From a virus (lineage: Duplodnaviria > Heunggongvirae > Uroviricota > Caudoviricetes), in IMG/VR virus record IMGVR_UViG_3300028388_003891, positions 5,513 through 69,512 of that record: a DNA stretch of 64,000 nucleotides. One strand, given 5' to 3'. The notes beneath the pieces were generated by a model, which did not search any database, had not been told where the DNA came from, and worked only from the letters and a program-made list of their open reading frames with translations. This document shows positions 1-64,000 of this stretch, one piece after another; positions within the stretch are counted from its first letter, which is position 1, and every line of letters begins with the position of its first letter. Made by a program: the position numbers and the translations under genes.

Positions 1-1
1 T

Positions 2-337
2 CCAGATAGTCAGACCATCATCGAACTATCAACATTCATTGCAAAAAATAATTCGTACGAAGCTTCACCTGGTAATCATGATGACACCGTGATGGCATTG
101 GTGCTCTTTGGTTACTACGCCACCAGCCCTATGTTTGAGCGTGAGTTCGAGAAAGACACCAAAACAATGATGTTTGGGGAAGAAGTTCGCAAGATGATTG
201 AAAAGGAGAAAGATTTAGAGCCACCTGAATTAGTGATCGATGCCGGTCACCGTGATTATAACACTTTCGATCGTCCAATTGATGATGTCGACGAATGGTT
301 CGGCGAGCAATCACGACTATACGTTGAACCGTGGTGA
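2..337 (+). CDS. large terminase subunit (gp17-like), C-terminal fragment; gene continues upstream of window
   Basis: reading frame is open from the window edge to TGA 335-337 (ORF track lists only the internal Met at 89); sits directly upstream of the sheath gene as gp17 does in T4; ...GNHDDTVMAL... resembles the C-terminal acidic motif of large terminase nuclease domains. Confidence 0.45.
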   Translation, partial: PDSQTIIELSTFIAKNNSYEASPGNHDDTVMALVLFGYYATSPMFEREFEKDTKTMMFGEEVRKMIEKEKDLEPPELVIDAGHRDYNTFDRPIDDVDEWFGEQSRLYVEPW

Positions 338-349
338 TCTTGCGCGTTT

Positions 350-357
350 TATAAATA
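350..357 (+). promoter_or_regulatory. T4-type late promoter TATAAATA (sheath gene)
   Basis: exact TATAAATA 56 nt upstream of ATG 413; phage encodes gp55. Confidence 0.7.
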
Positions 358-412
358 CCTTCCATGTGAATTACTTGCAATGATCTCTTAATAAAACGAA
401 AGGTATGAAATT

Positions 413-2185
413 ATGTCACTGACAGGCGCATCTTTGTCACCTGCCATTACAGTTCGCGAGATTGATCTGACGGGTGTTGCACCCAACGTTCCATCTTCAC
501 TCACTGGTATGGTTGGCGATTTTCAGTGGGGTCCTGTCGAAGAGCCAGTACGCGTTTCTAATGAAGGCGAGCTAGCTAGCAAATTCGGCACCCCAACAGC
601 TTCTAGCGCGGTTGACTATATGTCAGCTGCTCAATTCCTGCGTTACAGCGATGGTTTGATCCTCGTTCGTGCGGCTGACAGTGCTGCAGCCAACGCAAGT
701 ATGGATAGTGCTTCATCTATCACTATCAACAATCGTTCGGATTATGAATCTCAAAAAGCCACTCTGAGTGCAGGTGGCAACGGTCGCTGGATCGCAAAAT
801 ATCCTGGCGCTCTAGGTAACAGTCTAGCCGTTTCCATCTTCGCTATTGAAGACGGCGACAGCGCAAGTTCCGCCACGACTCTTTCTAACTGGAATAGTTG
901 GACCTACAAAGATCAATTTATTGGCATCCCCGGCACCAGTACGTGGGCTGCGAACACAACAGGAACTAACACCAACGACGAGATTCATGTAGCTGTAATT
1001 GATGAAGAAGGCTTGATCTCTGGCACTAAAGGAGCCGTTCTTGAAACCTTCGGATTCGTGTCAACAGCCGTTGGCGCTAAAACAGTTGATGGTGGCCGTA
1101 ATTATGTAGCAGACGTTATTAATAACGGATCTTCATATCTGTGGTTTGGTGGTCATGACGACTCGGCAAGTGTAGCGGGTACAAACTGGGGCACAGCGCC
1201 GGATGGTACAGTTAAGGACTACGCTACTGGCGTTTCATGGACCAATGCTACATCTGTTGAATCGTTGGGTGGTGGTGCAAACAGCGGAGTCCTCGGTACA
1301 TCAGAGTACGCACTAGCCTTCGATCAGTTTGAAAACAAAGATCAAATTGACGTACAAATCCTCGTAGCACCCGGACTAGACGCTGCTGCAGATCAAGTGA
1401 CGGTCGTGTCAGATGTTGTTAGCATTGCTGAAGACATCCGCAAGGACTGTGTCGTGGTGGCTTCACCTAACCGTAATGCAGTTGTTAACAACGCTAACCC
1501 TGTTGCGAGCACATTGACTACTACTAATCAGTATCCTGGTTCTAGCTACTTGGTAGTCGACAATAACTACTTGCAGGTGTTTGACAAGTACAACGACCAA
1601 AACATCTACATCCCTGCTGCATCAACCGTTGCTGGTCTGATGGCTGCTACGGACGCCAATTACGCGCCATGGTACAGCCCTGCTGGCGAACGTCGTGGTT
1701 TGATTTCTGGTGCTTCGGGTGTTTCATACTCTCCAACAAAAGCTGAAAGAGACGATCTGTACCGAGCCGGTGTCAACCCAATTGTTCAGTTTGCGGGCCG
1801 TGGCATTCTTTTGTTTGGCGATAAGACAAAACTGGATCGTCCATCAGCATTTGACCGCATTAACGTGCGTCGTCTGTTCCTCGCACTCGAGAAATCCATC
1901 TCGATCGCTGCTCGCAACGTGATGTTCGAGTTCAACGACGAATTTACACGTTCTGAATTTGTCAGTGTGATCGAGCCGATTCTTCGTGAGGTACAAGGCC
2001 GTCGAGGTATTACGGATTTCCGTGTGGTGTGTGATGAAACAAACAACACCCCTGCCGTCGTCGATCGCAACGAGTTGATCTGCACGATCTTCATTAAGCC
2101 CGCTCGGTCAATCAACTTCGTCACTCTCAACTTCGTCGCTGTACGTACTGGCGTCGATTTTGAAGAGGTTGTTGGAACGGTTTAA
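413..2185 (+). CDS. tail sheath protein (T4 gp18-like)
   Basis: 590 aa ORF; C-terminal ...NELICTIFIKPARSINFVTLNFVAV... resembles the conserved gp18 C-terminus; TATAAATA late promoter at 350-357; followed by tube and portal genes. Confidence 0.85.
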   Translation: MSLTGASLSPAITVREIDLTGVAPNVPSSLTGMVGDFQWGPVEEPVRVSNEGELASKFGTPTASSAVDYMSAAQFLRYSDGLILVRAADSAAANASMDSASSITINNRSDYESQKATLSAGGNGRWIAKYPGALGNSLAVSIFAIEDGDSASSATTLSNWNSWTYKDQFIGIPGTSTWAANTTGTNTNDEIHVAVIDEEGLISGTKGAVLETFGFVSTAVGAKTVDGGRNYVADVINNGSSYLWFGGHDDSASVAGTNWGTAPDGTVKDYATGVSWTNATSVESLGGGANSGVLGTSEYALAFDQFENKDQIDVQILVAPGLDAAADQVTVVSDVVSIAEDIRKDCVVVASPNRNAVVNNANPVASTLTTTNQYPGSSYLVVDNNYLQVFDKYNDQNIYIPAASTVAGLMAATDANYAPWYSPAGERRGLISGASGVSYSPTKAERDDLYRAGVNPIVQFAGRGILLFGDKTKLDRPSAFDRINVRRLFLALEKSISIAARNVMFEFNDEFTRSEFVSVIEPILREVQGRRGITDFRVVCDETNNTPAVVDRNELICTIFIKPARSINFVTLNFVAVRTGVDFEEVVGTV

Positions 2186-2190
2186 GTCGT

Positions 2191-2209
2191 GGGGGATTTG
2201 AAATCCCCC
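2191..2209 (+). terminator. hairpin GGGGGATTT/AAATCCCCC after sheath gene
   Basis: perfect 9-bp stem directly followed by late promoter. Confidence 0.6.
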
Positions 2210-2210
2210 T

Positions 2211-2218
2211 TATAAATA
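2211..2218 (+). promoter_or_regulatory. late promoter TATAAATA (tube gene)
   Basis: exact match 28 nt upstream of ATG 2246. Confidence 0.7.
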
Positions 2219-2245
2219 CGACATAGCAATAAAGGAACAATACTA

Positions 2246-2782
2246 ATGGCTATTCTCGCAGTTGACGCGTTCAAAGAATCGCTTGTTGGAGGTGGTGCAC
2301 GTGCTAATATGTTTGAAGCCCGTGTCAGCAGCCCCGCAGCAGGTGGTGTAAGCATTCCAACTCCTCTGTTTACGTTTATGTGCCGTGCGGCTTCAATCCC
2401 AGGGCAAAACGTAGCACCAGTGCCGGTCATGTTTAAAGGCCGCGAAATCAAGGTTGCTGGCGATCGCGTTTTTGATCCGTGGACAATCACCGTGTATAAC
2501 GACACCAACTTTCAGATCCGCAATGAGTTCGAAAAGTGGTCGAACGCACTAAACTCTCACGCTGGAAACGTTGGTCAAGTAACCCCTGTCAGTTACATGG
2601 CTGACATGGAAGTAGATCAACTTGACCAAGATGGTACAGTGCTGCAAACGTACAAGTTTGTCAGTGCATGGCCTTCGGAGATATCACCAATTGAGCTGAC
2701 ATACGATCAGCAAGGTGCAATCGAAGAGTTTCAGGTTGTGATGCAGTACCAATACTGGACACATGAAGGAACCACATCCTAA
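2246..2782 (+). CDS. tail tube protein (T4 gp19-like)
   Basis: 178 aa ORF directly after sheath gene; TATAAATA at 2211-2218; size and position match gp19. Confidence 0.75.
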   Translation: MAILAVDAFKESLVGGGARANMFEARVSSPAAGGVSIPTPLFTFMCRAASIPGQNVAPVPVMFKGREIKVAGDRVFDPWTITVYNDTNFQIRNEFEKWSNALNSHAGNVGQVTPVSYMADMEVDQLDQDGTVLQTYKFVSAWPSEISPIELTYDQQGAIEEFQVVMQYQYWTHEGTTS

Positions 2783-2809
2783 TCGTTCTGGCGATTAATG
2801 GAGTAAATT

Positions 2810-4471
2810 ATGGCTGATACTCGCGACGTCGCACCAGGCGGACTGCGTTTATTCGGGTTTGAAATCAAACGTGCTGGAGCACGTAAAAGAAAAGAGGACA
2901 ACCTTAAATCGGTTGTCCCTCCAACCGACCCTGACGGTGCGGGATACGTAACTACTTCGGGCAATTACTACGGTCACTACGTCGATATTGACGGCGGTGG
3001 CGTAAGTAGTAAAGATAACCGTACGTTAATTCTTACGTATCGCCGCATCGCTCACCATCCCGAGGTTGATATGGCGATTGAAGAGATCGTCAATGAAGCT
3101 ATCGTTACTGGTGACAACAAATCTCCTCTCGAGCTTAATCTTCAGCAAGCTGACATCTCTGATGGCATTAAGAAGAAGATGGAAACTGAGTTTTCAGCTA
3201 TCCTTCGTATGCTTAATGTTAATGAAGCAATTCACGACCTATTTAAGGCATGGTACATCGATGGGCGTTTGTTTCATCATCTAGTTGTGGACTCAAAAAA
3301 CCTCAAAGCTGGCATCCAGCAAATTAGGTATATTGACAGCTCGAAAATTAGGAAAATTCGCAACGTCAAGCGTGACAAGCACGACGCAACGGGTGTTGTA
3401 CTTATTGGCGATGTAGAAGAGTTCTATGTTTTTGAAGAGAAGGCTGGAAACCAATCGTCGCAAGTAAAGCTAGCTCCTGATAGTGTTAGCTACGTTACCT
3501 CTGGACAGCTTGATGAAAATCGCCGCAATGTGGTTTCATACCTTCATAAAGCGATAAAACCAGTCAACCAGCTTAGCATGATGGAAGACTCATTGGTCAT
3601 CTATCGTCTCGCTCGTGCGCCCGAACGCCGCATCTTTTATATTGATGTTGGAACCCTTGGCAAAGCACGCGCTGAGCAGTACATGCAAGGTATTATGTCA
3701 AAATATCGCAACAAGTTGGTGTATGATTCACAAACCGGCTTGATACGCGATGACCGCAAACATATGACAATGTTGGAAGACTTCTGGCTGCCGCGTCGTG
3801 AAGGTGGAAAAGGCACCGAAATATCAACATTGCCAGGTGGGGACAACCTCGGTCAAATCGACGACATCATATACTTCCAAAAGCGGCTTTATAAGGCTCT
3901 CAACGTTCCATTAAACCGGTTGGAACAAGAAGCTCAATTTTCATTGGGTCGTTCGAGTGAAATTACGCGCGACGAAGTGAAATTTCAAAAGTTTATCGAT
4001 CGCCTGCGTCTACGCTTTTCCTATTTGTTCCTTGATATTCTAAAACGCCAACTGCTGTTAAAGCAGGTTATGACAGAAGAAGAATGGGAAGCGATTGAAA
4101 CCAATCTTTTTGTTGATTATCAAAAAGATAACCACTTTTCTGAACTCAAAGATGCAGAAATCCTAAGAGAGAAGCTGCAAACATTAGATGCAGTTGCCCC
4201 GTATGTTGGCCAGTACGTGTCAAGAGAGTGGGTGTGGAAAAACGTCATGTTATTTGACGAAGACCAAATAGAAGAACTTGTTGCTCAGATTGAAGATGAC
4301 CAGAAAGAAATGGTCGTTCAGGGACAAGAACCTCACACAGGTGGTGTATCTGAACCGCCAGAACCCGAGCCACCTGAACAGGCAAATCAACAAGAGGAAA
4401 CCAACCCCCTCGAACAAGCTGAACTTGAGTTATACGAAACTCTTCAAGATTATGTAACAAAATTGAAGTGA
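2810..4471 (+). CDS. portal vertex protein (T4 gp20-like)
   Basis: 553 aa ORF following tube gene, acidic C-terminus; order gp18-gp19-gp20 as in T4. Confidence 0.75.
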
Positions 4472-4475
4472 ACAA

Positions 4476-5483
4476 ATGTCCAACAAACTTGATCCTAAGG
4501 GTCTAGCATTTGCCATTGTTCTGATTAAAGAGCAAATCGCCAAGCTGTCAACAAAGTTTGATAGTCGCCTTGAAGAAGTAACTTTGACGCCTGGCCCTAA
4601 AGGGGAAAGAGGCGAACGAGGCCCCCGTGGTGAACAAGGACTGCAGGGTGAACGAGGTGCACGTGGTCGTCGTGGCGAAAAGGGCGACCAAGGACCCCAA
4701 GGGTTACAGGGGTTGCCTGGCAGTAAAGGAGACAGCGGCGAGCAAGGCCCTAAAGGCGAGCAAGGCCCTAAAGGCCCTAAAGGCGAGCAAGGCCCTCAAG
4801 GCCCTAAAGGCCCTAAAGGCGACAAAGGGGATCAAGGACCACAAGGCCCTAAAGGCCCTAAAGGCGAGCAAGGTGACCGTGGTCTAAAAGGAACTAGTGG
4901 CGACCAAGGCCCTAAAGGCGACAAAGGTGACCGAGGACCACATGGCCCTAAGGGCGACAAAGGTGACCGAGGACCACAAGGCCCTAAAGGCGACAAAGGA
5001 GATCAAGGACCGCCCGGCGAAACACCTGATATCACTGAGTTCATGTCCAAAGCTCAGGGACAGATCACGGCGTGGGAATCAAAGGCTAATAGAGCTCTAG
5101 CAACGTCCACGGCTGGCGGTGGTTCGTTTAAACTACTCGATAACAGCGACGTTGTTCGCAAGCAACTAAGCGAAGTTACTGACAAAGCAATCCTGATATA
5201 TGACGTAAATAAGGGTAAATTTGTAGTTAGTGACATTGAGGAAATTATACTTTCTCTTGGTCTTGGAGCCACACAGGTGCAGTACACACGTCTAATCGAC
5301 GCCGATGGCAATGACACATATATCGGCGAAGCAGTCCCCGGCAGTGATCCTAGTGCTGCAGTATGGCGCATCAAACGGGTGACAGAAGATCCTGTTACCG
5401 AAGACATTACCATTTTATGGGCTGATGGTTCTGCTGAGTTCACTTTCATCTGGGATGACCGACTGTCGTTCAATTATTCATAA
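4476..5483 (+). CDS. collagen-like (Gly-X-Y repeat) protein, probable virion decoration/fibre
   Basis: 335 aa; about 47 consecutive G-X-Y triplets ([19 protein letters not shown]...) from aa ~38-180, globular C-terminal domain; underlying DNA is a 9-nt periodic repeat. Confidence 0.8.
4560..5030 (+). repeat. tandem 9-bp periodic repeats (GGCCCTAAAGGCGAGCAA-type) encoding the collagen-like tract
   Basis: direct visual repetition of ggccctaaaggc / ggcgacaaaggtgaccgaggacca units. Confidence 0.8.
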
Positions 5484-5486
5484 ATA
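5479..5486 (+). promoter_or_regulatory. late-promoter-like CATAAATA
   Basis: 7/8 match upstream of ORF 5529. Confidence 0.4.
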
Positions 5487-5528
5487 CACCATAACTACAA
5501 AGCTAGTCGGCAACGGAGATAATAAAAA

Positions 5529-7328
5529 ATGCCAACCATCACAGATCCGGATCTGTTGAATGATTCCGCTGTAAACACTGGGAGCAATGAAGTATTCATT
5601 GACCCGGCGTTACGCACGATTCGCCTTAACAACGGTTCCAATAACTTAGATGAAACGGGCGTAACAGGTCAGGCTCTTTACTCCTTTCTCAAAGAAGAAT
5701 GGAAAGATGATACCAAAGGCAAGAACCTAATCGCGTATCCGTTCCCCCTTGTCGCAATTACCCCAGAGCAATTTGAATTTCGATCTGGTTGGCAGCCTGC
5801 CAACGACAGCTCACGCAACTTGATTCGCAATGCTGGCTGGAGAGAATTTGCCACTAACAACACCACTCTGAACCGAGAGTACATTGGTACAATTTCGCTC
5901 GGTTCAATCGACGGCGACCAATCTCAAACGGGAGGCGGCGATCAGGATTTTGCGTACTACGCGTTCTTCGATACAAGTGGTGCACCAGTTGCTGGTCCTT
6001 TCAACTTTGATTTCCCAGGACCAGTCAACCAGCCTGTACAAACGTACGACAGTTCCTCTTACGACTACCGTACCAACATTCTAACGATGTTCATCCGTCA
6101 ACCTGGAAAAACGTATGATCAGCAATCTACGGTTCAGATTGGTATTCCAGCTGGTGCAACACTACCGTATAACACCCAGCGTTTCCCTCTACAGGAAGCT
6201 GTTGATCTGAACGTAACTGTGTCAGATGCCACGATTGTAGCTAATGAAGGCGCTGGTGAAAAATACGACAGTAGCGATGTAAACGGCCCCACAATACAGT
6301 ACCTCAGCGACTCCGAGCTTTCTAATACGTTCGGCTATACGCAGGATCTTGTGGATGGTCCACACGGCTTTGGTATCAAGATCTCTGCAGAAGATGGAAC
6401 GGGTGGCTCTCTATCGCTGCAAGAGCTATATTCTTGGGTACAATACAAACTACGTCAAGAAGTTAATATCGAAGACAGCGCTGGATCTACCAAAGTTGGT
6501 AAACTGCAGGACCGCTTGCTACAGTTCGTTGGTCCTACCCTTGAAACCTTGAACGCTACAAACCTTGATGGTGGTGGCACCGGCACAGCAATTATCAACT
6601 TCTCAAACACCGACATCAACAACATTGGGCTTCGGGACAACACAGAAACTCTTCGTCCGTTCCCAATTCTGTCTTCTGGTACTCTTTCATTTTCTGATGA
6701 AATCGTACTTGACAGCGCCAATGCTTCGTACTTTGTTTTCTTTGAGTACACCAAATCTACAAGCGTTTCTGATTTGACAATTTCAGGTGTTGGTCCTTCA
6801 GCTGGCGATCCAGCTGTTGACAGTGCTGAATTTTCTTCATCAGCAACAGAACTGCCCCTACTTGCAGCTGATGATTATTTCCGTGTAACAGGTGCTTCCG
6901 ATCCAAACAACAACCAAGTGTGGCAAGTATCAGTATACCGTGACTCCAGCTCGTTCTCTGCTGTGACTTACGACGATCTTCCCGCAGCAAACGAAGGTCC
7001 GTTTGCCGGCACCATTCGAGAGCACCCAATCAATTCACCTGGAGCCTTGTTGGTAGACAGTGCAGGTACAACAACACCAAATACAGGCGGAATCACCGGC
7101 ACGTTGACTGGCGGTATTTCATCTGTGGCATTCTCCTATGACTATACTAACAACAGTCAAGGGGGTCGACCAAGTGGTGTTAACGCAGACACGGTTAACA
7201 TCTTGATCCGTGCTATTGGCTTGGATAATGGATCGTTTGTGGAACTGGCAGGTCAGACAATTACTGATCAAGCACAGACGTACTCAATTATCTCGGCTAT
7301 TGAGCGTAACTACGACAACCCAGCGTAA
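5529..7328 (+). CDS. hypothetical virion protein (599 aa)
   Basis: long ORF in head/tail late region, near-consensus late promoter CATAAATA at 5479-5486, Ser/Thr/Gly-rich. Confidence 0.5.
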   Translation: MPTITDPDLLNDSAVNTGSNEVFIDPALRTIRLNNGSNNLDETGVTGQALYSFLKEEWKDDTKGKNLIAYPFPLVAITPEQFEFRSGWQPANDSSRNLIRNAGWREFATNNTTLNREYIGTISLGSIDGDQSQTGGGDQDFAYYAFFDTSGAPVAGPFNFDFPGPVNQPVQTYDSSSYDYRTNILTMFIRQPGKTYDQQSTVQIGIPAGATLPYNTQRFPLQEAVDLNVTVSDATIVANEGAGEKYDSSDVNGPTIQYLSDSELSNTFGYTQDLVDGPHGFGIKISAEDGTGGSLSLQELYSWVQYKLRQEVNIEDSAGSTKVGKLQDRLLQFVGPTLETLNATNLDGGGTGTAIINFSNTDINNIGLRDNTETLRPFPILSSGTLSFSDEIVLDSANASYFVFFEYTKSTSVSDLTISGVGPSAGDPAVDSAEFSSSATELPLLAADDYFRVTGASDPNNNQVWQVSVYRDSSSFSAVTYDDLPAANEGPFAGTIREHPINSPGALLVDSAGTTTPNTGGITGTLTGGISSVAFSYDYTNNSQGGRPSGVNADTVNILIRAIGLDNGSFVELAGQTITDQAQTYSIISAIERNYDNPA

Positions 7329-7342
7329 TGGCTGGATTTGAT

Positions 7343-7369
7343 GGGGCTGCATAGCAGCCCCCTATTTTA
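7343..7369 (+). terminator. rho-independent terminator-like hairpin
   Basis: GGGGCTGC-ATA-GCAGCCCC followed by CTATTTT. Confidence 0.5.
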
Positions 7370-7379
7370 GGAGTATACT

Positions 7380-7589
7380 ATGAGCACATACCTTACTGTT
7401 GAACAAGCAGCAGCGATAGTTGGATGCACACCTGATGAGCTGCTGTTCTATGCCCAGCAAGGTCGTCTGCGTCGCAGTCTTAATGAAACCGACACCACCA
7501 TCGACTGGCAATTCGTCTTTGAAGATGTGATAGCACTTAAAGATGCTCTTGAGCAGCAATCCACAGAAACGCAACTGCTCGAGGAATGA
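7380..7589 (+). CDS. hypothetical protein (69 aa)
   Basis: ORF with GGAG RBS (taggagtatactATG). Confidence 0.4.
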   Translation: MSTYLTVEQAAAIVGCTPDELLFYAQQGRLRRSLNETDTTIDWQFVFEDVIALKDALEQQSTETQLLEE

Positions 7590-7592
7590 GTT

Positions 7593-8054
7593 GTGGAATG
7601 TGGTGGCTGCACCGCATGTTGTGATGCGCTAGAAGTCAAGGACATCATTCTCGTCAAGCCAGCTGGCATCAAGTGTCCGCACTCTTGTGATATCGGCTGT
7701 AGCATATATGACAATCGACCACAAGGTTGTCGAGGCTTTGATTGTGTGTATCTTTTGGAACAGGATAGCCCATTAGAGCTTCGTCCTGACAAAACTGGAG
7801 TCATTTTCGAAAAAGTTACCACAAAAATATTCCTAGCACTAATTAAAGCAGAAAGCCTTGAAACGTGGGACACACCACTAATACGTCAATACATCAAACA
7901 ATTAAACAACAAGGGGATCTCCGTCGTTGTCAGCTCGTATGACAAGGGTTTGATGGAGGTGCACACAGCAGCTGCTCACACCCCTGACAAAGTTGTGCAA
8001 ATAACAATGAGATTGGCCAATCAATGGCAGCACCATCGTACTCAACAGACCTAG
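7593..8054 (+). CDS. cysteine-cluster protein (CxxCxxxCC, YkgJ/UPF0153-like metal-binding)
   Basis: N-terminal ECGGCTACCD... plus further Cys pairs (CPHSCDIGCS, CRGFDC). Confidence 0.45.
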   Translation: MECGGCTACCDALEVKDIILVKPAGIKCPHSCDIGCSIYDNRPQGCRGFDCVYLLEQDSPLELRPDKTGVIFEKVTTKIFLALIKAESLETWDTPLIRQYIKQLNNKGISVVVSSYDKGLMEVHTAAAHTPDKVVQITMRLANQWQHHRTQQT

Positions 8055-10000
8055 CCATACACGACGACGCTACAAGCGCAGCTAACTTTAGCGAACCAAC
8101 GGGCATGACAGATCTCGATGGATCTGGCGTCGATGATACTGACCTTGCAATTTATGGAACGCAGTGCGTGTCAGAATCCATGCGTAAGACTGCGCTTGGA
8201 GCGCTTGTGACAGGACCTGCCGCGCGCACACTAGGCACTAATGAAGCGTTTTTTGTATGGTTTAAGTGGTTCGCCCCAAACTCCCTTGCCAACAAAGCAA
8301 ATGGAGGCATCCGAGTACTGATTGGCAACACAACCGCTAACTACTACGGATGGTATGTCGATGGCGCCGACACTTACCAGTACGGTGGTTGGAAAAACTA
8401 CTGTGTTGATCCTCGATTTACAAACGACGCACAACAACAGCAAGGCACCCCCAATACCACCTACCAGCAAGTAGGTATTGGCGTCAACTGCCCTATAGAC
8501 ACACCTCAAAAAGGTAACTCGTACACGATCGATATCATTCGATATGGTCGAGGACAGTTGCTAATTACGGATGGGGATGGCACACTTGGCTATGCGAACT
8601 TTGACAGTGCTGCTCTATTCAATGACTCTGTCAATGGTCGTTATGGCTTGTTCCAGGATCAGGGTGGCTCGTATCTGTGGAAAGGGCTGCTGTCGTTAGG
8701 TTCTTCGACAACCGCTGTTGATTTTAGAGATCAAAACGTCACGATCAATATCGACAATACAGAGTACGTTGACAGCGATTTCAACCGAATCGAGATCAGC
8801 AACGCTGGTTCAAATGTTGAGTGGACTGGCATTTCCATATCATCACTAAGCGCCCGTGCACGCGGTAACCTGCAAATGGTCGATGGTGCTGCCGTATCAA
8901 TGAACGGTTGTAATTTCAACGATATGGGGTACTTCAATTATAACCGCATATCCAACGTTGTCAACGTATCATCGACGTCATTTCGTCGATGTAATGTAGT
9001 ACGTCAAGGAGGGGCCACATTCACGGATTGTGTTTTTGAAGACACAAACGACTCTGCATATGCGTTGCATGTCAGCGATTCTGGAAATGATTTAAGTCTA
9101 ATAAGTGGTTGCACATTCACGGCCCGCGATCAAGGCCTTGGGGCCAATCACGCTATACGCCTTGGTCCCGTCAACCAAACTAAGACTATCTCTCTAGATA
9201 ATGTGACCTTGGAGGGGTACACAGCAGGAGCTACTGGAACTTTTAACGGCGTGACTGGTGGTGACAGTGCTGCTATTGAGGTTGGCGTAACTACCGGCAA
9301 CACGTTAACGATCAATGTGGTTAATGGATCGACGACGCCATCGATACAGAATACGGACACTGGCACTGTCGTCGTGCAAGCAGCGGTGACTGTATCCATT
9401 ACTGGGCTGTTGGGTAACAGCGAAATCAAAGTCCTGCCTACTGCAGGATCGCCTTACTCAGGTAACTCGCTCAATGATACATTAGATATCTCTACAGAAA
9501 ATGTGAGCGCCGACACTTTTATCGGTAATGGTACCGACTACATCTCCTACAACACTGGTGGCTCCAACGTATCCATCGATACCACTAACCTAGCTTTCTC
9601 TGGTGTCCTTAACGATGGTGACATCGCTGCCACAGCTTTAACAGCTGGTGATATCATCCGTGTAACTATTCGCGATAATGATGACAATTCGTCTCTACAG
9701 CTTTTTGATCAGTTTGAAGTATCAGGTACACCCACATCAACTAGTATAGCAACAACGACACTGTCCTCAGGGTTTGTGTCAGTGTTTGGAACGGCACTGA
9801 CAGGCTCTAATAGCAAAACGGTCACTGTGGAAAAGGTCAATGCGTCGTATCAATTCAGTGTATCGTCTGGCACCGAGATTGATTTCCTTGTATTCCGCAC
9901 CGGTTCAATTCCTATCCAAACCACACAGCAGACGATTACTGCTGATAACCGAACCTTTCCGTTATCGCAAAGTGGCGACCGTAACTTCGATAATCCGTGA
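8024..10000 (+). CDS. repeat-rich protein with parallel beta-helix-like repeats (tail fibre/spike-like)
   Basis: 658 aa; repeated N-x-S/T, GxxF and VxNxS strands (NVVNVSSTSFRRCNVV..., LISGCTFTARDQG...) typical of right-handed beta-helix proteins. Confidence 0.5.
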   Translation: MAAPSYSTDLAIHDDATSAANFSEPTGMTDLDGSGVDDTDLAIYGTQCVSESMRKTALGALVTGPAARTLGTNEAFFVWFKWFAPNSLANKANGGIRVLIGNTTANYYGWYVDGADTYQYGGWKNYCVDPRFTNDAQQQQGTPNTTYQQVGIGVNCPIDTPQKGNSYTIDIIRYGRGQLLITDGDGTLGYANFDSAALFNDSVNGRYGLFQDQGGSYLWKGLLSLGSSTTAVDFRDQNVTINIDNTEYVDSDFNRIEISNAGSNVEWTGISISSLSARARGNLQMVDGAAVSMNGCNFNDMGYFNYNRISNVVNVSSTSFRRCNVVRQGGATFTDCVFEDTNDSAYALHVSDSGNDLSLISGCTFTARDQGLGANHAIRLGPVNQTKTISLDNVTLEGYTAGATGTFNGVTGGDSAAIEVGVTTGNTLTINVVNGSTTPSIQNTDTGTVVVQAAVTVSITGLLGNSEIKVLPTAGSPYSGNSLNDTLDISTENVSADTFIGNGTDYISYNTGGSNVSIDTTNLAFSGVLNDGDIAATALTAGDIIRVTIRDNDDNSSLQLFDQFEVSGTPTSTSIATTTLSSGFVSVFGTALTGSNSKTVTVEKVNASYQFSVSSGTEIDFLVFRTGSIPIQTTQQTITADNRTFPLSQSGDRNFDNP

Positions 10001-10005
10001 CGTAT

Positions 10006-10013
10006 GATAAATA
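10006..10013 (+). promoter_or_regulatory. late-promoter-like GATAAATA
   Basis: 7/8 match upstream of ORF 10044. Confidence 0.4.
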
Positions 10014-10043
10014 CTGCCAATAACTGTTTTTGGAAAACAAGCA

Positions 10044-11414
10044 ATGTCTGATTTTGTACGTGTACCAGCTGATGGTGCAGGTAAACGTGTCACAACAAAA
10101 GTATACGCTGATAGCGCTGGCGATCTTTATACGCAAGTGGTGCATGTTGGTGACCGTTCTGACCCCACTCGTCTACAGACAATCGCGGCCGATGGGTCTG
10201 CTCTTGTAGAATTTAGTTCAGGGGTCCCGCAATTTAACGCCTTTAACAGACTTTTGACAACGCAGGATGATCTATTATCCGCATTTAAGTTCTATGAAGG
10301 TCCCAAAGCTGTAGCAACTAAAATTGATGCACAAACTACCGGCTCTGCTTCGGTCTTCTTCAATAGCGCTAACCAATCATACACTTTGCGATGCCCATCA
10401 GGAACAGGCCAAAAGGCGACGTTATCTTCGCACCGACGATTCAGCTATAAACCCGGCGCGTCAATAACGATGTTCTTTGTTGTTTCAGGCAACGCTACGT
10501 CGCAGCCTAACAACATTCGCCGCGCTGGTTTGTTCGACGAGAATGATGGCTTGTTTTTAGAGCTCGAAGATGGAGTTATTAATGTCGTCATCCGCAAAGG
10601 CGGCGTTGATACAAAAGTGCCCCAATCCGCGTGGAACAACGATCGTGTAGATGGAGCCGCCGGCGACTTTAATCGTTCAAGTGCTCGGTTAAATCCCGGC
10701 ACAATGAACATTTTCTTCATCACTTACCAATATCTTTCCGCTGGCGCAGTTACCTTTGGTCATTACGTTGGTGGCACACCTACTGTATTACACCGTGTTA
10801 GCAATTACGGCGAGTTGACCTCTCCATATATGGAAAACACGTATTTGCCACATCGGTTTGAATGTGAAAACACCGGTATTGGCCAGACGGGCGATACGGA
10901 TTTGTATACGTTTTGTTCTGCGACAGTGGCTGAGGGGTACACAGACCTTTTGCGTACACCGCTTGCCTTCGAAGCTACGAAAACTCTTTCCACAGATTCT
11001 GATGTGCCTATCATCACATTTCGCCCCAAACAAACTTACCAAGGCGATGATAACAGATATCGTTATCTACTCCAGTATGTTTCGGCGTACACCCACAATC
11101 AGCCAGTTGTCTTGACATTGTGGGCAACGACGACACCCTCCGGAGCTACGTACGAAGATAGCGCTCTTGGTCTAGAAATAGATACCGCCGCAACCGGAGT
11201 TGCTGGAGGGCTTCCTTACGGCAAATTAATGCTTGCTGCTAATCAAACAGGCGACATCAATTTAACACTAACTGGCGGCGACAATTCGACGGATGGGCTA
11301 TTTCGTAATAACGACATCACACAAAGCGACGTATGGTCTATAACCGGACGACGTTTGACAGATAGTGGAGATGCTGTAGTAACTGTGGGCGGATCCTTTT
11401 TCCAGGTGGAATGA
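10044..11414 (+). CDS. hypothetical virion protein (456 aa)
   Basis: ORF with GATAAATA late-promoter-like box at 10006-10013. Confidence 0.5.
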   Translation: MSDFVRVPADGAGKRVTTKVYADSAGDLYTQVVHVGDRSDPTRLQTIAADGSALVEFSSGVPQFNAFNRLLTTQDDLLSAFKFYEGPKAVATKIDAQTTGSASVFFNSANQSYTLRCPSGTGQKATLSSHRRFSYKPGASITMFFVVSGNATSQPNNIRRAGLFDENDGLFLELEDGVINVVIRKGGVDTKVPQSAWNNDRVDGAAGDFNRSSARLNPGTMNIFFITYQYLSAGAVTFGHYVGGTPTVLHRVSNYGELTSPYMENTYLPHRFECENTGIGQTGDTDLYTFCSATVAEGYTDLLRTPLAFEATKTLSTDSDVPIITFRPKQTYQGDDNRYRYLLQYVSAYTHNQPVVLTLWATTTPSGATYEDSALGLEIDTAATGVAGGLPYGKLMLAANQTGDINLTLTGGDNSTDGLFRNNDITQSDVWSITGRRLTDSGDAVVTVGGSFFQVE

Positions 11415-11914
11415 TGCTTGCAACGATGTGGGGAGGCTTCTGGGCCGACTGGGAGCTATATCATAAAGTTACATTCGATGGTCCCAATAGGCTAATTATT
11501 GTAAACCCTGGCGTCAATAACCTTGACATCAAGACCGACGTATATTCAGATTGGAAAGAGTGGGTGGGGGTTTCACCGGATAATGCTAGATGGCCTCAAG
11601 CTATACGTACGATTGGTGGTGACCCTACTGTAGGTTCATTGCGAGCTGGTGATATCTACTTTTTGGTCAATCGATGGAAACTGATTATTGACGTCGAAAC
11701 GGTTCGTGTGACCGGCGCTTTGTTCTCAGATGATTTTGAATCAGCGTATTACAAGAACGTTAACACGCCAGTATTTCCTGCGCAGGTTTCACAGCTTGTT
11801 CAGGCGATCGAAACCCGCGCGGCATTAACAGACGAACAAGCACAACAGCTAGAAGATGGCTACTTAGCCATTTTGAAAGCACTGACAACAAGAAAATACT
11901 TAGCACTTTCTTAG
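11411..11914 (+). CDS. hypothetical protein (167 aa)
   Basis: translationally coupled (ATGA overlap) to upstream ORF. Confidence 0.45.
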   Translation: MMLATMWGGFWADWELYHKVTFDGPNRLIIVNPGVNNLDIKTDVYSDWKEWVGVSPDNARWPQAIRTIGGDPTVGSLRAGDIYFLVNRWKLIIDVETVRVTGALFSDDFESAYYKNVNTPVFPAQVSQLVQAIETRAALTDEQAQQLEDGYLAILKALTTRKYLALS

Positions 11915-11923
11915 GAGTGAATT

Positions 11924-12145
11924 ATGAACGATGAAAACGATGTGCAGCAAGACCTCACCAACGAAATCGAAGGCCTGATCGATGCTGCACTGCAAAAAGA
12001 TTATGTCCAAGCCGAAAAGCATTTTAGCGCCGCAATTGGCGACAAAGTACTCGACGCTCTTGATGCTCAACGAGTGAATGTAGCCGACACTGTTTGGAAT
12101 AATAAAGCCGCATATGATGCGGAAGAGTCCGAGAGTGAAAACTAA
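11924..12145 (+). CDS. small acidic protein (73 aa)
   Basis: ORF with AGGAG RBS. Confidence 0.4.
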   Translation: MNDENDVQQDLTNEIEGLIDAALQKDYVQAEKHFSAAIGDKVLDALDAQRVNVADTVWNNKAAYDAEESESEN

Positions 12146-12172
12146 CTGGTGCCCCCGCGAATTCAGAGCTTG

Positions 12173-12180
12173 TATAAATA
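12173..12180 (+). promoter_or_regulatory. late promoter TATAAATA
   Basis: exact match 7 nt upstream region of ORF 12187. Confidence 0.65.
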
Positions 12181-12186
12181 AAACCC

Positions 12187-12393
12187 ATGAAAACTCTTGC
12201 GGACATCCGGATGATGCTCGAAGTAGCTAAACACACTACATACCGTACACATGGTGTAGATGTGGTTATTACAAGAGTAGGAAACAAGTACCAGGCCTCG
12301 ATAGACGGCGAGGTACTTGACACGTACAACACCGAGGACCAAGCAAGACAAATGGCAGTCGCTTTTGCAAAGCAGTATTCGAGTAGAAAATGA
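12187..12393 (+). CDS. hypothetical protein (68 aa)
   Basis: TATAAATA late promoter at 12173-12180 immediately upstream. Confidence 0.45.
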   Translation: MKTLADIRMMLEVAKHTTYRTHGVDVVITRVGNKYQASIDGEVLDTYNTEDQARQMAVAFAKQYSSRK

Positions 12394-13040
12394 CGATGAA
12401 GTTAATCACTGAATACACGACCGACTTTGAAGTAGTCTGTGAAGCTACTGAAAGCGGCAAAAAATATGCTATCGAAGGTGTATTTGCACAAGCAGAAGCT
12501 AAAAACCGCAACGGTCGCATCTATCCAAAAAGAGTGATGGAGCAGGCTGTTAACAAATACAAAACCGAACAGGTTGATACGGGACGAGCTGTTGGTGAGT
12601 TAAATCATCCAAAAACGCCGACAGTTAATCTCGACAGAGTTTCTCACCTCATCACTGACCTTCGCTTTGAAGGTAACGATGTGGTTGGAAAAGCGTCTAT
12701 TCTTGAAACACCTATGGGTCACATCGTAAAAGGTTTGCTCGAAGGTGGTGTCAAATTAGGCGTATCTACACGTGGTATGGGAAGCCTTGAGCAGCGCGGC
12801 GGAGTAAACTTCGTCGGCAACGACTTCATGTTGAACACAGTGGACATCGTCCAAGATCCATCAGCACCAGGAGCTTTTGTGAATGGTATTCTTGAAGGGG
12901 TTGATTGGGTATTGAACAACGAAGGAGTTTTTGAGCCTCAAGCACTTGAGCAGCTAGAGACAGAAATTAGCAGGGCACCACGCGGCAAACGCGACTATGT
13001 CGCCGCCGCAGCGTTTCGCAATTTCCTCTCGTCCTTATAA
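12390..13040 (+). CDS. prohead core protease (T4 gp21-like)
   Basis: 216 aa; ...LNHPKTPTVNLDRVSH...GVSTRGMGS... resembles gp21 family; precedes scaffold and major capsid genes. Confidence 0.75.
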   Translation: MTMKLITEYTTDFEVVCEATESGKKYAIEGVFAQAEAKNRNGRIYPKRVMEQAVNKYKTEQVDTGRAVGELNHPKTPTVNLDRVSHLITDLRFEGNDVVGKASILETPMGHIVKGLLEGGVKLGVSTRGMGSLEQRGGVNFVGNDFMLNTVDIVQDPSAPGAFVNGILEGVDWVLNNEGVFEPQALEQLETEISRAPRGKRDYVAAAAFRNFLSSL

Positions 13041-13065
13041 CGTCTCTCACACATAGGAGTGTAAG

Positions 13066-13749
13066 ATGAGCGATAACAAAAATCGCCACGATGACGGGAA
13101 AGAAATCGTGGACGAAATGAAGCATGACCCCGCAGCCGCTGAGCAACAATCAGTTGCTTCTGTTGCTAAAACTGACGACAACGTCAAGCGTGCACCTGCA
13201 CGTAAAGGCGACAAGAGAAACAGTGAGCCAATGACTAAAGCTGGAAAGATGAATGCCGTAAATCAGGCGATGAAAGAGATGACGAAAGAAAATTTCGACG
13301 TTCTTTACAACGCTGTAATTAACGGCGAACTGCCTGTTGCAGAAGGTGCAAAAGTTGAGTACGACTACCGTGCTGATCTTTACGACCTGATCGACGAAGA
13401 TGATTCACTTGACGAATCATTCAAAGTACAGGCTGGAACCATCTTTGAAACTGCAGTCAATCAGAAAGTTTCCACCGCACTCGAAAGCCTCGAGGAGCAG
13501 TATCAAGCCGATCTCGATGGGCAAGTAGAATCAATCCGCACAGAGATGGTTGAAGGCATCGATCGCTACTTGACTAATGCGGTAGAGAAGTGGTTGGAAG
13601 AAAATCGCGTTGCTATCGATACTGGCTTGCGTAACGAAATTGCCGAAGGGTTCATGGCGAACCTCAAGGACATCTTCGAGCAACACTATATCGATGCAAC
13701 GAGCAGACCGACGAAAACATTGAGCTTGCTAACGTTGCTGAGCATCTAA
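13066..13749 (+). CDS. prohead scaffold protein (gp22-like)
   Basis: 227 aa very acidic, helical, located between protease and major capsid genes. Confidence 0.6.
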   Translation: MSDNKNRHDDGKEIVDEMKHDPAAAEQQSVASVAKTDDNVKRAPARKGDKRNSEPMTKAGKMNAVNQAMKEMTKENFDVLYNAVINGELPVAEGAKVEYDYRADLYDLIDEDDSLDESFKVQAGTIFETAVNQKVSTALESLEEQYQADLDGQVESIRTEMVEGIDRYLTNAVEKWLEENRVAIDTGLRNEIAEGFMANLKDIFEQHYIDATSRPTKTLSLLTLLSI

Positions 13750-13811
13750 GCCGAGAGCTCGTTGTACGTGAACTCAGCGAAGGCCTAACCGACACGCAGG
13801 CTGAAAGGCTG

Positions 13812-14018
13812 ATGAGTCTCACTGAGAACGTTGAGTACGAGGACGTCGATGCATTTGCTGAAAAAGTGCAAAACATCCGTGAGTCGTACTTCTCTGGCAA
13901 GCAGTCTGAAGCTGATACACAGCTAACGGAAGGCGTGCTCACAGAAGAAGACGAGGCGGAAGACATCGATGATGTCATGGCAAGCTACGTCGAAACCATT
14001 CGTCGAGCAAAATCCTAA
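13812..14018 (+). CDS. small acidic protein (68 aa)
   Basis: ORF between scaffold and capsid genes. Confidence 0.35.
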   Translation: MSLTENVEYEDVDAFAEKVQNIRESYFSGKQSEADTQLTEGVLTEEDEAEDIDDVMASYVETIRRAKS

Positions 14019-14047
14019 TCCCATTTTTCCACGGAGAAAAATAACAA

Positions 14048-15394
14048 ATGCAAAATCTAGTAAACTACAGCGCTCTTACTAAGAAGTGGGCGCCTGTTCT
14101 CGACGAGGAGTCTGTCGGCTCTATTACCGACCGTCACCGTCGTAACGTAACCGCTGCTGTTCTGGAGAACACGCAAGATGCTCTTACTTCAGAGCGTGAG
14201 CAAATCCAATCCTTGATGGAGGCAGCTCCTGCTAACAACACTGGCAATGTTGGCAACTGGGATCCCGTTCTGATCTCTCTCGTACGCCGTGCAATGCCTA
14301 ACCTGATCGCTTACGACGTTTGTGGCGTTCAGCCAATGACTGGTCCTACTGGCCTGATCTTCGCTATGAAGTCTCGCTACCAGTCAACCAAAGCTGGCGC
14401 TACTGCTGGTGACGAAGCTCTGTTCCAAGAAGCTCTCGTTGGCTACTCAGGCGATTCTTCAACACAAGGCAACGGTAGCGACGGTCCTTCTGGCCTCGCT
14501 GGTCTTACTGACTCTAACGGTGACAGCAGCCTCGATAACGACCGTACTGGTCCTTACACTGGTGATGCCTACACGACTCAAGAGGCGGAAGCCTTGGGTG
14601 ACGGCGTAGGTGAAGCTTTTGCTGAGATGGGATTCACCATCGAAAAATCAACTGTGACTGCGAAGTCACGTGCGTTGAAAGCAGAGTACACCATTGAGAT
14701 GGCACAGGATCTGAAAGCGATCCACGGTCTTGACGCCGAAACCGAGCTTGCAAACGTCCTTTCCACGGAAGTGCTTGCTGAAATCAATCGCGAAGTAATC
14801 CGCACCATCAACTCTCAGGCAAAGACTGGATGTCTCCAGGCGAACGTAACTACGAAAGGTATTTTCAACCTTTCAACGGACGCTGATGGTCGTTGGTCTG
14901 CAGAGAAGTTCAAGGGTATGCTTGTACAGCTCGACCGCGAAGCTAACGTAATCGCGAAAGAAACTCGTCGCGGTAAGGGTAACGTTGTTGTGTGTTCTTC
15001 GGATGTCGCAACCGCTCTTGTTGCAACAGGTATGCTGGACTATGCTCCTGCTATCTCCGCAAACTTGCAAGTTGACGATACTGGTAACACCTTTGCTGGA
15101 GTTCTCAACGGACGTACTCGCGTGTACATCGATCCTTACGCAGTTGCTGACTACGTAACGGTTGGTTTCCGTGGTAACAATCCTTTTGATGCTGGCGTCT
15201 TCTACTGCCCATACGTACCGCTGATGATGATGCGTGCTGTTGGGGAAGGTAACTTCCAGCCAAAGATCGGCTTCAAGACCCGATACGGAATGGCTTCAAA
15301 CCCATTCGTAGGTGCGACTCCTGCTAACGGCCTAGCTGCAGCTAAGACTAACCAGTACTACAGAATTTTCAGAGTAGATGGAATTCTGCAATAA
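14048..15394 (+). CDS. major capsid protein (T4 gp23-like)
   Basis: 448 aa ORF after protease/scaffold; followed by strong terminator. Confidence 0.8.
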   Translation: MQNLVNYSALTKKWAPVLDEESVGSITDRHRRNVTAAVLENTQDALTSEREQIQSLMEAAPANNTGNVGNWDPVLISLVRRAMPNLIAYDVCGVQPMTGPTGLIFAMKSRYQSTKAGATAGDEALFQEALVGYSGDSSTQGNGSDGPSGLAGLTDSNGDSSLDNDRTGPYTGDAYTTQEAEALGDGVGEAFAEMGFTIEKSTVTAKSRALKAEYTIEMAQDLKAIHGLDAETELANVLSTEVLAEINREVIRTINSQAKTGCLQANVTTKGIFNLSTDADGRWSAEKFKGMLVQLDREANVIAKETRRGKGNVVVCSSDVATALVATGMLDYAPAISANLQVDDTGNTFAGVLNGRTRVYIDPYAVADYVTVGFRGNNPFDAGVFYCPYVPLMMMRAVGEGNFQPKIGFKTRYGMASNPFVGATPANGLAAAKTNQYYRIFRVDGILQ

Positions 15395-15424
15395 GAACTA
15401 GATTCCTTATAAGGAACTATTTCA

Positions 15425-15447
15425 AGGGGCTTCGGCCCCTTTTTTAT
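15425..15447 (+). terminator. rho-independent terminator after capsid gene
   Basis: AGGGGC-TTCG-GCCCCT then TTTTTT. Confidence 0.8.
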
Positions 15448-15706
15448 TACGAAGGGTTAACCGTCTTATTCAGCTTGTGAGTCCTTGGATAATTGGGGGC
15501 CTTATACTCGACGGCCTTAATCACACTATTCATGAATTGCTTGCTCCACGCACTCTAGTAGTTCTTCCCCGAGCTTATAGATACGTTGGTCTCTAGTTAC
15601 GGGATCTTTATCCTGCGCCTCTTCCAGAGGAATATCCACTGTGATTCGCAGCAAGGGCGTCAACGTTTGCTCATCCATGGCAAACTCATTCCAATATAAT
15701 CTCATA

Positions 15707-15970
15707 TCAGTACATCGGCTGATGACGAGACTTCCAGAGACCATAAATCTCAAGCTCTTCAACGATCTTTTCAACTTGCCGTTCGTCAAATGGTCCTAGT
15801 TCTGGATACACGTTAGAACTAGGAGGCGTAATACACGCTGTACTAGTTTCTAGTGTGGGGTGGTCTGTGTTGACCCACAACTGCAATTGCTCACACTCTT
15901 CGAAAGAGGGGGTCTGAATTGCAATTGCAGGTGTACCTAGAAAAAAGATGAGCAGGAATGTCTTTATCAT
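15707..15970 (-). CDS. small secreted protein (signal peptide MIKTFLLIFFLGTPAIA)
   Basis: internal Met of ORF 15707..16096 gives a typical signal peptide; weak. Confidence 0.3.
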   Translation of the reverse strand: MIKTFLLIFFLGTPAIAIQTPSFEECEQLQLWVNTDHPTLETSTACITPPSSNVYPELGPFDERQVEKIVEELEIYGLWKSRHQPMY

Positions 15971-16164
15971 TTGGTTAGCACCATTAGTAGCCACACGAAT
16001 GTTGGTATAGACGCTACACAAAGCACTCGTGGTGTGTGTAAAGGATCCCAGAACGCCGGTGTAAAACGCTTCACAAATAATGCTGACAGCACACATATTA
16101 TGACTGTCAGTATCAATGCTATTAATCGAACGTCCATAGCAAAACCGGCACTAGGCCGGTTTAC

Positions 16165-17607
16165 TCATGCAACCGCATAACGATCGCTCATGATTGTGTC
16201 AAGCATTACAGAATGCGGTGTCAACGTGCCTCCTAGCAACCCTTTAACGACTGCAGGACTTGCACCGCTGACGAGTGCTGCTCCGCTTTCATGCATCGTC
16301 ACAGGAATGTTATTGCCACGATCACACACATTCCACCATACAAGCTGAGGAACCTCGTATCCAGCTTTGCTGAACATCTCACGAGCCATTTCCTGTGCGG
16401 TAAAGTTAGTGCCTCGCCGTTGCACAAAGGGATGATCAAACTGCATATCGCTGATCACCAACAGATGCGTTGGCATGTCCTCTTGCGACAGATTAGCACG
16501 CTTTGCTGCAGTCAGTACTGCCTTAAATGTTTTCTGCAAATCGGTGTTCGCACCCCAGCCTGCAGATTCAACACTCTGCCAGCGCTGTTTCAGCGTTTTG
16601 CCTTTGATTACTTGCATTTGCGGACGCTCACTAAACGTAATGAACTGATCCTTAAAGATCGAAGTATTACGCTCGGCAAGGTACATTGCCAGAGACGTCG
16701 ACACGTCCATCGCTGTAACCGTTCCCGACCCCAGCGTTTGATTCATCGAGCACGACACGTCACAAACAACCATAAATCGAGCGTTGCTGTCGCCAATGTA
16801 ATCAGGCAGCGCTTTCCACTGTGCATCAGCCACTTGTGCATCACCGAGACGCAGTGATTTAACGATGTCGTATGGAAACACAGCACTTGCATTGACCTTG
16901 ACATCAGCATCCCCACGAGACAACTTTGCGCGGTACGAAGCATAGCCATCAGGATCGTGGCGGTAGAACGCTGCCTGGTAACGGGCTGCCGCAACCGACG
17001 GCACATGGCTGTAGGTGATCTGCGACCATTCATTGGCACACATACGCTGCTCGACAGTGTCGGACAGCGGCACAATCAATCTGCGCCACGCTTTTTCGTT
17101 GCGAACACCTGCTGCCTTAATAAGCGGCCGGGCCCCTTTCTTCACTTTACGTGGGGCCCACTTAGCCGCAAGACCATTGCCTTGCTCGATTGCTGTAACC
17201 CACAGCTCTGCTGCAAATGACTCGAGTGGTGTACCGAACGCCGCTTGAAGGTCGTCCCAGCGGCCAACTTCCGGAAGACGCTGTATTAGCGTCTGCGCTA
17301 CCTCTCGTAGCTCGGGGTTTGGTGCACCAGCAAGACCATTGATAATAAGGCGAACCGTTTCACGCTCGCCAGCACCACCACGAATGTCGCGGCCCCACAG
17401 CACAATACGCATTGCGTATTCTGGATTTTCCTGATACGCAGCCATAAACTGCCCAATCAGGTCTTTTCCCCGAGAAGAGCCTATCTGAAAAAACAGATCA
17501 ACGCAATCATTTAGCGAGCTGTGGAACGCTTCCATCCCATTCTCGGTGATCGTTGTGTTGGTCATTTGTGCCGCAAGTTTGCTTACTTGTGTCATAATAA
17601 TCTCCAA
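16165..17607 (-). CDS. vWA-domain protein, possibly Ro60/TROVE-like
   Basis: 480 aa; MIDAS motif VVCDVSCSMNQ close to Ro60 LLAIDVSASMNQ, C-terminal LLVISDMQFDHP strand, helical N-terminal ~300 aa; only long minus-strand gene in this region. Confidence 0.55.
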   Translation of the reverse strand: MEIIMTQVSKLAAQMTNTTITENGMEAFHSSLNDCVDLFFQIGSSRGKDLIGQFMAAYQENPEYAMRIVLWGRDIRGGAGERETVRLIINGLAGAPNPELREVAQTLIQRLPEVGRWDDLQAAFGTPLESFAAELWVTAIEQGNGLAAKWAPRKVKKGARPLIKAAGVRNEKAWRRLIVPLSDTVEQRMCANEWSQITYSHVPSVAAARYQAAFYRHDPDGYASYRAKLSRGDADVKVNASAVFPYDIVKSLRLGDAQVADAQWKALPDYIGDSNARFMVVCDVSCSMNQTLGSGTVTAMDVSTSLAMYLAERNTSIFKDQFITFSERPQMQVIKGKTLKQRWQSVESAGWGANTDLQKTFKAVLTAAKRANLSQEDMPTHLLVISDMQFDHPFVQRRGTNFTAQEMAREMFSKAGYEVPQLVWWNVCDRGNNIPVTMHESGAALVSGASPAVVKGLLGGTLTPHSVMLDTIMSDRYAVA

Positions 17608-17972
17608 AACAGACTGTACACTATCGCTACCATTTTAAATTTGCTGCAGACAGTCTTTGCTAGTAACGGAATGATTTTTCCTAGCGTTTGTTTGAGGACA
17701 AACCTTTCGATTGGTTGCTGTAATCATTCCTAAATTCTACTCAGCGAATAACGGGTCGCCTTGCTCATCAACGAGGTTGTCGTTGCGTACGATTTGAACG
17801 ACACCTCGATTTCCTCGCCGCGAAATTCCGTCAAAGGGGAGCAGTACGTACGTATACTCCCCACTGCTTATGATCGGGAAAACCCTTTGCTTGGTTTTCT
17901 TAATCCGTGTAGTTTTTAACATTCGAGTATCTTCCTTCGATCAAAAGCAATTGTCAACAGATAAATATCTGT

Positions 17973-18476
17973 ATGTCAACATGCATCGACAACCTTAGCT
18001 ATTTCCAACCAACCGGGTTTCGCATTATCGTCGATCGTACCCATTATCCTGCCTTTCAATTCTTTGCTCAACAGGTTACATTGCCGCAAGTAATCGTCGA
18101 ACCAGCGCCGCAAGGCGCGTCTAGGATCAACAGCATCCCTCATACAGGAGACGCCATTACCTTTGGTGAGTTGAATGTCTCCATGATTTTGGACGAAGAT
18201 TTCATTGGGTACACGGAGATATTAAACTGGATGATTCGACAAGTCAACACCAATCGTTATGGACAGCGAACACCACGCGACCAGCAGCGCCCGCCGTTGC
18301 AAGCTGACATTAAGGTAGAGGCACTTACGAGTCATAACAACAAAAACATTACCTTCACCTATCAAGGCGCTTTCCCCGTTTCACTTGGAGAGATATCGTT
18401 ACAATCGTCTGTTGCTGACGTCGAATACATCACCGTGCCAGTTGGATTCCGCTATACTCAATTCGATATAAGTTAA
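17973..18476 (+). CDS. hypothetical protein (167 aa)
   Basis: ORF. Confidence 0.45.
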   Translation: MSTCIDNLSYFQPTGFRIIVDRTHYPAFQFFAQQVTLPQVIVEPAPQGASRINSIPHTGDAITFGELNVSMILDEDFIGYTEILNWMIRQVNTNRYGQRTPRDQQRPPLQADIKVEALTSHNNKNITFTYQGAFPVSLGEISLQSSVADVEYITVPVGFRYTQFDIS

Positions 18477-18504
18477 TCTTTAACATACATTATGAGGTAT
18501 CGAT

Positions 18505-18957
18505 ATGGCTGAACATCTGACGATCGACGGCATCTACGATATGTGGAACGCAGAGTGTCAAATTGGGATTGACCTCGCCGAAGAATCCAGAAAAACGCCT
18601 ATTTTGCATTCCAAATACAGTCAGCTGCTGTCAACAGCCACATTACTGAAGCGCCGCGCTGAGAATCGATTAGATTCGCTCCTACAGACGAAATATCTGT
18701 ACTACAACGGAAAGCTAGACCCTAAAACTATCAGGCAACACGGATGGAACATTGATCCCTTCAATGGCGTCAAAATAATGAAGGGCGACCTCAATTATTG
18801 GTATAACGCTGACGTCGACATCCAGCAAGCTAAAGACCGCGTCGAATACTACAAGACGATGATCGACGCACTCAAGCAGATTTGTGATGCTCTAAAATGG
18901 CGTCACCAAACTATTCGAAATACACTCGAATTTATGAAATTTCAAGCAGGTGGTTAA
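18505..18957 (+). CDS. hypothetical protein (150 aa)
   Basis: ORF with RBS. Confidence 0.45.
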   Translation: MAEHLTIDGIYDMWNAECQIGIDLAEESRKTPILHSKYSQLLSTATLLKRRAENRLDSLLQTKYLYYNGKLDPKTIRQHGWNIDPFNGVKIMKGDLNYWYNADVDIQQAKDRVEYYKTMIDALKQICDALKWRHQTIRNTLEFMKFQAGG

Positions 18958-20459
18958 TGTCGCACATACAAGCACAGCTGATCGATCACTGTGATGTACT
19001 ATTGTTCAGCAAAGACGGTGGAATCTACAACGACCTTAACAACCATCTCTCGTTCTTAGCCCCAAATTACAAATACAATCCCAAATATAAAAAGGGGGTG
19101 TGGGATGGCTACATTCGCCTGGTAACGAAGGGACGTGTCGGTGTTGGTCTATGGCCACGTGTCCAAGAAATTTGCAAGACGTACGGTCATACGCTAGAAG
19201 TTGTACCAAGTCCTGTGCACGGATGCCCCCTTGACAAAGACTCAGTTCACCCTAGCGCTTTCGTTGACTTCATAAAGACCCTCAGTTTACCTCATGTACC
19301 TCATGATTTTCAGTACAAAACAGCCCTTGATTCAATACGCGATCGTAGAAAATTAATAATTTCGCCGACAGGCTCTGGCAAGTCGTTGATCGCTTATATG
19401 CTTACTAGGTGGGTCGTTGACAAACAGCACGGTAAGGTGTTGGTGGTCGTTCCTTCGATTAATCTGTTAAACCAGATTGTCAATGATTTTGCTGAGTATG
19501 GTTACGATATTGGCAACCATGTACTAAAGATTCATGATGAAAACGACAGCCACACCGTTGAGTATGCAGATGTCGTGGTTACAACTTGGCAAAGTGTGTA
19601 TAGACGACCACAGGAGTGGTTCGCACCCTTTACGTGTGTGATTGGGGATGAAGCGCATTCATTCCAAGCAAAGAGTTTGCATACCCTGATGAGCAAATGC
19701 GGCAATGCCATGTATAGATTTGGTCTGACAGGAACACTTGATGGCACTAAAGTTCATCAGCTTGTGCTTGAGTCTATGTTTGGTCCTGTCACTCATACGT
19801 CTTCAACTAAAGAGCTGCAAGACCGAAGTATCTTGGCGCCATGCGAGATTAAGGTACTGCTTGTTCATCACACCGATGAGCACAAACGTCAATGTGAAAA
19901 CATGATTCGCATGCAAAAACTAGAGCACACTAAAGCGAAGGCTTATAGACTGCAGCTTGAGTTTATTGCACAGATTGAGGCACGTAACAAATTGATTGCC
20001 AATCTCGCCAACGATATTAGCGGCAAAACAATTATTCTGTTTAGGTTCAAGCAGCATGGCAAAACAATTCGACAATTACTAGAGGATACTACAGACCGTA
20101 ACGTGTACTATTTCGATGGCACTGTTGAATCGAGCAAAAGGGAAAGCATGCGCCAACAGATCGAAGCTGATCCTACAGCATTAGTTGTAGCGTCATATGG
20201 AACATTCTCTGCGGGGATCAACATTAAAACAATCGACTCTGTAATTTTTGCCTCGCCATACAAAAGCACCATCAAAGTCCTTCAATCGATAGGTCGTGCA
20301 TTGCGCTATGTTGAGGGTAAGTCGGCTACTGTATACGACATTGTTGATGATTTGAGTAATGATGATCAATCAAATTACGCTATCCAGCACGGCATTAGTA
20401 GAAACCAAATTTACAATAAACAACAATTCCCAGTAACGCATTACGAGGTTAACCTTTAA
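18957..20459 (+). CDS. uvsW: UvsW-like DNA helicase (SF2, DEAH)
   Basis: Walker A SPTGSGKSL, DEAH box IGDEAHSF, N-terminal NPKYKKGVWDGYIRL resembles T4 UvsW; start taken at ATG 18957 (ORF track extends to 18897). Confidence 0.8.
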   Translation: MSHIQAQLIDHCDVLLFSKDGGIYNDLNNHLSFLAPNYKYNPKYKKGVWDGYIRLVTKGRVGVGLWPRVQEICKTYGHTLEVVPSPVHGCPLDKDSVHPSAFVDFIKTLSLPHVPHDFQYKTALDSIRDRRKLIISPTGSGKSLIAYMLTRWVVDKQHGKVLVVVPSINLLNQIVNDFAEYGYDIGNHVLKIHDENDSHTVEYADVVVTTWQSVYRRPQEWFAPFTCVIGDEAHSFQAKSLHTLMSKCGNAMYRFGLTGTLDGTKVHQLVLESMFGPVTHTSSTKELQDRSILAPCEIKVLLVHHTDEHKRQCENMIRMQKLEHTKAKAYRLQLEFIAQIEARNKLIANLANDISGKTIILFRFKQHGKTIRQLLEDTTDRNVYYFDGTVESSKRESMRQQIEADPTALVVASYGTFSAGINIKTIDSVIFASPYKSTIKVLQSIGRALRYVEGKSATVYDIVDDLSNDDQSNYAIQHGISRNQIYNKQQFPVTHYEVNL

Positions 20460-20902
20460 TGACAACAGACCAACAAGAACAGCAAAGAGATATCAAACAA
20501 TACAAATTAGTATCGGGGGAAGAAATTATCGTGTCTATTGAAGGACACGACCCATCAACAGGAGCTGTCATTGTTTATGCTCCACTTGTGATTACTGCAA
20601 TAGGCGACAACTTGATTTCGAGTGATGGCGGTTCTTCAATACACTCGGGTTATGCATTGAGGCCGTGGATAACATATGCTGATACACTTATGCAGCCTGT
20701 TGCATTAGCTAGTAACAGCATCATCGGCGCTAGTGTACCTGGTGAGATGATGAAAGCGCAATACGACTTGGCGTGCGCCAACATTGAAATGGCGTTGACA
20801 GAACTTGCTGTAAGCATGGCTGAAGAAGGACTCACAACCAATGATAGCGATACGCCTCGTGGTGGGACTGTGATTAACTTTAATAATCGCACCAAGCACT
20901 AA
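20459..20902 (+). CDS. hypothetical protein (147 aa)
   Basis: ATGA-coupled to uvsW. Confidence 0.45.
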   Translation: MTTDQQEQQRDIKQYKLVSGEEIIVSIEGHDPSTGAVIVYAPLVITAIGDNLISSDGGSSIHSGYALRPWITYADTLMQPVALASNSIIGASVPGEMMKAQYDLACANIEMALTELAVSMAEEGLTTNDSDTPRGGTVINFNNRTKH

Positions 20903-21060
20903 GCGGGTATCTAACCCCCCCATCGGCGGCTGCCTTTATGTATAAAGGATAGTCGCCAAAAACACCTTTTTTTAATTTTTTTTTGTCGTTGTGGAGTTAC
21001 CTAATAACAGGTGACCTTTGTCTGTATTCAACAGATAGTGTTCCAATTCTGGAGATTATT

Positions 21061-21693
21061 ATGAGTGAAAGTTTAACGAAACGTGAACAAGCACGCAAAA
21101 AGCCACACTATGTCAGCAATAGTGAATTCACTGACGCGGTCGTCGAGTATGTTAAACAATGCCAATCAGCTGAAAAGCGAGGACATTCTCTACCAACTGT
21201 TCCCACATACATTGCTGAGTGCTTCATAAAAATATCACAGGGGGTGTCACACCGACCGAATTTTGTTCGGTATACCTATCGTGACGATATGGTAATGGAT
21301 GGCGTAGAAAACTGCTTACGTGCGATTCGCAATTACGATATCAATGCTGCAACTCGTTCAGGGCGGCCCAATGCATTTGCGTATTTCACACAAATAGTGT
21401 GGTTTGCGTTTTTACGACGTATCAACAAAGAGAAGCATCAACATAATATCAAGGTCAAATATTTGACGCACGGCGTTTTAGATCAGTATCTCGTCGATGC
21501 TGGTGACGATGTTTACGCGTCTGAAACGATACGTGCATTTGTCGAAGAGTTACGCAGCAAAGTGTCTGTTGCAGAAGATGATCGAACCAAGTATTATGAC
21601 ATGCTAACCGACAGCGACATTGCAGTAACTGCAAGTGTTGCCAGCTCTAAAATTGAAATAGAAGACCCTGATGAAAGCAGCCATTCTAACTGA
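21061..21693 (+). CDS. late-transcription sigma factor (T4 gp55-like)
   Basis: MSESLTKREQARKKPHYVSNSEF...NAFAYFTQIVWFAFLRRINKEKH aligns with T4 gp55; start at second in-frame ATG. Confidence 0.8.
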   Translation: MSESLTKREQARKKPHYVSNSEFTDAVVEYVKQCQSAEKRGHSLPTVPTYIAECFIKISQGVSHRPNFVRYTYRDDMVMDGVENCLRAIRNYDINAATRSGRPNAFAYFTQIVWFAFLRRINKEKHQHNIKVKYLTHGVLDQYLVDAGDDVYASETIRAFVEELRSKVSVAEDDRTKYYDMLTDSDIAVTASVASSKIEIEDPDESSHSN

Positions 21694-22729
21694 CACGCAC
21701 GTTGGAATACGCAACAACTCCGACATCTTCATCGACTACCAAAGACGGTTCTACGAAGAAGTGTTCTTTCCTTATTGCGTTGAAAACGACATCAATGAAA
21801 TTATTCACCTCGGCGATTACTACGACAATAGGAAAAGCGTAAACTTAAAGGCACTGAACGCTAACCGACTTTGTTTCCTTGAGAAACTGCGTGAATATGG
21901 GATGCACATGACTATTATCCCTGGTAATCACGATGTATATTGGCGAAACACCAACGAACTATGTTCTCTTAATGAGCTAATGGGACACTACCTTAGTGAA
22001 GTAACAATTGTTGATACAGCTCAAGATTATCAGCTGGGCGATATGACGATTGGACTGATACCATGGATCACTGAGAGTAACTGGGAACACACCAAGCACT
22101 ACATCGAAAAGACTTCATGCACGATAGTAGGCGCACATCTTGAACTCGCTGGGTTTGAAATGCAGCGTGGCGTTGAGTGTCATGGTGGAATGGAAGCAGA
22201 CCTTTTCTCCAAGTTTGATTTGGTGCTAACAGGCCATTTCCACACCTGTTCTCATAAAGCAAACATTCGTTATCTTGGCTCGTCCATGGAATTTTTTTGG
22301 AGTGATGCACACGACGACAAATTCTTTCACGTACTGGATACGACGACCCAACAAATAGAAGCTATTCGCAATCCGCTGACGCTCTTTGCTCGTATTGGCT
22401 ACGATGACACCAAGTATGATTATGATAAAGCCGACCTAACAGGTTTCGATGATATCTTTGTCAAGATCACCGTGCGCCGTAAAACTGATATGGAAATGTT
22501 CAATCGGTTGATTGATCGACTACAACAGCGTAATTTACACGACCTAAAAATCATCGAAGATCAGACAGCAATCGCTGCAAATTCTATTGACCAGCAAATT
22601 GACGTCAAAGACACAGACGAGATCATCCAAATGTATATTAACAGCATGGATACCGACCTCGATCGCAATCGCCTTACACGCATGCTGTATGACCTTAAAC
22701 AAGAAGCGTACCAATTGCAGGTCGTATGA
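21671..22729 (+). CDS. recombination endonuclease subunit (gp47, Mre11/SbcD-like)
   Basis: calcineurin-like phosphoesterase motifs (DTHVG, GDYYD, GNHD). Confidence 0.85.
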   Translation: MKAAILTDTHVGIRNNSDIFIDYQRRFYEEVFFPYCVENDINEIIHLGDYYDNRKSVNLKALNANRLCFLEKLREYGMHMTIIPGNHDVYWRNTNELCSLNELMGHYLSEVTIVDTAQDYQLGDMTIGLIPWITESNWEHTKHYIEKTSCTIVGAHLELAGFEMQRGVECHGGMEADLFSKFDLVLTGHFHTCSHKANIRYLGSSMEFFWSDAHDDKFFHVLDTTTQQIEAIRNPLTLFARIGYDDTKYDYDKADLTGFDDIFVKITVRRKTDMEMFNRLIDRLQQRNLHDLKIIEDQTAIAANSIDQQIDVKDTDEIIQMYINSMDTDLDRNRLTRMLYDLKQEAYQLQVV

Positions 22730-24473
22730 GGATAACGTCATAATCACCTTCGAGAAAATACGATACAAAAATCTTTTGTCTGCTGGCAATCAGTGGATAG
22801 AGGTTGATCTGTCCGCACGCGCAACCACCTTGATCATAGGTGAGAATGGCGCTGGCAAGTCGACGATGCTCGACGCGCTGTCGTTTGCCTTATTCGGTAA
22901 GCCTCATCGCAACATCAATAAGCCAATGCTGATCAACAGTATCAATCAGCGCGAGTGCGAAGCGGAAGTCGAATTTACTGTCCACAATTCGAAGTACAAA
23001 ATTGTACGTGGTATGAAACCGACCAGATTTGAAATCTGGCGTGATGGCGAAAGAGTCAACCAAGACAGCAATAGCGCAGACGATCAGAAAATGGTCGAGT
23101 CGACAATTCTCGGTATGAATCACAAGACGTTTCATCAAGTTGTGGTGCTTGGATCGTCGACGTTTACTCCTTTTCTCCAATTATCTACTGCCCAACGACG
23201 TGTAGTAATTGAACAGCTGCTCGACATTTCAATTTTTGGTTCAATGAATCAAGTGGTCAAGCACCATATAAGCGATCTTAAAAGACAATATCAGGAGCAA
23301 ACTGTACACAATAATGCACTGCGTGACGCGATAAAAAGCGAGCAGCGTCATCGCGAGAATCTTGCATCTATCGTGGCACAAAACGAAGATGCCATTCAAC
23401 AACAAGTCGATCACCACAACGATGAAATTGCTAAACTGCGCGCAGCAAATCAAGCAATCAACGAACAATATGGTGGTGATTTGCAAGAAAGTGTTCTAAT
23501 AGCACTCGATGAACGGATCAAGCACTGTGATAAAATTAGCAGCTTGGTGCTCAAGCTACAATCGCAACGTAGCACGTTGGCCAAAGAGCGCACAGTGTTT
23601 GAGCGTGAGGGGCCATGCCCGACCTGCCATCAAGTGATGGATCATGAGACACGCGAAGCCAAACTTGGCGAAATAAGCAACCGCATTCCTGAGATTGAAA
23701 CGGCTCTGGAACAGTTGGTATCTAAACAACGAAAAGCACAGCAAGACGTTGGCGATCTTAGAACGCAGCTTGATCAGATCACTGCGCACCTCAAAGAGAT
23801 CGATGTCAATAATCTACAGATTGACAGCCATCAGCAATCGATCTCTAAGTTGCAGACTAACAAAGGTGGTTCTCATGACCAAGAGCTAAAAACGATTGAC
23901 GCCACAATTGCACGTAAAAGTGGCGAGCTAGTAAAGTGTATGGAGCAAGTAAACGACACGTTTACAACAATGCAGTATTACGACGTAATACAAGAGCTAC
24001 TTAAAGACACAGGAATCAAGGCGAAAGTAATCGATCAGTACTTGCCCGTAATCAATCAGCAGGTCAACAAATACCTGCAAGCTCTTGATTTGTTTGTTGA
24101 TTTTGAACTCGATAATGTTTTTACCGACACTATTCGTGCTCGCCACCGTGATGAAATGTCTTACCCTTCATTCAGCGAAGGTGAAAAAACGCGAATCGAT
24201 GTCGCGCTTCTTTTTGCGTGGCGCGAGGTGGCTAGACTAAAAAATAGTATAAGTACCAACCTACTGATCCTCGATGAAACATTCGACGCCTCACTCGACG
24301 GTGCAGGTGTTGATAACCTATTAGACGTTCTTTATGATACACGTCAATCAACGAACGTGTTCGTAATATCTCATAAGGCACGTCTTCAGGACAGGTTCGA
24401 TGCCACGATGCAGTTTACAAAACCATCGCTTTTTTCTTCATACACTATACTAGAGAATAATGAGTCAAACTAA
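22689..24473 (+). CDS. recombination endonuclease subunit (gp46, Rad50/SbcC-like ATPase)
   Basis: Walker A GENGAGKST, coiled-coil with CPTC zinc hook, signature SEGEKTRIDVALLF, Walker B LILDE; first in-frame ATG is 22689 but homology to T4 gp46 begins near 22737. Confidence 0.8.
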   Translation: MTLNKKRTNCRSYEDNVIITFEKIRYKNLLSAGNQWIEVDLSARATTLIIGENGAGKSTMLDALSFALFGKPHRNINKPMLINSINQRECEAEVEFTVHNSKYKIVRGMKPTRFEIWRDGERVNQDSNSADDQKMVESTILGMNHKTFHQVVVLGSSTFTPFLQLSTAQRRVVIEQLLDISIFGSMNQVVKHHISDLKRQYQEQTVHNNALRDAIKSEQRHRENLASIVAQNEDAIQQQVDHHNDEIAKLRAANQAINEQYGGDLQESVLIALDERIKHCDKISSLVLKLQSQRSTLAKERTVFEREGPCPTCHQVMDHETREAKLGEISNRIPEIETALEQLVSKQRKAQQDVGDLRTQLDQITAHLKEIDVNNLQIDSHQQSISKLQTNKGGSHDQELKTIDATIARKSGELVKCMEQVNDTFTTMQYYDVIQELLKDTGIKAKVIDQYLPVINQQVNKYLQALDLFVDFELDNVFTDTIRARHRDEMSYPSFSEGEKTRIDVALLFAWREVARLKNSISTNLLILDETFDASLDGAGVDNLLDVLYDTRQSTNVFVISHKARLQDRFDATMQFTKPSLFSSYTILENNESN

Positions 24474-25353
24474 AGAGAAAACGATCAGGTACACAGAGAT
24501 CTTTTACTCCCCTCAAGGCGAGGGGGAGCATACGGGCAAGATGACAGCATGGGTAAGGCTATTCAGTTGCAACCTTGAGTGCCGAGGGTTTGGACAACCG
24601 GACCCAGCAGATCCTAAAACGTATCACCCCGTCGGCAATGAACTCGATTTGTCAGATATCACTTCTCTTGAGCAACTGCAAGTTTTCCCTGTTGGGTGCG
24701 ACAGCGCCTACAGTGTTGCTAAACGATTTCGTCATCTAGCACATCAAGCCACAGCCAGCGAGATTGCTCAACAGCTAGTTGATCTGATACCTAATAACAG
24801 TTGGACAAATCAGCCTACTGGTAATGATATTCACTTAGCGTTCACAGGCGGAGAGCCTATGATGCAGCAGCGTGCCATCGCCGACATCATTGACGCTTTA
24901 ATCAGTCTCGGCCAGTGCCCTCTTAACGTCACAATCGAGACTAACGGAACCATGCCTACCACTGATCAGATTCGGCATGCGGTGCGAGCGATAGAGTCGC
25001 GTGGTGGTTCATGGTTCTGGTCTTTATCTCCTAAGCTACACAACACAGCTGGCGAGCCTACTGAAAAGGCGATCAAGCCTGATGTGGTGCATGAGTATCA
25101 AAAGCTGTCAGATAAAGGTCAGCTCAAGTTTGTCGTTAACGGGTCTAAAGCATCGTGGGATGAGCTTGATTCTACCTTAATTAAGTTTAGACAAAATGAC
25201 GTATTGTTTTCCGCGTGGGTGATGGGTGTCGGTGGTACTATCGAAAATCTCAGGCTGACCGAAGCTGACATTGCCGTGGAAGCAATTAAACGGGGTTATC
25301 ATTACTCGTCGAGAGTACACGCACATCTCTTTGGAAATGAATTAGGGACATAA
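24460..25353 (+). CDS. QueE-like radical-SAM enzyme (7-carboxy-7-deazaguanine synthase family, divergent)
   Basis: N-terminal EIFYSPQGEGEHTGKMTAWVRLFSCNLECRGFG matches QueE substrate/cluster region with variant Cys motif. Confidence 0.55.
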   Translation: MSQTKEKTIRYTEIFYSPQGEGEHTGKMTAWVRLFSCNLECRGFGQPDPADPKTYHPVGNELDLSDITSLEQLQVFPVGCDSAYSVAKRFRHLAHQATASEIAQQLVDLIPNNSWTNQPTGNDIHLAFTGGEPMMQQRAIADIIDALISLGQCPLNVTIETNGTMPTTDQIRHAVRAIESRGGSWFWSLSPKLHNTAGEPTEKAIKPDVVHEYQKLSDKGQLKFVVNGSKASWDELDSTLIKFRQNDVLFSAWVMGVGGTIENLRLTEADIAVEAIKRGYHYSSRVHAHLFGNELGT

Positions 25354-25354
25354 T

Positions 25355-25660
25355 ATGAATTTTTACAAACCCTTCACGGGACAAATTGTAGTATTGATGA
25401 CACCGATTGGCGAAATCGTTGGGCGATTTAAGACGGGGTCTGAGAACTGGGTCGAGCTAAAGGATCCGCGACTGTTCTTTGCATCAGGAGAGGGTCAAGG
25501 TGGTTTTACACCAGGGGTTTCACAAATCGGTGTTAGTGAACCAGATTCCTCACCTTTTTCTACTAGCCAGATCATCACCATCCAGATTGCACGAGATGAG
25601 GTTGCGCAAGCGTGGCAACAAGTAACAACTGGTTTGGTGGTACCGCAAGGAGCGTTGTAA
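25355..25660 (+). CDS. hypothetical protein (101 aa)
   Basis: ORF inside deazapurine cluster. Confidence 0.4.
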   Translation: MNFYKPFTGQIVVLMTPIGEIVGRFKTGSENWVELKDPRLFFASGEGQGGFTPGVSQIGVSEPDSSPFSTSQIITIQIARDEVAQAWQQVTTGLVVPQGAL

Positions 25661-26154
25661 TGCAACCTGTATCATACAAATTCGTGAGCACTAAAGAATA
25701 TATCGATGCCTTTCCTTGTGCCTATAGACAACACCGTGCCGACTCTCACTGTAATCTGATACACGGATATAGCTTTTCAATGAAGTTCTGGTTTGGCAGT
25801 GATGACCTTGATGTGCGCAATTGGGTAGCAGATTATGGCGGCCTTAAAGAGCTGAAAACCGTTTTACAGGAACAGTTCGATCACACTCTCCTCGTTGCGG
25901 AGGACGATCCTAAGATCCAAGTGTTCAAATTGCTCGAGCAACGCAATCTTGCACGGTTAACAATTCTACCTCGCCTTGGATGTGAAGGGCTAGCAGACAT
26001 GCTGTATAAATATGTGAACGGCGTCTACATCCCTGATTACTGGGGTCCTTCCGAAGCAGAGCGACTGTGGTGTTTTCGTGTTGAGGTACGGGAAACGCAA
26101 AGCAACATGGCCTACCGTGAAGGGCATCGCGAATGGAATGAAGAGCTGTTCTAA
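25660..26154 (+). CDS. queD: QueD (6-carboxy-5,6,7,8-tetrahydropterin synthase, T-fold)
   Basis: CAYRQH...CNLIHGYSF (Cx5HGH)...FDHTLL motifs; start ATG overlapping upstream stop (TAATG). Confidence 0.7.
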   Translation: MQPVSYKFVSTKEYIDAFPCAYRQHRADSHCNLIHGYSFSMKFWFGSDDLDVRNWVADYGGLKELKTVLQEQFDHTLLVAEDDPKIQVFKLLEQRNLARLTILPRLGCEGLADMLYKYVNGVYIPDYWGPSEAERLWCFRVEVRETQSNMAYREGHREWNEELF

Positions 26155-26265
26155 ACAACGAGTTTTCTATCTGTTGTTCCACGCAATGTGGGTTTTAGAT
26201 AGCCAAGGTACAGTCCGCCCTTGCTTCTTTCTACGGACGTTAAGCTAAACCCGAAAGGAGATTAC

Positions 26266-26934
26266 ATGTCTAAATCAAATCCCGACCTCGGTCGGCAAGT
26301 AAACGAGCACCTCGTGCAACTTGGAATTCATACCCCCGTTACCGATATGGTGATGGAAGATCGTGAAACCAAAATTGCAAAGGTCGCAGAACTCACTAGA
26401 GAAATGTTGGAGGTACTTGGTCTCGATCTCTCAGACGACAGCTTGGAAGAAACTCCAATGCGCGTTGCGAAGATGTACGTCGATGAGACTTTTGCCGGTC
26501 TTCGTTATGATACTTTTCCTAAATGCACCACAGTAGAAAACAAGTTCTGCCACGGTGATGAATTTGTCCTCGAGAAGAACATAACGCTATACAGCGACTG
26601 CGAACATCACCTTCGTCCTATTATTGGCAAAGCGCACATTGCGTACATACCAAAGGATAAAGTGATGGGGCTGTCAAAGTTGAATCGCATCACACAATAC
26701 TTCGCCAGGCGCCCGCAAGTGCAAGAGCGTCTTAATCAGCAAATTGCTCACTCAATCGCATTCATCACTGAAAGTGAAGATGTGATGGTAGTGATCGAAG
26801 CTGAACACACCTGTGTGTCCCAACGCGGTATTAAAGACACTTCAAGCTCAACTGTCACGGCTTGTTGCCTTGGTCAGTTTGGCATTCACAACAGCGAGCT
26901 GCGTAAAGAGGTTATGGCCAATATCAATAGGTAA
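26266..26934 (+). CDS. folE: GTP cyclohydrolase I (FolE)
   Basis: ETPMRVAKMY, CEHHLRP, GLSKLNRI, FARRPQVQERL, IEAEHTC motifs; GGAG RBS before ATG 26266. Confidence 0.85.
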   Translation: MSKSNPDLGRQVNEHLVQLGIHTPVTDMVMEDRETKIAKVAELTREMLEVLGLDLSDDSLEETPMRVAKMYVDETFAGLRYDTFPKCTTVENKFCHGDEFVLEKNITLYSDCEHHLRPIIGKAHIAYIPKDKVMGLSKLNRITQYFARRPQVQERLNQQIAHSIAFITESEDVMVVIEAEHTCVSQRGIKDTSSSTVTACCLGQFGIHNSELRKEVMANINR

Positions 26935-27350
26935 TGAATCAGCCATACAAGTTTTATATCGCCAAGGCAACAAATAACAAACACCCAATACCAGAAAACA
27001 AGCAGTTCTTGAAATTTGGCATTACGCACCATATGGATGCCGCCAAACGGTTTGACCCAACACAGGATGATGGGTACGACAAGAAGTATGAGGACTGGGA
27101 CTTTCGAATTATGTTCTCTTTGGTTTGCAAAACGCGAGAGCAGGCAGAACTGATCGAGTCGTATTGGCTCGGCGAAGTGTTTCCAGCTGACGGGCCCACT
27201 AAAGTGTGGGTTGAAAGTTATCTGGGGCTTGAAGATGATCAGTACTATTCGGATATGTCTGGTATAACGGAACTGCGCCTACTCAGCCAGAAACAGGCTG
27301 GGTGGGCGATTCGTAAGGCATATGAGCTGTACAAACCAAATCAAGGTTAA
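26934..27350 (+). CDS. GIY-YIG-like nuclease-domain protein
   Basis: YKFYIAK...FLKFGITH...R...KTREQAELIESYWL pattern (GIY / YIG / Arg / Glu helix). Confidence 0.4.
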   Translation: MNQPYKFYIAKATNNKHPIPENKQFLKFGITHHMDAAKRFDPTQDDGYDKKYEDWDFRIMFSLVCKTREQAELIESYWLGEVFPADGPTKVWVESYLGLEDDQYYSDMSGITELRLLSQKQAGWAIRKAYELYKPNQG

Positions 27351-27356
27351 TACATT

Positions 27357-27770
27357 ATGAATCAGCAAATGGGTACTGTTACATCGTACATTACTGTACG
27401 AACCGACTTTGAGGGGTATCACCGCTACAAGGGAGCAAGTGAAATCGACCCTCGACTAGAGTTTCTCGAGCATCGTCATCGACACAAGTTTTATGTCACA
27501 GTGACAATTTCCGTCACCCACGACGATCGCGAGCTTGAGTTTTTCTTGGTTAAGTGGGACCTGCGGGATTTCATCGACAGTCGCTTGATTAAGGGTCGCC
27601 AAAATGACACGATGATTGAGTCATGTGAAATGATTGCTAGATGCATCCTTGACGAGCATTTAATTCCAGCATACGGAACTGACAGAAGTTACTTCATCGT
27701 CGTGTCGGAAGATGGTGAAAACGATGGCGCCATCCACTACATTCCCCCTGCCACGGAGGTCCAACCATGA
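27357..27770 (+). CDS. second T-fold (QueD/PTPS-like) paralog
   Basis: DFEGYHRYKG ... LEHRHRHKFYVTVT resembles FEAAHR / HGH motifs of PTPS/QueD. Confidence 0.4.
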   Translation: MNQQMGTVTSYITVRTDFEGYHRYKGASEIDPRLEFLEHRHRHKFYVTVTISVTHDDRELEFFLVKWDLRDFIDSRLIKGRQNDTMIESCEMIARCILDEHLIPAYGTDRSYFIVVSEDGENDGAIHYIPPATEVQP

Positions 27771-28618
27771 GCCTCAGAAAGATTGATTTCTGTTACATTA
27801 TGCCAACGGCCCTACTGCCTAAATTCGGAAATCTTAGCAAGTCGCATCTTGTGTTAGCCCATCTTGTTGAGCAGGATGATACATACACCGAGTATTTCGC
27901 ACAGAGCGAAAAGTTCAAGATAATGGATAACAGCGCGTTTGAGATGTTTAAACAAGGGCGCGAGATGTATCCCTCTGACAAGCTGATCGAGATGGCGACT
28001 AGGTGCAAAGCTGATATGATCGTTATGTCAGACTATCCTAATGAACCTGCTAAAAAGACGATCGATGCTGCGAAGCGCCTTGCGTTCGAGTACAAAGAAG
28101 CTGGGTTTGAAACCTTCTTTGTGCCACAGAGCGTAGCTGGCGACAAGGATGGATACCTCAATTCAATTAGGTGGGGCCTTGAGTACTCTGACTTGATTGA
28201 TCGTATTGGACTGTCTATCCTCGGCGCTCCCAACGCGTATGGCGTGCTTCGCAACCCATTGCAGCGTACACTAGCTCGGTGGCGCGTACTTCACGAGCTA
28301 GATGTAGCAGGGGATCTAGTGTCACGCAACAAGCAGTTTCATTGTCTTGGTATGCTCGATGGACCCAACGAAATTTTGTTGCTCAAAGATTATGTCGCTA
28401 AGATTGCTTCGTGGGACACCTCGGCGCCTGTGTGGGCTGGATTGCATGGCATTACGTTTGATGAAACGCCGACTGGCTTAAAAGAAGGCAAGTTCGAGCG
28501 CGAGGTCGATTTTGACTACGGTAAGAATAGCCCAATCACCGACACCCAGCGACAATGTATCATGACCAACTGCAAGATGATACAAAACAACCTAAAGCAT
28601 GTGGAATACACACCATGA
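27767..28618 (+). CDS. DpdA/TGT-like (tRNA-guanine transglycosylase superfamily) DNA 7-deazaguanine transglycosylase candidate
   Basis: 283 aa in operon with folE/queD/queE; assignment by context and size rather than by a motif I can verify. Confidence 0.45.
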   Translation: MSLRKIDFCYIMPTALLPKFGNLSKSHLVLAHLVEQDDTYTEYFAQSEKFKIMDNSAFEMFKQGREMYPSDKLIEMATRCKADMIVMSDYPNEPAKKTIDAAKRLAFEYKEAGFETFFVPQSVAGDKDGYLNSIRWGLEYSDLIDRIGLSILGAPNAYGVLRNPLQRTLARWRVLHELDVAGDLVSRNKQFHCLGMLDGPNEILLLKDYVAKIASWDTSAPVWAGLHGITFDETPTGLKEGKFEREVDFDYGKNSPITDTQRQCIMTNCKMIQNNLKHVEYTP

Positions 28619-28947
28619 CCGACCAAAAAGAATTACGAGTTAAACGTGGAGAGTTAAAGATCATTGACGAGCTTCGTGATTATGTAATCGCGACGTACAA
28701 CCAGCACTATCGTACAGAAAATGAAGATGGTGATGAGATCCAAGTACTGGATATTTGGGAAGCACTCGATATGGATATTGCGGCGATGCATTCTAACATC
28801 GTCAAGTATGCCTTTCGTTACGGTCGCAAAAACGGGTACAATCGAAAAGATCTTTTCAAAATACTCCATTACACCGTGCTGTTGATCCACTACAGCGAAC
28901 AACGTGGGTTATTCACTGTAGTGGATCCACAGCTGGAGAGTGTGTAA
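28615..28947 (+). CDS. hypothetical protein (110 aa)
   Basis: ATGA-coupled ORF (internal Met of ORF 28555). Confidence 0.4.
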   Translation: MTDQKELRVKRGELKIIDELRDYVIATYNQHYRTENEDGDEIQVLDIWEALDMDIAAMHSNIVKYAFRYGRKNGYNRKDLFKILHYTVLLIHYSEQRGLFTVVDPQLESV

Positions 28948-29468
28948 TGAGTCTGCGTAATATAGCCCTTTCCACCAATCCAGCAGAGTTGTCTCATACT
29001 GAAGAGGATGATGTTCAGCCAAATGCTGTCGACATACGTCTCGATAAAGTGTGGCAAATTTCCAACGAGACGTTTACCCTCAGTGATAGTCACAAGGGGC
29101 ATCGTGGGTCCGAAGAGCTGTCGTTTACCCGTCATTTCCCCGACCATGAAGGCGAATGGATCGATCTATATCCAGGCAGCTATGAGTTTACCGCTAGAGG
29201 TACTGTGCTAGTTCCGCCTGGGTTCGCTGGGTGGGTAGTTACTCGAAGCACACTGAACCGTAATGGTGTCTTCATAACATCCGGCCTGTACGATAGCGGC
29301 TATCATGGAGTAATGGCCGGCGTAATACATGTATCTTGCGGTCCCTTTCTGGTTCAGCGAGGAACACGCATTGGTCAGTTTATACTTGTCGACGCTGAAA
29401 CATCTCATCAGTACGATGGCGATTACGGTTTGGGTAAAAAGCACGATGATAAGTACACGACTGCGTAG
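28947..29468 (+). CDS. dCTP deaminase/dUTPase-fold protein
   Basis: AVDIRLDKVW...VLVPPGFAGWVVTRSTLNRNGVFITSGLYDSGYHG...IGQFIL matches Dcd/dUTPase fold pattern. Confidence 0.6.
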   Translation: MSLRNIALSTNPAELSHTEEDDVQPNAVDIRLDKVWQISNETFTLSDSHKGHRGSEELSFTRHFPDHEGEWIDLYPGSYEFTARGTVLVPPGFAGWVVTRSTLNRNGVFITSGLYDSGYHGVMAGVIHVSCGPFLVQRGTRIGQFILVDAETSHQYDGDYGLGKKHDDKYTTA

Positions 29469-29576
29469 CACAATCTGGTAGTGCGCTGAACTCTAAATTC
29501 ATGAGATAACGGTTCAAATCCGTTCGCAGTCACCATATATACACCGCAATGACTAATGACTTTAAGGGAAACAAAC

Positions 29577-30173
29577 ATGATTGATTTAGTATGTGTTCTG
29601 GACCGTTCAGGTTCAATGTATGCTGACGCTGCAAAGGTGATCAGCTCGTTCAATGAGTTTATCGCGATGCAGCGCGGACGGATGCTAACACGCCCCGACC
29701 TTATGCGTGTTACGCTAGTGCTGTTCGATAATCAATACGAGGTGGTGTACAAAAGCATTCCCATTGATGCTGTCCCCGAACTGACATCAGCTGTGTACAA
29801 CACACGAGGTATGACCGCACTCAATGATGCCGTTGGCAAGACGATTAACGAGCTACGTGACAACGAGAACGTCTTTATGTACATCGAGACCGACGGCCAC
29901 GAAAATAGTTCCAAAGAGTTTAATGGCGACCAAATCAAAACCATGATTAGGGATGCGGAACGCCGTGGATGGGAGTTTATGTTCACCGGTGCCGATTTAA
30001 CCAAACAACAAACACTCGACATGGCCAGCTCGTACGGGATCAAATCGTCGAACACCATCTCGATCAATAAAACGTCGGATGGGTACGCCACTCGCAACGC
30101 CCTGTTCTCTACTGCTGTATCTTCGTATGTGGACGATGTTACTAGCAAGTCGAGTTCTACAGAGACAATCTAA
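29577..30173 (+). CDS. vWA-domain protein
   Basis: MIDAS LVCVLDRSGSM, ...ETDGHEN...; start at ATG with AAGGGA RBS (ORF track starts 29556). Confidence 0.55.
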   Translation: MIDLVCVLDRSGSMYADAAKVISSFNEFIAMQRGRMLTRPDLMRVTLVLFDNQYEVVYKSIPIDAVPELTSAVYNTRGMTALNDAVGKTINELRDNENVFMYIETDGHENSSKEFNGDQIKTMIRDAERRGWEFMFTGADLTKQQTLDMASSYGIKSSNTISINKTSDGYATRNALFSTAVSSYVDDVTSKSSSTETI

Positions 30174-30289
30174 AGTCGGAGACAAAAATGTCCACTGAAG
30201 GCATGTAGGTATTCAAACCTCCATAACAGTAACTCTTTTACGGCACACTAACATAACAATGTTTACTGTTTCAAAAGAGAGTTACTATT

Positions 30290-30799
30290 ATGAAAACCAA
30301 CCTAATCAAACTGAAAGTCAAGTCAAAGAGTCTTGCCGAAGAGGCTCGTATAATTCGCAAAGAGGAACGCAAGGCGCTTAATCGCTTTAACAACGTCCAT
30401 GCAACTAAAGAGCCAAACCGCGACTATTGGGAATGGACGACACAAGAGCAGCAGGCTTACAACGCTTACGCCTCATTGCACACACACCGCACAGATGACG
30501 TAAGACGTGAATCACGTGCAACCCATCTGGCGATAGCGTTCCTTAAAGGTAGAACATACCGGTCTGTAGAACGCAATTCTAAAGACGATTACGACAAACA
30601 GAGAGCCTTGCTGCGTGCAGCGAAGATTGCGTTCAAGTACATATGGAACGACCATCCTAGCTACCAGCTATTTAAACAGCAACATGCGAGGCAAATGCAA
30701 GCGGTGCCTCGTACGCCAAGAGAAGAGTACGCACGCAAAAATATCAGAGTAACTGCAAATTTACAATATGAGATCTTCCGGAAATGGTCGGAAGAATAA
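30290..30799 (+). CDS. hypothetical basic protein (169 aa)
   Basis: ORF with GAGA RBS. Confidence 0.45.
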   Translation: MKTNLIKLKVKSKSLAEEARIIRKEERKALNRFNNVHATKEPNRDYWEWTTQEQQAYNAYASLHTHRTDDVRRESRATHLAIAFLKGRTYRSVERNSKDDYDKQRALLRAAKIAFKYIWNDHPSYQLFKQQHARQMQAVPRTPREEYARKNIRVTANLQYEIFRKWSEE

Positions 30800-31104
30800 A
30801 TACGAGCAGTTGAACAACTACCCACCTCGATTTTAGACATTGGAACCAGAGTCCCAATGACGGACAAACCAGTCGCGGCACAGGCGATCAATATTGTTGT
30901 AGAACTGCGTGAAGCTCGAGATCATGAACTGAAACGATTGACTCGTCGCCAGTTGCAAAGTATCATTGATAAAGAAACTGCCCGACAAACACAGCGGAGG
31001 ACTACATCTGATGGCTATTGGCGAAGATCGTGATCCAATCTATGGAATAGTGTACGCATCTTGTACGCTAGTGATTGGCGGCCCGATTCTTGCATTTGCT
31101 GGTG

Positions 31105-31452
31105 GGGCGTTCCATTAACGAAATTCGATGAAGCACAACGAACGGTGCTAAGGACGGGGGTTCGATTCCCCCCACCTCCACCAAAAAGCATACTCTTCCC
31201 GCGAAAGCGGTGCGATGGAAGTCGTCATAATCAACCAAGGGAGTATGCTTTTTGATGGGGGTGCACTGGCTTCGACTTGGACTTAATAGCTTGTGTGGAG
31301 AATAGGTGCGGAAGCTACCTTAAACGCAACAAAGTAAAAAAGTGACGCAGCTAATGATGCTGTGTATGATGTGGCTCTAGCAGCCTGATCATACTGGGGA
31401 TTGACTATCCTTATTATCCAATAAGTCCGGGCAGGTTAAACCTGCCCGTTTT
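31105..31452 (+). ncRNA. ssrA: two-piece (circularly permuted) tmRNA gene (ssrA): acceptor piece ending CCA at 31183, excised stem-loop 31184-31256, coding piece from 31257 with tag ORF 31347-31388, terminator 31429-31452
   Basis: GGGGG-TTCGATT-CCCCC T-arm + CACCTCC-A-CCA; perfect 12-bp inverted repeat AAAAGCATACTC/GAGTATGCTTTT; GGGGGTG...GGCTTCGAC 5' piece with G3 opposite U70; tag GCAGCTAATGATGCTGTGTATGATGTGGCTCTAGCAGCCTGA = AANDAVYDVALAA; 5' boundary approximate. Confidence 0.75.
31429..31452 (+). terminator. rho-independent terminator ending tmRNA coding piece
   Basis: GGGCAGG-TTAAA-CCTGCCC + GTTTT. Confidence 0.75.
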
Positions 31453-31553
31453 AGTTTTCTAATTGTAAACGGCCCCTTCTGTTGAATTACGTTTGATAGA
31501 TACGTGACTGTATGGTTGCTGAAAAACAGCAATCCTTTGAAATGGAGATCATT

Positions 31554-32504
31554 ATGAAACAAGTGTTTCGCTCAATTGCGATAGCTACCGCAATCGCATT
31601 AACCGCCGCGTGTGGTGCCAAGGTGGAAGTGCCGCCTGCTCACGTTGGCAAAGTCCTTACCCGAAACGGCTTTGCGCCGGAAACTCTCGCCCCAAGCAAA
31701 TTCCGCCTCGAGCCGTGCATAGCGTACTGTGACAAGCTAGTTTTGCTGCAGGCTAATGACGCGCCATTCCATGAGAAAATGGAAGTGTTCATGCCTGAAG
31801 ACAAACTGAATCTTAGTGTTGAGGTTCGTGGCACGATGTCGATCATGTCGAATAACAGCCGTACAATCGATTCACTATATGATCGCATTACTGCTGTGCC
31901 AACGGACGACAATGATGTCAATGTCATAACCGCAGAATTGATATATCGTACATACGGGCAACCGACCCTACGTGGTGTTGTGCGCAATAAGATTGCGGAA
32001 TACACAATTGCTGATGTGATGGCCAACCGTGAAGCGCTTGCTCAGACTATTCACGACGCCATTGTTGATAGGATGGAAGCTACCAGCACTCCATTAATGT
32101 TTTCGCGCTTTGAGCTTGCTGACATCCAGCCGCCTCTAGTGATTATCGAGGCACAAGTTACCGCGAAAAAACGTGAGATCGACATCATGACGGCCAACGC
32201 CGACGCCGAGGTCAAAATGGTGGAAGCAGAGCGCGACCTCGAGATAGCTCAGAAACGACGTCTTGTAGAGCGTGAAAAAGCAGAGGCAATTGCTGAGCAA
32301 AACCAGATCGCGGCCGCTTCAATTACCCCACAGCTACTCGAATATCGACGTCTCGAAGTACAAGAGCGCGTGTTTACACAACTTGCTAACGGTACCAACG
32401 AAGGTCTAATGATCGTGCCGATTGACACTAACAGCATCAACTCGACCACTGAGGGTGCTGTGTTTGGACGTGTCGCTGGCAAGCAAATCGCTAGCGCTAA
32501 GTAA
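31554..32504 (+). CDS. SPFH/band-7 (HflK/flotillin-like) lipoprotein
   Basis: signal peptide with lipobox-like LTAAC, SPFH core then coiled-coil EAERDLEIAQKRRLVEREKAEAIAEQ; start at ATG with GGAGA RBS. Confidence 0.6.
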   Translation: MKQVFRSIAIATAIALTAACGAKVEVPPAHVGKVLTRNGFAPETLAPSKFRLEPCIAYCDKLVLLQANDAPFHEKMEVFMPEDKLNLSVEVRGTMSIMSNNSRTIDSLYDRITAVPTDDNDVNVITAELIYRTYGQPTLRGVVRNKIAEYTIADVMANREALAQTIHDAIVDRMEATSTPLMFSRFELADIQPPLVIIEAQVTAKKREIDIMTANADAEVKMVEAERDLEIAQKRRLVEREKAEAIAEQNQIAAASITPQLLEYRRLEVQERVFTQLANGTNEGLMIVPIDTNSINSTTEGAVFGRVAGKQIASAK

Positions 32505-32515
32505 CGGAGGCAGCT

Positions 32516-32920
32516 ATGAACTGGGACCTTAATTTTGGCAACATCGCGTTTGGACTGATACCTTGGGTATCGCTGGTAGCGTCAGCTACGATCGCTCACT
32601 TGATGTTTGTAGGTTTTTGCAAGCACACAAAATTCGTTGACGATGAATCGTTTTTGGTTTATCACAAATTGATAACGAAAATAGCACCTGTGTTTTTTAT
32701 TGGCACACTTGCGATTGCAGTGCTGCTGTCTGTTCAAACGTACGGTCCCAGAGCAACCCTTAATGCAGTACCATACAACTACAATCCCGAGCCAGCAGAG
32801 ATAGTTCCATCCGAGAACTCGATCACAGGTCGCAGAGATGATGCACCAGATTGGCGTGGTAGGTTTGAAGACAGGCTTGCTGAGCCACCTGTAACAATCA
32901 AAAAGCAAGACGACCAGTAG
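32516..32920 (+). CDS. small membrane protein
   Basis: two predicted TM helices. Confidence 0.45.
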   Translation: MNWDLNFGNIAFGLIPWVSLVASATIAHLMFVGFCKHTKFVDDESFLVYHKLITKIAPVFFIGTLAIAVLLSVQTYGPRATLNAVPYNYNPEPAEIVPSENSITGRRDDAPDWRGRFEDRLAEPPVTIKKQDDQ

Positions 32921-32928
32921 GATAAAGC

Positions 32929-33600
32929 ATGCAACTAACCGATCAGGATATTAAAATTCTAACTAACTTTGCATCGATCCAGCCCAATATTGTATTGGGG
33001 CCTGGATCGTCTGTTTTAACGCTTGCAGAAGGTCACCATATAGCAGCGGCAGCTGAACTGAGCCAAGAGATACCTCGTGAGTCGCCTATATACGACCTCG
33101 GGGAATTCCTGCAAGCTGTGTCGCTGCTCGAAGAGCCTTCATTTCGATTCACCGACAAAGCTATAGTGATGAGTGGTGGAGGTAGTCAGGTTCGATATTT
33201 CCTCACAGACAAAGAGATGCTGACATTTCCTCCAAGGGAACCACTAGTTGCGCCAACAGACGGTGTGTTGATCCACTTGTCTGATGAGACTCTGACGGCA
33301 ATCAGAAAAGCATGCTCAGCCTTGAAACATGATGTGATGACGATCGCCAGTCAGGACCAACGTGCTGTTATAACAGTTAGCGATCCAACGATCGATACTA
33401 GCAATGCGTGGGCCACACAGGTAGATATCGAGCGGAACAGCTTTAGTTCTTTTTCAGCGGTGTTCTCCGTTGCAAACATGAAACTGATTCGTGGAAGCTA
33501 TGACGTTCAAATAACACCACACATCTACAAATTCACTAATACCCAAGAGCCGGTGCGCTATTACATGGCACCACATCGACTGTCCACCTTTACGGAGTAA
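32929..33600 (+). CDS. sliding clamp (T4 gp45-like)
   Basis: ILTNFASIQ..., IYDLGEFLQAVSLL, SVANMKLIRGSYDV align with T4 gp45. Confidence 0.8.
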   Translation: MQLTDQDIKILTNFASIQPNIVLGPGSSVLTLAEGHHIAAAAELSQEIPRESPIYDLGEFLQAVSLLEEPSFRFTDKAIVMSGGGSQVRYFLTDKEMLTFPPREPLVAPTDGVLIHLSDETLTAIRKACSALKHDVMTIASQDQRAVITVSDPTIDTSNAWATQVDIERNSFSSFSAVFSVANMKLIRGSYDVQITPHIYKFTNTQEPVRYYMAPHRLSTFTE

Positions 33601-33603
33601 ATT

Positions 33604-33831
33604 ATGGACCAATCAACACAGCAACAGCTAGTGCAGCTGTCCACCAAAGTAGCACGTACATCACAAGCGGTGATCGACACTCTTGCACGCCGCGGTGGCT
33701 TTGCGGGGGAAGAACTGTTTTCCGTCGGAGACCTACGCAACTCTTGCGTACAGCTGATTCAGATGCTTGAGCAGATTGAAAGCGAAGCTGCAGCATCTCA
33801 AGCATCCGCTAAGAGCAAGGACAGCAAGTAG
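33604..33831 (+). CDS. hypothetical protein (75 aa)
   Basis: ORF between gp45 and gp44. Confidence 0.4.
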   Translation: MDQSTQQQLVQLSTKVARTSQAVIDTLARRGGFAGEELFSVGDLRNSCVQLIQMLEQIESEAAASQASAKSKDSK

Positions 33832-33842
33832 CGGAGGTTGAT

Positions 33843-34052
33843 ATGAAGCACATCATATCGTTTGATAATCAAGAACAGCTTGTTTTGTTCATGCTCCAGC
33901 AGGGGCATGAAGTACCAATCCCCATGATCAAAAGCATGGGGGTTCGCAACCCAAGGGCAGTTGTGTTTCGCTTACGGACTCGAGGGTACAACATCCGTCT
34001 CAGATCAAAACACGACGGTGCCCGTTCGTATCGTATGGTGGGTGCGCACTAA
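33843..34052 (+). CDS. hypothetical protein (69 aa)
   Basis: ORF. Confidence 0.35.
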   Translation: MKHIISFDNQEQLVLFMLQQGHEVPIPMIKSMGVRNPRAVVFRLRTRGYNIRLRSKHDGARSYRMVGAH

Positions 34053-34987
34053 TGGATCTACTGTGTGAGAAGTATCGGCCTAAAAACATCGACAGCTTGA
34101 TAGCACCGCCCGAACTGATAGGACAGCTAACCAGTGTGGTTGAGAGTGGGAATATTCCCAACATGCTGTTTTACGGTTCGTCAGGGGTTGGTAAGACCAG
34201 TGCTGCTCGAGCAATCTGCGATCAGATTAACGCAAGCGTAATGATGATTAATGGTTCCGATGAGCGCAATATCGATGTCCTGCGAGGCAAGATAACGCAA
34301 TTTGCAACCACTGTGTCTCTTGATGGGTCGCAGAAAGTGGTGATTATCGACGAGGCTGACTACCTCAACGCACAGAGCACCCAGCCTGCTCTTCGCAACT
34401 TCATGGAAGAGTATAGCGGCAACTGTCGTTTCATAATGACGTGCAACTTTCCAAAGCGAATCATCGAATCGCTGCATTCGCGTTGTAGCACATATGACTT
34501 CGGGATTGCCAACAAGGATCTGCAAGCGCTGTGTGCTCAAATGCTTAAGCGGTGCAAATGGATCCTAGAACAAGAGGGCGTGACGTACGACGTACAAGAC
34601 GTCGCTCACATTATCCTCAAGCAGGCACCCGATTGGCGTCGTATACTCAACACAATCCAAAAGCACGTATCTATTGGACAACTGATCGTACCAGAAAAAC
34701 TTGATGACGACGGTGGCGTAGTTGCTGATCTAATCAAGTTTATCAAGGCCGATGACTTTTCCAAAGTACGTGGATGGATTGCACGCAACACAGACATTGA
34801 TAATGCAGCTGTATTCCGAGCTCTATACGAGCATCTCGCGCCACAGGCCGTTGATGAACCCAACCTTGCACAGATGATCTTGATACTTGCTGACTACGGC
34901 TACAAAGACGCGTTTGTTGTTGATCGGGAAGTTAATCTTGCTGCTTGTGCCGTTCAGATAATGTCACAGATCAAGTTTAAATCATGA
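34052..34987 (+). CDS. clamp loader large subunit (gp44, AAA+)
   Basis: Walker A GSSGVGKTS, Walker B VVIIDEAD, SRC motif. Confidence 0.8.
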   Translation: MDLLCEKYRPKNIDSLIAPPELIGQLTSVVESGNIPNMLFYGSSGVGKTSAARAICDQINASVMMINGSDERNIDVLRGKITQFATTVSLDGSQKVVIIDEADYLNAQSTQPALRNFMEEYSGNCRFIMTCNFPKRIIESLHSRCSTYDFGIANKDLQALCAQMLKRCKWILEQEGVTYDVQDVAHIILKQAPDWRRILNTIQKHVSIGQLIVPEKLDDDGGVVADLIKFIKADDFSKVRGWIARNTDIDNAAVFRALYEHLAPQAVDEPNLAQMILILADYGYKDAFVVDREVNLAACAVQIMSQIKFKS

Positions 34988-35388
34988 CGGACAAGATCAC
35001 GCCGTTTACATTCGTTAACTCGATATCAAGCAGCTCCCGGCCTCTTGAGATCAATGACGACAATCGCAAACACTATGTGCCATTTGTGATCAATCGTGCT
35101 TTGTCTTATCGCCGCGATGCAGTTCGTGTCGCTAACGAAATTAATCGGTTTAGTGATCTTGACGTCGACATGCAGTACAGGTTTCTCAAAGGCGTTGTCC
35201 CCAACTCACGGCAGTTTAGTAAGTGGGGCAAGAAGCAACAGGACAAACAGGACGCAATAGACGCTATTGCTCGACTGTATAAGTGCAGCAAGCGAGAAGC
35301 AGCCCAGTATTTGAGTGTACTTGACCGACAATCCGTGGACGCCATCGTTGAGCGTGCTTCGCTTGGAGGAACGAAATCTACTAAATAA
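34984..35388 (+). CDS. clamp loader small subunit (gp62-like)
   Basis: ATGA-coupled to gp44, position as in T4. Confidence 0.55.
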   Translation: MTDKITPFTFVNSISSSSRPLEINDDNRKHYVPFVINRALSYRRDAVRVANEINRFSDLDVDMQYRFLKGVVPNSRQFSKWGKKQQDKQDAIDAIARLYKCSKREAAQYLSVLDRQSVDAIVERASLGGTKSTK

Positions 35389-35417
35389 CCGTAGTATAAT
35401 TCAAACAATTAAACACT

Positions 35418-35825
35418 ATGGATCAAGCGATAGTAGATTGGACCATCAATTCGATGGTCGAAGTGACTCTGGAACATCCAGACGATTTCCTCAAGGTTCG
35501 CGAGACGTTGACACGAATCGGTGTAGCGTCCCGCACAGAAAACAAGCTGTACCAGTCGTGCCATATTCTGCATAAGCAGGGTAGGTATTTCATCGTCAGC
35601 TTTAAAGAACTGTTCTTGTTGGATGGGAAGAAATCGACATTAATGGAAAACGACGTACGTCGTCGCAACACAATAGCCACGTTGCTCAGCGATTGGGGAC
35701 TGGTAGACATTGTGGATAAAGACAAGGTACGTGACTGTGCGCCTATGCGCCAAATAAAGATTATCCCCCATCGTGACAAAGACCAGTGGGAGCTAGTGCC
35801 GAAGTATAAGATCGGCAACGGCTAA
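35418..35825 (+). CDS. regA: translational repressor RegA
   Basis: EHPDDFLKVRETLTRIGVAS...LYQSCHILHKQGRYFIVSFKE...VPKYKIGNG aligns along full length with T4 RegA. Confidence 0.85.
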   Translation: MDQAIVDWTINSMVEVTLEHPDDFLKVRETLTRIGVASRTENKLYQSCHILHKQGRYFIVSFKELFLLDGKKSTLMENDVRRRNTIATLLSDWGLVDIVDKDKVRDCAPMRQIKIIPHRDKDQWELVPKYKIGNG

Positions 35826-35884
35826 ACAGCCCGCGGAGTATTTCCGGGGCATAATATTCTTGCTTAGTTTTAAGGAGAAGACCC

Positions 35885-36316
35885 ATGTCTATATTTCCAT
35901 CTTCTTTTATTGGTTTCGACGACTTGCTCAGCCATGCAGCAGCGTTACCTAGAAGCGATAACTCTTTTCCCCCATACGATGTACGTCAGCTAGACGAGTC
36001 GATGTACGAACTACGTATGGCCGTTGCTGGATATAAAGAGCAGGATCTCGAAGTCCTACTACGCGATGTTCATCTCACTATCACAGGTAAGGTGGACGTT
36101 GAACGTAGCAATTTCCTTCATAAGGGCATTTCCACGCGTAAGTTTCACCGCAATTTCCGATTAGCGGAAGGTGTCGAGGTTAGCAGCGTTGTTTTGGAGG
36201 ACGGCATCTTGACGATTACTCTTAATCGCTCAGTGCCAGAAGCATTGCAAACCAAGCGCTTAGAGATCGGCTATCGAAGTAGTCAACGAGGCGATCCACA
36301 GCTTCTGGAAGAATAA
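35885..36316 (+). CDS. small heat-shock protein (Hsp20/alpha-crystallin, IbpA-like)
   Basis: PPYDVRQLDESMYELRMAVAGYKEQDLEV...GILTITLNR alpha-crystallin domain. Confidence 0.75.
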   Translation: MSIFPSSFIGFDDLLSHAAALPRSDNSFPPYDVRQLDESMYELRMAVAGYKEQDLEVLLRDVHLTITGKVDVERSNFLHKGISTRKFHRNFRLAEGVEVSSVVLEDGILTITLNRSVPEALQTKRLEIGYRSSQRGDPQLLEE

Positions 36317-36319
36317 ACA

Positions 36320-36347
36320 GGAACCCGCTTCGGCGGGTTCCCTTTTG
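36320..36347 (+). terminator. rho-independent terminator after hsp20
   Basis: GGAACCCGC-TTCG-GCGGGTTCC + CTTTT. Confidence 0.8.
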
Positions 36348-36390
36348 TTGCATAATGGTGTAGAGTAGATCTTTACAGTTGGAGAATCAT

Positions 36391-38913
36391 ATGTATTGTG
36401 ACGTAACACGTATCAAAGACGATATTTGCGTACGTGGGTACACCCCCAGCGGTGAACGATACCAACGCCGCGTTCCATTTAAGCCAACGATGTACCTCCC
36501 ATCGTCCGATCCCACAGATTGGCGCACATTAGGTGGTGTACACGTAGCTCCTGTTATATGCGACTCAATGAGCGACGCAAGTCGTATGGTCAAAGAGTAT
36601 GAAGGCGTTGCACGCCTTGCAGTGTTTGGAATGGACAACTACGTCACGCAGTTCGTTGAGCAAGCATTCCCCGGTGATTTTAAATATGATATAACAAGCG
36701 TCAATGTTGTGTCGTTTGACATTGAGGTATACAGTCCCGATGGTTTTCCACACGCAAGTGAAGCTCAATATCCCGTTGTCTCCATCGCAGCTCATAGCTC
36801 TAAATTTGATCAGTATATTTTATGGGCGACAAAGGACTTCACGCCAACACAAGAGACTCCAACCAACCTGACTTTTGTTCGCTGTGATGATGAACACGAT
36901 TTGCTCAGCAAGTTTCTGAGCTGGTGGGAAGGCAGTGATACAAGTCCCGATGTTGTGACAGGGTGGAATGTCAAGCTGTTTGATATTCCGTACCTCGTTA
37001 ACCGCATACGACAAACAATGGGGGAAGCGCCAGCAAGACGTCTATCGCCATGGGGCTTTATTCGCGAACACGCAGTACAAATTGGCAATCGCTCCAACCA
37101 AGCGTTTGTATTAGCTGGCATTCAGATTCTCGATTACATCGAATTGTACCGCAAGTTTGCAGTGCTAACACTAGGCGTTCCCGAGTCGTACAAGCTCGAC
37201 CACATTGCGTCCCTCGTTCTCGGCCGTAAAAAGTTGTCATACGACGAGCATCGATCTCTGCACTCTCTATATGATAAAGATCCCAATCGCTTCTTCGATT
37301 ACAACATTCGCGACACGGAACTGATCGTTGAAATGGACCGTAAGCTCCAGTTGATCACGTTGGCTATAACAATCGCCTACAAAGCAGGGGCTCAATATAC
37401 AGACGCGTTCGGAACTACGGCTGTTTGGGATGCTTTAATATACAGGTCTCTCAATCAGCGCGGCATCGTCGTTCCCCCTAAGATAGTAGGAGCAAAACAG
37501 AATCTTGATGGCGCGTATGTTAAGACACCACAGTTAGGGCGACACAAGTGGGTCGCATCATTTGACCTCAATAGCCTGTACCCAATGACGATGATTCAGT
37601 ACAACATGTCTCCTGAAACAATCGTCGATACGTACAGCGATTTAACGCCCGAAAAGATTCTCGAGACGGATGGCCAAGCAGCTATTGATAGTTCGGTACC
37701 TAATTGCACCACCGCTGCAAACGGGATCCACTACACCACAAATCAGAAGGGGATCATTCCAGAGTTGATCGATAAGCTGTACAGCGATCGATCTCAGGCT
37801 AAGAAGGCAAAGATTGAACTAGACAAAAAGGTTCAACGAGCTCGTAATCCTGAAACAAAAGCTAAATTGGAAAAAGAGCGTGATCAGTTGGACAGCGCGC
37901 AGATGGCATTTAAGATTTTGATGAACAGCTGTTACGGAGCTCACGGCAGTCCGTACTTCCGCTATTTTGACATGCGAACAGCCAACGCAATTACTTCTTG
38001 TGGAAGACTGACGATTCGCTGGGCCGAGAAGGCTATCAACGAGCTACTGAACAAGATCCTTAAAACAGACAACGTCGACTATGTGATTGCAGCTGACACG
38101 GACTCGCTGTATATAAACATGGGTCCTCTTGTCGATATGATGGGCATCGGTGATCGTCCGGAAGACGAAGTTGTCACTATCATTGATCAAATATGCAACG
38201 ACAAGTTTGAACCGCACCTCGACCAAGCGTACGTTAAACTTGGAGAGGTGATGAGTGCATTTTCTCTGCGAATGAAGATGAAGCGCGAAGTGATTGCAAG
38301 TGGTGGAATATGGGTGGCTAAAAAGAGGTACACTCTTTTGGTGCATGATGATGAAGGAGTTCGATACGAAACACCGAAGCTCAAGATCATGGGCATTGAG
38401 GCTGTCAAATCGAGCACACCACAAGTGTGTCGCGACAAACTCAAAGAGGTGTTTCGTTTGCTGGTCAAAGGCAAGTTCGACGAAGCCATGGAGTTCTGTG
38501 AACAGTTTCGTGAGGATTTTAGGCAGCTAGAGCCACATGAGGTCGCCTCGCCTCGTTCTGCGAACAATATAAGCAAGTGGCAGGATTCACAAACGATATA
38601 CGGTAAAGGAACGCCGATACACATCAAAGGATCACTGCTATACAACAATTTCATCGAACAGGTTGATGAGACAGGTAATCAGTTTCCTCGTATTGGTGAT
38701 GGTGAAAAGATTAAGTTTATACCTCTGTTAAAGCCAAATCCAATTCGCGATACAGTGATATCCTTTCCAGACTATCTGCCTGAGGAGTTGAATCTTCACA
38801 AGTACCTTGACTACAATAGCCAATTCGAAAAGACCTTTATGTCCGTCGTCGATCACATGATCGAAGCGGCTGGTTGGTCTCGTCATCCCACCCTCGATGC
38901 TTTTTTTACATGA
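36391..38913 (+). CDS. DNA polymerase (family B, T4 gp43-like)
   Basis: exo motifs FDIEV, pol motifs SLYPS, KILMNSCYG, IAADTDSLYI, KKRYT; start at ATG 36391 with GGAGA RBS (ORF track uses TTG 36379). Confidence 0.9.
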   Translation: MYCDVTRIKDDICVRGYTPSGERYQRRVPFKPTMYLPSSDPTDWRTLGGVHVAPVICDSMSDASRMVKEYEGVARLAVFGMDNYVTQFVEQAFPGDFKYDITSVNVVSFDIEVYSPDGFPHASEAQYPVVSIAAHSSKFDQYILWATKDFTPTQETPTNLTFVRCDDEHDLLSKFLSWWEGSDTSPDVVTGWNVKLFDIPYLVNRIRQTMGEAPARRLSPWGFIREHAVQIGNRSNQAFVLAGIQILDYIELYRKFAVLTLGVPESYKLDHIASLVLGRKKLSYDEHRSLHSLYDKDPNRFFDYNIRDTELIVEMDRKLQLITLAITIAYKAGAQYTDAFGTTAVWDALIYRSLNQRGIVVPPKIVGAKQNLDGAYVKTPQLGRHKWVASFDLNSLYPMTMIQYNMSPETIVDTYSDLTPEKILETDGQAAIDSSVPNCTTAANGIHYTTNQKGIIPELIDKLYSDRSQAKKAKIELDKKVQRARNPETKAKLEKERDQLDSAQMAFKILMNSCYGAHGSPYFRYFDMRTANAITSCGRLTIRWAEKAINELLNKILKTDNVDYVIAADTDSLYINMGPLVDMMGIGDRPEDEVVTIIDQICNDKFEPHLDQAYVKLGEVMSAFSLRMKMKREVIASGGIWVAKKRYTLLVHDDEGVRYETPKLKIMGIEAVKSSTPQVCRDKLKEVFRLLVKGKFDEAMEFCEQFREDFRQLEPHEVASPRSANNISKWQDSQTIYGKGTPIHIKGSLLYNNFIEQVDETGNQFPRIGDGEKIKFIPLLKPNPIRDTVISFPDYLPEELNLHKYLDYNSQFEKTFMSVVDHMIEAAGWSRHPTLDAFFT

Positions 38914-39854
38914 TTGAACTGACCGTTTTCGCTTCACAGTACGACAACAGGACAAATCGCCGTGTAAAATTCGACGATTGGGGCTCGTTTGTGTCAACGC
39001 TAAAAGCGTCATCGCGATGTCGCTTCGCTTCAAAAAAAGCCGCGGAGCTTATATCGCCGGCTATATACAAACCTAACACGACCAGAGCTATCAACAACGT
39101 TGAAAAGTGGGCTGGATGGCTGGCATTGGACATCGATAGTATGGACATAACTTCCAGCACGATGCACATCGCTTTTGAGCAATTTAATTCATATCAGTAC
39201 GTGTGCTACAGCACAGCAAGCTCCAGTCATGAACAGCCGAAGTTTCGCTTAGTGCTTCCGTTAAGCCGAGACGCTAACGGCCCTACTGAAATCCAACGAC
39301 TGTGGTACGCTACTAACCGAGAGCTAGGAGACGTCGCAGACCCACAAACTAAAGACGTTACCCGAATGTTTTACGTGCCGGGCAATTACGCTTCAGCTGA
39401 ATACCAATTCTTTATCGACAATCGCCACGGGCAGGTACTTGATGTTGATGAGCTACTAGCCAAATGGCCGTATCAGCCCCCGAAAGATCATACATCGGTT
39501 TATTCGGCGTTGCCAGAATATTTGCAGCAAGCTGTGAGAGAATATCGTCAGAATAGAGCGAGCAACATTGATGCGACATGGACAGACTACACCGATTGTC
39601 CGTTCGTTCCGCAATCATTAATTGAACAATATAAGAACATTTCCGATGGCGGCTGGTACCGCATGTTATATCGAATCATGGTAGCCACCGCTATTAACGC
39701 CATAGAAGCAGACTACCCAATTACTGAGGAGCAAATTGAGCAAATAGCTCGCGACATTGATCGCGATAACGGGTTATGGTACAAAAAAAGGCCATTCAAA
39801 AGAGAGGCTGCGAACGCGTTAGCATACGCGTATCAACATGCCATGATAGGATAG
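38910..39854 (+). CDS. hypothetical protein (314 aa), possibly primase/VirE-N-like
   Basis: ATGA-coupled to polymerase stop; weak motif YSTASSSH...KFRLVLPL. Confidence 0.45.
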   Translation: MIELTVFASQYDNRTNRRVKFDDWGSFVSTLKASSRCRFASKKAAELISPAIYKPNTTRAINNVEKWAGWLALDIDSMDITSSTMHIAFEQFNSYQYVCYSTASSSHEQPKFRLVLPLSRDANGPTEIQRLWYATNRELGDVADPQTKDVTRMFYVPGNYASAEYQFFIDNRHGQVLDVDELLAKWPYQPPKDHTSVYSALPEYLQQAVREYRQNRASNIDATWTDYTDCPFVPQSLIEQYKNISDGGWYRMLYRIMVATAINAIEADYPITEEQIEQIARDIDRDNGLWYKKRPFKREAANALAYAYQHAMIG

Positions 39855-39863
39855 GAGAGATAT

Positions 39864-40916
39864 ATGTCGATAATGGATCGGCTAAAGAAAAACACAAAAC
39901 TCAAACACACTAGTGTAATGAGCGAAAGCACTATGTTTGGTAAGCGTGACATGGTGCCCACAGATGTACCAATGCTCAACGTTGCTTTATCAGGCGATGT
40001 CAACGGCGGGTTGACATCCGGCGTCACAATTGTGGCTGGACCAAGTCGCCATTTTAAAACAGCATACAGTCTTCTAATGGCTGCTGCGTACCTTAAAGCC
40101 AAACCACAGGCTGTCTTGTTGTTCTACGATAGTGAGTTTGGCTCGCCTCAAGCGTATTTTGAGACGTGGAACATCGACACTAGCCGTGTCCTCCACACAC
40201 CAATTACGAACGTTGAAGAACTGAAGCACGACCTTGTCAATCAACTACAGCAAATTGAACAGGGTGATGATGTCATAATCGTGATAGACTCGATTGGAAA
40301 TTTGGCGTCGATGAAAGAAGTGGAAGATGCTGTCGACGGAAAACAAGTGGCAGACATGACACGTGCGAAAGCGATGAAGAGTCTTTTTCGTATGATCACG
40401 CCAATGGTCAACCTCAAAGACATTCCTTTAATTGCTATCGCTCACACCTATAAAACAATGGAGATCTATTCCAAGGACGTTGTGAGCGGTGGAACGGGAT
40501 TGATGTATAGCGCTGACACAGTGTGGATTGTTGGACGTCGACAAAACAAAAACGGCACTGAGGTAGAAGGGTATGATTTCATCATTAATGTCGAAAAATC
40601 GCGATTTGTTCGCGAAAAATCTAAGATTCCTATTACGGTGTCTTGGGATGGTGGTATCGATCGCTATAGTGGTGTGGTGGACCTTGCTTGTGCCGGTGGG
40701 TTTATTGCTTGCCCTAGTAGGGGGTGGTTTAGCCGTATTAATCTCGATACGGGAGAAGTTAGTGAAGCTAAGTGCCGCGCCAAAGACATTGACGAACAGT
40801 GGATAACCGAGATTCTTGAGAGTCCAAAATTCCAGCAATATGTTGCCAATTTGTATCAAATTGGCAAGTATAGTGCAAATCCCATTGATTTTGAGGAGGC
40901 GCCAGGCGATGAATAA
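39864..40916 (+). CDS. uvsX: UvsX recombinase (RecA/Rad51-like)
   Basis: near full-length alignment with T4 UvsX (PMLNVALSGD, VAGPSRHFKT, LFYDSEFG, IDSIGNLAS, TRAKAMKSLFR). Confidence 0.9.
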   Translation: MSIMDRLKKNTKLKHTSVMSESTMFGKRDMVPTDVPMLNVALSGDVNGGLTSGVTIVAGPSRHFKTAYSLLMAAAYLKAKPQAVLLFYDSEFGSPQAYFETWNIDTSRVLHTPITNVEELKHDLVNQLQQIEQGDDVIIVIDSIGNLASMKEVEDAVDGKQVADMTRAKAMKSLFRMITPMVNLKDIPLIAIAHTYKTMEIYSKDVVSGGTGLMYSADTVWIVGRRQNKNGTEVEGYDFIINVEKSRFVREKSKIPITVSWDGGIDRYSGVVDLACAGGFIACPSRGWFSRINLDTGEVSEAKCRAKDIDEQWITEILESPKFQQYVANLYQIGKYSANPIDFEEAPGDE

Positions 40917-41229
40917 CATTGAGTACGACATTGTTCAACTTAACAACTACGTCGATCCGTCGATCGATCGCCCAGCGTCTCTTGGTATAAAGATACACGA
41001 CTCAACGTACGGCAAAGAAACAATCGCTATACACGATGTATTGGTCAAGGGTTTAGATACAGAAGATCCGGCGTTTGAGGTGTTTTGGTCGATTGTTGAC
41101 TCGCCAGAACACCCATTTATTCACGATAAAGAGCTGCGACGAATAGTCGGCAACATCGTGACCATAGAGATTGCCAAACAACTTGAAGTCGTTCTAGCCG
41201 AACATGGCGTGTTGAGGATCAATAAGTGA
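40909..41229 (+). CDS. hypothetical protein (106 aa)
   Basis: ATG overlapping uvsX stop. Confidence 0.45.
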   Translation: MNNIEYDIVQLNNYVDPSIDRPASLGIKIHDSTYGKETIAIHDVLVKGLDTEDPAFEVFWSIVDSPEHPFIHDKELRRIVGNIVTIEIAKQLEVVLAEHGVLRINK

Positions 41230-41513
41230 CCATTCCTTCATTCGAGATGACGCAGGCAATTTATCCACCAAGAGAAGGGGAGCAAGAGGTATCGCTTGGG
41301 GCAAAAATCACTATAAAAGATGGGCCGTTTGAGGGGTACACCATACTGGTGACCGAGGTGTTTGATGATGGCAGTCCGTATAGTCTCGGTCTGAAATATA
41401 ATGCAGTAGCCCCATCAAACGAAACAGATGAGATTGATTATGACGCGTTGGACCCCGTGGTGGGTGCAATAATTGAAAAAGCTGTGGAGAGCTCGTTAAA
41501 TGACTATGAATAA
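41226..41513 (+). CDS. hypothetical protein (95 aa)
   Basis: coupled ORF. Confidence 0.4.
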   Translation: MTIPSFEMTQAIYPPREGEQEVSLGAKITIKDGPFEGYTILVTEVFDDGSPYSLGLKYNAVAPSNETDEIDYDALDPVVGAIIEKAVESSLNDYE

Positions 41514-42870
41514 CGATATCGAGCATATCATTGTTTCATCCCTTTTCACTAAAGAGCAATTTTTGCGTAAAGTGGTTCCATTTATGGAACTCGAGTATTT
41601 TACGCCGCCATATCAGGATCTGTTCAGAGTATTTGTGACATACGTTGCACAATACAATAAATCGCCGTCTCCACAAGAGTTGCTTGTGGAGCTCGACAAA
41701 TACAGAGATAAATTCCCACCAGAGCGTTACACAAACGCTGTAACGACAGCACCTCAAATGTTTATTGAGCCAGATGTTGACGATGACTGGCTGATCGACG
41801 TCACAGAAACGTGGTGCAAAGAGCGAGCTATTCATAATGCTCTAATGCGGTCGATATCGATCTTAGATGATAAAGACAAGTCCTTGTCAAAAGACGGTAT
41901 TCCTGGTCTTTTGCAGGACGCTCTTGCTGTGTCATTCGACGTTAATGTGGGACATGACTACATCGATAATGCTGAGCAGCGCTATGAATTTTATACGACG
42001 AAAGAATCACGCATAGTGCTCGACCTCGACATCCTTAATGAGATAACACAAGGAGGTCTTACCAATAAATCAATGGCAGTGATAATAGCGCCGACTGGCG
42101 TTGGTAAGAGTCTCGTGATGTGCCATATGGCTGCGGGCGCAGTAAGAAATGGGTATAACGTGCTTTACATAACAGCCGAAATGGCTGAATATCGTATAGC
42201 CGAAAGAATAGATGCGAATCTGTTTGATGTTCCTATCGATCAGCTTTCGACGATGTCGAAAGACATGTTTATGAAACAAGTCGAAAAGGTGTCGGGGCAG
42301 CAGTTTGGCCGTCTGGTGGTTAAAGAATACCCAACGGGTCAAGCACACAGTGGTCATTTTCGTGCTTTATTGAACGAGTTAAAGCTCAAGAAAAAATTTA
42401 AGCCACACATCATATTTGTGGACTATCTCAATATCTGTGCCAGCGCCAAGTTGAAAGGAATTGGTGGATCGGTTAACTCTTACACATACGTCAAAACAAT
42501 TGCTGAAGAGCTTAGAGGTCTTGCTGTTGAACAAGATCTTCCAATCGTCACTGCAACGCAAACTAATCGTGCGGGGTACAACAACACTGACCCCGATCTC
42601 GACGCCACTTCTGAATCATATGGTCTGCCATCGACTGCAGATCTGATGCTAGCCCTTATCTCAACCGAGGAGCTTGAGCAACAGCAAATGCTAATGTGGA
42701 AGCAATTGAAAAACCGCTATCGTAATCCATCTCATTATCGGCGTTTTGTCACGGGGATTGACCGTTCAAAAATGCAGCTCAAAAATATTGAACAAATCGA
42801 TTTGACACAAGATCCAGATATAAGTAGCCACAACCAACCAGCTCCAGTGAGTGCCGACTATGAGTGGTAA
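41500..42870 (+). CDS. replicative DNA helicase (gp41, DnaB-like)
   Basis: Walker A IIAPTGVGKS, DnaB C-terminal motifs. Confidence 0.85.
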   Translation: MTMNNDIEHIIVSSLFTKEQFLRKVVPFMELEYFTPPYQDLFRVFVTYVAQYNKSPSPQELLVELDKYRDKFPPERYTNAVTTAPQMFIEPDVDDDWLIDVTETWCKERAIHNALMRSISILDDKDKSLSKDGIPGLLQDALAVSFDVNVGHDYIDNAEQRYEFYTTKESRIVLDLDILNEITQGGLTNKSMAVIIAPTGVGKSLVMCHMAAGAVRNGYNVLYITAEMAEYRIAERIDANLFDVPIDQLSTMSKDMFMKQVEKVSGQQFGRLVVKEYPTGQAHSGHFRALLNELKLKKKFKPHIIFVDYLNICASAKLKGIGGSVNSYTYVKTIAEELRGLAVEQDLPIVTATQTNRAGYNNTDPDLDATSESYGLPSTADLMLALISTEELEQQQMLMWKQLKNRYRNPSHYRRFVTGIDRSKMQLKNIEQIDLTQDPDISSHNQPAPVSADYEW

Positions 42871-43039
42871 AGGTAGTAATCCAAGACCAATGAATGTCGA
42901 TCGTTCGACGTTTGAATCCAATTGGGACGCTATATTTAAGCCTAAGCCTCCGTCACAGTCGGTGCCTACACCACAAGGAAAACCAAGCATTGAGGACGCC
43001 AGCACTGTACAACGTCAAACGCTACAAAAAGAAGCATAG
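42859..43039 (+). CDS. small hypothetical protein (60 aa)
   Basis: ATG overlapping gp41 end. Confidence 0.3.
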
Positions 43040-43053
43040 AATCGTTTTAGCGG

Positions 43054-43235
43054 CATTGGGGACAATGTGTATCATCATATTAATGTCTGCATGCTCGCAC
43101 ACTATTAGCAATACAGGCAGCCGAATAAAAGGACGACCTGTTACTGGATCATCTGAAGCTTACGTTGAAATGTGTAAGCGAGAGTTGATAGACAACCCCG
43201 ACACACCTCTTTGTCCGAAAAGTGTAGAACGATGA
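43054..43235 (+). CDS. putative small lipoprotein
   Basis: MCIIILMSAC lipobox-like; start uncertain. Confidence 0.3.
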
Positions 43236-43645
43236 ATGAACAACAGCAATTAGAAGCCGTGCAAGCCCTACATCGTACGATGTGGGGGCTATTCGATTAT
43301 CAGCACGACGAACGCACGTACCAACAGATAGAGCACTGGCGATCACATGCAGATGCTGTGTTGCACAACGAGCGGTTTACAGATGATTGTGACGGATACG
43401 CATGGACGGCTTGTGAGATATTGTTAGAAGAGGGGTTCAGCCCATCAAATGTGTTGTTTATCGTATGCAAAACAGAATTGAATGAGGGACACGCAGTATG
43501 TGGTGTCAACATTGGCGCTGACACATACATTGTTGATAACCGTTTCAAACACGTATACAAATGGACGGAACGAGAAGATTACCAGTGGGATTTCAAAATG
43601 AGCCTTGACCAGCCCGGTCAATGGTACGTGGTTACAAATGGCTGA
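43232..43645 (+). CDS. putative Cys-His-Asp peptidase-like protein
   Basis: DDCDGYAWTACEILLEEGF ... NEGHAVCGV suggests papain/transglutaminase-like triad. Confidence 0.35.
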   Translation: MNEQQQLEAVQALHRTMWGLFDYQHDERTYQQIEHWRSHADAVLHNERFTDDCDGYAWTACEILLEEGFSPSNVLFIVCKTELNEGHAVCGVNIGADTYIVDNRFKHVYKWTEREDYQWDFKMSLDQPGQWYVVTNG

Positions 43646-43904
43646 ATTTAATGATTTTGGGTTTACTGCTGTTGACGACACAGAACTAGAACCCGTTGTC
43701 ACAACATCAACACAGCTGAGCGAGGCGTACAGTGCCTTGCGACAGATACGCATGCGTATTGATCGGTTGCTAACAAACTTACAAGCTAACCCTGAGAAAG
43801 ACTATCTGTACTGGCCCAATCGCGTTGAGCACGTGGAGGCGTTTCGTCGTGAACTCGACGCAATAGCCATCGAAAGCGACGACGAACCGAACTTCGCTGA
43901 TTAG
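43605..43904 (+). CDS. hypothetical protein (99 aa)
   Basis: ORF. Confidence 0.35.
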   Translation: MTSPVNGTWLQMAEFNDFGFTAVDDTELEPVVTTSTQLSEAYSALRQIRMRIDRLLTNLQANPEKDYLYWPNRVEHVEAFRRELDAIAIESDDEPNFAD

Positions 43905-43969
43905 CTACCCGTTGTGCTTCAAGCCGCAATTGGGGATAATGTCCCTGTTGGCAAAAAAGGAGCAACGAC

Positions 43970-44323
43970 ATGACACGACGCAACAGCACTTCTTCTGGTC
44001 ATCCCATTCCGCAAGACGCTGAAGAGTGGACTACTGAGTGGCGTAAAGAAGGTGGCGCGATCGTTCCGGTTGCAGTACCTATCGCCGAGTACAACGCTAA
44101 GCGTGATACGATGGCAAAGCGTAAGCTCAATGGCGATACTTCCGCCAACAACAACGTGATCGAAAAGCCTAAGCGTGCAAAGCGCAGCAAGGCTGATACT
44201 GCAGAGCGCAAAGCTCGTGCACATGAGATGTTCCGCAACGGCTCATCTGTTAGTGACGTTGCCAAAGAGTTAGACATCTCTTATGGCAACGCTCACTACT
44301 TCCACAGGACCTTCAAATCGTGA
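43970..44323 (+). CDS. HTH-domain protein
   Basis: C-terminal SVSDVAKELDISYGNAHYFHRTFK helix-turn-helix. Confidence 0.45.
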   Translation: MTRRNSTSSGHPIPQDAEEWTTEWRKEGGAIVPVAVPIAEYNAKRDTMAKRKLNGDTSANNNVIEKPKRAKRSKADTAERKARAHEMFRNGSSVSDVAKELDISYGNAHYFHRTFKS

Positions 44324-44517
44324 TCTTCAACGTACAAGAAATCACCGCCCTGATCGACAACGCGACAACGCGTCGGTCGCTTTACGATAGCGATGGTGAA
44401 GAGCACTGGGTTCCGTTTGTCGATCGTGTGGCTGTGTACAACGAACTGGTGTACAATCATAACCTGAGCCGTTTGCAAGCGGACGCAGTAATGAAAAAAT
44501 ACGAGCACTTGATGTAG
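44320..44517 (+). CDS. hypothetical protein (65 aa)
   Basis: coupled ORF. Confidence 0.35.
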   Translation: MIFNVQEITALIDNATTRRSLYDSDGEEHWVPFVDRVAVYNELVYNHNLSRLQADAVMKKYEHLM

Positions 44518-45020
44518 TGATGACACGGATCGAACAAGCTGAGTTATTTGCGGTTGAGGCCCACCAAGGGCAGGTTCGCAAGTACACAGGTCTACCGTAC
44601 GTCACGCATCCATTCGCGGTTGCGGAGATCGTAAAGACCGTCGACCACACTGAAGAAATGATCATCGCTTCTCTTCTACATGACACTGTGGAAGACACGG
44701 ATGTGTATCTGTTCCAGATTGCTCGCTTGTTCGGCGTTGATGTGTCAGTCCTCGTTTACTACACATCTGAGGTCAGCCAGAAGCATCACGGCAATCGAGC
44801 CGTTCGCAAAGCGATGGACAGGGAGCACTACGCTCGAGGTCCTGCTGACTCTCAGACCATCAAAGTCGCTGACTTGATCCATAACGCCGGATCGATCAAG
44901 AAATACGATCCCAAGTTTTGGAAAGTGTTTCGTGAAGAGAAAAGGGCGTTGTTAAACGCCCTTGTCCTTGCCGACCCAAAGCTGGTACAATTAGCATATA
45001 GGATCATTGAGGAGGAATGA
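44517..45020 (+). CDS. HD-domain (p)ppGpp hydrolase (small alarmone hydrolase, SpoT/Mesh1-like)
   Basis: AHQGQVRKYTGLPYVTHPFAVAEIV...ASLLHDTVEDT matches RelA/SpoT hydrolase HD motif. Confidence 0.7.
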   Translation: MMTRIEQAELFAVEAHQGQVRKYTGLPYVTHPFAVAEIVKTVDHTEEMIIASLLHDTVEDTDVYLFQIARLFGVDVSVLVYYTSEVSQKHHGNRAVRKAMDREHYARGPADSQTIKVADLIHNAGSIKKYDPKFWKVFREEKRALLNALVLADPKLVQLAYRIIEEE

Positions 45021-45022
45021 CG

Positions 45023-46135
45023 ATGAAAATGGATATTTTGTATAGTCGCGATGCTAAGGGTCGCGAGATCCAATGGCAGGGTGAAGTGATTGACAATCGG
45101 TACCGTACGATCAATGGTCTGGTTGGCGGCAACCTCAAGACGTCTGAGTGGACCGAGTGTGGTTACAAGAACTACGGCAAGAGCAACGAAGTGCCGCCCG
45201 AAGAGCAGGCGATTAAAGAGATGGAAGCCATGTACGCTAAGAAACTGCGTACTAAGTACTCCGTGGAGCGTGGCGCTATCCATGAAACGATCAAGCCAAT
45301 GCTTGCAGTGCCGTGGAAGAAAATGATCGACCGCATCGACTACCACAAGGGCGTGTTCGTTCAGCCCAAGCTTGATGGTATCCGCTGCCTCGCTACTAAG
45401 GACGGACTGTTCAGCCGCACAGGCAAAGAGATCGTTGCTGTCCCTCACGTGTTTGAGTCGCTGCGGCCATTTTTCGAAGAGAACCCTGACACTATTTTGG
45501 ATGGTGAGCTGTACAATCACGACCTACGTGACAACTTCAACGAGATCACCAGCATCGTACGCAAGCAGAAGGTCACGCAGCAGGACATCGTCCGTGCACG
45601 TGAAGGTATCCAATACCATATGTACGACTGCATCGTTAGCAAATTTCCAGACCTTGATTTCGAAAGTCGCTTTCACAGACTGATCACCGCGGAGCTGGCT
45701 GCCAGAGAACCTCACATCGTTACGGTCGATACCACGACGGCCAACAGCCTCGAGGCTGTCAACGATCTGTACTCCTCCTACATCGGTCAGGGATACGAGG
45801 GTGGCATCGTTCGCGTCAACGGTCGTTACGAGAACAAGCGGTCCAATCTGCTGATCAAGCGCAAGGACTTCTTCGACGAGGAGTTCGACGTGATCTCGAT
45901 TGAAGAGGGCACAGGCAATTGGGCTGGCCTTGCCAAGCGAGTGGTGCTGCGTCACCCCAATGGTAACGAATTCGGTGCTGGTATGATGGGCTCCAAGGAT
46001 TACGCTAAATACATCCTCGACAATGCACAAAAGTTCATTGGCAAGCAAGCGACGGTTCAGTACTTCGAGTTGACACCTGGTGGCGTTCCTCGCCACGGCA
46101 CCGTCAAACAGTTCCATGAACAGCCGAGGTGGTAA
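45023..46135 (+). CDS. ATP-dependent DNA ligase
   Basis: adenylation motif QPKLDGIRC (KxDG), OB-fold C-terminus; start at ATG 45023 with GAGGAGG RBS. Confidence 0.85.
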   Translation: MKMDILYSRDAKGREIQWQGEVIDNRYRTINGLVGGNLKTSEWTECGYKNYGKSNEVPPEEQAIKEMEAMYAKKLRTKYSVERGAIHETIKPMLAVPWKKMIDRIDYHKGVFVQPKLDGIRCLATKDGLFSRTGKEIVAVPHVFESLRPFFEENPDTILDGELYNHDLRDNFNEITSIVRKQKVTQQDIVRAREGIQYHMYDCIVSKFPDLDFESRFHRLITAELAAREPHIVTVDTTTANSLEAVNDLYSSYIGQGYEGGIVRVNGRYENKRSNLLIKRKDFFDEEFDVISIEEGTGNWAGLAKRVVLRHPNGNEFGAGMMGSKDYAKYILDNAQKFIGKQATVQYFELTPGGVPRHGTVKQFHEQPRW

Positions 46136-46939
46136 TTGGTTTGGATCACGTACGCAATGAGCGTAGCGATAGCGGCGGTAGCTGCTTGGTACAGCATCAC
46201 AGGGTTAACAGCGATCTTTGCGGGGGCGAAGATCGCTATCGTTGTTATGGGGTGTGTACTCGAAGCAGGCAAACTGGTTGCCGTAAGCTGGCTACAACGA
46301 AATTGGCACGCAGCACCTCTTGCAATCAAGAGCTATCTGACAGCTGCAGTCGCCGTGCTGATGGTGATTACCTCGCTCGGCATTTTCGGTTTCTTGTCTA
46401 AAGCACACATTGAGCACACTACGCTTGTAGGAACAGATAATGATATCACAATGGAGGTCGTCGAGACCCGTATCGCCATTCACCAACGATCGATCGAAGA
46501 CGCTCGTACTGCTCTCTCCCAACTCGACGACGCGGTGGACGTTCTCATCTCGTACGATCGTATTAGAGGTCCCGATGGAGCGTTACAGGTTCGTGCCTCG
46601 CAACAAGATGAAAGGGATGCACTCAACGAAACGGTCAATCAAGCGCTACGTGAACTTGAAGTACTGCAGCAAGAGAAAGCGCAGATCCAACGAAAAAAGG
46701 CCGAAGTTGAAGTGGAGGTTGGACCAATTAGGTACGTGGCTGCACTCATTGGAGACGACGAGACAGACCTCGGACGAGCCGTCCGTGTGGTAACGCTATT
46801 GCTGGTGTTCGTTTTCGATCCACTGGCCGTAGCATTACTAATGGCTGCAAATGCAGCGTGGAGTAATAAAGCAGCTCGAGCGTCAAAGAACACTCTTATC
46901 ATTCCAAAATCACAAGTTGCAAAATATGACAATGATTGA
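46136..46939 (+). CDS. membrane protein with central coiled-coil
   Basis: N-terminal TM helices, coiled coil, C-terminal TM helix. Confidence 0.45.
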   Translation: MVWITYAMSVAIAAVAAWYSITGLTAIFAGAKIAIVVMGCVLEAGKLVAVSWLQRNWHAAPLAIKSYLTAAVAVLMVITSLGIFGFLSKAHIEHTTLVGTDNDITMEVVETRIAIHQRSIEDARTALSQLDDAVDVLISYDRIRGPDGALQVRASQQDERDALNETVNQALRELEVLQQEKAQIQRKKAEVEVEVGPIRYVAALIGDDETDLGRAVRVVTLLLVFVFDPLAVALLMAANAAWSNKAARASKNTLIIPKSQVAKYDND

Positions 46940-47171
46940 ACATGACAGTGATGTAGGTGAAGGCGTAACGGGTGTGATCACAATCACACAAACGCCCGAA
47001 GCAGATAAATGGTTTTCAGAACTACACCCCGACCAGCAAATAGTCATAGCCGACCTCGAGCAACGGTTAGCTCAAGCTAGAGCTGCTGGCGACACGCAAA
47101 CGACAAAGGAGCTGTCCGAAGAGCTGGGCCGTTTGCTTGGCTCTTTACTTTGTGACACACTAGGTTTATAA
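46851..47171 (+). CDS. hypothetical protein (106 aa), overlaps previous
   Basis: ORF in alternate frame; uncertain. Confidence 0.3.
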   Translation: MQRGVIKQLERQRTLLSFQNHKLQNMTMIEHDSDVGEGVTGVITITQTPEADKWFSELHPDQQIVIADLEQRLAQARAAGDTQTTKELSEELGRLLGSLLCDTLGL

Positions 47172-47839
47172 TGACATTCAATCTTGACTTGATACAGGGC
47201 ATTCCCGAGAGCGAGCGCATTGAGATAGATGGCGTTCGACACTACGTACTAGAGGACGGGTGCCACAAACCTTATCCTTCTGTGACGACAGTTGTCGAAA
47301 CTGATCCTGGTAAACAACGAAGTTTATTAGCATGGCGTCAGCGAGTAGGCGACAAAAACGCTGACCATATTTCCGATCAAGCAGCCGACACGGGTAGCAA
47401 GGCGCACAAGTTGATCGAAAACTATATACGAGGGGATGAGCTTGATTTTTCACAATGCGGTTTAGTGGCCCAAGATATGTTTCACCGCTTACAACAGACA
47501 GCGGACGAACATATAAACAACGTGCGAATGATCGAGCAGCAGATGGTTTCGCATCATCTTCGCGTAGCTGGTACAGTAGACCTAGTGGCTGAGTGGGATC
47601 AGCAGCTCGCAATTATTGATTGGAAAACTTCACGAAAACAAAAACGTGTTGAATATATCGACGGCTATTTTATGCAAGAGTCTGCGTACGCCGTAATGGT
47701 CGAGGAGATGACGGGAATTCCGATAACCAAGCTAGTGACAGTAATCGCAACGCTCGATGGTCATTTGCAGGTGTTTGAAAGTGAAAGAGATCAGTGGATC
47801 GACAAATTCATTGCGTTACGCAGCCGCATGGCTGATTGA
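47171..47839 (+). CDS. PD-(D/E)XK nuclease (RecB/Cas4-like fold)
   Basis: VDLVAEW...LAIIDWKTSRK core motif. Confidence 0.55.
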   Translation: MTFNLDLIQGIPESERIEIDGVRHYVLEDGCHKPYPSVTTVVETDPGKQRSLLAWRQRVGDKNADHISDQAADTGSKAHKLIENYIRGDELDFSQCGLVAQDMFHRLQQTADEHINNVRMIEQQMVSHHLRVAGTVDLVAEWDQQLAIIDWKTSRKQKRVEYIDGYFMQESAYAVMVEEMTGIPITKLVTVIATLDGHLQVFESERDQWIDKFIALRSRMAD

Positions 47840-48032
47840 GGGTACATTATGCTCCGCAGAATAGGACTGATGAGTCAATTTACATTGTGGTTGAGGCTAT
47901 TTTGGGCTAAAGCGCGTGGATGCCCATATCCAGGTGCCACATACGATGCCACTCTGCACAAGTACATTGTGCATGATTTCCGTTTGTATCAGTTTGCTCG
48001 CTTACATGGGTACGCAGAGTACCGCGATGATT

Positions 48033-48203
48033 GATATGTTGACGCCATGTGTGAGAATGTGTGGCGTCAACGATGAGGGACGCTGTCAAGGTTGCGGCCG
48101 TACAGAGCAACAGCTAAGGGAATGGCGCTACTATAGTGATGATCAGAAGCGATCTATTATCACACGTTTAACGCAGCAACAGCAGAACCAACGTCGCCAG
48201 TAG
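48033..48203 (+). CDS. DUF1289-like Cys-rich protein
   Basis: CVRMCGVNDEGRCQGCGRTEQQLREW pattern; start chosen at internal Met of ORF 47916. Confidence 0.35.
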   Translation, partial: DMLTPCVRMCGVNDEGRCQGCGRTEQQLREWRYYSDDQKRSIITRLTQQQQNQRRQ

Positions 48204-48402
48204 GTGCTAAGATTGTCGTTTTGTTGCCATGACGGACAGCTACAACATTCTTTCCATTAGCACGAGCCCGTAGGTTAGGAGGTAGCTCGGCAACAGTGAC
48301 CCCCCGTTTCCCCTCTAACGCGCTCTGTACGCTGGGCGGCAAATCATTGTAGTCAATGACCTCAGTGTTAATTGGGGTGAATGGCTTGCGGCGAGTGGCC
48401 AT
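48160..48402 (-). CDS. hypothetical protein (80 aa)
   Basis: minus-strand ORF with GGAG RBS 6 nt upstream of ATG. Confidence 0.35.
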   Translation of the reverse strand: MATRRKPFTPINTEVIDYNDLPPSVQSALEGKRGVTVAELPPNLRARANGKNVVAVRHGNKTTILAPTGDVGSAVAALNV

Positions 48403-48430
48403 AACAACTCCATGATAGTTTTCAGTTATT

Positions 48431-48438
48431 TATAAATA
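48431..48438 (+). promoter_or_regulatory. late promoter TATAAATA
   Basis: exact match upstream of basic-protein gene cluster 48557-49957. Confidence 0.55.
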
Positions 48439-48556
48439 CAAGAAACACATCCAATGGGGCCCCTATGAATCAGACAAAGACATCGACAATGATGGCGATG
48501 CCGATTCGACCGATCGATACTTACACAATCGCCGCAAGACCGTTACCAAAGCTGTA

Positions 48557-48943
48557 ATGCACGACGGTAAAACCGTTAAAGAAAGCGACTGCAACAAGCG
48601 TAAAATGAGGGGTAGGTCGTTTAGTAGTATGACGACCGACGAAATTGGCAACCTGCCAAAAAACAAAACTGCTTTAGGTCATCAACAATCGTCAGACAAG
48701 TCTGCAGCACATCAGCAAATTAAAGACCTGTATGCGCGCCGTGCTCAGACAAGCGGACATGGCAAACGTGCTAAAATCACAGCTCGGATTGACGCTCTCA
48801 AAAAGCAGCACGGCATCAAAGAAGATGGTGAGGACATGATTGTTGAGGGTTATGGATCCGTATTCAACAACATAGATAGCGACAATGACAAGATAGTGCC
48901 AGGCGCGTTCCAGCGATCACTTAAAAAGCGTAAACTACGCTGA
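48557..48943 (+). CDS. basic Lys/Arg-rich protein (internal/DNA-binding protein candidate)
   Basis: ORF downstream of TATAAATA 48431-48438. Confidence 0.4.
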   Translation: MHDGKTVKESDCNKRKMRGRSFSSMTTDEIGNLPKNKTALGHQQSSDKSAAHQQIKDLYARRAQTSGHGKRAKITARIDALKKQHGIKEDGEDMIVEGYGSVFNNIDSDNDKIVPGAFQRSLKKRKLR

Positions 48944-48956
48944 ACGAGATACACAT

Positions 48957-49388
48957 ATGCACGGTCTGCGTCATAGAGGCTACAAGGACAACAGCCCCCT
49001 TATGAAGGCCTACGACCAGGCGCAGAAACGTCGAATGAGTGGCCTAACTCGTGCGCATAAGCGTCTCAACAAAGAAAACGCTGAGCATCTTGATGAGCTG
49101 CGTAAATCCACGTATGCTAAGTACATTAGCAAAGCAGCTCGTTCTTCTTCGTACAACATGAAGGATGCAGAGACGTCAGACCAAGATGCCGATTACCACA
49201 ATGCGCGTGGCAACGAGTACCACCCAAACAATATGACGCCTGGCAACACATTGAAAAGTGAGCCTACTGCCAAAATGCACTACAAGATGGCTGATAAGCA
49301 TCGTGCCGCTGCAGGTAAGTCTCGCGCTAAGATGCTCAAGCGTCACAAGGGCGTTGACCGTGCTTTGCGACTGATGATGCAAAAGTAA
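48957..49388 (+). CDS. basic Lys-rich protein
   Basis: ORF. Confidence 0.45.
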   Translation: MHGLRHRGYKDNSPLMKAYDQAQKRRMSGLTRAHKRLNKENAEHLDELRKSTYAKYISKAARSSSYNMKDAETSDQDADYHNARGNEYHPNNMTPGNTLKSEPTAKMHYKMADKHRAAAGKSRAKMLKRHKGVDRALRLMMQK

Positions 49389-49957
49389 TGGAAAAGTACA
49401 AGCCGAGCAAGCACGAATGGGGCAAACCAGCTTCCACTCGTCTTGCAAAGAAAATCACACCTAATGAGAAGGTAAAAATGGAATCGTTCGAGTCATTCAT
49501 TTGTGAGATCAGCCAAAGTACCAAAGACCGTTACCTGCGTCGAGCGACTGGTGATGCGACTATGGCCAACTTTGCAAAACGTAGCACGTCTGGCAAAGAG
49601 CAAGAGTACTGGGCACGCAAAGAGAAGAATCGCAAGAAGGGTATCGCGCGAGCTCTTCCAAAAAGAAACTACACTGCTGAATCGAGCAAGCCCAAGCCGA
49701 TTGCGAGTGTGAGTTCTACTTCCGGGTCGAACACGCATTACATCCATCACTGGGACAATGGCGAGATCACATCCCACGGTGGCCGCAGCAAAACATCTCT
49801 GGCGCTCTCTAACCACGCCTTCAATCATCGAGGTGGAACCAAAGCAGCGGCGAAGGCAGTGACTGATGTTGTAAAGAGCGCAAAGAACAGCGATGATCTT
49901 GCCAATAAGTTGAACAGCAGTCGCCTTGGCTCAACTAACTGGAAACCAGTAAAATAA
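49388..49957 (+). CDS. basic Lys/Ser-rich protein
   Basis: ORF. Confidence 0.45.
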   Translation: MEKYKPSKHEWGKPASTRLAKKITPNEKVKMESFESFICEISQSTKDRYLRRATGDATMANFAKRSTSGKEQEYWARKEKNRKKGIARALPKRNYTAESSKPKPIASVSSTSGSNTHYIHHWDNGEITSHGGRSKTSLALSNHAFNHRGGTKAAAKAVTDVVKSAKNSDDLANKLNSSRLGSTNWKPVK

Positions 49958-50113
49958 TTTTCGATTGCCTGGTTGATAAACGACACTAACGGACTATATA
50001 CTATCACTATGTTGACGAATTTACATACAACAATACTCCCCCAAAGTAATCGCCCACTGATTGGCGGTTGGGGATCGTATTGTGTGGCGTTTGAGCGCAA
50101 AGATCCCAACATA

Positions 50114-50169
50114 GTCCCCCTGATGAGTCTTATCGGAGACGAAACGCAAAGCTAAAGTAGCGTCGGGGA
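50114..50169 (+). ncRNA. type I hammerhead ribozyme motif (HHR-1)
   Basis: GUCCCC(stem I 3')-CUGAUGA-GUCU/UAUCGG/AGAC(stem II)-GAAA-CGC...GCG(stem III)-UC^-GGGGA(stem I 5'); predicted cleavage after C50164. Confidence 0.6.
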
Positions 50170-50275
50170 AGAGAGAAGAAAATCTTCCCCCAGCTACCAC
50201 GAACTGTGAGCGTGGGAATCGCGGAGGGCAACAAGTCTCTTGTGACGGAAACCGATGCGACTTATCACAAATTAA

Positions 50276-50361
50276 CGCGGGATATACAAGCGGTCAACGT
50301 GATAGGGCTCATAACCCTATACCTTAGTGTTTCGTGGGTTCGAATCCCACTCCCGCAACCA
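50276..50361 (+). tRNA. initiator tRNA-fMet-like (CAU), atypical 14-nt variable region
   Basis: acceptor CGCGGGA/TCCCGCA with C1-A72 mismatch, anticodon stem-loop GGG-CTCATAA-CCC, 3' end CCCGCAACCA identical to E. coli tRNAfMet; T-arm GTGGG-TTCGAAT-CCCAC. Confidence 0.55.
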
Positions 50362-50734
50362 AATTAACAGGCTGCCTTTCACATAGCCTGTTTTGACCGG
50401 CCCCTGTTTTTCCTCCTCCTTTTCGCAGGGGCCGGTCACCCTCTCCCCCGTTGCCCTCAATCTGACATTAAGAGATAATGTCTATGTTGAATTGAGGAGG
50501 CACCAATGAGCAAATACATTGTTTTCCAAATCGAAGTGACCCGCGCCATGGCCGACAAGATCGAGGTGTGATCGACATCAGAGAGTCGATAATGCCGACC
50601 CACGTCACACTGGCGATTGAAGACGGCCGCCTGATGGTCGTCGACGGCAGTGGGTATGACTTCATCATTGAGGAAGAAGATGAAACACAATCCAGTAGCT
50701 AAACACGCACACAAGTTCAACAAATGCGCCAAGC

Positions 50735-50992
50735 ATGTTGACCGTAAGGCGCGTTCTAAGCGAGGATATCGCAAACACAGGAGAATTGATAATGGGTGTT
50801 GAGAACACAAATGTGGATACCAAAGAGCTCATGGTCGAGATTGATCTTGAACTTGGATCACTTGCGGCGCGGATCGCAACCGGCCTAACGTACAGCGAAA
50901 TCGTCGCGTTCGTTGAAATGATTGATAGCGAGGTATCCGACACCGAGTTTACGGACCAACTGATTAACGCCGTCCTACGCCTCAATGATTAA
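50735..50992 (+). CDS. hypothetical protein (85 aa)
   Basis: ORF inside tRNA array. Confidence 0.3.
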   Translation: MLTVRRVLSEDIANTGELIMGVENTNVDTKELMVEIDLELGSLAARIATGLTYSEIVAFVEMIDSEVSDTEFTDQLINAVLRLND

Positions 50993-51044
50993 CTGCCCTG
51001 ATGAGTCTTACAGGAGACGAAACGCGCTGATAGCGCGTCGGCAG
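50993..51044 (+). ncRNA. type I hammerhead ribozyme (HHR-2) whose cleavage site is the 5' end of the downstream tRNA
   Basis: CUGCC-CUGAUGA-GUCU/UACAGG/AGAC-GAAA-CGCGC/UGAUA/GCGCG-UC^-GGCAG; cleavage after C51039. Confidence 0.75.
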
Positions 51045-51121
51045 AGTACACCCGTAACTGGTAGCGGCCCGCACTGTAACTGCGCATAACGTTGGGGGTT
51101 CGAATCCCTCCTCTGCCACCA
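51040..51121 (+). tRNA. tRNA with GUA anticodon (Tyr-type), 8-nt variable region, irregular D region
   Basis: acceptor GGCAGAG/CTCTGCC, anticodon stem CGCA/TGCG loop CTGTAAC, T-arm GGGGG-TTCGAAT-CCCTC, A73, CCA. Confidence 0.5.
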
Positions 51122-51136
51122 AATTGAAAGGAGTTT

Positions 51137-51499
51137 GTGATGAATAAACGCTTCACGATTATCGCTGCGATAGTGATAGGCATCGGTAGTTTGTTTACTC
51201 TTTACGAAGGGGTCAAAGCTATCCGGCAGTATGCGTGGAACCATGAGGTTGTTGACGCTCGTCCCGTCGGTCCCGTTCGCACTGAGCAACGATTGATCGA
51301 ATGTGAGTATACAGGAATATGCTCTCGCTTTGATCCGCTGAACGGCGAGATGAGAACGGGGTTATCATCCTTTTGTCGCGGTCACCGTCCGGTCGTTGCT
51401 CGCATACAAGATGTGCAAGAGACGCTTCGTAACGGCGAGCAACGAATTCGAGAAGAGATAATGAGTCGCACAATCGTCGAGGGCGTAGCATGCAGATGA
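51137..51499 (+). CDS. membrane-anchored protein (120 aa)
   Basis: N-terminal TM helix. Confidence 0.4.
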   Translation: MMNKRFTIIAAIVIGIGSLFTLYEGVKAIRQYAWNHEVVDARPVGPVRTEQRLIECEYTGICSRFDPLNGEMRTGLSSFCRGHRPVVARIQDVQETLRNGEQRIREEIMSRTIVEGVACR

Positions 51500-51533
51500 G
51501 CAAAGACGTAACCAAAGAGATTCTCAAAACGAA

Positions 51534-51607
51534 AGGGGATTAGCATAACGGTAGTGCGTCGGACTCTGACTCCGAATGTGGTGGTTCAATTCCACCATCC
51601 CCCGCCA
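51534..51607 (+). tRNA. tRNA-Gln (CUG)
   Basis: acceptor aGGGGAT/ATCCCCC, anticodon stem TCGGA/TCCGA loop CTCTGAC, T-arm GGTGG-TTCAATT-CCACC, G73, CCA. Confidence 0.65.
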
Positions 51608-51612
51608 ACAAA

Positions 51613-51688
51613 GCAGCTTTAGCAATGATGGTTCATGCGCTGGCCTGAAGTCCCAGATATCTCGGTTCGATCCCGAGGAGCTGCACCA
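51613..51688 (+). tRNA. tRNA-Phe (GAA)
   Basis: acceptor GCAGCTT/GAGCTGC, loop CTGAAGT, T-arm CTCGG-TTCGATC-CCGAG, A73, CCA. Confidence 0.65.
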
Positions 51689-51708
51689 AACAACAAAGGC
51701 GATGAGCA

Positions 51709-51969
51709 ATGTATGCAGTTCCCGAACGGTTTGATGTCCAGGCGCTTGGACGCACGATTACAGTGGTCTCCACGGCGAAGCCAGAAGATGGCGTGTATCA
51801 ATTGTGCGTAGAGATAGATGGCGAAATGGTACAGCTCGATACCTCGGTGCGAATAGAAGGACAGGAACTCTCATATATGATTCACGAGGAGGGGTATCAC
51901 GACATCTTGTTCCGTCTGGTTGCAGACGCAATTGAAGAACAGATGGGCCGTTCAGAAGCAAACAGCTAA
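51709..51969 (+). CDS. hypothetical protein (86 aa)
   Basis: ORF in tRNA array. Confidence 0.4.
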   Translation: MYAVPERFDVQALGRTITVVSTAKPEDGVYQLCVEIDGEMVQLDTSVRIEGQELSYMIHEEGYHDILFRLVADAIEEQMGRSEANS

Positions 51970-51970
51970 A

Positions 51971-52048
51971 GCGCCTGTAGCCCAATCAGGTAGAGGCAGC
52001 GGCTTTAAACCCCGTTCAGTGTGGGTTCGATCCCCTCCAGGCGCACCA
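51971..52048 (+). tRNA. class-I tRNA with UAA anticodon (Leu-type anticodon, 5-nt variable loop)
   Basis: acceptor GCGCCTG/CAGGCGC, anticodon stem GCGGC/CCCGT (1 mismatch) loop TTTAAAC, T-arm GTGGG-TTCGATC-CCCTC, A73, CCA. Confidence 0.5.
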
Positions 52049-52082
52049 ACATCGGTTGACGACAACACGCTGGTAAGGGACA

Positions 52083-52301
52083 ATGAGTCTTTTGGAGGAT
52101 AAAACAATGGGTGAACGAACAATTCCTGCTCCAACAGAGCATCACTTCAGCTTTGCGACGGCAGTGGTCGATAATATGGTTCGCAACTGTGGAATCACAA
52201 GCTCCGGCGAAGACATCGATAAACTTAAAGACGCGATGGTTTCGTGCATTGCCCACCGTGACGCAGAGATCCTGTGGCTGCGCAAACTGGTGCATCCGTG
52301 A
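52083..52301 (+). CDS. hypothetical protein (72 aa)
   Basis: ORF. Confidence 0.3.
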   Translation: MSLLEDKTMGERTIPAPTEHHFSFATAVVDNMVRNCGITSSGEDIDKLKDAMVSCIAHRDAEILWLRKLVHP

Positions 52302-52603
52302 TGTTGTACACTCCAGATAGATGGGTGTTGCTGGAAATCGAGCCGTACAAGTTGTACAAAGTGCTGGCGGGGTGGAATGGTGGTTATCTTTCGGCGGACG
52401 AATGGCGGATCAACTCCGGCATTAAAAGTCTGACCGATGAAGGCCAATATTTCACAGCAACAGGACACAGCGGCAGTGAATACCGTTTGTACAAGGATGC
52501 AGAGGGGTTCAATAAGATCAGCGCAGATGTGCTGTACAACCTCCAGAATGCTTATCCCCATATCGTCACTGTTTCTGCTGAACAATATTTTACGCGGGTG
52601 TAG
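52274..52603 (+). CDS. hypothetical protein (109 aa)
   Basis: ORF; 3' end overlaps tRNA-Gly start. Confidence 0.4.
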   Translation: MAAQTGASVMLYTPDRWVLLEIEPYKLYKVLAGWNGGYLSADEWRINSGIKSLTDEGQYFTATGHSGSEYRLYKDAEGFNKISADVLYNLQNAYPHIVTVSAEQYFTRV

Positions 52604-52669
52604 CTCAGTTGGTAGAGCATCTGGTTGCCAATCAGAAGGCCGTGGGATCGTGACCCATCACCCGCTCCA
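52594..52669 (+). tRNA. tRNA-Gly (GCC)
   Basis: acceptor GCGGGTG/CACCCGC, D-arm GCTCAGTTGGTAGAGC, loop TTGCCAA, T-loop ATCGTGA, CCA. Confidence 0.75.
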
Positions 52670-52803
52670 AATTCTTGAATATGGAATGAGGAGAACTTAG
52701 TGAACAAACTTCGTAATCCGTACGATTCAAGGCAAGCGCCATCTGGGCGCGAATCTAAACAAAACGAACAACCCAGCCCATACGACGCGAGTGGTGTTCG
52801 TCG

Positions 52804-53100
52804 TTGGCTCGAACGGAAAACGAGGCGAAAACATCAAAAGTGAGATTGCTAATTTTTGCAGCGGTGCTGCTTTGTACAGCCTGCTCGACTACGCCGCCAG
52901 GAGTGACAAAACAGTGCGTACGTTACGAGTACAACAACGACTGGGAAATTGTTCAAATGGGCGGCTTCTACAGAGTAAAAGCGCCTCAGATGATATGCCG
53001 AAAATGGATGTATTATGAAAGTAGCAGTGACCGGTACGCGCCACGGAATGACTCGTCCACAAAGACAAATGGTGATGTCGACGATCCACCAGTAGACTGA
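52804..53100 (+). CDS. putative secreted protein/lipoprotein (98 aa)
   Basis: signal-peptide-like N-terminus ...LLIFAAVLLCTAC. Confidence 0.4.
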   Translation: MARTENEAKTSKVRLLIFAAVLLCTACSTTPPGVTKQCVRYEYNNDWEIVQMGGFYRVKAPQMICRKWMYYESSSDRYAPRNDSSTKTNGDVDDPPVD

Positions 53101-53101
53101 G

Positions 53102-53470
53102 TTGCATCAAGGATGCTGCAAAGGCGTTGATCGCGAATGCTACCTAATGGCAGCAGACAATCCAGACTACGACATAACGATTTACTCGTACCCACCAATT
53201 AATGATCACTATGCGATCAAGTGCCTCGGTCATGTCAATTACAAGCCACAGCCGTTCCTTGTACGCGATCGTGCTCTGGTAGATGCGGCGGATATTCTGC
53301 TATCGATGCCACTTACTGATTACGAGACATTTCGCAGTGGTACATGGTACACTACACGCTATGCTCTGCAGCAGGACAAGCCTGTCGTACTGATTCAACC
53401 TAACGGCACTAGTGTGCCTGCTGATGAAATTGAGAGATACTTACTACCTGGAAAATGGGGTGAAAGGTAA
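53102..53470 (+). CDS. hypothetical protein (122 aa)
   Basis: ORF. Confidence 0.4.
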   Translation: MHQGCCKGVDRECYLMAADNPDYDITIYSYPPINDHYAIKCLGHVNYKPQPFLVRDRALVDAADILLSMPLTDYETFRSGTWYTTRYALQQDKPVVLIQPNGTSVPADEIERYLLPGKWGER

Positions 53471-54435
53471 TGGAATTCATCAAATACAGCTCGATTGAGA
53501 ATCACTACCGTGAGAAGGTTGTCGACTGGTATCGTGAAAATGGATTAGAAAACGTCGGATGGATCTTGACGGAGAAGATCCATGGCGCTAACTTTTCTTT
53601 CTGGTGCAACAGCAGCGAAGTCAAGGTCGCATCTCGTAACCAATGGGTCGACAGCACATTCTATAGCTGTCAGGACATCATCGACGCGTACACGCCCGTT
53701 GTGCTAGAGCTCGCTACTTTCTTCCCCAACAGCACTGTAGCTGTGTATGGGGAGCTGTACGGACCCGGTATTCAGAAGGGGGTCAATTACGGCGACAAAA
53801 AAGATTTCGTTGCCTTCGACATTCGAGTTGACGGATACTTCCTAGATCGTAATAAAGTACATGTGTACATCGCTGGTGCAAACCAGCTGACATTACAAAA
53901 GCACGGTCAGAGGTCCACCTTGATGGACGTTGTCCCTATTGTTGGCTCGACAGTGTCACTAACACAAGTGCTTGAGTTTGATAACGAGTTTGTATCTGTG
54001 CTTGGCCGTCTCAATGGTGTCGACGACGATGCCAACCTTGCTGAGGGATTCATTGCAACGCCAGTCGGCAAAGCGTACCAACGCATTGGCAGCGACCGTG
54101 TGATCCTCAAATCGAAAGGTGAAAAGTGGACAGAGAAAAGCAAGAAGGTAAAGACGCCTCGTGCTCCTGTTACTGAGCACCCACTGACATCAACGGTTGA
54201 GCAGTATGTCAACACCAACCGTGTCGATGCTGTCACAAGTAAGATGGGCCCGTTGACTCCAAAGGACTTTGGTCGGATCATTAGGGCTGTTTGTGATGAT
54301 GTCATTGATGACATGGTGAAGGACGGTGATGTTCGTAGCTGCTGGCGCGATGACGAAGAGACGAAAGACCTTGGCAAGGTTGTTAACAAAGTGGTAGTGC
54401 CTTTCCTCAAGAAAGAGCTGCTACCGACGTTGTAA
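53470..54435 (+). CDS. RNA ligase 2 (T4 Rnl2/gp24.1-like)
   Basis: KYSSIENHY and adenylation motif KIHGANFSF match T4 Rnl2 N-terminus; nucleotidyltransferase plus C-terminal domain size. Confidence 0.75.
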   Translation: MEFIKYSSIENHYREKVVDWYRENGLENVGWILTEKIHGANFSFWCNSSEVKVASRNQWVDSTFYSCQDIIDAYTPVVLELATFFPNSTVAVYGELYGPGIQKGVNYGDKKDFVAFDIRVDGYFLDRNKVHVYIAGANQLTLQKHGQRSTLMDVVPIVGSTVSLTQVLEFDNEFVSVLGRLNGVDDDANLAEGFIATPVGKAYQRIGSDRVILKSKGEKWTEKSKKVKTPRAPVTEHPLTSTVEQYVNTNRVDAVTSKMGPLTPKDFGRIIRAVCDDVIDDMVKDGDVRSCWRDDEETKDLGKVVNKVVVPFLKKELLPTL

Positions 54436-54451
54436 CACGCTTGGCAGTGTA

Positions 54452-54495
54452 GGCGGGTGAGGAACCACGAACTGGATCCAGTGACCCCGCCGTTT
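54452..54495 (+). terminator. terminator-like hairpin after RNA ligase
   Basis: GGCGGG...CCCGCC stem with long loop followed by GTTTTAT. Confidence 0.4.
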
Positions 54496-54505
54496 TATAA
54501 ATTAC

Positions 54506-54582
54506 GTCCCTATAGGTTAACAGGTTAGACCTTCAGGCTTTCAACCTGGCAGAGTGGGGTTCGAGTCCCCCTAGGGACACCA
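54506..54582 (+). tRNA. tRNA-Glu (UUC)
   Basis: acceptor GTCCCTA/TAGGGAC, stem TCAGG/CCTGG loop CTTTCAA, T-loop TTCGAGT, A73 CCA. Confidence 0.75.
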
Positions 54583-54585
54583 AAT

Positions 54586-54686
54586 TACGTGCTTGGTGTA
54601 ATGCGTAGCATACCAAGACCGAACTGCGCGAACGCAGATGTAGGCAATCAAAATGGGAGGTCCAGGTTCGAATCCTGGGGCACGTA
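54586..54686 (+). ncRNA. ~100-nt structured RNA with tRNA T-arm and 8-bp terminal helix but no anticodon arm (tRNA-like / Y-RNA-like candidate)
   Basis: terminal helix TTACGTGC/GCACGTAA, internal hairpins CTTGGT..ACCAAG and CTGCG-CGAA-CGCAG, 3' T-arm CCAGG-TTCGAAT-CCTGG. Confidence 0.3.
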
Positions 54687-54695
54687 ACTAATAAA

Positions 54696-54772
54696 CTGGG
54701 TATAGGGCAGTCTGGTAGCCTACCTCCCTTGGAAGGAGGATGTCGATGGTTCAAATCCATCTACCCAGACCA
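54696..54772 (+). tRNA. tRNA-Pro (UGG)
   Basis: acceptor CTGGGTA/TACCCAG (C1-G72), stem CCTCC/GGAGG loop CTTGGAA, T-arm GATGG-TTCAAAT-CCATC, CCA. Confidence 0.75.
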
Positions 54773-54924
54773 ATTTTGGCTTGTACGCAAGCGGTGACGG
54801 AAGCAGCTTGCAGAATGTGTTGAACGTCAGATGTGGGTAATACTAGAATCGCTATCTAGAACTAAGACATAGCCACGATGCCGGAGATCCGTGGGGTGCG
54901 TCGTGGCGGCCAAAATTCAACAGA

Positions 54925-55000
54925 GGTGCCGTAGCTTAACGGGGAAAGGCTCAGACTGTCAATCTGAGAGATACGGGTTCGAGACCCGTCGGTACCGCCA
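54925..55000 (+). tRNA. tRNA-Asp (GUC)
   Basis: acceptor GGTGCCG/CGGTACC, stem TCAGA/TCTGA loop CTGTCAA, T-arm ACGGG-TTCGAGA-CCCGT, G73 CCA. Confidence 0.75.
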
Positions 55001-55018
55001 AACTAAAAGGAGAAGAAA

Positions 55019-55267
55019 ATGGACGACAACCAGTTGTATTCCATCAGTTGTATTAGCTTCTTTTTTACGATATGCGTCATAGCGTTTACAATCGGATCTT
55101 GTAATACCAGAGAAGCAGAGCAGGAAACGGAGAGGTATCGAATCGAAATGGATCGATACGATCCTGGTTCGATTGACTATTTGGAAGCGCAGTGTATCGA
55201 GAAGTCGGGACTCCATGCTTCGATACTTCGGTTCTGTGAAGAAGCGCTGGAGAAAGCAAACGGATAA
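55019..55267 (+). CDS. putative lipoprotein (82 aa)
   Basis: hydrophobic N-terminus with lipobox-like TIGSC. Confidence 0.4.
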   Translation: MDDNQLYSISCISFFFTICVIAFTIGSCNTREAEQETERYRIEMDRYDPGSIDYLEAQCIEKSGLHASILRFCEEALEKANG

Positions 55268-55268
55268 T

Positions 55269-55345
55269 GCGCCCCTACGCAAATTGGCAAAGCGGCTGGC
55301 TTTAGAAGCCGGTGTTTCTCGGTTCGAGTCCGAGGGGGCGTACCA
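55269..55345 (+). tRNA. class-I tRNA with UAG anticodon (Leu-type anticodon)
   Basis: acceptor GCGCCCC/GGGGCGT, stem CTGGC/GCCGG loop TTTAGAA, var TGTTT, T-arm CTCGG-TTCGAGT-CCGAG, A73 CCA. Confidence 0.55.
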
Positions 55346-55351
55346 AACAAT

Positions 55352-55428
55352 GGGTCGTTAGCTTAATTGAGTAAAGCAGCAGGCTTTTAACCTGCCAGAT
55401 CTGAGTTCGAGTCTCAGGCGGCCTACCA
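55352..55428 (+). tRNA. tRNA-Lys (UUU)
   Basis: acceptor GGGTCGT/GCGGCCT (G-U rich), stem GCAGG/CCTGC loop CTTTTAA, T-arm CTGAG-TTCGAGT-CTCAG, A73 CCA. Confidence 0.7.
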
Positions 55429-55541
55429 AATCAATATGGCGCTAACTCGTGCCCCGACCACCAGATCGGACTACAATGCTGGTAGGCACCTAGGCCTATA
55501 CTCGCCCCAGTCGAGTGAACGTGTGACAGTTACGACGACAC

Positions 55542-55653
55542 GACCATAATGGAACTGGGACAAATTCTTGGCATGTAGCATTGAAGGTAATGCGCCGCAC
55601 TGTTAATGCGGAGGAATCCGGTTCGATCCCGGACGTGCCAGCCAATTATGGTC
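55542..55653 (+). repeat. 9-bp inverted repeat GACCATAAT / ATTATGGTC bracketing tRNA-Asn (putative precursor-processing stem)
   Basis: 55542-55550 and 55645-55653 are perfect reverse complements; the 3' arm starts right after CCA. Confidence 0.5.
55569..55644 (+). tRNA. tRNA-Asn (GUU)
   Basis: acceptor TGGCATG/CGTGCCA, stem CCGCA/TGCGG loop CTGTTAA, T-arm TCCGG-TTCGATC-CCGGA, G73 CCA. Confidence 0.75.
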
Positions 55654-55910
55654 CGTTGCATTGGGATGCATCCCTTTGCTGATAAACGAAGGGGAGTAAG
55701 TCGGGCACGCGACCGACCGGAAGCCGGATATAAAGCTGTCATCTGACATGGTGGCAGTCGGACCGCCATACAATGGGGCGAAGTGACGTAGACGCGCGTT
55801 AAGAACAGCCGATCTGAGCCCCACCATAAATAGGTCAACACACTACAGGTTGACAACATGATAGCTTTCAAGGACCATATTCAAGAATCAAGAACAGCTA
55901 AAGTTTTAAC

Positions 55911-55984
55911 GCCCGGTTAGCTCAATGGGAGAGCTACTGCCTTACAAGCAGAGGACGGTGGTTCGATTCCATCACTGGGTACCA
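55911..55984 (+). tRNA. tRNA-Val (UAC)
   Basis: acceptor GCCCGGT/ACTGGGT, D-arm GCTCAATGGGAGAGC, loop CTTACAA, T-arm GGTGG-TTCGATT-CCATC, A73 CCA. Confidence 0.6.
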
Positions 55985-56012
55985 AGAATAGTGGAGGGCT
56001 AATGCCCATCTG

Positions 56013-56082
56013 CGAGCTCCACAACGACTGGCAAATGGCGCTGGGGTGTCCCGGAACGGAGGTTCGATTCCTCCCAGTTCGT
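56013..56082 (+). other. tRNA-like element with T-arm and acceptor-like helix but a tetraloop hairpin in place of an anticodon arm (pseudo-tRNA or tRNA-like RNA)
   Basis: CGAGCTC ... CTGGG-GTGT-CCCGG ... GGAGG-TTCGATT-CCTCC-CAGTTCG; too short (70 nt) for a tRNA. Confidence 0.3.
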
Positions 56083-56245
56083 ACTACAACACCGGTTAGT
56101 GATACGAGTAACGATTAAGTTACAGTTGTGGAGCGGTACTATTAGGAATGGCTACAGCATCTAATTACTACGCAGCCAAAGAAAGCCATTCCGTAACAAT
56201 TAAGAGTGTTTGCAGCAACTAATCTTCCATGCTAAGGACGAGGCC

Positions 56246-56271
56246 GCAGGTTCGAATCCTGCTCCCCGCCA
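56246..56271 (+). other. orphan tRNA 3' half (T-arm + acceptor 3' strand) fused directly upstream of tRNA-Ala 5' strand
   Basis: GCAGG-TTCGAAT-CCTGC-TCCCCGCC then ATCGAC then GGTGGGGG; CCCCGCC/GGTGGGG can pair as a hairpin; no complementary 5' acceptor strand upstream. Confidence 0.3.
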
Positions 56272-56277
56272 TCGACG

Positions 56278-56400
56278 GTGGGGGTAGCTCAGCGGTAGAG
56301 CGCGTAGAAATACACTCTGTTTATTTTTGGGGGTGCCGTATGGGACGGACTTAGCCCTTGCAAGGCTGATGGTCGGGATCGTTACCCGATACCTCCACCA
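56278..56400 (+). tRNA. tRNA-Ala (UGC)-like gene with ~48-nt insertion or duplicated 5' half
   Basis: canonical 5' acceptor+D-arm GTGGGGG-TA-GCTCAGCGGTAGAGC (56278-56301), then 48 nt including a second possible 5' strand GGGGGTG (56329-56335, gives G3-U70), then anticodon arm TTAGCC-CTTGCAA-GGCTGA, T-arm TCGGG-ATCGTTA-CCCGA, 3' TACCTCCACCA. Confidence 0.4.
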
Positions 56401-56406
56401 AACATT

Positions 56407-56484
56407 CACCGTGTAGCTCAGTCTGGTCAGAGCGTTCGCTTTGGAAGCGTAGGGCCACTGGTTCGAATCCAGTCATGGTGACCA
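56407..56484 (+). tRNA. tRNA-Pro (UGG), second copy
   Basis: acceptor CACCGTG/CATGGTG (C1-G72), D-arm GCTCAGTCTGGTCAGAGC, loop TTTGGAA, T-arm ACTGG-TTCGAAT-CCAGT, A73 CCA. Confidence 0.6.
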
Positions 56485-56664
56485 AATTGGTTCGTGGACT
56501 ACCGTAAGACGCCTACGTTTAGGTGCCGCGACCCCACGAACAAGTCGTGGGACGACAAGCGCGAATGTGTTATATACTTCACACGGACGGTGGCGTCTGT
56601 TGTTGTGAAAGTCGTTAACTAGCGTTGAGCTGATCACTCTAGTCCCGCGGCGGCGCTATTAAAT

Positions 56665-56740
56665 GGGTCGTTAGCTTAACTGGCAAAGCTCCGGTCTCCA
56701 AAACCGGCAGATCGCGGTTCGAAGCCGTGGCGGCCCGCCA
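56665..56740 (+). tRNA. tRNA-Trp (CCA)
   Basis: acceptor GGGTCGT/GCGGCCC, stem CCGGT/ACCGG loop CTCCAAA, T-arm CGCGG-TTCGAAG-CCGTG, G73 CCA. Confidence 0.75.
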
Positions 56741-56817
56741 AACAGCTCATAAGGTGAGCAGTTGCGACTGGTACATATTCGCCGCCACGCCATATTTTCT
56801 CTTGCCGGAAGATAAAC

Positions 56818-56893
56818 GCTCCTAAAGCATTGCTGGCCGATGCACGGGTCTTGTAAGCCTGAGAACTCAGTTCGATTCTGAGTAGGAGCACCA
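56818..56893 (+). tRNA. tRNA-Thr (UGU)
   Basis: acceptor GCTCCTA/TAGGAGC, A8A9, D-arm GCAT..ATGC, stem CGGGT/GCCTG loop CTTGTAA, T-arm CTCAG-TTCGATT-CTGAG, A73 CCA. Confidence 0.7.
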
Positions 56894-56897
56894 ACAT

Positions 56898-56973
56898 GCC
56901 CTCAAAGCATTGCCGATTGATGCGCGAGTTTCGTAAACTTGATAACTGCGTTTGATTCGCAGTGAGGGCTCCA
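56898..56973 (+). tRNA. tRNA-Thr (CGU)
   Basis: acceptor GCCCTCA/TGAGGGC, paralogous to previous, stem CGAGT/ACTTG loop TTCGTAA, T-arm CTGCG-TTTGATT-CGCAG, U73 CCA. Confidence 0.7.
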
Positions 56974-57022
56974 ATTGAGCAACTGCAGAATGTCTGCGGT
57001 GATATACAGGTAGGACGCATAA

Positions 57023-57099
57023 GCCGCAGTGACCCAATTGGCAGAGGTGCCAGTTTCAAAAGCTGGATGTTGTCGGTTCGACTCCGACCTGCGGTACCA
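57023..57099 (+). tRNA. class-I tRNA with CAA anticodon (Leu-type anticodon)
   Basis: acceptor GCCGCAG/CTGCGGT, stem CCAGT/GCTGG loop TTCAAAA, var ATGTT, T-arm GTCGG-TTCGACT-CCGAC, A73 CCA. Confidence 0.55.
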
Positions 57100-57184
57100 A
57101 ACTACGACGTCGAGCTCAAGATAACACCGGGGACCGGCGTGTGGGAAGGCTATTTGGAATACGGACTGCTTATAAAATGGTTAT

Positions 57185-57259
57185 AGGGATGTAGCGCAAT
57201 TGGTAGAGCAGCGGAGTTTGATTCCGCAGATTCCGGTTCGAATCCGGACATCCCTTCCA
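57185..57259 (+). tRNA. tRNA-Gln (UUG)
   Basis: acceptor AGGGATG/CATCCCT, D-arm GCGCAATTGGTAGAGC, stem GCGGA/TCCGC loop GTTTGAT, T-arm TCCGG-TTCGAAT-CCGGA, U73 CCA. Confidence 0.7.
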
Positions 57260-57347
57260 AGGACAGTAAAATGAACGTACTACGAGAGTACGAACACCAC
57301 AACAAGCTGGTACTCAGTATTTTAATGGATGCTTTAGCTGATCCACC

Positions 57348-57422
57348 GGGCCGGTAGCTTAATGGTAGAGCAGTGCCCTCATAAGGCAACGGTTGTGGGT
57401 TCGATTCCCTCCCGGCCCACCA
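57348..57422 (+). tRNA. tRNA-Met (CAU; elongator Met or Ile2-type)
   Basis: acceptor GGGCCGG/CCGGCCC, D-arm GCTTAATGGTAGAGC, loop CTCATAA, T-arm GTGGG-TTCGATT-CCCTC, A73 CCA. Confidence 0.7.
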
Positions 57423-57517
57423 GTTACGTAACGCAGGCCGCCCCTGCGACACTTGGGTAGCGCCCAAAACCCCTCTCGAGGACTAGAGAGGCAAAACCAA
57501 AGGTCAACCAATTCAAT
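57423..57517 (+). other. spacer with three consecutive hairpins between tRNA genes
   Basis: CGCAGG-ccgccc-CTGCG, TTGGG-tagcg-CCCAA, CCTCTC-gaggacta-GAGAGG. Confidence 0.4.
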
Positions 57518-57593
57518 GCCCTCGTAGCTTAACGGATAGAGCGACTCGCTACGAACGAGTTAGGTGGGAGTTCAATTCTCTCCGAGGGTGCCA
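57518..57593 (+). tRNA. tRNA-Arg (ACG)
   Basis: acceptor GCCCTCG/CGAGGGT, stem ACTCG/CGAGT loop CTACGAA, T-arm GGGAG-TTCAATT-CTCTC, G73 CCA. Confidence 0.8.
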
Positions 57594-57739
57594 AACGTAG
57601 TTCGTGTGAGCAACCGGTTGTCTGCAGACACCAACGGGAAACGAACTGGCCGGGACAGTGAGATGCTCACACATCACTGATCCACCAATTATGGGGTGAG
57701 GGCGCGCGACTAAGGAATACCTGATCCCCACCATACAAC

Positions 57740-57815
57740 GACGCGATGGCTCGAGTGGTTAGGCCGCCGCCTGCAAAGCGGAAGAATGTCGGTTCGATTC
57801 CGACTCGCGTCTCCA
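57740..57815 (+). tRNA. tRNA-Cys (GCA)
   Basis: acceptor GACGCGA/TCGCGTC, loop CTGCAAA, T-arm GTCGG-TTCGATT-CCGAC, U73 CCA. Confidence 0.7.
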
Positions 57816-57821
57816 AACAAT

Positions 57822-57915
57822 GGAAGGTAATGCAGTGCCGATGGTGGCGCGACTGGCCTTGAAAACCAGGTCCCGGCTAAAACCGGGTGGGGTTCGACTC
57901 CTCTGCCTTCCGCCA
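57822..57915 (+). tRNA. tRNA-Ser (UGA), class II
   Basis: acceptor GGAAGGT/GCCTTCC, loop CTTGAAA, long variable arm hairpin CCCGG-CTAAAA-CCGGG, T-loop TTCGACT, G73 CCA. Confidence 0.7.
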
Positions 57916-57932
57916 ACATAGGAGATGGCAAC

Positions 57933-58190
57933 ATGGAAAAGTTTGCAGTGCTTGCCATTACGGCAGGCTTAATCGGTTTGGGGCTAATCCTCATCGCCCT
58001 TGCAATGTCGAAAATTTCAATCCCAGAATGGTTCTTCCGCACACAGGATGGTGTGCGTATTGGAGTGCGTACAGACGTGTTGGGCAACACGAAAGTGCGA
58101 GTTGACTTTGCTGACAAAACAACACGCGCGCTGATCTACAAACGAGCCAAAGCTGTTAACGACCGTGTGACTATGAGTGCACTGCGTTGA
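57933..58190 (+). CDS. small membrane protein (85 aa)
   Basis: AGGAGA RBS; one TM helix. Confidence 0.45.
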   Translation: MEKFAVLAITAGLIGLGLILIALAMSKISIPEWFFRTQDGVRIGVRTDVLGNTKVRVDFADKTTRALIYKRAKAVNDRVTMSALR

Positions 58191-58340
58191 CCTGACAGCC
58201 GGGATTGGAGACAATAAGTACTGATTTGGGCCATTTCGAAAATTGCTGAATTGCTATGTGTGGCCCCGTTTTGCGGCTATATAGAAAGAAGACCGAGGAG
58301 CATAAGCGTAAAATCGCTGAATCTCTACGGAATAGAAAAC

Positions 58341-58417
58341 GCAGGACTGGTGTTTAACGGCTAGCATCTCTGGCTTCCAACCAGAAGGTAGGAGTTCGAG
58401 TCTCCTGTTCTGCTCCA
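58341..58417 (+). tRNA. tRNA-Gly (UCC)
   Basis: acceptor GCAGGAC/GTTCTGC, stem TCTGG/CCAGA loop CTTCCAA, T-arm AGGAG-TTCGAGT-CTCCT, U73 CCA. Confidence 0.8.
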
Positions 58418-58437
58418 AATAATGTCGAGGACAGATC

Positions 58438-58776
58438 GTGGATAATCTGGTTGGAAACCGTTACAATCTGTATGGTGTGTGGGACGACCACATCAAACTG
58501 AACGATACCGTGTACCGTATCGACGTAGACCCGTTTGATGGCTATCGATCCTACCTCAATGGGGTTACGGCGGTACTGCAGACGCCAGAGATGGTGTTTT
58601 CGACGTTGCCCATAGCTGAAATCGTGGTGCACGAAGATCGCACGGAGTGCAAAAACGGATACATCTTGAAAGACGACCTAGGTCACGTGTGGCTTGAGCT
58701 CGGTACCGATCACCACGACAGTTGGTATCCGTATGTGTACATGCGGTATAATCCCAAAGAACCAGATAACGTATGA
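58438..58776 (+). CDS. hypothetical protein (112 aa, GTG start)
   Basis: ORF with GAGGA RBS inside tRNA array. Confidence 0.45.
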   Translation: MDNLVGNRYNLYGVWDDHIKLNDTVYRIDVDPFDGYRSYLNGVTAVLQTPEMVFSTLPIAEIVVHEDRTECKNGYILKDDLGHVWLELGTDHHDSWYPYVYMRYNPKEPDNV

Positions 58777-58777
58777 T

Positions 58778-58855
58778 GGTGGTCGTAGCTCAATTGGTTA
58801 GAGCGTCGGTTTGTGACACCGAAGGCCGAGGGTTCGATCCCCTCCGATCACCCCA
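58778..58855 (+). tRNA. tRNA-His (GUG) with encoded G-1
   Basis: G-1 + GTGGTCG/CGATCAC + C73, D-arm GCTCAATTGGTTAGAGC, loop TTGTGAC, T-arm GAGGG-TTCGATC-CCCTC, CCA. Confidence 0.75.
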
Positions 58856-58931
58856 AATTAACGACGACTGCAGCCCGATATACAGAGAAGAATAAATACT
58901 GTCCCACAATTCAATTTATTAACACCGATGA

Positions 58932-59008
58932 GCCCTCGTAGCTTAACTGGATAGAGCAACGGAATTCTACTCCGTTTGATGTGGGTTCGAATCCTACCGA
59001 GGGTGCCA
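58932..59008 (+). tRNA. tRNA-Arg (UCU)
   Basis: acceptor GCCCTCG/CGAGGGT, stem ACGGA/TCCGT loop ATTCTAC, T-arm GTGGG-TTCGAAT-CCTAC, G73 CCA. Confidence 0.75.
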
Positions 59009-59010
59009 AT

Positions 59011-59298
59011 TTGAAATACGATCTGCCAGCATTATATGATGAGCTGAGCCCAAAACAAAGACGAGACGTCCGCCTACAATATGTTGAGCAACAACAAGGC
59101 AAGTGCTATTGGTGCAACCATGACCTCAACCAGGATCCTCCAATTTCGATACTTAATGAATGGATCAACTGGGACCTATTTCCCGACGGGTTCCGAAAAC
59201 ATCCGATCCATCTGCAGCACGACCACGATACGGGACTGACGGAGGGCGCCGTGCATATGAGATGTAATGCCTATATGTGGCAGTATCGTGGACGGTAA
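59011..59298 (+). CDS. endonuclease VII-like (T4 gp49 family) nuclease
   Basis: GKCYWCNHDLN...HLQHDHDTGLTEGAVHMRCNAYM aligns with T4 endo VII GKCLICQREL...HLDHDHELNG...CNLCNAAEG; start uncertain (TTG 59011 right after tRNA; ORF track GTG 58981 lies inside the tRNA). Confidence 0.65.
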   Translation: MKYDLPALYDELSPKQRRDVRLQYVEQQQGKCYWCNHDLNQDPPISILNEWINWDLFPDGFRKHPIHLQHDHDTGLTEGAVHMRCNAYMWQYRGR

Positions 59299-59305
59299 TA
59301 TATCT

Positions 59306-59345
59306 GTATAGTAGAATTTGGGCTAATATACCGATATAGTAGAAT
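59306..59345 (+). repeat. two direct copies of TATAGTAGAATT (promoter-like)
   Basis: 59306-59317 and 59334-59345, just upstream of a tRNA trio. Confidence 0.5.
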
Positions 59346-59347
59346 TA

Positions 59348-59422
59348 TGGCTTCATAGCTCAATGGCAAGAGCACTCGGCCGATAACCGGGAGATCTAAG
59401 TTCGATTCTTAGTGAAGCTACC
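59348..59422 (+). tRNA. tRNA-Ile (GAU)
   Basis: acceptor GGCTTCA/TGAAGCT, stem CTCGG/CCGGG loop CCGATAA, T-arm CTAAG-TTCGATT-CTTAG, A73 CCA. Confidence 0.7.
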
Positions 59423-59427
59423 AAACA

Positions 59428-59502
59428 CGCCCCTGTAGTACAACCGGTAGTACACCACCTTGGTAAGGTGGAGAACGTGGGTCGGGACCACGCTGGGGCA
59501 CC
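59428..59502 (+). tRNA. tRNA-Thr (GGU), atypical T-loop
   Basis: acceptor GCCCCTG/CTGGGGC (one U-U), D-stem GTAC/GTAC, stem CCACC/GGTGG loop TTGGTAA, T-arm CGTGG-GTCGGGA-CCACG, A73 CCA. Confidence 0.6.
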
Positions 59503-59509
59503 AAACTAA

Positions 59510-59587
59510 AGCCTGAGTACCCCAATTGGCAGAGGGGCGAGATCGAGAATCTCGTTAGGTGTGGGTTCGAGTCCCACCTCAGGTACC
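59510..59587 (+). tRNA. class-I tRNA with GAG anticodon (Leu-type), C at position 33
   Basis: acceptor GCCTGAG/CTCAGGT, D-stem CCCC/GGGG, stem CGAGA/TCTCG loop TCGAGAA, T-arm GTGGG-TTCGAGT-CCCAC, A73 CCA. Confidence 0.45.
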
Positions 59588-59869
59588 AACGCGTGCAACC
59601 TGTGTTACGTTGCAAACGTGCACACGGTCATCCACCTTGATGCGCAATTGCGCTCCGACGTTGATCTGCTGGTCATTCGTATCGAGCTCGACGTCACTAT
59701 TTGGACGCAGCTTTAACGTGCAATCAGATTCGACGACCCAGTCGCCTCGTCGGTCAGTCTGAACGAGTACGACTGACGGGGCAAACCACACTGAGCGAAT
59801 CTCCGTTGGGTGTGGTGCGGCAAAGGCCGCTGTTGACAAAAGTGCTAATGCTAGTAGAAGGTATTTCAC
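59579..59869 (-). CDS. small secreted protein (signal peptide MKYLLLALALLSTAAFA)
   Basis: clear signal peptide with AFA cleavage site; minus strand; 3' end overlaps tRNA end. Confidence 0.4.
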   Translation of the reverse strand: MKYLLLALALLSTAAFAAPHPTEIRSVWFAPSVVLVQTDRRGDWVVESDCTLKLRPNSDVELDTNDQQINVGAQLRIKVDDRVHVCNVTQVARVGT

Positions 59870-59930
59870 AATAGGCTCCTATGAGTGTATATAAGGTATA
59901 TATGCTCTATACATCTTCTCGGAATACATT

Positions 59931-60080
59931 ATGAGTAAAAAGGCGAAAGATTCACAGCTCCTCATCAAAGTTAACAAAGAGGACAAGAAAGCCTTCATTG
60001 AAATATGTGAATCGCAAGACACGACTGCAAGTCGTGAGATCCGCAGATTCATTTCACGCACTATCAAAAAACATGGGTGA
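59931..60080 (+). CDS. ribbon-helix-helix (CopG/Arc-like) DNA-binding protein, 49 aa (below ORF-track cutoff)
   Basis: MSKKAKDSQLLIKVNKEDKKAFIEICESQDTTASREIRRFI: beta-strand LLIKV + two helices typical of RHH. Confidence 0.5.
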   Translation: MSKKAKDSQLLIKVNKEDKKAFIEICESQDTTASREIRRFISRTIKKHG

Positions 60081-60086
60081 TGTATT

Positions 60087-60383
60087 ATGACGAACATTAA
60101 GCGGGACGACGTGCAACAGTCCTTTACGAACCGCCGTAACGAAATCGCGAACAGGCTTGAGGCATCTCTCTTTGGGGCACGTAACGAAGACATTACGATG
60201 AGCCCTCGCGCCCTTGAAGCGGTTGAGGTGTGCGCGGAGGGGATCGATACGATGGGCAAGTACATTGACTATTTGGAAGCTGCCCTACATAAGGCGCGCA
60301 CACGTGTAAAGGACCTCGAGCGCATCACAGCATCACCACAAGACGTCACTGTTGTCAAAGATGGCGCGCAGGTGCGACTATAG
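60087..60383 (+). CDS. hypothetical protein (98 aa)
   Basis: ORF. Confidence 0.4.
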   Translation: MTNIKRDDVQQSFTNRRNEIANRLEASLFGARNEDITMSPRALEAVEVCAEGIDTMGKYIDYLEAALHKARTRVKDLERITASPQDVTVVKDGAQVRL

Positions 60384-60390
60384 CTATATT

Positions 60391-60482
60391 GGAAGGTTGC
60401 CAGAGAGGTCGATTGGGGCTCCCTGCTAAGGAGTTGACCCTCTTATGAGGGTCCGAGAGTTCGAATCTCTCACCTTCCGCCA
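60391..60482 (+). tRNA. tRNA-Ser (GCU), class II
   Basis: acceptor GGAAGGT/ACCTTCC, stem CTCC/GGAG loop CTGCTAA, variable arm ACCCTC-TTATG-AGGGT, T-arm GAGAG-TTCGAAT-CTCTC, G73 CCA. Confidence 0.75.
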
Positions 60483-60499
60483 ACACGAGGAGGAATGTA

Positions 60500-60775
60500 A
60501 TGGTCAAAGAGCGTATTGGTAATGCTCTGTACTGGTTTAGGGATGACGACATACGTGAACGAGCTCTTCGTCTCTATGCGTGCAGGTCAATGCCAATGAC
60601 ATATCGTGAAGCCTTGTGTGACAGTAGCCTGACTCAAATGGCTGAGGTAGTGATCGACATGGAGAGACAGGTATTGATCAAGTGCCGACCGGTATTGCTG
60701 GAGGATTTAATCGATCACTACCTTGAGGTAGGACCGAGCGAGCAGTATCGAGCCACAGCTCAGTTGTCCGGCTGA
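60500..60775 (+). CDS. hypothetical protein (91 aa)
   Basis: GAGGAGG RBS. Confidence 0.45.
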   Translation: MVKERIGNALYWFRDDDIRERALRLYACRSMPMTYREALCDSSLTQMAEVVIDMERQVLIKCRPVLLEDLIDHYLEVGPSEQYRATAQLSG

Positions 60776-60782
60776 ATAACCG

Positions 60783-60807
60783 ACCCCGCTACGGCGGGGT
60801 TTTTTTT
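60783..60807 (+). terminator. rho-independent terminator
   Basis: ACCCCGC-TACG-GCGGGGT + TTTTTTT. Confidence 0.85.
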
Positions 60808-60828
60808 GTGCAAATTAAGGAGAATGTG

Positions 60829-61011
60829 ATGGAAACTGTAATTAAGGCTGTTACGACTCTGGTGGTTGCAGTGGTGATTGGTTTCCTGTTCAGCTATCCG
60901 CTAATGCTACTGTGGAACGGCTGTTTGGTGTCGGCTATCGATGGTGTGCGCGAAATATCGTGGCTGCAAACGTGGGGTATCGCAGTTTTGTTTCATTTTC
61001 TGTTCAAGTAG
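60829..61011 (+). CDS. small two-TM membrane protein (60 aa)
   Basis: AAGGAG RBS; METVIKAVTTLVVAVVIGFLF... Confidence 0.4.
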   Translation: METVIKAVTTLVVAVVIGFLFSYPLMLLWNGCLVSAIDGVREISWLQTWGIAVLFHFLFK

Positions 61012-61081
61012 CACTGTTGTCCTCCTCCGTGTAATTTGAGATAATGTCCCTGTTGAGTTAATAACCACACGGAGATATCAC

Positions 61082-61429
61082 ATGGCTATCGTAACCAAGG
61101 ATTTCATCGAAAACTTTATCGCGACCCACAGCGAGAAAGAGGTTGCTCACTTCATCGGTCGTGCACTGGTCGTGATCTTTAACAACCAGACTGAAGACGA
61201 GAAGCGCGACAACGAGACTCGTGTTTACAACAACATCGGGTTTACTGGTGCCGACGGTCGTGTCGGTGCTCTTGGCGCCAAGTCGTTCCTCAAGAACGGC
61301 ACGCTGCTTGACTGGCAGGTTGATCAGTGGACCAAGCGTAACAAGCAAGGTACGATGCGGATCGCCAAATACTGGCGTCAGCTCAACAAAGCCGCTGAGC
61401 GCAAAGCTCAGCGGAAGGAGGCAGCATGA
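61082..61429 (+). CDS. hypothetical protein (115 aa)
   Basis: ORF. Confidence 0.45.
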   Translation: MAIVTKDFIENFIATHSEKEVAHFIGRALVVIFNNQTEDEKRDNETRVYNNIGFTGADGRVGALGAKSFLKNGTLLDWQVDQWTKRNKQGTMRIAKYWRQLNKAAERKAQRKEAA

Positions 61430-61602
61430 GAGAGACTGTACAGCAGTTCTTGCAACGTGGAGGGCGCATCACCAAGTGCCCAAGTTCGGCTGATCGTGAC
61501 ACTACATGGCGTCGTGGTTATAAGCGAGATGCAGTGCTACACCGCCTCGGTGGTTCATTCGGCGACATGATGCCCTTCGCGCGCAAGCCGGGCAAGCAAT
61601 AG

Positions 61603-62196
61603 TCACCCGGTCCGCTCAATTACTAAGCACCCAGCTTTGCCGCGATCATAATCGATCGCGGTTTTCCACGTATCCGGCTGTACGGTGGTAGTGAATTTCA
61701 TTACAGCTTTGAACAGCGCACGATTGTTTTGGTTGACATCATGGAACGCGATGTACTTGGAAACTGAGCTCGCGTGCACATTGAGCTCATTGAGAAGATG
61801 TCCAGCATTGTGGAGAGAGTCGATATGTAGCATGTCACATGGAGACACGGTGCTTGGGTCGGTGGATGACCTACGTATAATATCAACACGCTTGCCAGTT
61901 TGCTCGCAGTACACATCAACCAGCCGACGAAGAGAGTCGTCGTACAGCTGAGTAGAGATGTCCACACCGATGTAATGCTCGACGGAAGGTTGCAGCAACA
62001 TCTTGATCAATGACGCTCCTTGATAAACGCCGAGCTCTTTGATGACCCGACAACGACCAGCGTACTCGCGTAGTATGTTGTCGCGGTCGAACTCAGGTAG
62101 ATACTTGTGGTCTGGATCGTACTGTAACAACCAATCGTGGTGCTCGACTGCTTGCGTCATCGTGTTACATCGTGTGAAGTCTACTAGTCGGCCCAT
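61603..62196 (-). CDS. class I SAM-dependent methyltransferase-like protein
   Basis: VIKELGVYQGASLIKML (motif I-like) ... YIGVDIS ... MLHIDSLHN. Confidence 0.45.
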   Translation of the reverse strand: MGRLVDFTRCNTMTQAVEHHDWLLQYDPDHKYLPEFDRDNILREYAGRCRVIKELGVYQGASLIKMLLQPSVEHYIGVDISTQLYDDSLRRLVDVYCEQTGKRVDIIRRSSTDPSTVSPCDMLHIDSLHNAGHLLNELNVHASSVSKYIAFHDVNQNNRALFKAVMKFTTTVQPDTWKTAIDYDRGKAGCLVIERTG

Positions 62197-62256
62197 GTTG
62201 TCATCTTCGATGTGAGAGTGTAAGGTGTGGTTGTCATTAACAAAAGGAGATATGAC

Positions 62257-62502
62257 ATGAAAAAGTTACTTATCGCAACTCTGGCTGCGATTACGCTGTC
62301 TGCCTGTACGAACGAAGGCAAAACTTACGACGTACTGCGTAAAGCAGGTTATACCGACATCAAGGTCGGCGGATGGGCGCCGTTTTCATGCAGTGAAGAC
62401 GACGTGTTTAAAACCAAGTTTACAGCAACTAACCCCACGGGCCAGACCGTCGAAGGCGTCGTATGTGCGGGCTGGTTCAAGGGCGGAACGATAAGGCTTT
62501 GA
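62257..62502 (+). CDS. lipoprotein (81 aa)
   Basis: MKKLLIATLAAITLSAC lipobox; start at internal Met of ORF 62227. Confidence 0.5.
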   Translation: MKKLLIATLAAITLSACTNEGKTYDVLRKAGYTDIKVGGWAPFSCSEDDVFKTKFTATNPTGQTVEGVVCAGWFKGGTIRL

Positions 62503-62771
62503 CATGGCGCACGTAACCAGAGAGTTTATTATCGCGAACAAGTGCGTCGGGCGTATAAAGCATGGGAGAATGACGCACAGTCCGGTGACACAGGTATTTC
62601 AGATCTCGAGATGGAACGAGTCGAGGTGCGTAAGATCGTGATAGTTCACAATGAGTACACAGCAGACCCAGATTATTGGCCTTGATCGGTTGACATTACA
62701 ACCACAGTAGAGGAATATGTAGTTTCTGTCGCTGAGGCGACGTTCTCAAAAAAATCAAAAGGAGTTACATT

Positions 62772-63728
62772 ATGGTAGCAGCAGTAGAAAGTATGGCATA
62801 CGCAGGTGAAGTGCCTTGGCATAACCTTGGAACTAAGGTACCCGCTGACCTGGCACCAATCCAGATGATGAAACAGGCTGGTCTCGACTGGCGCGTCGAA
62901 GAAGTACCGGCGATGATCGAGTGGAAGGGTCAAACCGTGCCCACCGGCCAGAAGGCTCTGGTTCGTGAAACCGATGGCAAGATTCTTACGTCAGTCGGTG
63001 CTGGGTGGAATCCCGTCCAGAACGAGCAGGCGTTCGAATTTTTTCACGATTTCTGTGCCGCAGGTGACATGGAGATGCACACCGCGGGGTCACTGAACGG
63101 TGGCAAGAACGTGTGGGTGCTCGCTAAGGTTAACGAGTCATTCGATATCCTGGATGGTGATCAGGTTGATAGCTACCTGCTGTTCTCCAACCCCCATCAG
63201 TACGGTCGCAGCATCGAGATTCGGTTCACGCCGATCCGCGTTGTGTGCAATAACACACTGACGATGTCTCTCAACCTGGACGCCGCCAACTCGGTCAAGC
63301 TCAACCACCGCACGGCCTTCAATGGCGATATCGTCAAAGAGACGCTTGGCATCGCTCACGATAAGCTCGCCAAGTACCGTGACACCGCCGAGTTCCTCGC
63401 CGGCAAGCAGTTCTCGATGGACAACCTGATCCAGTACTACAATGAGGTGTTCCCTCACACGTACGCTGGGTCCAAGAACAAGGAAATCAAGACTGCCGAC
63501 GATCTCACCAAGACTGGTAAACGTGCTCTCGAGCTGATTGAAGTGCAGCCTGGTGCTAACTACGGTGAAGGCTCATGGTGGCAGGCGTTCAACAGCGTCA
63601 CGTACCTTGCAGACCACGAGATGGGTCGTAGTGACGAGTCACGCCTGTCGAGCGCATGGTTCGGCCAGAACCAGCGCCGCAAGGTCAAGGCCCTGTCCAA
63701 GGCGATCGAGTACGCTGAGGCTGCATAA
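62772..63728 (+). CDS. DUF932-like phage/plasmid protein (318 aa)
   Basis: LLFSNPHQYGRSIEIRFTPIRVVCNNTL region resembles DUF932 family. Confidence 0.5.
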   Translation: MVAAVESMAYAGEVPWHNLGTKVPADLAPIQMMKQAGLDWRVEEVPAMIEWKGQTVPTGQKALVRETDGKILTSVGAGWNPVQNEQAFEFFHDFCAAGDMEMHTAGSLNGGKNVWVLAKVNESFDILDGDQVDSYLLFSNPHQYGRSIEIRFTPIRVVCNNTLTMSLNLDAANSVKLNHRTAFNGDIVKETLGIAHDKLAKYRDTAEFLAGKQFSMDNLIQYYNEVFPHTYAGSKNKEIKTADDLTKTGKRALELIEVQPGANYGEGSWWQAFNSVTYLADHEMGRSDESRLSSAWFGQNQRRKVKALSKAIEYAEAA

Positions 63729-63946
63729 TGCGATGGACTGGTATTAAGACGCAGAGGGCACGTAAACGTGCCCTTCGCTGTTTGTGGCACTCTTGGTTTG
63801 CTTGGTACCCGATCGCTATAAAAGATCCGATTGGTGACCACGAGATGACAGTGTGGATGGAGTGGGTTCAACGCCGTCGGGTACTCTCAACCACGGGGCC
63901 CCGCACCGGTTGGCATTGGGAGTACAGGGAGAACCCAAATGGATAA
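63728..63946 (+). CDS. hypothetical protein (72 aa)
   Basis: ATGA-coupled ORF. Confidence 0.3.
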   Translation: MRWTGIKTQRARKRALRCLWHSWFAWYPIAIKDPIGDHEMTVWMEWVQRRRVLSTTGPRTGWHWEYRENPNG

Positions 63947-64000
63947 AAGAAGCGATACTTTGGCGCAAGTGAACGAAGACTTCGGTACTTGGTGGACCAA

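Follow-up and report, generated by a model that had tools for sequence, protein, structure and literature searches.

A QueC-less 7-deazaguanine gene cluster, probably of the phiST type, in a T4-like phage

Which base would a phage place in its DNA if it encodes FolE, QueD, QueE and a TGT/DpdA-like protein, and no QueC? The question arises at positions 24460-29468 of the window, by which we mean the whole 64-kb stretch of DNA analysed here; the stretch lies on an 87-kb contig, which itself covers only a portion of a larger genome. A sequence-only reading had assigned these genes to a 7-deazaguanine DNA-modification cluster, and profile matches bear out both the assignment and the gene positions (Table 1). 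We conclude that the cluster is probably a phiST-type QueC-less pathway, a kind already known (first described in 2023), and that the "missing QueC" is accounted for by a dedicated predicted decarboxylase, DpdL, without new chemistry.

Layout of the cluster and its early pathway genes

The block is co-directional and tightly packed, and encodes QueE, QueD, FolE, a second T-fold protein (DpdL), a TGT-fold protein, a DUF3310 protein and a dCTP-deaminase-fold protein. Between neighboring genes there is either an overlap of 1-14 nt or a spacer of 1-6 nt, except for QueD and FolE, which lie 111 nt apart. This packing is consistent with one operon; promoter-like and terminator-like sites occur at chance level only. 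The module sits in a variable region of a T4-like phage, with gp46 on one side and the clamp and clamp-loader genes on the other, and its flanking genes vary among related loci.

Table 1. Genes of the cluster, with window coordinates
Feature	Position	Strand	Length	Matches and motifs
QueE-type radical-SAM 7-carboxy-7-deazaguanine (CDG) synthase	24460..25353	+	297 aa	phrog_2076 E 1e-46
orf101	25355..25660	+		no Pfam, PHROG or NCBIfam match
QueD (6-carboxytetrahydropterin synthase)	25660..26154	+	164 aa from ATG	PF01242 (PTPS) E 1e-13; phrog_2389 E 3e-34
FolE, GTP cyclohydrolase I	26266..26934	+	222 aa from ATG	PF01227 E 2e-59; NF006824 261 bits, above cutoff of 202
orf138, small stand-alone GIY-YIG-fold protein, accessory	26934..27350	+		
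DpdL, QueD-paralogous T-fold protein, proposed CDG decarboxylase	27357..27770	+		PTPS E 0.005; phrog_17812 E 4e-19; motif LEHRHRHKF
DpdA3-type (TGT-fold) predicted 7-deazaguanine transglycosylase, divergent subgroup named "DpdA3x" here	27767..28618	+	283 aa	
DUF3310 protein	28615..28947	+	110 aa from ATG	PF11753 E 1e-7; PHROG matches to DUF3310 part of "nucleotide kinase" families
Dcd/dUTPase-fold protein ("DCDx"), presumed dNTP pyrophosphatase	28947..29468	+		PF22769 E 6e-16; NF002598 E 6e-23, below cutoff

Several NCBIfam QueE models match the QueE reading frame at about 1e-11, every one below its cutoff, and the protein is 40-43% identical to QueE of Vibrio phage nt-1, VH7D-type phages and Ahp1. 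Its cluster cysteines had been placed in CNLECRGFG; alignment corrects them to C37-x3-C41-x38-C80, with an insertion between the second and third cysteines that is common to the QueE proteins of Aeromonas phage Ahp1 and Synechococcus phage BUCT-ZZ01. The pattern Cx3Cx34-38C recurs in 36 of 42 related metagenomic QueE proteins. Likewise, the QueD motif aligns as CNLIHGY (Cx3HGY) instead of the Cx5HGH given earlier, and CxxxHGY is present in 41 of 44 related QueD proteins. The analogous FolE2 replaces FolE in 8 of 80 related loci, which fits selection for the pathway and not for particular genes.

Absence of QueC and the predicted decarboxylase DpdL

The sequence-only reading had found no QueC in the window, and our searches there agree: E. 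coli QueC as a query found nothing better than E 0.5 by tblastn or phmmer, all six frames lack an [SG]GGxD[ST] motif, and neither QueC nor QueF has a Pfam match in the cluster ORFs or 40 other window ORFs (all that reach about 130 aa, minus gp46, gp47 and the minus-strand ORF 61603-62196). Nor did QueC match anywhere in 910 kb covering 80 related loci or in Rhizobium phage RHph_I1_18, whose 171-kb genome is complete. Hence, a QueC elsewhere in the source genome is unlikely; judging from these loci, absence of QueC is the rule for the module. The order QueE-QueD-FolE-DpdL-DpdA3x-(DUF3310 or a dNMP kinase, DNMK)-DCDx is found in three of four cultured phages, five metagenomic contigs and most of the 80 IMG/VR loci. 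In Vibrio phage Bakedbeans the module genes are present but dispersed.

A QueC-less pathway is known from Cellulophaga phage phiST, where FolE, QueD, QueE, DpdL (CGPG_00067) and DpdA3 (CGPG_00065) constitute a system for 2'-deoxy-7-deazaguanosine (dDG) in DNA (Cui, Hutinet et al., NAR 2023; PMC10516641). In that pathway DpdL has been proposed to decarboxylate CDG, and its signature, LxxxHRHxF, was defined in the same study (PMC10516641). The second T-fold protein of our cluster, earlier listed as an extra paralog, belongs to this known family: its motif keeps the signature intact, and it is homologous to CGPG_00067 (tblastn E 4e-10) and to the ACP17, BUCT-ZZ01 and PA5oct proteins. LxxxHRHxF, HDDRxxEF, SCE and EDGEN are common to its alignment with relatives, and the first of these occurs in 73 of 74 related DpdL proteins.

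The block is thus best explained, with a probability of roughly 0.7, as a phiST-type 7-deazaguanine (dDG) DNA-modification module in a T4-like phage. FolE would convert GTP to dihydroneopterin triphosphate, QueD would yield 6-carboxytetrahydropterin and QueE would yield CDG, three steps whose family chemistry is established. By published prediction, DpdL would then remove the carboxyl of CDG to give 7-deazaguanine, making the preQ0-forming QueC unnecessary, and the DpdA3-type enzyme would swap guanine for 7-deazaguanine. As a result, dDG would replace much or all of the dG in virion DNA. Counting against this scheme, the phiST or ACP17 genes yielded no dDG when tried in E. coli (PMC10516641). 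The base of the source phage we infer from phiST, whose dG is completely replaced (302,000 dDG per 10^6 nucleotides, no dCDG detected; PMC10516641).

Might the pathway instead end at CDG, so that the DNA carries 2'-deoxy-7-carboxy-7-deazaguanosine (dCDG) or a derivative made by the unknown ORFs, as had been expected from the lack of QueC in the window? There are precedents: dCDG occurs in Sulfolobus virus STSV-2, and in a queC mutant DpdA2 of Vibrio phage VH7D can insert CDG, though inefficiently (PMC10516641). However, DpdL with its intact motif lies directly upstream of the transglycosylase gene, overlapping it by 4 nt, and phiST has dDG and no detectable dCDG with an equal gene set. Most related modules lack the two small ORFs: homologs of orf101 are confined to 3 of the 80 loci and those of orf138 to 16, and orf138 has the fold of a nuclease rather than of a base-modifying enzyme. 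Neither is a conserved part of the module or, it would seem, needed for the pathway. An endpoint at CDG or a new derivative is therefore improbable, and the base predicted here, by analogy with phiST, is 7-deazaguanine.

It is more improbable still that the phage merely boosts CDG and leaves host QueC, and possibly QueF, to finish preQ0 or preQ1 for insertion. Most bacteria encode QueC, and phage pathways are often incomplete, such that a host could supply the missing step. But this would leave unexplained both the strictly conserved DpdL and the absence of QueC from 80 loci and one complete genome, the phiST precedent speaks against it, and phages with preQ0-derived bases (nt-1, VH7D) use DpdA2 (PMC10516641).

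The predicted transglycosylase and its relatives

DpdA3x groups with DpdA3 and not with tRNA TGT. Profile-profile comparison places it and phiST DpdA3 in one family, with about 22% identity in the hhalign alignment. It has little beyond the barrel. Neither DpdA3 family has invariant cysteines of the TGT Zn-binding kind, and both are acidic (median pI 4.8 and 5.2). Only the resemblance of a motif points to the catalytic Asp of DpdA3x; an hhalign comparison with one E. coli Tgt sequence was not significant. The substrate of DpdA3x could differ from that of phiST DpdA3.

These features bear on whether the module modifies tRNA rather than DNA, as an auxiliary metabolic module for queuosine or archaeosine-like bases. 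The phage encodes about 29 tRNAs, and this is the traditional view of Que genes. Such a role is hard to credit given the DpdA3 grouping, the near-minimal barrel without invariant Zn-type cysteines and the fully modified DNA of phiST. We also know of no tRNA in which 7-deazaguanine itself is a base.

Our module shares with phiST five equal functions, the absence of QueC, the DpdL signature, the transglycosylase family and an NTP pyrophosphatase inside the module. It differs in residing in a T4-like myovirus rather than the 79-kb Cbastvirus phiST, in its distant DpdA3, in gene order, in a Dcd-fold NTPase where phiST has a MazG fold, and in DUF3310 in place of the phiST AAA_18 P-loop protein; it is known from its genes, whereas the phiST base was measured. 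Campylobacter phage CP220 (dADG) and Flavobacterium phage immuto_2-6A (fdPreQ1) also have DpdA3-family transglycosylases, tied to complete replacement of G (PMC10516641), but use QueC* or QueC/QueF/DpdN, make other bases and lack DpdL. Bacterial Dpd (DpdA/DpdB/DpdC) and phage DpdA1/DpdA2 systems (9g, CAjan, nt-1, VH7D) likewise exchange G for a 7-deazaguanine with a TGT-fold enzyme. Those systems, however, insert preQ0, need QueC, replace G partially (<0.1% to 30%) and have longer proteins (413 residues in the 7ui4 chain); bacterial DpdA also requires the DpdB ATPase.

Possible nucleotide-pool genes linked to DpdA3x

Though DCDx matches an archaeal-type dUTPase model (NF002598), it lacks the deaminase glutamate: GVMAGV stands where M. 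tuberculosis Dcd:Dut has HITLEL, and the family alignment agrees. In 60 of 60 related viral loci its gene follows DpdA3x at a distance of no more than 2.5 kb, with DUF3310 between them in 26 and DNMK in 19. Homologs of DCDx (E <= 1e-5) occur in 4 of 50,697 phage records, the same 4 that have a close DpdA3x homolog. None of these 4 phages is among the best 40 of the 3469 records matching gp46 of the window; hence, shared ancestry alone is insufficient to explain the pairing. Elsewhere, the DUF3310 domain forms fusions with phage nucleotide kinases, and RHph_I1_18 joins it to DpdA3x itself. We suggest that DCDx and the DUF3310 protein, companions of the DpdA3x subgroup, probably work at the level of the nucleotide pool: they could deplete dGTP, provide or process a monophosphate, or do both.

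Perhaps, then, the same base is made in the nucleotide pool before replication and inserted by the polymerase as 7-deaza-dGTP? The Dcd-fold enzyme would convert dGTP to dGMP, clearing the competitor and supplying substrate; the DpdA3-type enzyme would exchange the base on a deoxynucleotide, not on DNA; and a dNMP kinase or DUF3310-associated kinase would, with host NDK, produce 7-deaza-dGTP. The T4 hydroxymethylcytosine pathway employs the gp56 dCTPase, gp42 and the gp1 dNMP kinase, and Z-genome phages employ PurZ, MazZ and DatZ. By analogy only, those systems also tie a dNTP pyrophosphatase and a dNMP kinase genetically to a base-replacement enzyme, with complete replacement; the key-step enzymes are non-homologous, and the pool-level mechanism proven there is a hypothesis here.

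Besides the DCDx pairing and the RHph_I1_18 fusion, a pool route would fit the acidic DpdA3 families without TGT-type cysteines, the 7 loci in which DpdL carries a fused AAA_18 P-loop kinase-like domain, and the 14 of 14 phiST-type DpdA3 loci, of which 5 have MazG and the other 9 a Dcd-fold NTPase. It would also fit what is reported of DpdA3 phages: their replacement is complete, yet DpdA3 left an E. coli plasmid unmodified, and free ADG nucleoside was reported from CP220-infected cells (PMC10516641). We know of no TGT-family enzyme that acts on free nucleotides, however, and linkage is not mechanism. The P-loop protein could be an ATPase helper, like DpdB for bacterial DpdA, and the NTPase a housekeeping dUTPase travelling with the module. 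Nor did a dNMP kinase have a Pfam match in the cluster ORFs and 40 other window ORFs, or a homolog in RHph_I1_18. The published conclusion, moreover, is post-replicative insertion (PMC10516641). We regard the pool route as possible but doubtful. The linkage of DpdA3x to DCDx, an aspect that PMC10516641 does not describe, suggests that the base swap may include nucleotide-pool steps. If the phage does carry dDG DNA, as predicted, the modification would weaken restriction enzymes, along with other defences that recognise G from its N7 side in the major groove.

A QueC-less gene block in a T4-like phage

The window belongs to a T4-like phage. It encodes structural proteins (tail sheath, tail tube, portal, prohead protease and the gp23 major capsid protein), recombination and replication proteins (UvsY, UvsW, gp47, gp46, clamp loader, RegA, gp43 polymerase and UvsX), a gp41-type helicase, DNA ligase, Rnl2 and about 29 tRNAs. 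The block studied here lies tightly packed on the plus strand between gp46, which ends at 24473, and the clamp-loader genes, which begin at 34052. Neighbouring genes either share 1-14 nt or stand 1-6 nt apart, except across a single gap of 111 nt, and their stop codons are ordinary (6 TAA, 2 TGA, 1 TAG). A promoter and terminator scan of the block stayed at chance level and has no bearing on operon structure. No near-identical DNA for the block was found in a search of 50,697 phage records.

Gene block and other features of the window, with window positions
Feature	Position	Strand	Support
Collagen-repeat protein	4476-5483		
DUF2828/DUF7788 protein	16165-17607	-	weak Ro60-type vWA match (TROVE/Ro60-like)
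QueE	24460-25353	+	phrog_2076, E 1e-46; below NCBIfam equivalog cutoffs
orf101	25355-25660	+	
QueD	25660-26154	+	Pfam, PHROG, NCBIfam
FolE	26266-26934	+	Pfam, PHROG, NCBIfam
orf138, predicted small GIY-YIG-fold protein	26934-27350	+	
DpdL, second T-fold protein	27357-27770	+	LEHRHRHKF; homology to phiST CGPG_00067
DpdA3x, predicted 283-aa DpdA3-type transglycosylase	27767-28618	+	profile-profile match to phiST DpdA3
DUF3310 protein	28615-28947	+	
Dcd-fold protein (DCDx)	28947-29468	+	PF22769, E 6e-16
CUA-anticodon tRNA, amber-suppressor-like	29459-29535	+	ARAGORN label 'Pyl'; Rfam tRNA, 66 bits
Permuted (two-piece type) tmRNA	31123-31388	+	ARAGORN 31091-31479; Rfam RF04321, 95 bits (gathering score 47)
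BTLCP transglutaminase-like cysteine protease	43211-43645		
HD_4 domain protein	44517-45020		
28-tRNA array	50276-60482	+	

Several features outside the pathway were also recorded. The CUA-anticodon tRNA gene covers the TAG codon (29466-29468) that ends the Dcd-fold gene, and a tRNA(cta) occurs in Rhizobium phage RHph_I1_18 as well. The tmRNA encodes the tag peptide DAANDAVYDVALAA; the RHph_I1_18 record has a 'transfer-messenger RNA, SsrA' note on a tRNA feature. The permuted form of the tmRNA may be a clue to which group the host belongs to. The tRNA array covers most amino acids and is interspersed with short ORFs. The DUF2828/DUF7788 ORF, among the very few substantial ones on the minus strand, has the major capsid gene on one side and uvsY on the other, and the collagen-repeat gene adjoins the portal gene.

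DpdL and the predicted base

FolE, QueD and QueE are all encoded in the block (Pfam, PHROG, NCBIfam) and provide for synthesis of 7-carboxy-7-deazaguanine (CDG) from GTP, steps established by the known enzymology of these families. The sequence-only reading had found no recognisable QueC, and within the 64-kb window, part of an 87-kb contig, this was borne out. E. coli QueC gave a best E of 0.5 against all six frames (tblastn, phmmer), and the motif [SG]GGxD[ST], covering the SGGxDS signature of PP-loop ATP-pyrophosphatases, occurs in none of them. Pfam detected no QueC, QueF or dNMP kinase in the cluster ORFs or in 40 further ORFs of the window (the remaining ones from about 130 aa upwards, except gp46, gp47 and the minus-strand ORF 61603-62196). 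Likewise, QueC, QueF and Gat-QueC were absent from 80 related IMG/VR loci (0 QueC in 909,932 bp) and from RHph_I1_18 (complete genome, 170,978 bp), where QueC appeared neither by tblastn (E <= 1) nor in the annotation. We conclude that the window truly lacks QueC, as is expected for a pathway of the kind described in Cellulophaga phage phiST.

The second T-fold paralog noted in the same reading is indeed present, and by motif and homology it is DpdL. Its LEHRHRHKF fits LxxxHRHxF, which replaces the CxxxHGH of QueD and is the signature of DpdL, the QueD paralog CGPG_00067 of phiST (PMC10516641). The window protein matches CGPG_00067 by tblastn at E 4e-10; further homologs are encoded by Acidovorax phage ACP17, Synechococcus phage BUCT-ZZ01, PA5oct-like Pseudomonas phages and others. 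In an alignment, the blocks LxxxHRHxF, HDDRxxEF, SCE and EDGEN distinguish this group from the QueD proteins that these phages also encode. Homologs were found in 74 of the 80 related loci, and LxxxHRHxF is intact in 73 of these, the lone exception being truncated by a contig end.

DpdL has been proposed to decarboxylate CDG in phages that have FolE, QueD, QueE and DpdA and lack QueC, and phiST DNA contains 302,000 2'-deoxy-7-deazaguanosine (dDG) per 10^6 nucleotides and shows neither dCDG nor a dG peak (PMC10516641). The same five functions occur in phiST and in the window, a DpdA-family transglycosylase being encoded together with FolE, QueD, QueE and DpdL; both lack QueC (for the window, within 64 kb). 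On the simplest reading, FolE, QueD and QueE would yield CDG, DpdL would decarboxylate it to 7-deazaguanine, and this base would be placed in phage DNA instead of guanine. By analogy with phiST, 7-deazaguanine is thus the most likely product of the block. The DpdL and DpdA3 steps are themselves predictions in the published work, whose authors' reconstitution in E. coli was unsuccessful (PMC10516641). We conclude that the QueC-less FolE/QueD/QueE cluster, with its QueD paralog and small TGT-like gene, most probably represents the published phiST dDG pathway. The earlier expectation of CDG or a novel base gives way to a prediction of 7-deazaguanine because DpdL is present and phiST provides a precedent.

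Could the small ORFs of the cluster nevertheless tailor a new base, as had been suggested? Homologs of orf101 and orf138 occur in 3/80 and 16/80 related loci, respectively, so neither is a core part of the module; in view of this poor conservation and the predicted nuclease fold of orf138, we rejected them as base tailors. Wherever it is present, orf138 occupies the same slot (FolE > orf138 > DpdL; e.g., L038, L053 and L095). T4 EndoII, also a GIY-YIG enzyme, nicks unmodified host DNA, and an analogous role for orf138 against G-containing DNA is conceivable.

A predicted divergent DpdA3 and its invariable companion, a presumed NTP pyrophosphatase

The 283-aa protein had no match in Pfam, PHROG or NCBIfam, and its family HMM gave only a spurious match among PDB sequences. 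It has 1611 relatives at E <= 0.001 in a metagenomic protein collection, and its AF2 model, built from an alignment of 52 relatives (pLDDT 94), has the (beta/alpha)8 TGT-type barrel of the TGT/DpdA superfamily. Profile-profile alignment to the phiST DpdA3 family (CGPG_00065) gave a probability of 99.8% and E 3e-28 over 253 columns (hhalign), and the phiST-family HMM matched the window protein over its full length at E 4e-16. Single-sequence BLASTP against CGPG_00065 was marginal (E 0.06), and for this reason we treat the protein and its relatives as a distinct DpdA3 subgroup, DpdA3x. The profile matches identify the window protein as a predicted DpdA3-type transglycosylase.

Two aspartates are invariant in the DpdA3x family, D54 (MDNSAFE) and D217 (WDTSA), and they align to D51 and D205 of phiST DpdA3. 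In TGT the catalytic aspartates are D102 in DSGGFQ and D280 in DMFDC (Z. mobilis numbering), motifs that those of DpdA3x resemble. Neither DpdA3 family aligned significantly to the single E. coli Tgt sequence (hhalign), so D54 and D217 are putative catalytic residues by motif resemblance. Neither family alignment has invariant cysteines corresponding to the Zn-binding CxCxxC...H of TGT, and in the AF2 model the DpdA3x chain stops soon after the barrel; the missing Zn-binding subdomain is a trait of the whole DpdA3 group. Both families are acidic (median pI 4.8 and 5.2).

IMG/VR holds 436 stretches with relatives of the transglycosylase, and tblastn with DpdA3x matched five phage records only. 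Four are close, at 40-49% identity and with 86% or more of the query covered: Vibrio phages D479 and Bakedbeans, Aeromonas phage Ahp1_CNU-2021 and RHph_I1_18. The fifth, Weizmannia phage Youna2, is distant (29% identity). The four close carriers are T4-like or large cultured phages that all encode DpdL and a Dcd-fold protein too, and their records do not annotate these genes as a DNA-modification system. RHph_I1_18 has QueE, QueD, FolE, DpdL, a Dcd-fold gene and a DpdA3x::DUF3310 fusion (MN988519.1, 42807-44075, 422 aa; our locus L003) that is annotated merely as 'DUF3310 domain-containing protein'; the gene after it is annotated as a dUTPase.

We compared loci from five metagenomic contigs and the 80 IMG/VR loci. 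Among the IMG/VR loci, DpdL lies directly upstream of DpdA3x in all 52 whose sequence extends 2.5 kb or more upstream, and a Dcd-fold gene follows DpdA3x within 2.5 kb in all 60 loci where that sequence exists. Between these two genes, 26 of the 60 have a DUF3310 gene and 19 a dNMP kinase of the PF21448 type; neither was detected in 15. FolE (GTP cyclohydrolase IA) is swapped for FolE2 (PF02649, type IB; e.g., L015 8466-9425) in 8/80 IMG/VR loci, a non-orthologous replacement in the same pathway. Many modules contain a small phosphoribosyltransferase (PF00156; XGPRT in the BUCT-ZZ01 annotation), among them 18/80 DpdA3x loci and most Dcd-type phiST-like loci. Examples are L009 7236-7664, L013 6117-6617, L014 4991-5443, L021 6084-6614 and L007 1450-1911. 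The enzyme could recycle released guanine or serve 7-deazaguanine nucleotide synthesis. In the ACP17 (L006, 3668-5967) and BUCT-ZZ01 (L007, 3367-7524) loci, DpdL is flanked by glycosyltransferase-like (GT1/GT4) genes, and no DpdA3 of either subgroup was found in them.

The Dcd-fold protein of the window also matches PF00692 (E 5e-7); the archaeal-type dUTPase model scored below its cutoff. When it is aligned to the M. tuberculosis dCTP deaminase:dUTPase, GVMAGV stands opposite HITLEL, whose TLE glutamate, E129, we take to be the catalytic residue of the deaminase. The deaminase glutamate is therefore missing, as it is in the relatives of the protein, and we rejected a dCTP deaminase function. 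Conserved RSTLNRNG and SGLYDSGY carry the triphosphate motifs of the dUTPase/Dcd-fold NTP pyrophosphatases (S/T-L-x-R-x-G; D-x-G-Y/F). With these retained and the glutamate lost, the protein is presumed to be a dNTP pyrophosphatase.

Homologs of this protein (E <= 1e-5) occur, among the 50,697 phage records, in exactly the four close DpdA3x carriers. Perhaps the pairing of DpdA3x with DCDx simply reflects shared ancestry of the phages that carry them? As a control, gp46 matched 3469 records, and none of the four carriers was among the best 40, which were cyanophages, Sinorhizobium phiM12-like phages, Methylophilales Melnitz phages and one unclassified phage. The three named groups were absent from the DpdA3x and DCDx searches, and the genes flanking the module vary from locus to locus. 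The gp46 control and the differing flanks weaken the ancestry explanation and argue that the pairing is not merely inherited with the rest of the genome.

An NTP pyrophosphatase accompanies the phiST-type DpdA3 as well. In phiST, DpdL and DpdA3 are flanked by the MazG-like CGPG_00068 and the AAA_18 P-loop protein CGPG_00066; the MazG/dUTPase similarity of the former was noted with no role assigned, and no homologs of the latter were reported in other 7-deazaguanine phages (PMC10516641). An NTP pyrophosphatase gene lies between FolE and DpdA3 in 14/14 phiST-type loci, of the MazG type in 5, of the Dcd-fold type in 9 and of both types in none. These Dcd-fold proteins are 23-32% identical to that of the window and also lack the deaminase glutamate. 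DpdL is fused to the kinase-like AAA_18 P-loop domain (LAFPHRHMF ... GPLCSGKT) in seven phiST-type loci (L021 7074-7997, L105, L106, L108 and L111-L113); in L020 the AAA_18 domain is joined to DNA ligase, not DpdL.

Possible nucleotide-pool steps in DpdA3 systems

DpdA3 has been published as acting by post-replicative DNA transglycosylation. We wondered if DpdA3-type systems, that of the window included, might be nucleotide-pool pathways and not work purely in that way, a possibility that we regard as speculative and on balance improbable. In such a pathway, the Dcd-fold NTP pyrophosphatase, or its MazG-fold counterpart in some phiST-type relatives, would turn dGTP into dGMP; the minimal, acidic TGT-fold enzyme without conserved Zn-binding cysteines would swap guanine for 7-deazaguanine on the deoxynucleotide; the linked dNMP kinase, P-loop protein or DUF3310 protein would bring the product back to the triphosphate pool; and the polymerase would then make fully substituted DNA. 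Analogies are offered by gp56, gp42 and gp1 in the T4 pathway and by PurZ, MazZ and DatZ in Z-genome phages.

Gene linkage is what suggests such steps (dGTP removal and possibly exchange of the base while it is part of a deoxynucleotide), and we give them the same low likelihood. They nevertheless agree better with several observations: the NTP pyrophosphatase is invariable in the DpdA3 modules compared (60/60; 14/14), a kinase or kinase-associated partner is frequent, and fusions occur. So do two published observations: DpdA3 failed in plasmid assays, and free ADG nucleoside was reported from CP220-infected cells (PMC10516641). The NTPase might be a dUTPase that travels with the module, and the P-loop protein might help in the manner of DpdB.

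In the literature on mechanism (DpdA3, DpdL, DUF3310, pre-replicative or pool routes), we found nothing relevant beyond the 2019 and 2023 Hutinet/Cui papers; a 2025 Roseobacter paper describes an ordinary QueC/QueF set. In the literature open to search, outside the supplementary tables of PMC10516641, we found no description of the conserved set of DpdA3, NTP pyrophosphatase and kinase or DUF3310 protein.

The predicted base, 7-deazaguanine, is already known; the phiST-type dDG pathway is now placed in a T4-like lineage abundant in metagenomes. The invariable NTP pyrophosphatase and frequent kinase-like or DUF3310 partner of DpdA3 modules bear on how the replacement of G becomes complete and on why DpdA3 failed in heterologous tests. 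If the nucleotide-pool pathway were true, DpdA3 would be the first TGT-family enzyme known to work on a free nucleotide, and the system would be a purine counterpart to the T4 hmC and Z-genome pathways.

What the first reader, a model, noticed from the sequence alone, without database searches (positions are those of the whole stretch)
31105..31452. Phage-encoded circularly permuted (two-piece) tmRNA with tag AANDAVYDVALAA
At 31156-31183 there is a perfect tRNA-like 3' domain: T-arm GGGGG-TTCGATT-CCCCC, acceptor 3' strand CACCTCC, discriminator A, then CCA. Immediately after the CCA, a perfect 12-bp inverted repeat (AAAAGCATACTC 31184-31195 / GAGTATGCTTTT 31241-31252) forms an excisable stem-loop. 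That loop places GGGGGTG (31257-31263) next to the CCA end. GGGGGTG is the 5' acceptor strand (G3 opposite U70, the Ala identity pair). It is followed by GCACTGGCTTCGAC, resembling the canonical tmRNA 5' sequence GGGGCUGAUUCUGGAUUCGAC. Further downstream an internal ORF GCA GCT AAT GAT GCT GTG TAT GAT GTG GCT CTA GCA GCC TGA (31347-31388) encodes AANDAVYDVALAA, with the AND start and ALAA end typical of ssrA degradation tags. A terminator sits at 31429-31452. The gene order (acceptor piece, loop, coding piece) is the permuted ssrA architecture known from alphaproteobacteria and a few other lineages. That suggests an alphaproteobacterial host and a phage that brings its own trans-translation RNA. 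The ORF-track entry 31061..31255 is an artefact of this RNA.
Basis: partly seen in the sequence, partly recalled or inferred. Interest (0 to 1): 0.8.

Follow-up and report, generated by a model that had tools for sequence, protein, structure and literature searches.

The report
Phage-encoded two-piece tmRNA gene
A T4-like phage known only from a metagenome carries its own split (two-piece) gene for tmRNA, the RNA that frees stalled ribosomes and marks the unfinished protein for destruction; the gene is real and well formed, but it belongs to a kind already described in other phages.

Summary
ARAGORN calls a permuted tmRNA at 31091-31479. Rfam's permuted-tmRNA model RF04321 scores 95.2 bits (cut-off 47, E 3e-17). 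The window is a T4-like myophage, and the gene lies in an accessory insert between the gp46 and clamp genes.

I collected 28 related genes from viral and metagenome contigs. Covariation supports the T stem, the P2 helices and the stem of the excised intervening segment: 92% of cells paired against 77% in shuffles. A 3' pseudoknot also recurs.

One inference fails. The gene is of the betaproteobacterial type, not the alphaproteobacterial type. Subtype is in any case a poor host marker, because Pseudomonas phage SM1 carries the same type.

Two-piece tmRNAs in phages are already catalogued: 53 unique ones in PMC9004378. This is therefore a divergent new member of a known kind. Processing, charging and tagging are inferred, not shown. 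The host is unknown, and no SmpB gene is in the window.

The parts
30938..30966 (+). Best sigma-70-like promoter match upstream (TTGACT-17-TATCAT). It is a candidate start of the precursor transcript, about 150 nt before the acceptor piece. Uncertain.
   Evidence: 10 of 12 matches. A consensus match only.
31089..31117 (+). Weak promoter-like segment TTGCAT-17-CATTAA. It aligns with the promoter-like 5' end of the Rfam beta_tmRNA model. Relatives have consensus promoters here (L003 TTGACA-17-TATAAT, L001 TTGACG-17-TATAAT).
   Evidence: Alignments. The -10 lacks the final T, so the scan did not call it.
31123..31183 (+). Acceptor piece (5' end approximate). P2d 5' strand 31123-26; P2c 5' strand 31133-38; P2a 5' strand 31147-52; GAC linker 31153-55 (G31152, the first base of the conserved GGAC, lies in P2a); T stem-loop 31156-72; acceptor 3' strand 31173-79; discriminator A 31180; encoded CCA 31181-83.
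31184..31256 (+). Intervening segment, 73 nt, to be excised. A 12-bp stem (31184-95 with 31241-52) stacks on the acceptor stem across a 4x4 internal loop (ACCA opposite UGAU). U31256 is at position -1 of the predicted RNase P site.
   Evidence: z -7.45. The stem covaries in relatives, with 7 of 10 pairs changed on both sides. UGAU is invariant.
31257..31303 (+). 5' part of the coding piece. Acceptor 5' strand GGGGGUG 31257-63 (G3 = 31259); D-loop analogue CACUGGCUUCGA 31264-75; P2a 3' strand 31276-80 plus C31282 (A31281 bulged); P2c 3' strand 31291-96; P2d 3' strand 31300-03.
31304..31320 (+). P3 hairpin (AGGU/ACCU, with an inner GC-GGAA-GC). This is the position of pseudoknot PK1 in canonical tmRNA. 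A possible 3-bp second stem pairs 31308-10 with 31326-28.
   Evidence: The hairpin covaries in relatives. The second stem is too short to decide.
31347..31388 (+). Tag reading frame: GCA GCT AAT GAT GCT GTG TAT GAT GTG GCT CTA GCA GCC TGA, encoding AANDAVYDVALAA plus stop. Alternative resume codons in the same frame are GAC 31344 (ARAGORN) and GCT 31350 (aligned with the relatives' GCA).
31364..31394 (+). P5-like helix enclosing the end of the tag frame and the stop codon (GUAUGAU 31364-70 with AUCAUAC 31388-94; inner GGCU/AGCC).
   Evidence: (13-nt arms, 85% complementary).
31396..31427 (+). 3' H-type pseudoknot. S1 pairs GGGGA 31396-400 with UCCUU 31408-12. S2 pairs GACU 31403-06 with AGUC 31424-27. 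The conserved loop is AUUAUCCAAUA.
   Evidence: The same topology occurs in the relatives, where S2 is different but complementary in each. In the window S2 is only 4 bp.
31428..31458 (+). Intrinsic terminator: CGGGCAGGU-UAA-ACCUGCCCG followed by UUUUAGUUUU. This is the likely 3' end of the coding piece.
   Evidence: (z -5.06).

Best explanation
This is a genuine, probably functional, circularly permuted ssrA gene of the betaproteobacterial structural type, carried by a deep-branching T4-like myophage.

Shown by computation: the gene order, all tRNA-like-domain elements, the P2 helices, the tag frame, the P5 helix, the 3' pseudoknot, the terminator, and covariation for most helices across relatives.

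Inferred from established tmRNA biology (two-piece tmRNA of Caulobacter, Keiler et al. 2000; beta lineage, Sharkady & Williams 2004, both cited in PMC9004378):
1. One precursor is transcribed through to the terminator at 31428-58.
2. The acceptor stem forms between 31173-79 and 31257-63, with the intervening stem stacked on it.
3. Host RNase P cuts between U31256 and G31257.
4. Host nucleases trim the intervening segment back to CCA 31183.
5. The two RNAs stay together through the acceptor stem and P2.
6. Host alanyl-tRNA synthetase charges the RNA through G3-U70 and A73.
7. With host SmpB and EF-Tu it enters stalled ribosomes.
8. Translation resumes most likely at GCA 31347 and appends (A)AANDAVYDVALAA, whose ALAA end directs the product to ClpXP-type proteases.

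For the phage, the likely benefit is keeping ribosomes free while mRNAs are being degraded during infection. The gene would act as part of a translation-support set together with the ~29 phage tRNA genes.
For: - Detection: ARAGORN permuted tmRNA call. RF04321 scores 95.2 bits against a cut-off of 47, E 3e-17. RF01850 aligns end to end, 31076-31451, at 59.2 bits, E 2e-17.
- Direct reading of the sequence: 7-bp acceptor stem with G3-U70, A73, encoded CCA, T loop UUCGAUU.
- Conserved positions: GGA of GGAC and UGGnUUCGAC are invariant, and the C of GGAC nearly so, across 29 genes.
- Covariation on alignment A2: 92.4% of cells paired against 77.1 +/- 0.7 in shuffles (0 of 500 reach it). 24 of 37 pairs change on both sides. 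Sliding the partners gives 45-58% paired.
- The window itself carries compensatory changes in P2a: CUAAG/CUUGG against the consensus UUCUG/CAGGG.
- The T stem has 11 different sequences, always complementary.
- The tag frame is intact and ends in ALAA like all relatives.
- The 3' pseudoknot and P5 helix are present.
- The terminator is strong.
- Phage context: T4 core genes on the same strand on both sides. Local GC is 0.49 against 0.47 for the surroundings.
- Precedent: 53 unique two-piece tmRNAs in isolate phages (PMC9004378).
Against: - It is the most divergent member found, only 55-71% identical to any relative.
- It falls below RF01850's gathering score (59.2 against 84). Its RF04321 score (95) is lower than all the relatives scored with Rfam (L001-L016, 112-163).
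- The conserved UAAAY motif before the resume codon is replaced by GUGAC, so the resume codon is not certain.
- S2 of the 3' pseudoknot has only 4 bp, against 5-10 in relatives.
- No convincing promoter lies directly upstream.
- No SmpB-like coding potential is in the window (a weak test), so function would depend on host SmpB.
- The phage is a singleton. Its clamp protein was seen once among 5.8 billion proteins, so conservation of this exact sequence cannot be shown.
- Nothing about expression, processing or charging is shown.
Confidence: 0.85

Rival explanations
1. The gene is a decaying or repurposed copy. It no longer tags proteins but acts, at most, as a tRNA-like decoy that titrates host SmpB and so inhibits host trans-translation. 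This has been proposed for the tRNA-like-domain-only RNA of mycobacteriophage DS6A.
For: - It has the lowest model scores of the whole set, and the beta model score is below its cut-off.
- The resume-codon context UAAAY is lost.
- The 3' pseudoknot is shortened.
- The DS6A precedent is described in PMC4131195 and PMC11915505.
Against: - The 13-codon frame is intact, ends in the canonical ALAA plus stop, and keeps the AANDxxY spacing.
- P2, P5 and the pseudoknot are all still formable, with compensatory changes in the window's own P2a.
- A decoy would need none of the coding piece.
Confidence: 0.1
2. One reading: an alphaproteobacterial-type two-piece tmRNA captured from, and indicating, an alphaproteobacterial host.
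For: - The permuted gene order is commonest in Alphaproteobacteria: 21,950 alpha-type against 594 beta-type instances in Pseudomonadota.
- Known T4-like pelagiphages carry alpha-type genes (PMC9004378).
Against: - beta_tmRNA is the best-scoring model of the clan, so any alpha or cyano match scored lower.
- The gene shares three motifs with genes scoring 85-158 bits on the beta model: the intervening-stem sequence AAAGCAUA...UAUGCUUUUGAU, GGAGAAU, and the pseudoknot loop CCUUAUUAYCCAA.
- Subtype does not track host. SM1 on Pseudomonas carries the beta type, and Melnitz carries the alpha type on a gammaproteobacterium.
Confidence: 0.04
3. The gene is not a phage gene. It is host ssrA DNA joined to phage DNA by misassembly, or an attachment-site fragment of ssrA of the kind temperate phages carry.
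For: ssrA is a frequent integration site, and phages can carry fragments of it (PMC9004378, PMC4131195).
Against: - The gene is complete, with both pieces, the tag and a terminator. It is not a 3' fragment.
- It lies between phage genes on the same strand, with matching GC.
- None of the ORFs scanned against PHROGs or Pfam between 22.5 and 39 kb is an integrase.
- At least 15 related loci carry their tmRNA next to a phage exonuclease gene.
- The structural pattern found nothing in 185,579 bacterial and archaeal species genomes.
Confidence: 0.01

Closest known systems
Betaproteobacterial two-piece tmRNA (Rfam RF01850 beta_tmRNA; lineage described by Sharkady & Williams 2004, cited in PMC9004378)
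   Same: - Same gene order and the same set of elements, aligned end to end with the model: P2 built from the 5' end of the acceptor piece and the 5' region of the coding piece, P3 hairpin, AND...LAA tag, post-tag hairpin or pseudoknot with a CCUU...CCAA loop, and a terminal hairpin.
- RF01850 is the best-scoring model of the clan.
   Different: - It scores 59.2 bits, below the curated cut-off of 84.
- The distal P2 registers differ.
- The intervening segment is 73 nt, against roughly 30 in the model consensus.
- CCA is encoded, whereas the model consensus reads CCc.
- It is carried by a phage, not a bacterial chromosome.
Phage-borne beta-type two-piece tmRNAs in environmental viral contigs (L001-L042 here) and in isolates such as Pseudomonas phage SM1 (KU245542; listed as permuted in Table S1 of PMC9004378)
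   Same: - Homologous over the whole gene.
- Long intervening segment (59-119 nt) with a covarying stem.
- CCA is encoded and UGAU precedes the 5' end.
- The 3' pseudoknot is present.
- Tags are of the form (A)AND...[LMV]AA.
- Often found with phage tRNA genes. L031 heads a 27-tRNA array.
   Different: - Only 55-71% identical.
- No UAAAY before the resume codon.
- Not next to the PD-(D/E)XK exonuclease gene that flanks it in at least 15 relatives. In the window that gene is 16 kb away, at 47171-47839.
- An explicit intrinsic terminator is present.
Alpha-type and cyano-type two-piece tmRNAs of T4-like marine phages, phiCbK-like Caulobacter phages and cyanomyophages (Melnitz, HTVC008M, Mosig, S-CRM01; PMC9004378)
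   Same: A T4-like or other large phage carrying a complete permuted ssrA in an accessory region. The presumed role is supporting translation during infection.
   Different: - The structural subtype differs: beta here.
- No glutamine riboswitch or any other Rfam family lies next to it.
One-piece tmRNAs of mycobacteriophages (Bxz1 group) and Bacillus phage G (PMC4131195)
   Same: A phage-encoded tmRNA accompanied by many phage tRNA genes.
   Different: Those have the standard, unpermuted gene order.

Membership tests
tmRNA (any form) | tRNA-like domain: 7-bp acceptor stem with G3-U70, discriminator A73 and a 3' CCA | tested here: met
   GGGGGUG 31257-63 pairs with CACCUCC 31173-79, followed by A31180 and CCA 31181-83. 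The G-U pair is invariant in 29 genes.
tmRNA (any form) | T arm with a tRNA-like T loop | tested here: met
   GGGGG-UUCGAUU-CCCCC at 31156-72. All 5 pairs covary among relatives and are 100% paired.
tmRNA (any form) | D-loop analogue and GGAC junction (the SmpB-binding face) | tested here: met
   CUGGcUUCGAC and GGAC are present. GGA of GGAC and CTGG.TTCGAC are invariant, and the C of GGAC is nearly invariant (>=90%), in A2. SmpB binding itself was not tested.
tmRNA (any form) | Internal tag reading frame ending in a hydrophobic ...LAA-type terminus plus a stop codon | tested here: met
   31347-31388 encodes AANDAVYDVALAA plus a stop. The exact resume codon is uncertain (GAC 31344, GCA 31347 or GCT 31350).
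tmRNA (any form) | P2 helix joining the tRNA-like and mRNA-like domains | tested here: met
   P2a, P2c and P2d are formable in the window. P2a and P2d are supported by changes on both sides in relatives. P2c is only 65% paired across the set.
tmRNA (any form) | Pseudoknot PK1 upstream of the tag | tested here: inconclusive
   The P3 hairpin is present and covaries. The candidate second stem has only 3 bp.
tmRNA (any form) | Aminoacylation with alanine, SmpB dependence, and tagging of stalled products | not testable with these tools
   Needs biochemistry or infected-cell proteomics.
Permuted (two-piece) tmRNA, Rfam RF04321 | Acceptor piece ending in CCA lies upstream of the coding piece that starts with the acceptor 5' strand; score at or above the gathering score | tested here: met
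   95.2 bits against 47, model positions 1-213 of 213. ARAGORN flags it tmRNA*.
Permuted (two-piece) tmRNA, Rfam RF04321 | The precursor is cleaved into two RNAs held together by base pairing | not testable with these tools
   Inferred from the need for a free CCA end and from the covarying processing stem.
Beta-type two-piece tmRNA, Rfam RF01850 | Score at or above the curated gathering score (84 bits) | tested here: not met
   59.2 bits, E 2.4e-17, full-length alignment, best of clan CL00001. I therefore call it beta-like, not a certified RF01850 member.
Beta-type two-piece tmRNA, Rfam RF01850 | Lineage-specific sequence shared with certified members | tested here: met
   It shares AAAGCAUA...UAUGCUUUUGAU, GGAGAAU and CCUUAUUAYCCAA with loci scoring 85-158 bits on RF01850.
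Alpha-type two-piece tmRNA, Rfam RF01849 | Best-scoring permuted subtype model | tested here: not met
   Only the best clan member is listed, and that was RF01850. Any alpha match scored below 59.2 bits.

The most novel reading that the evidence does not exclude
The window's gene may belong to a phage-adapted lineage of beta-type two-piece tmRNAs that circulates among unrelated phages. Examples are T4-like myophages, Samunavirus siphophages of Pseudomonas, the Xanthomonas jumbo phage XacN1, and phages with 27-29 tRNA genes.

This lineage would spread independently of the host's own tmRNA type. It would be marked by a long intervening segment (59-119 nt) with a covarying processing stem, and by an encoded CCA.

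That arrangement was found in none of 185,579 bacterial and archaeal species genomes. If the idea is right, tmRNA would be a mobile translation-support module of phages rather than a recent capture from each host. The scattered beta-type calls in unrelated phyla and archaeal MAGs would then be phage DNA.
Probability: 0.3. Interest if true: 0.45.

Novelty: new member of a known kind. Interest (0 to 1): 0.3.

Why it matters
For annotation, the locus should be recorded as a permuted ssrA gene. The small ORFs over it should be dropped.

For biology, it adds a deep-branching T4-like phage to the list of phages that bring their own ribosome-rescue RNA. That phage has about 29 tRNA genes and an amber-reading tRNA.

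The comparison set assembled here also shows three more general points:
- The stem of the excised intervening segment is kept by compensatory changes. This argues that it is a real processing signal.
- A 3' pseudoknot recurs in this group.
- The permuted subtype of a phage tmRNA should not be used to predict the host.

None of this overturns current understanding.

Tried and rejected
- **Close relatives of the phage.** Megablast of 24 kb against GenBank phages found nothing. The clamp protein is a singleton, with the next relatives at 42% identity. Exact-protein look-up of the source contig failed. Loci fetched through the clamp (L017-L019) have no tmRNA.
- **Host through the tag.** A degenerate-codon search for ANDAVYDVALAA found nothing in species genomes or viral contigs.
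- **Host through gene structure.** The pattern CACCTCCACCA-N50-80-GGGGGTGNNCTGGNTTCGAC found 16 viral contigs but nothing in genomes.
- **Phage-encoded SmpB.** A window protein whose homologues flank the tmRNA in relatives looked promising. It is a PD-(D/E)XK exonuclease.
- **TAG recoding.** This was suggested by the amber-reading tRNA. It is rejected: TAG is a rare but normal stop, and treating it as sense does not lengthen genes.
- **QueE at 24460-25353.** This was my own guess from the translation. Pfam did not confirm it.
- **PK1.** No convincing second stem was found.
- **Relatives among isolate phages.** Searches with L031 found no match. Searches with L001 found only acceptor-piece matches.
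- **My own error.** My first P2a coordinates were off by one base. This was found and corrected.
Full report
**Observation.**
- T arm: 31156-72 (GGGGG-TTCGATT-CCCCC).
- Acceptor 3' strand CACCTCC 31173-79, A31180, CCA 31181-83.
- A perfect 12-bp inverted repeat, 31184-95 with 31241-52.
- GGGGGTG 31257-63, placing G3 opposite U70.
- The D-loop analogue CACTGGCTTCGAC.
- An in-frame GCA...GCC TGA at 31347-88.
- A terminator at 31428-48 followed by a T tract.

The repeat finder merges the acceptor and intervening stems into one 23-nt inverted repeat. That helix folds with z = -7.45 against shuffles, and the terminator with z = -5.06. ARAGORN calls a permuted tmRNA at 31091-31479. Rfam's permuted-tmRNA model RF04321 scores 95.2 bits against a cut-off of 47, E 3e-17 for the whole window.

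**What carries it.** The window is a T4-like myophage.
- It encodes tail sheath, portal, major head protein, UvsW-type helicase, gp47/gp46-type nuclease, sliding clamp, clamp loader, RegA, B-family polymerase, UvsX, gp41-type helicase, ligase, and an array of about 28 tRNA genes at 50-60 kb.
- Its polymerase is only 42-46% identical to anything in GenBank phages. The nearest are Kyanoviridae and marine single-cell viruses.
- There is no nucleotide-level relative.
- Its clamp protein occurs once among 5.8 billion proteins, on an 87-kb JGI contig.
- In the nearest isolate genome, Phage C48C1, the clamp gene follows gp46 directly. In the window about 8.5 kb of accessory genes sit between them. 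These are PTPS/QueD-like and GTP cyclohydrolase I genes, a dCTP-deaminase-like gene, an amber-reading tRNA, a VWA protein, the tmRNA, and an SPFH lipoprotein.

The tmRNA is therefore an accessory gene in a plastic region of a lytic-type phage genome. It is not a host fragment.

**Which kind of permuted tmRNA.** With clan competition, the best of the older Rfam models is beta_tmRNA RF01850. It aligns end to end (31076-31451) at 59.2 bits, E 2e-17, but below its curated cut-off of 84. Alpha and cyano models were lower and therefore not listed.

I retrieved relatives in two ways:
- A structural DNA pattern found 16 IMG/VR contigs.
- A second pattern, restricted to the coding piece, found about 25 more loci in metagenome and viral collections.

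ARAGORN finds permuted tmRNAs in them with tags of the form AND....A[LMV]AA. Of the first 16 loci, 14 pass RF01850's cut-off, at 85-158 bits. The window shares lineage-specific sequence with them: AAAGCAUA...UAUGCUUUUGAU around the intervening segment, GGAGAAU at the end of P2, and a CCUUAUUAYCCAA loop after the tag. I therefore call it beta-like. It is the most divergent member, only 55-71% identical to any other.

**Are the relatives phage genes?** Yes, largely.
- A PD-(D/E)XK exonuclease (PHROG 298, homologue of window 47171-47839) lies immediately upstream of the tmRNA on the same strand in at least 15 loci.
- Others carry UvsX, gp41 helicase or DUF932 homologues 57-69% identical to the window's.
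- The nearest relative, L031, heads a 27-tRNA array interspersed with homing endonucleases.
- Among isolates, Pseudomonas phage SM1 has an unannotated gene scoring 111 bits on RF01850, with tag ANDTSFDVRLAA. Shorter acceptor-piece matches occur in Xanthomonas phage XacN1 and a Stenotrophomonas phage.

**Structure tested by covariation.** On the 29-gene alignment A2 I wrote the structure from the window's coordinates and counted pairs.

| Measure | Result |
|---|---|
| Cells forming standard pairs | 92.4%, against 77.1 +/- 0.7% in shuffles (0 of 500 reach it) |
| Pairs with changes on both sides | 24 of 37 |
| Pairing after sliding partners by 1-3 columns | 45-58% |

Per helix:
- T stem: all 5 pairs covary and are always paired. 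There are 11 different stem sequences.
- Intervening stem: 7 of 10 pairs covary, 98% paired. My search patterns did not constrain this region.
- P2a: 4 of 6 pairs covary. The window itself has compensatory changes (CUAAG/CUUGG against UUCUG/CAGGG).
- P2d: 4 of 4 pairs covary.
- Acceptor stem: invariant, partly because the search pattern selected for it, so it says nothing either way.
- P2c: weaker, 65% paired.

After the tag, a script found an H-type pseudoknot in 18 unique relatives and the window.
- S1 pairs GGGG(A/U) with (U/A/G)CCUU, with an A-U/U-A/U-G exchange at the fifth pair.
- S2 is different but complementary in each sequence.
- Two of the solutions (L009, L039) look forced, and one sequence (L038) was missed.
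- In the window S2 is only 4 bp.

The end of the tag frame and the stop codon lie in a P5-like helix. The P3 hairpin before the tag covaries, but a second stem that would make it pseudoknot PK1 has at most 3 bp, so PK1 is undecided.

**The tag.** The frame is unambiguous, but the first codon is not. There are three candidates.

| Resume codon | Tag | Hairpin-to-resume spacing (relatives: 22-25 nt) | Basis |
|---|---|---|---|
| GAC 31344 | DAAND... | 23 nt | ARAGORN's choice |
| GCT 31350 | AND... | 29 nt | Aligns with the relatives' GCA |

- All relatives start with an alanine codon preceded by UAAAY. The window has GUGAC there.
- Two relatives have a doubled alanine codon like the window: L026 (UAAAC|GCA GCA AAC) and L031 (UAAAU|GCA GCU AAC). 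In both, the conserved context marks the first GCA, and ARAGORN reads AAND there.

I favour GCA 31347 at roughly 55%, with GAC at about 25% and GCT at about 20%. The tag keeps the AANDxxY spacing and the ALAA end. From established knowledge of the E. coli ssrA tag, these are the adaptor and ClpX recognition parts.

**Mechanism.**
- Shown: the anatomy above.
- Inferred from established tmRNA biology:
  1. One precursor is transcribed.
  2. RNase P cuts before G31257. U at -1 and the invariant UGAU fit a conserved processing site.
  3. The intervening segment is removed back to the encoded CCA.
  4. The two RNAs are held together by the acceptor stem and P2.
  5. Host AlaRS charges the RNA.
  6. 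Host SmpB and EF-Tu deliver it to stalled ribosomes.
  7. Translation resumes on the tag frame.
  8. The tagged product is degraded.
- The promoter is unclear. The segment aligned with the relatives' consensus promoters is weak here (TTGCAT-17-CATTAA). The best sigma-70 match lies about 150 nt further upstream.
- No SmpB-like gene is in the window (weak test).

**Host.**
- The subtype is beta-like.
- Subtype does not track host. SM1 grows on P. aeruginosa. By my own knowledge, Pseudomonas, Xanthomonas and Stenotrophomonas have one-piece tmRNA. Melnitz carries an alpha-type gene while infecting a gammaproteobacterium (PMC9004378).
- Searches for the same tag in species genomes and viral contigs found nothing.

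The host remains unknown.

**Comparison with what is known, and novelty.** Phage tmRNAs have been known since the Bxz1-type mycobacteriophages (PMC4131195). Buchholz et al. (PMC9004378) counted 133 unique tmRNAs in 402 of 18,146 phage genomes. Of these, 53 were two-piece, mostly in aquatic phages including T4-like myophages, and their Table S1 already lists SM1 as permuted. The 2025 tmRNA database holds 79 phage sequences and supplied the RF04321 model that detects this gene. So this is a new, divergent member of a known kind, found automatically by standard tools.

**A possibly new point.** All 29 genes have long intervening segments (59-119 nt) and an encoded CCA. The second search did not constrain either feature. 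The same arrangement was absent from 185,579 species genomes. Beta-type genes are rare in cellular genomes: 594 in 183,138 Pseudomonadota, with scattered counts in unrelated phyla and archaeal MAGs. This hints at a phage-adapted, horizontally moving lineage. I could not test bacterial genes with shorter spacers, so it remains a hypothesis.

**Verdict.** This is a real, well-formed and probably functional gene. Interest is modest at 0.3.

Noticed in passing
window 29459-29535 (+): A tRNA with anticodon CTA (amber-reading; ARAGORN labels it 'Pyl'), 65.8 bits on the Rfam tRNA model, with an encoded CCA. It lies 1.6 kb upstream of the tmRNA. It overlaps the TAG stop (29466-68) of the dCTP-deaminase-like gene 28947-29468. 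TAG is the rarest stop (6 of 60 genes), and there is no sign of TAG recoding.
   Followed up: partly
window 50276-60482 (+): An array of about 28 tRNA genes covering most amino acids. Rfam also calls a tRNA at 51040-51118 that ARAGORN misses. No tRNA-Ala was called in the window.
   Followed up: no
L043 1418-1809 (= KU245542.1 about 54019-54410): Pseudomonas phage SM1 has a complete beta-type two-piece tmRNA (RF01850 111 bits, tag ANDTSFDVRLAA, acceptor GGGGCUG/CAGCUCC). It is not annotated in the GenBank record. The same match occurs in phages FBPa45, UF_RH6 and PaMx31, with a related acceptor-piece match in PA_L9. It is listed as permuted in Table S1 of PMC9004378. To my knowledge the host has a one-piece tmRNA.
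   Followed up: partly
L001, L003, L004, L005, L008, L014, L023-L025, L030, L032, L034, L037, L038, L041, L042; window 47171-47839: In at least 15 related loci a PD-(D/E)XK exonuclease gene (PHROG 298) lies immediately upstream of the tmRNA on the same strand. In the window the homologous gene is 16 kb downstream of the tmRNA. Whether the pairing has a functional meaning is unknown.
   Followed up: partly
L031 853-9251: The nearest relative of the window's tmRNA (tag AANDAYFGEVRLAA) is the first gene of a 27-tRNA array interrupted by three homing or HNH endonuclease genes. The contig shares no protein with the window.
   Followed up: partly
Genome-contig scan; L001-L042: The arrangement CCA-encoded acceptor piece, 50-80 nt spacer, GGGGGTG..CTGG.TTCGAC was found in 16 viral contigs but in none of 185,579 species genomes. 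All 29 unique genes have spacers of 59-119 nt, against about 30 in the RF01850 consensus. This may mark a phage-specific form. Bacterial genes with short spacers could not be scanned.
   Followed up: partly
window 25612-26934 (+): PTPS/QueD-like (PF01242) and GTP cyclohydrolase I (PF01227) genes lie next to each other. This suggests a pterin or 7-deazaguanine pathway. The neighbouring ORF 24460-25353 has no Pfam match.
   Followed up: partly
window 31554-32504 (+): Directly downstream of the tmRNA terminator is an SPFH/Band-7 protein (PF01145, PHROG 200 'lipoprotein'). It appears to have a signal peptide and a lipobox-like LTAAC, read from the translation. Its start is probably the ATG at 31554, after a GGAG, rather than 31512.
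   Followed up: no
Supplementary Table 2 of PMC11915505: Beta-type permuted tmRNA calls are scattered in small numbers across unrelated phyla (Bacteroidota 23, Bacillota 7, Acidobacteriota 5, Patescibacteria 5) and archaeal MAGs (7 in all). Phage contigs binned into MAGs could explain these.
   Followed up: no

Follow-up and report, generated by a model that had tools for sequence, protein, structure and literature searches.

The window, i.e., the whole stretch of 64,000 nucleotides of viral DNA analysed here, derives from a distantly T4-like phage, whose DNA polymerase shares no more than 46% identity with any entry of the phage collection. On the plus strand of the window, 30 tRNAs and one permuted tmRNA are encoded, and an Rnl2 ligase gene lies within the tRNA array. 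All features described below are given in window coordinates and lie on the plus strand unless stated otherwise. A motif scan placed a T4-type late-promoter motif, TATAAATA, at 48431-48438; this motif occurs six times in the window against 1.5 expected, and none of 100 shuffles reached six. The putative promoter precedes a block of genes (48557-49957), and the nearest gene upstream of the region of interest ends at 49957. A weak sigma-70-like promoter candidate (TTGATA-18-TATACT, 10 of 12 consensus matches) follows at 49973-50002, about 110 nt upstream of a hammerhead ribozyme motif at 50114-50170; such sites number three in the region versus 2.2 in shuffles. No terminator-like site was found on the plus strand between 49300 and the hammerhead, and the late-promoter motif at 48431 is, judging from the sequence, a likely source of read-through transcripts that would enter the ribozyme.

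Downstream of the hammerhead lies a tRNA unit. Its spacer holds an element (50191-50267) conserved with positions 6250-6325 of another phage locus, L130, with reciprocal nhmmer E-values of 1.5e-4 and 4e-4 and 77% identity over 57 nt. In L130, a strong promoter-like site (TTGCTT-17-TATAAT) opens the tRNA array and the counterpart follows it directly, which suggests that the 5' end made by the ribozyme in the window would roughly correspond to the transcription start in L130. No convincing fold common to these two sequences was found, and the spacer had no blastn match among 50,697 phage records. The spacer was rejected as a small ORF, with differences distributed 7/7/7 over the codon positions, 2 synonymous versus 11 non-synonymous changes, and a reading frame that would traverse the tRNA. 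There was no support for a degenerate or permuted tRNA or a COG2908-type motif either, and ARAGORN and Rfam gave no tRNA-like match within 50165-50275. The tRNA itself (50276-50361; ARAGORN, Rfam 45.3 bits) has a CAT anticodon, an encoded CCA, and the hallmarks of a bacterial initiator, namely a C1xA72 mismatch, a GGG/CCC anticodon stem, and A11-U24; its variable region of about 14 nt is unusually long compared to CAT tRNAs of other phage arrays. An earlier note on this DNA had put this initiator-like tRNA about 110 nt from the predicted cleavage site, and the measured distance is 111 nt. The unit probably ends in a terminator-like hairpin (ACAGGCU...AGCCUGU followed by UUUU, 50367-50394, -10.8 kcal/mol), recognised by reading the sequence and missed by the consensus terminator scan because its loop exceeds 8 nt.

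A paralogous hammerhead at 50993-51044, identified by structural scan, covariance model, and core identity, begins directly after the stop codon TAA at 50990-50992. It is predicted to cut after C51039, precisely where a tRNA with anticodon GUA has its +1 position; this tRNA-Tyr-like gene (51040-51121; Rfam tRNA model, 40.4 bits) is fused to the ribozyme. This tRNA has the anticodon loop CUGUAAC, a short variable region, and an encoded CCA; it is detected by Rfam and missed by ARAGORN, and is 89% identical to a hammerhead-fused tRNA in contig L156.

Megablast of 49000-52000 against the 50,697 phage records returned no match, the exact core pattern of the hammerhead was absent from IMG/VR, and no close relatives were recovered from IMG/VR via the Rnl2 ligase and an exonuclease. 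The 189-aa upstream protein matches only itself and one non-syntenic partial relative, and four window proteins looked up by identity had no entry on record. No orthologue of the 50114-50170 copy was found in any collection, in the metagenome scan, or in the related phages L162 and L171.

Anatomy and statistical support of the hammerhead

The sequence 50114-50170 reads GUCCCC-CUGAUGA-GUCUUAUCGGAGAC-GAA-ACGC(AAAGCUAAAGUA)GCGU-C-GGGGAA. Stem I consists of five base pairs formed by U50115-C50119 with G50165-A50169, leaving G50114 and A50170 unpaired. The core elements are CUGAUGA at 50120-50126 and GAA at 50141-50143. They are separated by stem-loop II (50127-50140, GUCUU-AUCG-GAGAC), which has a 5-bp stem and a 4-nt loop, and are followed by stem-loop III (50144-50163), in which ACGC (50144-50147) pairs with GCGU (50160-50163) to form 4 bp around a 12-nt loop. 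The topology is that of a three-helix type I hammerhead, in which loops cap stems II and III while stem I is open. With the strict consensus of Perreault et al. 2011 (PMC3088659) as criteria, all invariant positions are present, namely C3-A9, G12-A14, the A15.1-U16.1 pair (A50144 with U50163), and H17. The latter is C50164, within a GUC triplet, and alignments to both the Rfam model and the covariance model described below place the predicted self-cleavage site (GUC|G) between 50164 and 50165. The earlier note had proposed this core and this cleavage site, and every element was found at the coordinates it gave. In hammerhead chemistry, the 5' product ends in a 2',3'-cyclic phosphate, which here would be carried by C50164, and the 3' product begins with a 5'-OH, here on G50165. 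Two aspects of the anatomy are less favourable. The 4-bp stem III with its 12-nt loop is short compared with the 5-12 bp seen in relatives, which counts against an active ribozyme, and inspection of the flanks by eye showed no obvious complement to loop II (AUCG) that might provide the stem I/II tertiary contact (loop-loop or pseudoknot) on which fast cleavage at physiological Mg2+ depends.

The Rfam Hammerhead_1 model matches the motif end to end with 26.8 bits (E = 2.4e-4 in a 601-nt search against all families), which is below the gathering threshold of 34 bits; at that threshold, no hammerhead is reported in the whole window. The earlier note had held that a below-threshold score would argue against the motif, and the score does fall short, but the threshold proved to be an unfair arbiter for this class, since textbook phage type I hammerheads score 28.1, 32.3, and 33.9 bits and none of the canonical ones in other loci is reported at gathering either. 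Therefore, 84 non-redundant type I hammerheads of viral and metagenomic origin, none of them from the window, were used to build an independent covariance model (R1). Searched against the whole window with filters off, R1 gave 52.1 bits (E about 9e-15) for 50114-50170 and 59.9 bits for the paralogue (50992-51045), while the next-best match, which is not a hammerhead, reached 11.5 bits (E 0.38). That the two hammerheads stand alone in a search space of 128 kb counts for an active ribozyme. A structural scan of both strands likewise yielded two type I candidates, 50114-50170 and 50993-51044, compared with 0.16 expected in shuffles. The further cores that the earlier note had thought worth seeking in the rest of the array and genome thus amount to one more copy, and, by its sequence, the window holds exactly two hammerheads. 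A candidate third copy at 52083-52105, belonging to repeat family D2, was discarded, as it has no CUGAUGA and is missed by R1.

A sub-family associated with phage tRNA arrays

Both window copies belong to a hammerhead sub-family with a 5-bp stem I and a stem-loop II of the form GUCY-UANNNG-RGAC; the 50114-50170 copy has GUCU-UAUCGG-AGAC, compared with GUCC-UAUCGG-GGAC in L128 and L130. To retrieve members, IMG/VR and metagenomes were scanned for a pattern that combines the core with the signature of stem-loop II. In at least 12 viral or metagenomic contigs, the sub-family is fused to a tRNA with cleavage predicted at the tRNA +1 position (L124, with two tandem copies, L128, L130, L133, L134, L138, L144, L146, L156, L164, and L171, the last of which was reached via its Rnl2 ligase), and the fused tRNA is tRNA-Tyr in every fusion recovered by the pattern scans. 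Further members are located in 5' untranslated regions (L131, L132, L161, L139, L151, L152, and L129). The fusions with cleavage at +1 tie the sub-family to the processing of phage tRNA operons. Like them, the 50114-50170 copy is located within a large phage's tRNA array and on the same strand as the tRNAs; cleavage at +1 of tRNA-Tyr is seen in the paralogue at 50993 and not in this copy. The literature search returned no description of natural hammerhead-tRNA fusions in phages, and this kinship with a tRNA-Tyr-maturing sub-family, absent from the literature found, is one of the features that make the 50114-50170 copy unusual, along with its place at the head of a tRNA unit and its extreme competing hairpin.

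An alignment of 22 sub-family members was fitted to the model and hence leans towards the structure, although stems I and III lie outside the retrieval pattern; in it, 93% of cells are paired versus 70% in shuffles, and 12 of the 15 pairs show changes on both sides. The covariation score was 0.69 versus 0.21 in shuffles, none of 500 of which reached it, and slid controls scored 0.13 or lower. A 5-bp stem I with the outermost position unpaired is the norm in this alignment. Between the two window copies, which share CCCUGAUGAGUCUUA..GGAGACGAAACGC, a 30-nt core of 93% identity with 15 plus 13 nt identical, the outer three pairs of stem I differ by compensatory double changes (U-A to C-G, C-G to U-A, and C-G to G-C), indicating that stem I pairing has been maintained in each copy. 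Taken on its core, stems, covariance models, and sub-family covariation, the motif at 50114-50170 is, at the level of sequence, a genuine type I hammerhead of a phage sub-family that lives in tRNA arrays and is, as a rule, fused to tRNA-Tyr. Sub-family membership and the partial conservation of the spacer in another phage are two aspects that the earlier note had missed.

Neither the class of ribozyme nor its occurrence between phage genes is new; what is unusual is the context of this copy at the head of a tRNA unit. The intergenic type I hammerheads of phages and prophages (RF00163, clan CL00010; PMC3088659) have the same core, three-stem junction, open stem I, and intergenic location, and the genomes that contain them often hold several copies on one strand (PMC3088659). 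The window copy differs from them in heading a tRNA unit, in its short stem III with a 12-nt loop, and in an unusually strong competing hairpin. With the tRNA-Tyr(+1) fusions it shares the signature, the occurrence in large phages with tRNA arrays, and the strand logic; moreover, after cleavage the 3' strand of stem I is reused in both as the 5' side of a product helix of 7-8 bp. In the fusions, this helix is the acceptor stem of the tRNA and cleavage makes the mature 5' end, whereas in the window copy it is a simple hairpin, with the tRNA (CAT) 111 nt further on, so that RNase P would still be needed.

The direct and closest analogue, judged by its arrangement, is a non-fused hammerhead in L171, a related phage with an Rnl2 ligase 54% identical to that of the window. 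There, a DUF7230 small ORF is followed by a tRNA-Tyr-fused hammerhead, 9 nt, the non-fused hammerhead (8612-8661), a spacer of approximately 115 nt, and tRNA-His. The same order as in the window, i.e., hammerhead, non-tRNA spacer of about 113-372 nt, and tRNA, is found within the tRNA arrays of L039/L015, L079/L119, L046, and L107 as well as L171. In contrast to the window, the spacers of L171, L039, L046, and L107 bear a COG2908-RNA-like ACCUUnnGGUGUAA, and the hammerheads of all these loci have no comparable competing hairpin and usually follow a tRNA rather than a block of protein genes.

Among engineered systems, the RiboJ insulator is a synthetic hammerhead with a hairpin placed directly after the cleavage site, which gives transcripts a defined 5'-OH end whatever the promoter. 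The RiboJ hairpin is not known to sequester the stem I strand, as the hairpin in the window is predicted to do. In the likewise synthetic hammerhead-tRNA 'transzymes' (PMC3675464), a 5' hammerhead strips the upstream sequence and leaves a defined 5'-OH end. Theta (HDV-like) ribozymes, described in gut phages of Bacteroidota and Bacillota, are also small self-cleaving ribozymes within phage tRNA loci, for which a role in maturing tRNA precursors independently of host nucleases has been proposed (Kienbeck et al. 2024, PMC10879173). However, they have an HDV-like fold, are located 3' of the tRNA, and trim the trailer, whereas the window motif is a hammerhead predicted to cut near its own 3' end. 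No HDV-like family was present among the Rfam matches at the locus up to E = 10, which places it outside the theta ribozymes.

The competing hairpin and the folding of the motif

The earlier note had described a 7-bp hairpin downstream of the cleavage site that would exclude stem I. The pairing and the exclusion held in the folding predictions, and the hairpin turned out to be longer. GGGGAAG (50165-50171) pairs with CTTCCCC (50184-50190), and A50172-U50183 brings the helix to 8 bp (GGGGAAGA/UCUUCCCC, 50165-50190) around a purine-rich loop of 10 nt; it is part of the minimum free energy (MFE) fold. The 3' strand of stem I doubles as the 5' arm of this hairpin, so that the active ribozyme cannot form at the same time. 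Alone, it is predicted at -12.4 kcal/mol, compared with -8.5 for the stem I duplex. An extended alternative fold (50157-50197, -19.9 kcal/mol) adds a 5-bp clamp of GUAGC (50157-50161) with GCUAC (50193-50197) around the hairpin; this clamp also invades stem III and can form in uncleaved RNA only.

Constrained folding showed that the hammerhead fold is never the MFE structure, which counts against activity. For the isolated motif, it lies 3.0 kcal/mol above the MFE because CUGAUGA can pair with UUAUCGG. The penalty rises to 5.7 kcal/mol once the hairpin has been transcribed, to 10.5 kcal/mol with 30 nt downstream, when GCUAC clamps GUAGC, and up to 13.8 kcal/mol with the whole spacer included. 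At +30 nt, the value of 10.5 exceeds those of all 138 other phage type I hammerheads (median 0, 90th percentile 2.8, maximum 5.8). In the paralogue, the hammerhead fold is itself the MFE structure, with a penalty of 0 at this length that rises to 1.6 once the tRNA is complete. These nearest-neighbour energies take into account neither the tertiary stabilisation gained in the hammerhead core nor the order and kinetics of co-transcriptional folding. On these predictions, the competing hairpin is real, stronger than first described, and specific to the 50114-50170 copy. A 5'-terminal product hairpin as a general design of phage hammerheads was rejected (38 of 133 versus 38 of 133 in control windows), and so was the hairpin as the acceptor stem of a body-deleted tRNA, as there are no U8/A9 or T-stem remnants.

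Proposed function and alternative explanations

The reading favoured here, to which we assign a probability of about 0.55, is an active hammerhead that cuts co-transcriptionally and frees a leader-initiator-tRNA precursor from read-through or leader RNA. Transcripts would arrive from the upstream late-gene block and perhaps also from the weak promoter at 49973; the late-promoter motif with no terminator in between counts for this reading. As G50165-A50169 leaves the polymerase, the three-way junction is expected to form and, as the motif predicts, to cut itself after C50164. Cleavage would part the upstream RNA, which keeps the ribozyme and the cyclic phosphate, from a 5'-OH 3' product consisting of the conserved leader element, the initiator-type tRNA, and the terminator-like end. 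The first 8 nt of this product could then pair with 50183-50190. Being stronger than stem I, the hairpin would free the 5' fragment, block re-ligation, and give a base-paired 5'-OH end, and RNase P, by general tRNA biology, would later trim the leader at 50275/50276. The polymerase reaches the 3' arm of the hairpin about 15-25 nt beyond the end of the completed ribozyme, and the alternative fold is favoured by 6-14 kcal/mol; kinetically, this suggests a brief window for co-transcriptional cleavage, after which the RNA would be locked uncut. At this locus, a late mRNA and a tRNA unit meet at a defined junction occupied by a canonical hammerhead, which its sequence links to a sub-family predicted to make the mature 5' end of phage tRNA-Tyr, a tRNA already implicated in escape from retron and Septu defences (PMC11555353, PMC13096335). 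If active, it would represent a natural hammerhead transcript insulator with a built-in kinetic lock, and a simple test case for the control of ribozyme yield by downstream structure in vivo.

A bolder extension, which we consider unlikely, is that cuts by the hammerhead and by RNase P delimit a functional small RNA of phage tRNA operons, approximately 111 nt long (50165-50275), with the hairpin acting as a 'cleave-or-lock' timer and the sub-family forming a host-nuclease-independent system for 5' ends of tRNA operons. In such an RNA, the hairpin would cap the 5'-OH end, and the element in common with the array leader of L130 would be included; as a timer, the hairpin would set the release of the small RNA and the initiator tRNA from late read-through transcripts. 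If this holds true, the sub-family would be the 5' counterpart of the theta ribozymes.

The main rival to active cleavage, and clearly the less probable of the two, is that the hammerhead linked to tRNA-Tyr was copied to a site upstream of the tRNA-fMet unit and that the motif is this copy, now inactive or in decay. Trapped by the downstream hairpin and by the internal CUGAUGA/UUAUCGG pairing, it would hardly cleave and have no function of its own. Its folding penalty at +30 nt, the largest of the 139 phage hammerheads, and its stem III, the weakest in the sub-family, fit such decay, and so does the lack of an orthologue in any collection, the related phages included. The 93% identity to the paralogue over 30 nt is compatible with recent copying and counts against active cleavage, since a recent duplication could explain it and the intact core need not then reflect selection. 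On the other hand, each of the 13 core positions is preserved, as is the optimal GUC triplet, and stem I has been re-matched to a wholly different 3' strand via the three double changes, which is unexpected in a dead copy; the chance of five stem I pairs is about 0.001-0.007. Furthermore, the energies that make the penalty so large omit core tertiary stabilisation and co-transcriptional folding order, and non-fused hammerheads followed by spacers recur in other tRNA arrays. If inactive, the copy would be a record of such modules duplicating and decaying.

In the earlier note, the hairpin was read as a plausible folding switch. In this improbable case, it would be a programmed off-state, with the cleaved fraction set by transcription speed, pausing, or a factor that holds its 3' arm, and would tune the release of the leader-tRNA or the share of upstream mRNA that keeps a 3' extension. 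The 3' arm (UCUUCCCC) is indeed an extended mimic of the 5' strand of stem I (UCCCC), the second 5-bp clamp invades stem III, and competition this strong is unique among the hammerheads compared, a product hairpin being no general feature of them. However, no ligand- or protein-binding element was recognised. Release of the product with protection of its 5' end, or else decay, would be a simpler account of the same anatomy, and the competition would suit an attenuated or dead copy equally well. A switch is in any case a special case of active cleavage and computationally inseparable from it.

It is very improbable that the two ribozymes act as a pair, whereby an 875-nt RNA bounded by 5'-OH and 2',3'-cyclic phosphate ends would be released through cleavage at 50164/50165 and 51039/51040. 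This RNA would comprise the leader, tRNA-fMet, small ORFs, DUF7230 among them, and the second ribozyme, and an RNA ligase might ligate or circularise it. The two hammerheads do lie 878 nt apart on the same strand, multi-hammerhead arrangements flanking genes are known in prophages (PMC3088659), and ligase genes are at hand, i.e., Rnl2 in the array and RtcB in the related locus L168. Against this, the terminator-like hairpin, a 13-bp perfect inverted repeat (50394-50438), and a promoter-like site (50451-50479) all lie between the copies, and the terminator-like and promoter-like signals suggest separate transcription units; in addition, Rnl2 requires 5'-P and 3'-OH ends, and related phages carry the tRNA-Tyr hammerhead without a second partner.

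A chance motif within a real coding ORF (49973-50155, or 49825-50112 or 50021-50200 on the minus strand) can practically be dismissed, since the ORFs of 59-95 codons that do overlap the site have no Pfam match, that at 49973-50155 has a TTG start and no ribosome-binding site, the genes in this part of the window are on the plus strand, and the RNA model gives E about 1e-14 with a paralogue present. A small ORF ending at TAG 50112-50114, as in the paralogue and L171, was also rejected, its frame being full of stop codons. The earlier note had likewise doubted that ORF 49973-50155 is coding; with its TTG start, the lack of a family match, and its overlap with the 52-bit RNA match, it is very probably non-coding.

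Fusion of hammerheads to tRNA-Tyr genes

At least 12 distinct contigs, from phages or metagenomes, carry members of a phage type I hammerhead sub-family fused to tRNA-Tyr (GUA) in such a way that self-cleavage is predicted exactly at tRNA position +1. The tRNA partner is Tyr in every case. In the window, the fusion spans 50993-51121; among the other viral and metagenomic loci compared, it was found in L124 (6478-6760), L128 (1013-1150, reverse strand), L130 (8394-8525), L133 (6604-6731, reverse strand), and the related phage L171 (8480-8605), and also in L134, L138, L144, L146, L156, and L164. Given the predicted hammerhead cut at +1, RNase P would not be needed to form the mature 5' end of this tRNA. 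The literature that could be searched yielded no description of such a +1 fusion. An anti-defence role of phage tRNA-Tyr is known (PMC11555353, PMC13096335).

The tRNA-Tyr-like gene of the window (51040-51121) scores 40.4 bits in Rfam and was missed by ARAGORN. It shares with several of its relatives a short variable region, in contrast to the long-arm (class II) tRNA-Tyr of bacteria; the long arm is retained in the hammerhead-fused tRNA-Tyr of L128, L134, and L144. As for the ribozymes, scores against the Rfam type I family (RF00163) are 25-34 bits for short phage type I hammerheads whose cores and stems are perfect, just below its gathering cut-off of 34, and for this reason the whole class will be missed by standard annotation.

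The hammerhead-tRNA-Tyr module is syntenic with a small basic ORF that carries the motif KRGYRKH and matches Pfam DUF7230 (36 bits, cut-off 27). This ORF is located at 50650-50802 in the window, reads into the hammerhead in L130 (8287-8460), ends with a stop codon that abuts the hammerhead in L171 (8377-8480), and lies directly upstream of each hammerhead in L128, L134, and L144.

Conserved motifs downstream of hammerheads in other phages

A COG2908-RNA-like motif (ACCUUnnGGUGUAA) recurs directly downstream of hammerheads within phage tRNA arrays, namely, in L171 (8663-8698), L039 (2232-2255), L107 (about 7505-7530), and L046 (about 5405-5430 and 8322-8366), where one copy reaches 70.7 bits, above gathering. 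Directly ahead of the next tRNA, the spacer ends in AAAGCAAAACCAYAC in L107 and L046, and in the looser GAACC(A/G)(A)CAUUUU in L039 and L171. The 3' products of a different hammerhead group (L074, L079, L119, L109, and L067) contain a second conserved motif, GGAGUWUCCC-(5-6 nt)-GGGGAAUAACUGGAWRCC. In L130 (6325-6400 and 6644-6760) and, after tRNA-Tyr, in L128, elements 50-90 nt in length are bounded by repeated UUUAGAAUAGA...UCUAUUCUAAAACACAC stems; one such element has a T-loop-like GGGUUCGAAUCC, and these elements may represent processing stems or tRNA-like RNAs.

The initiator-type tRNA and other genes of the tRNA arrays

The initiator-type tRNA of the window (50276-50361) has a variable region of ~14 nt. 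This insertion is absent from the counterparts with a 1:72 mismatch in the arrays of other phages, which have lengths of 74-78 nt. Directly after the terminator-like hairpin of this tRNA unit, a perfect 13-bp inverted repeat (50394-50438; UGACCGGCCCCUG ... CAGGGGCCGGUCA; -28 kcal/mol) encloses a pyrimidine-rich loop of 19 nt.

In the window, the main tRNA array is preceded, at a distance of roughly 20 kb, by phage genes for an amber suppressor tRNA with anticodon CUA (29459-29535; labelled 'Pyl' by ARAGORN) and a permuted (two-piece) tmRNA (31123-31388, 95 bits). Two sub-threshold tRNA-like matches in array gaps, at 57822-57911 (41 bits with the tRNA-Sec model, whose gathering cut-off is 47) and 56238-56306 (YrlA-like, 28 bits), are probably unusual or long-arm tRNAs overlooked by ARAGORN. 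An Rnl2-family RNA ligase gene lies within the tRNA array (53470-54435), and a related phage locus (L168, 1-710) carries RtcB in addition. RtcB ligates exactly the type of ends left by hammerheads, 2',3'-cyclic phosphate and 5'-OH.
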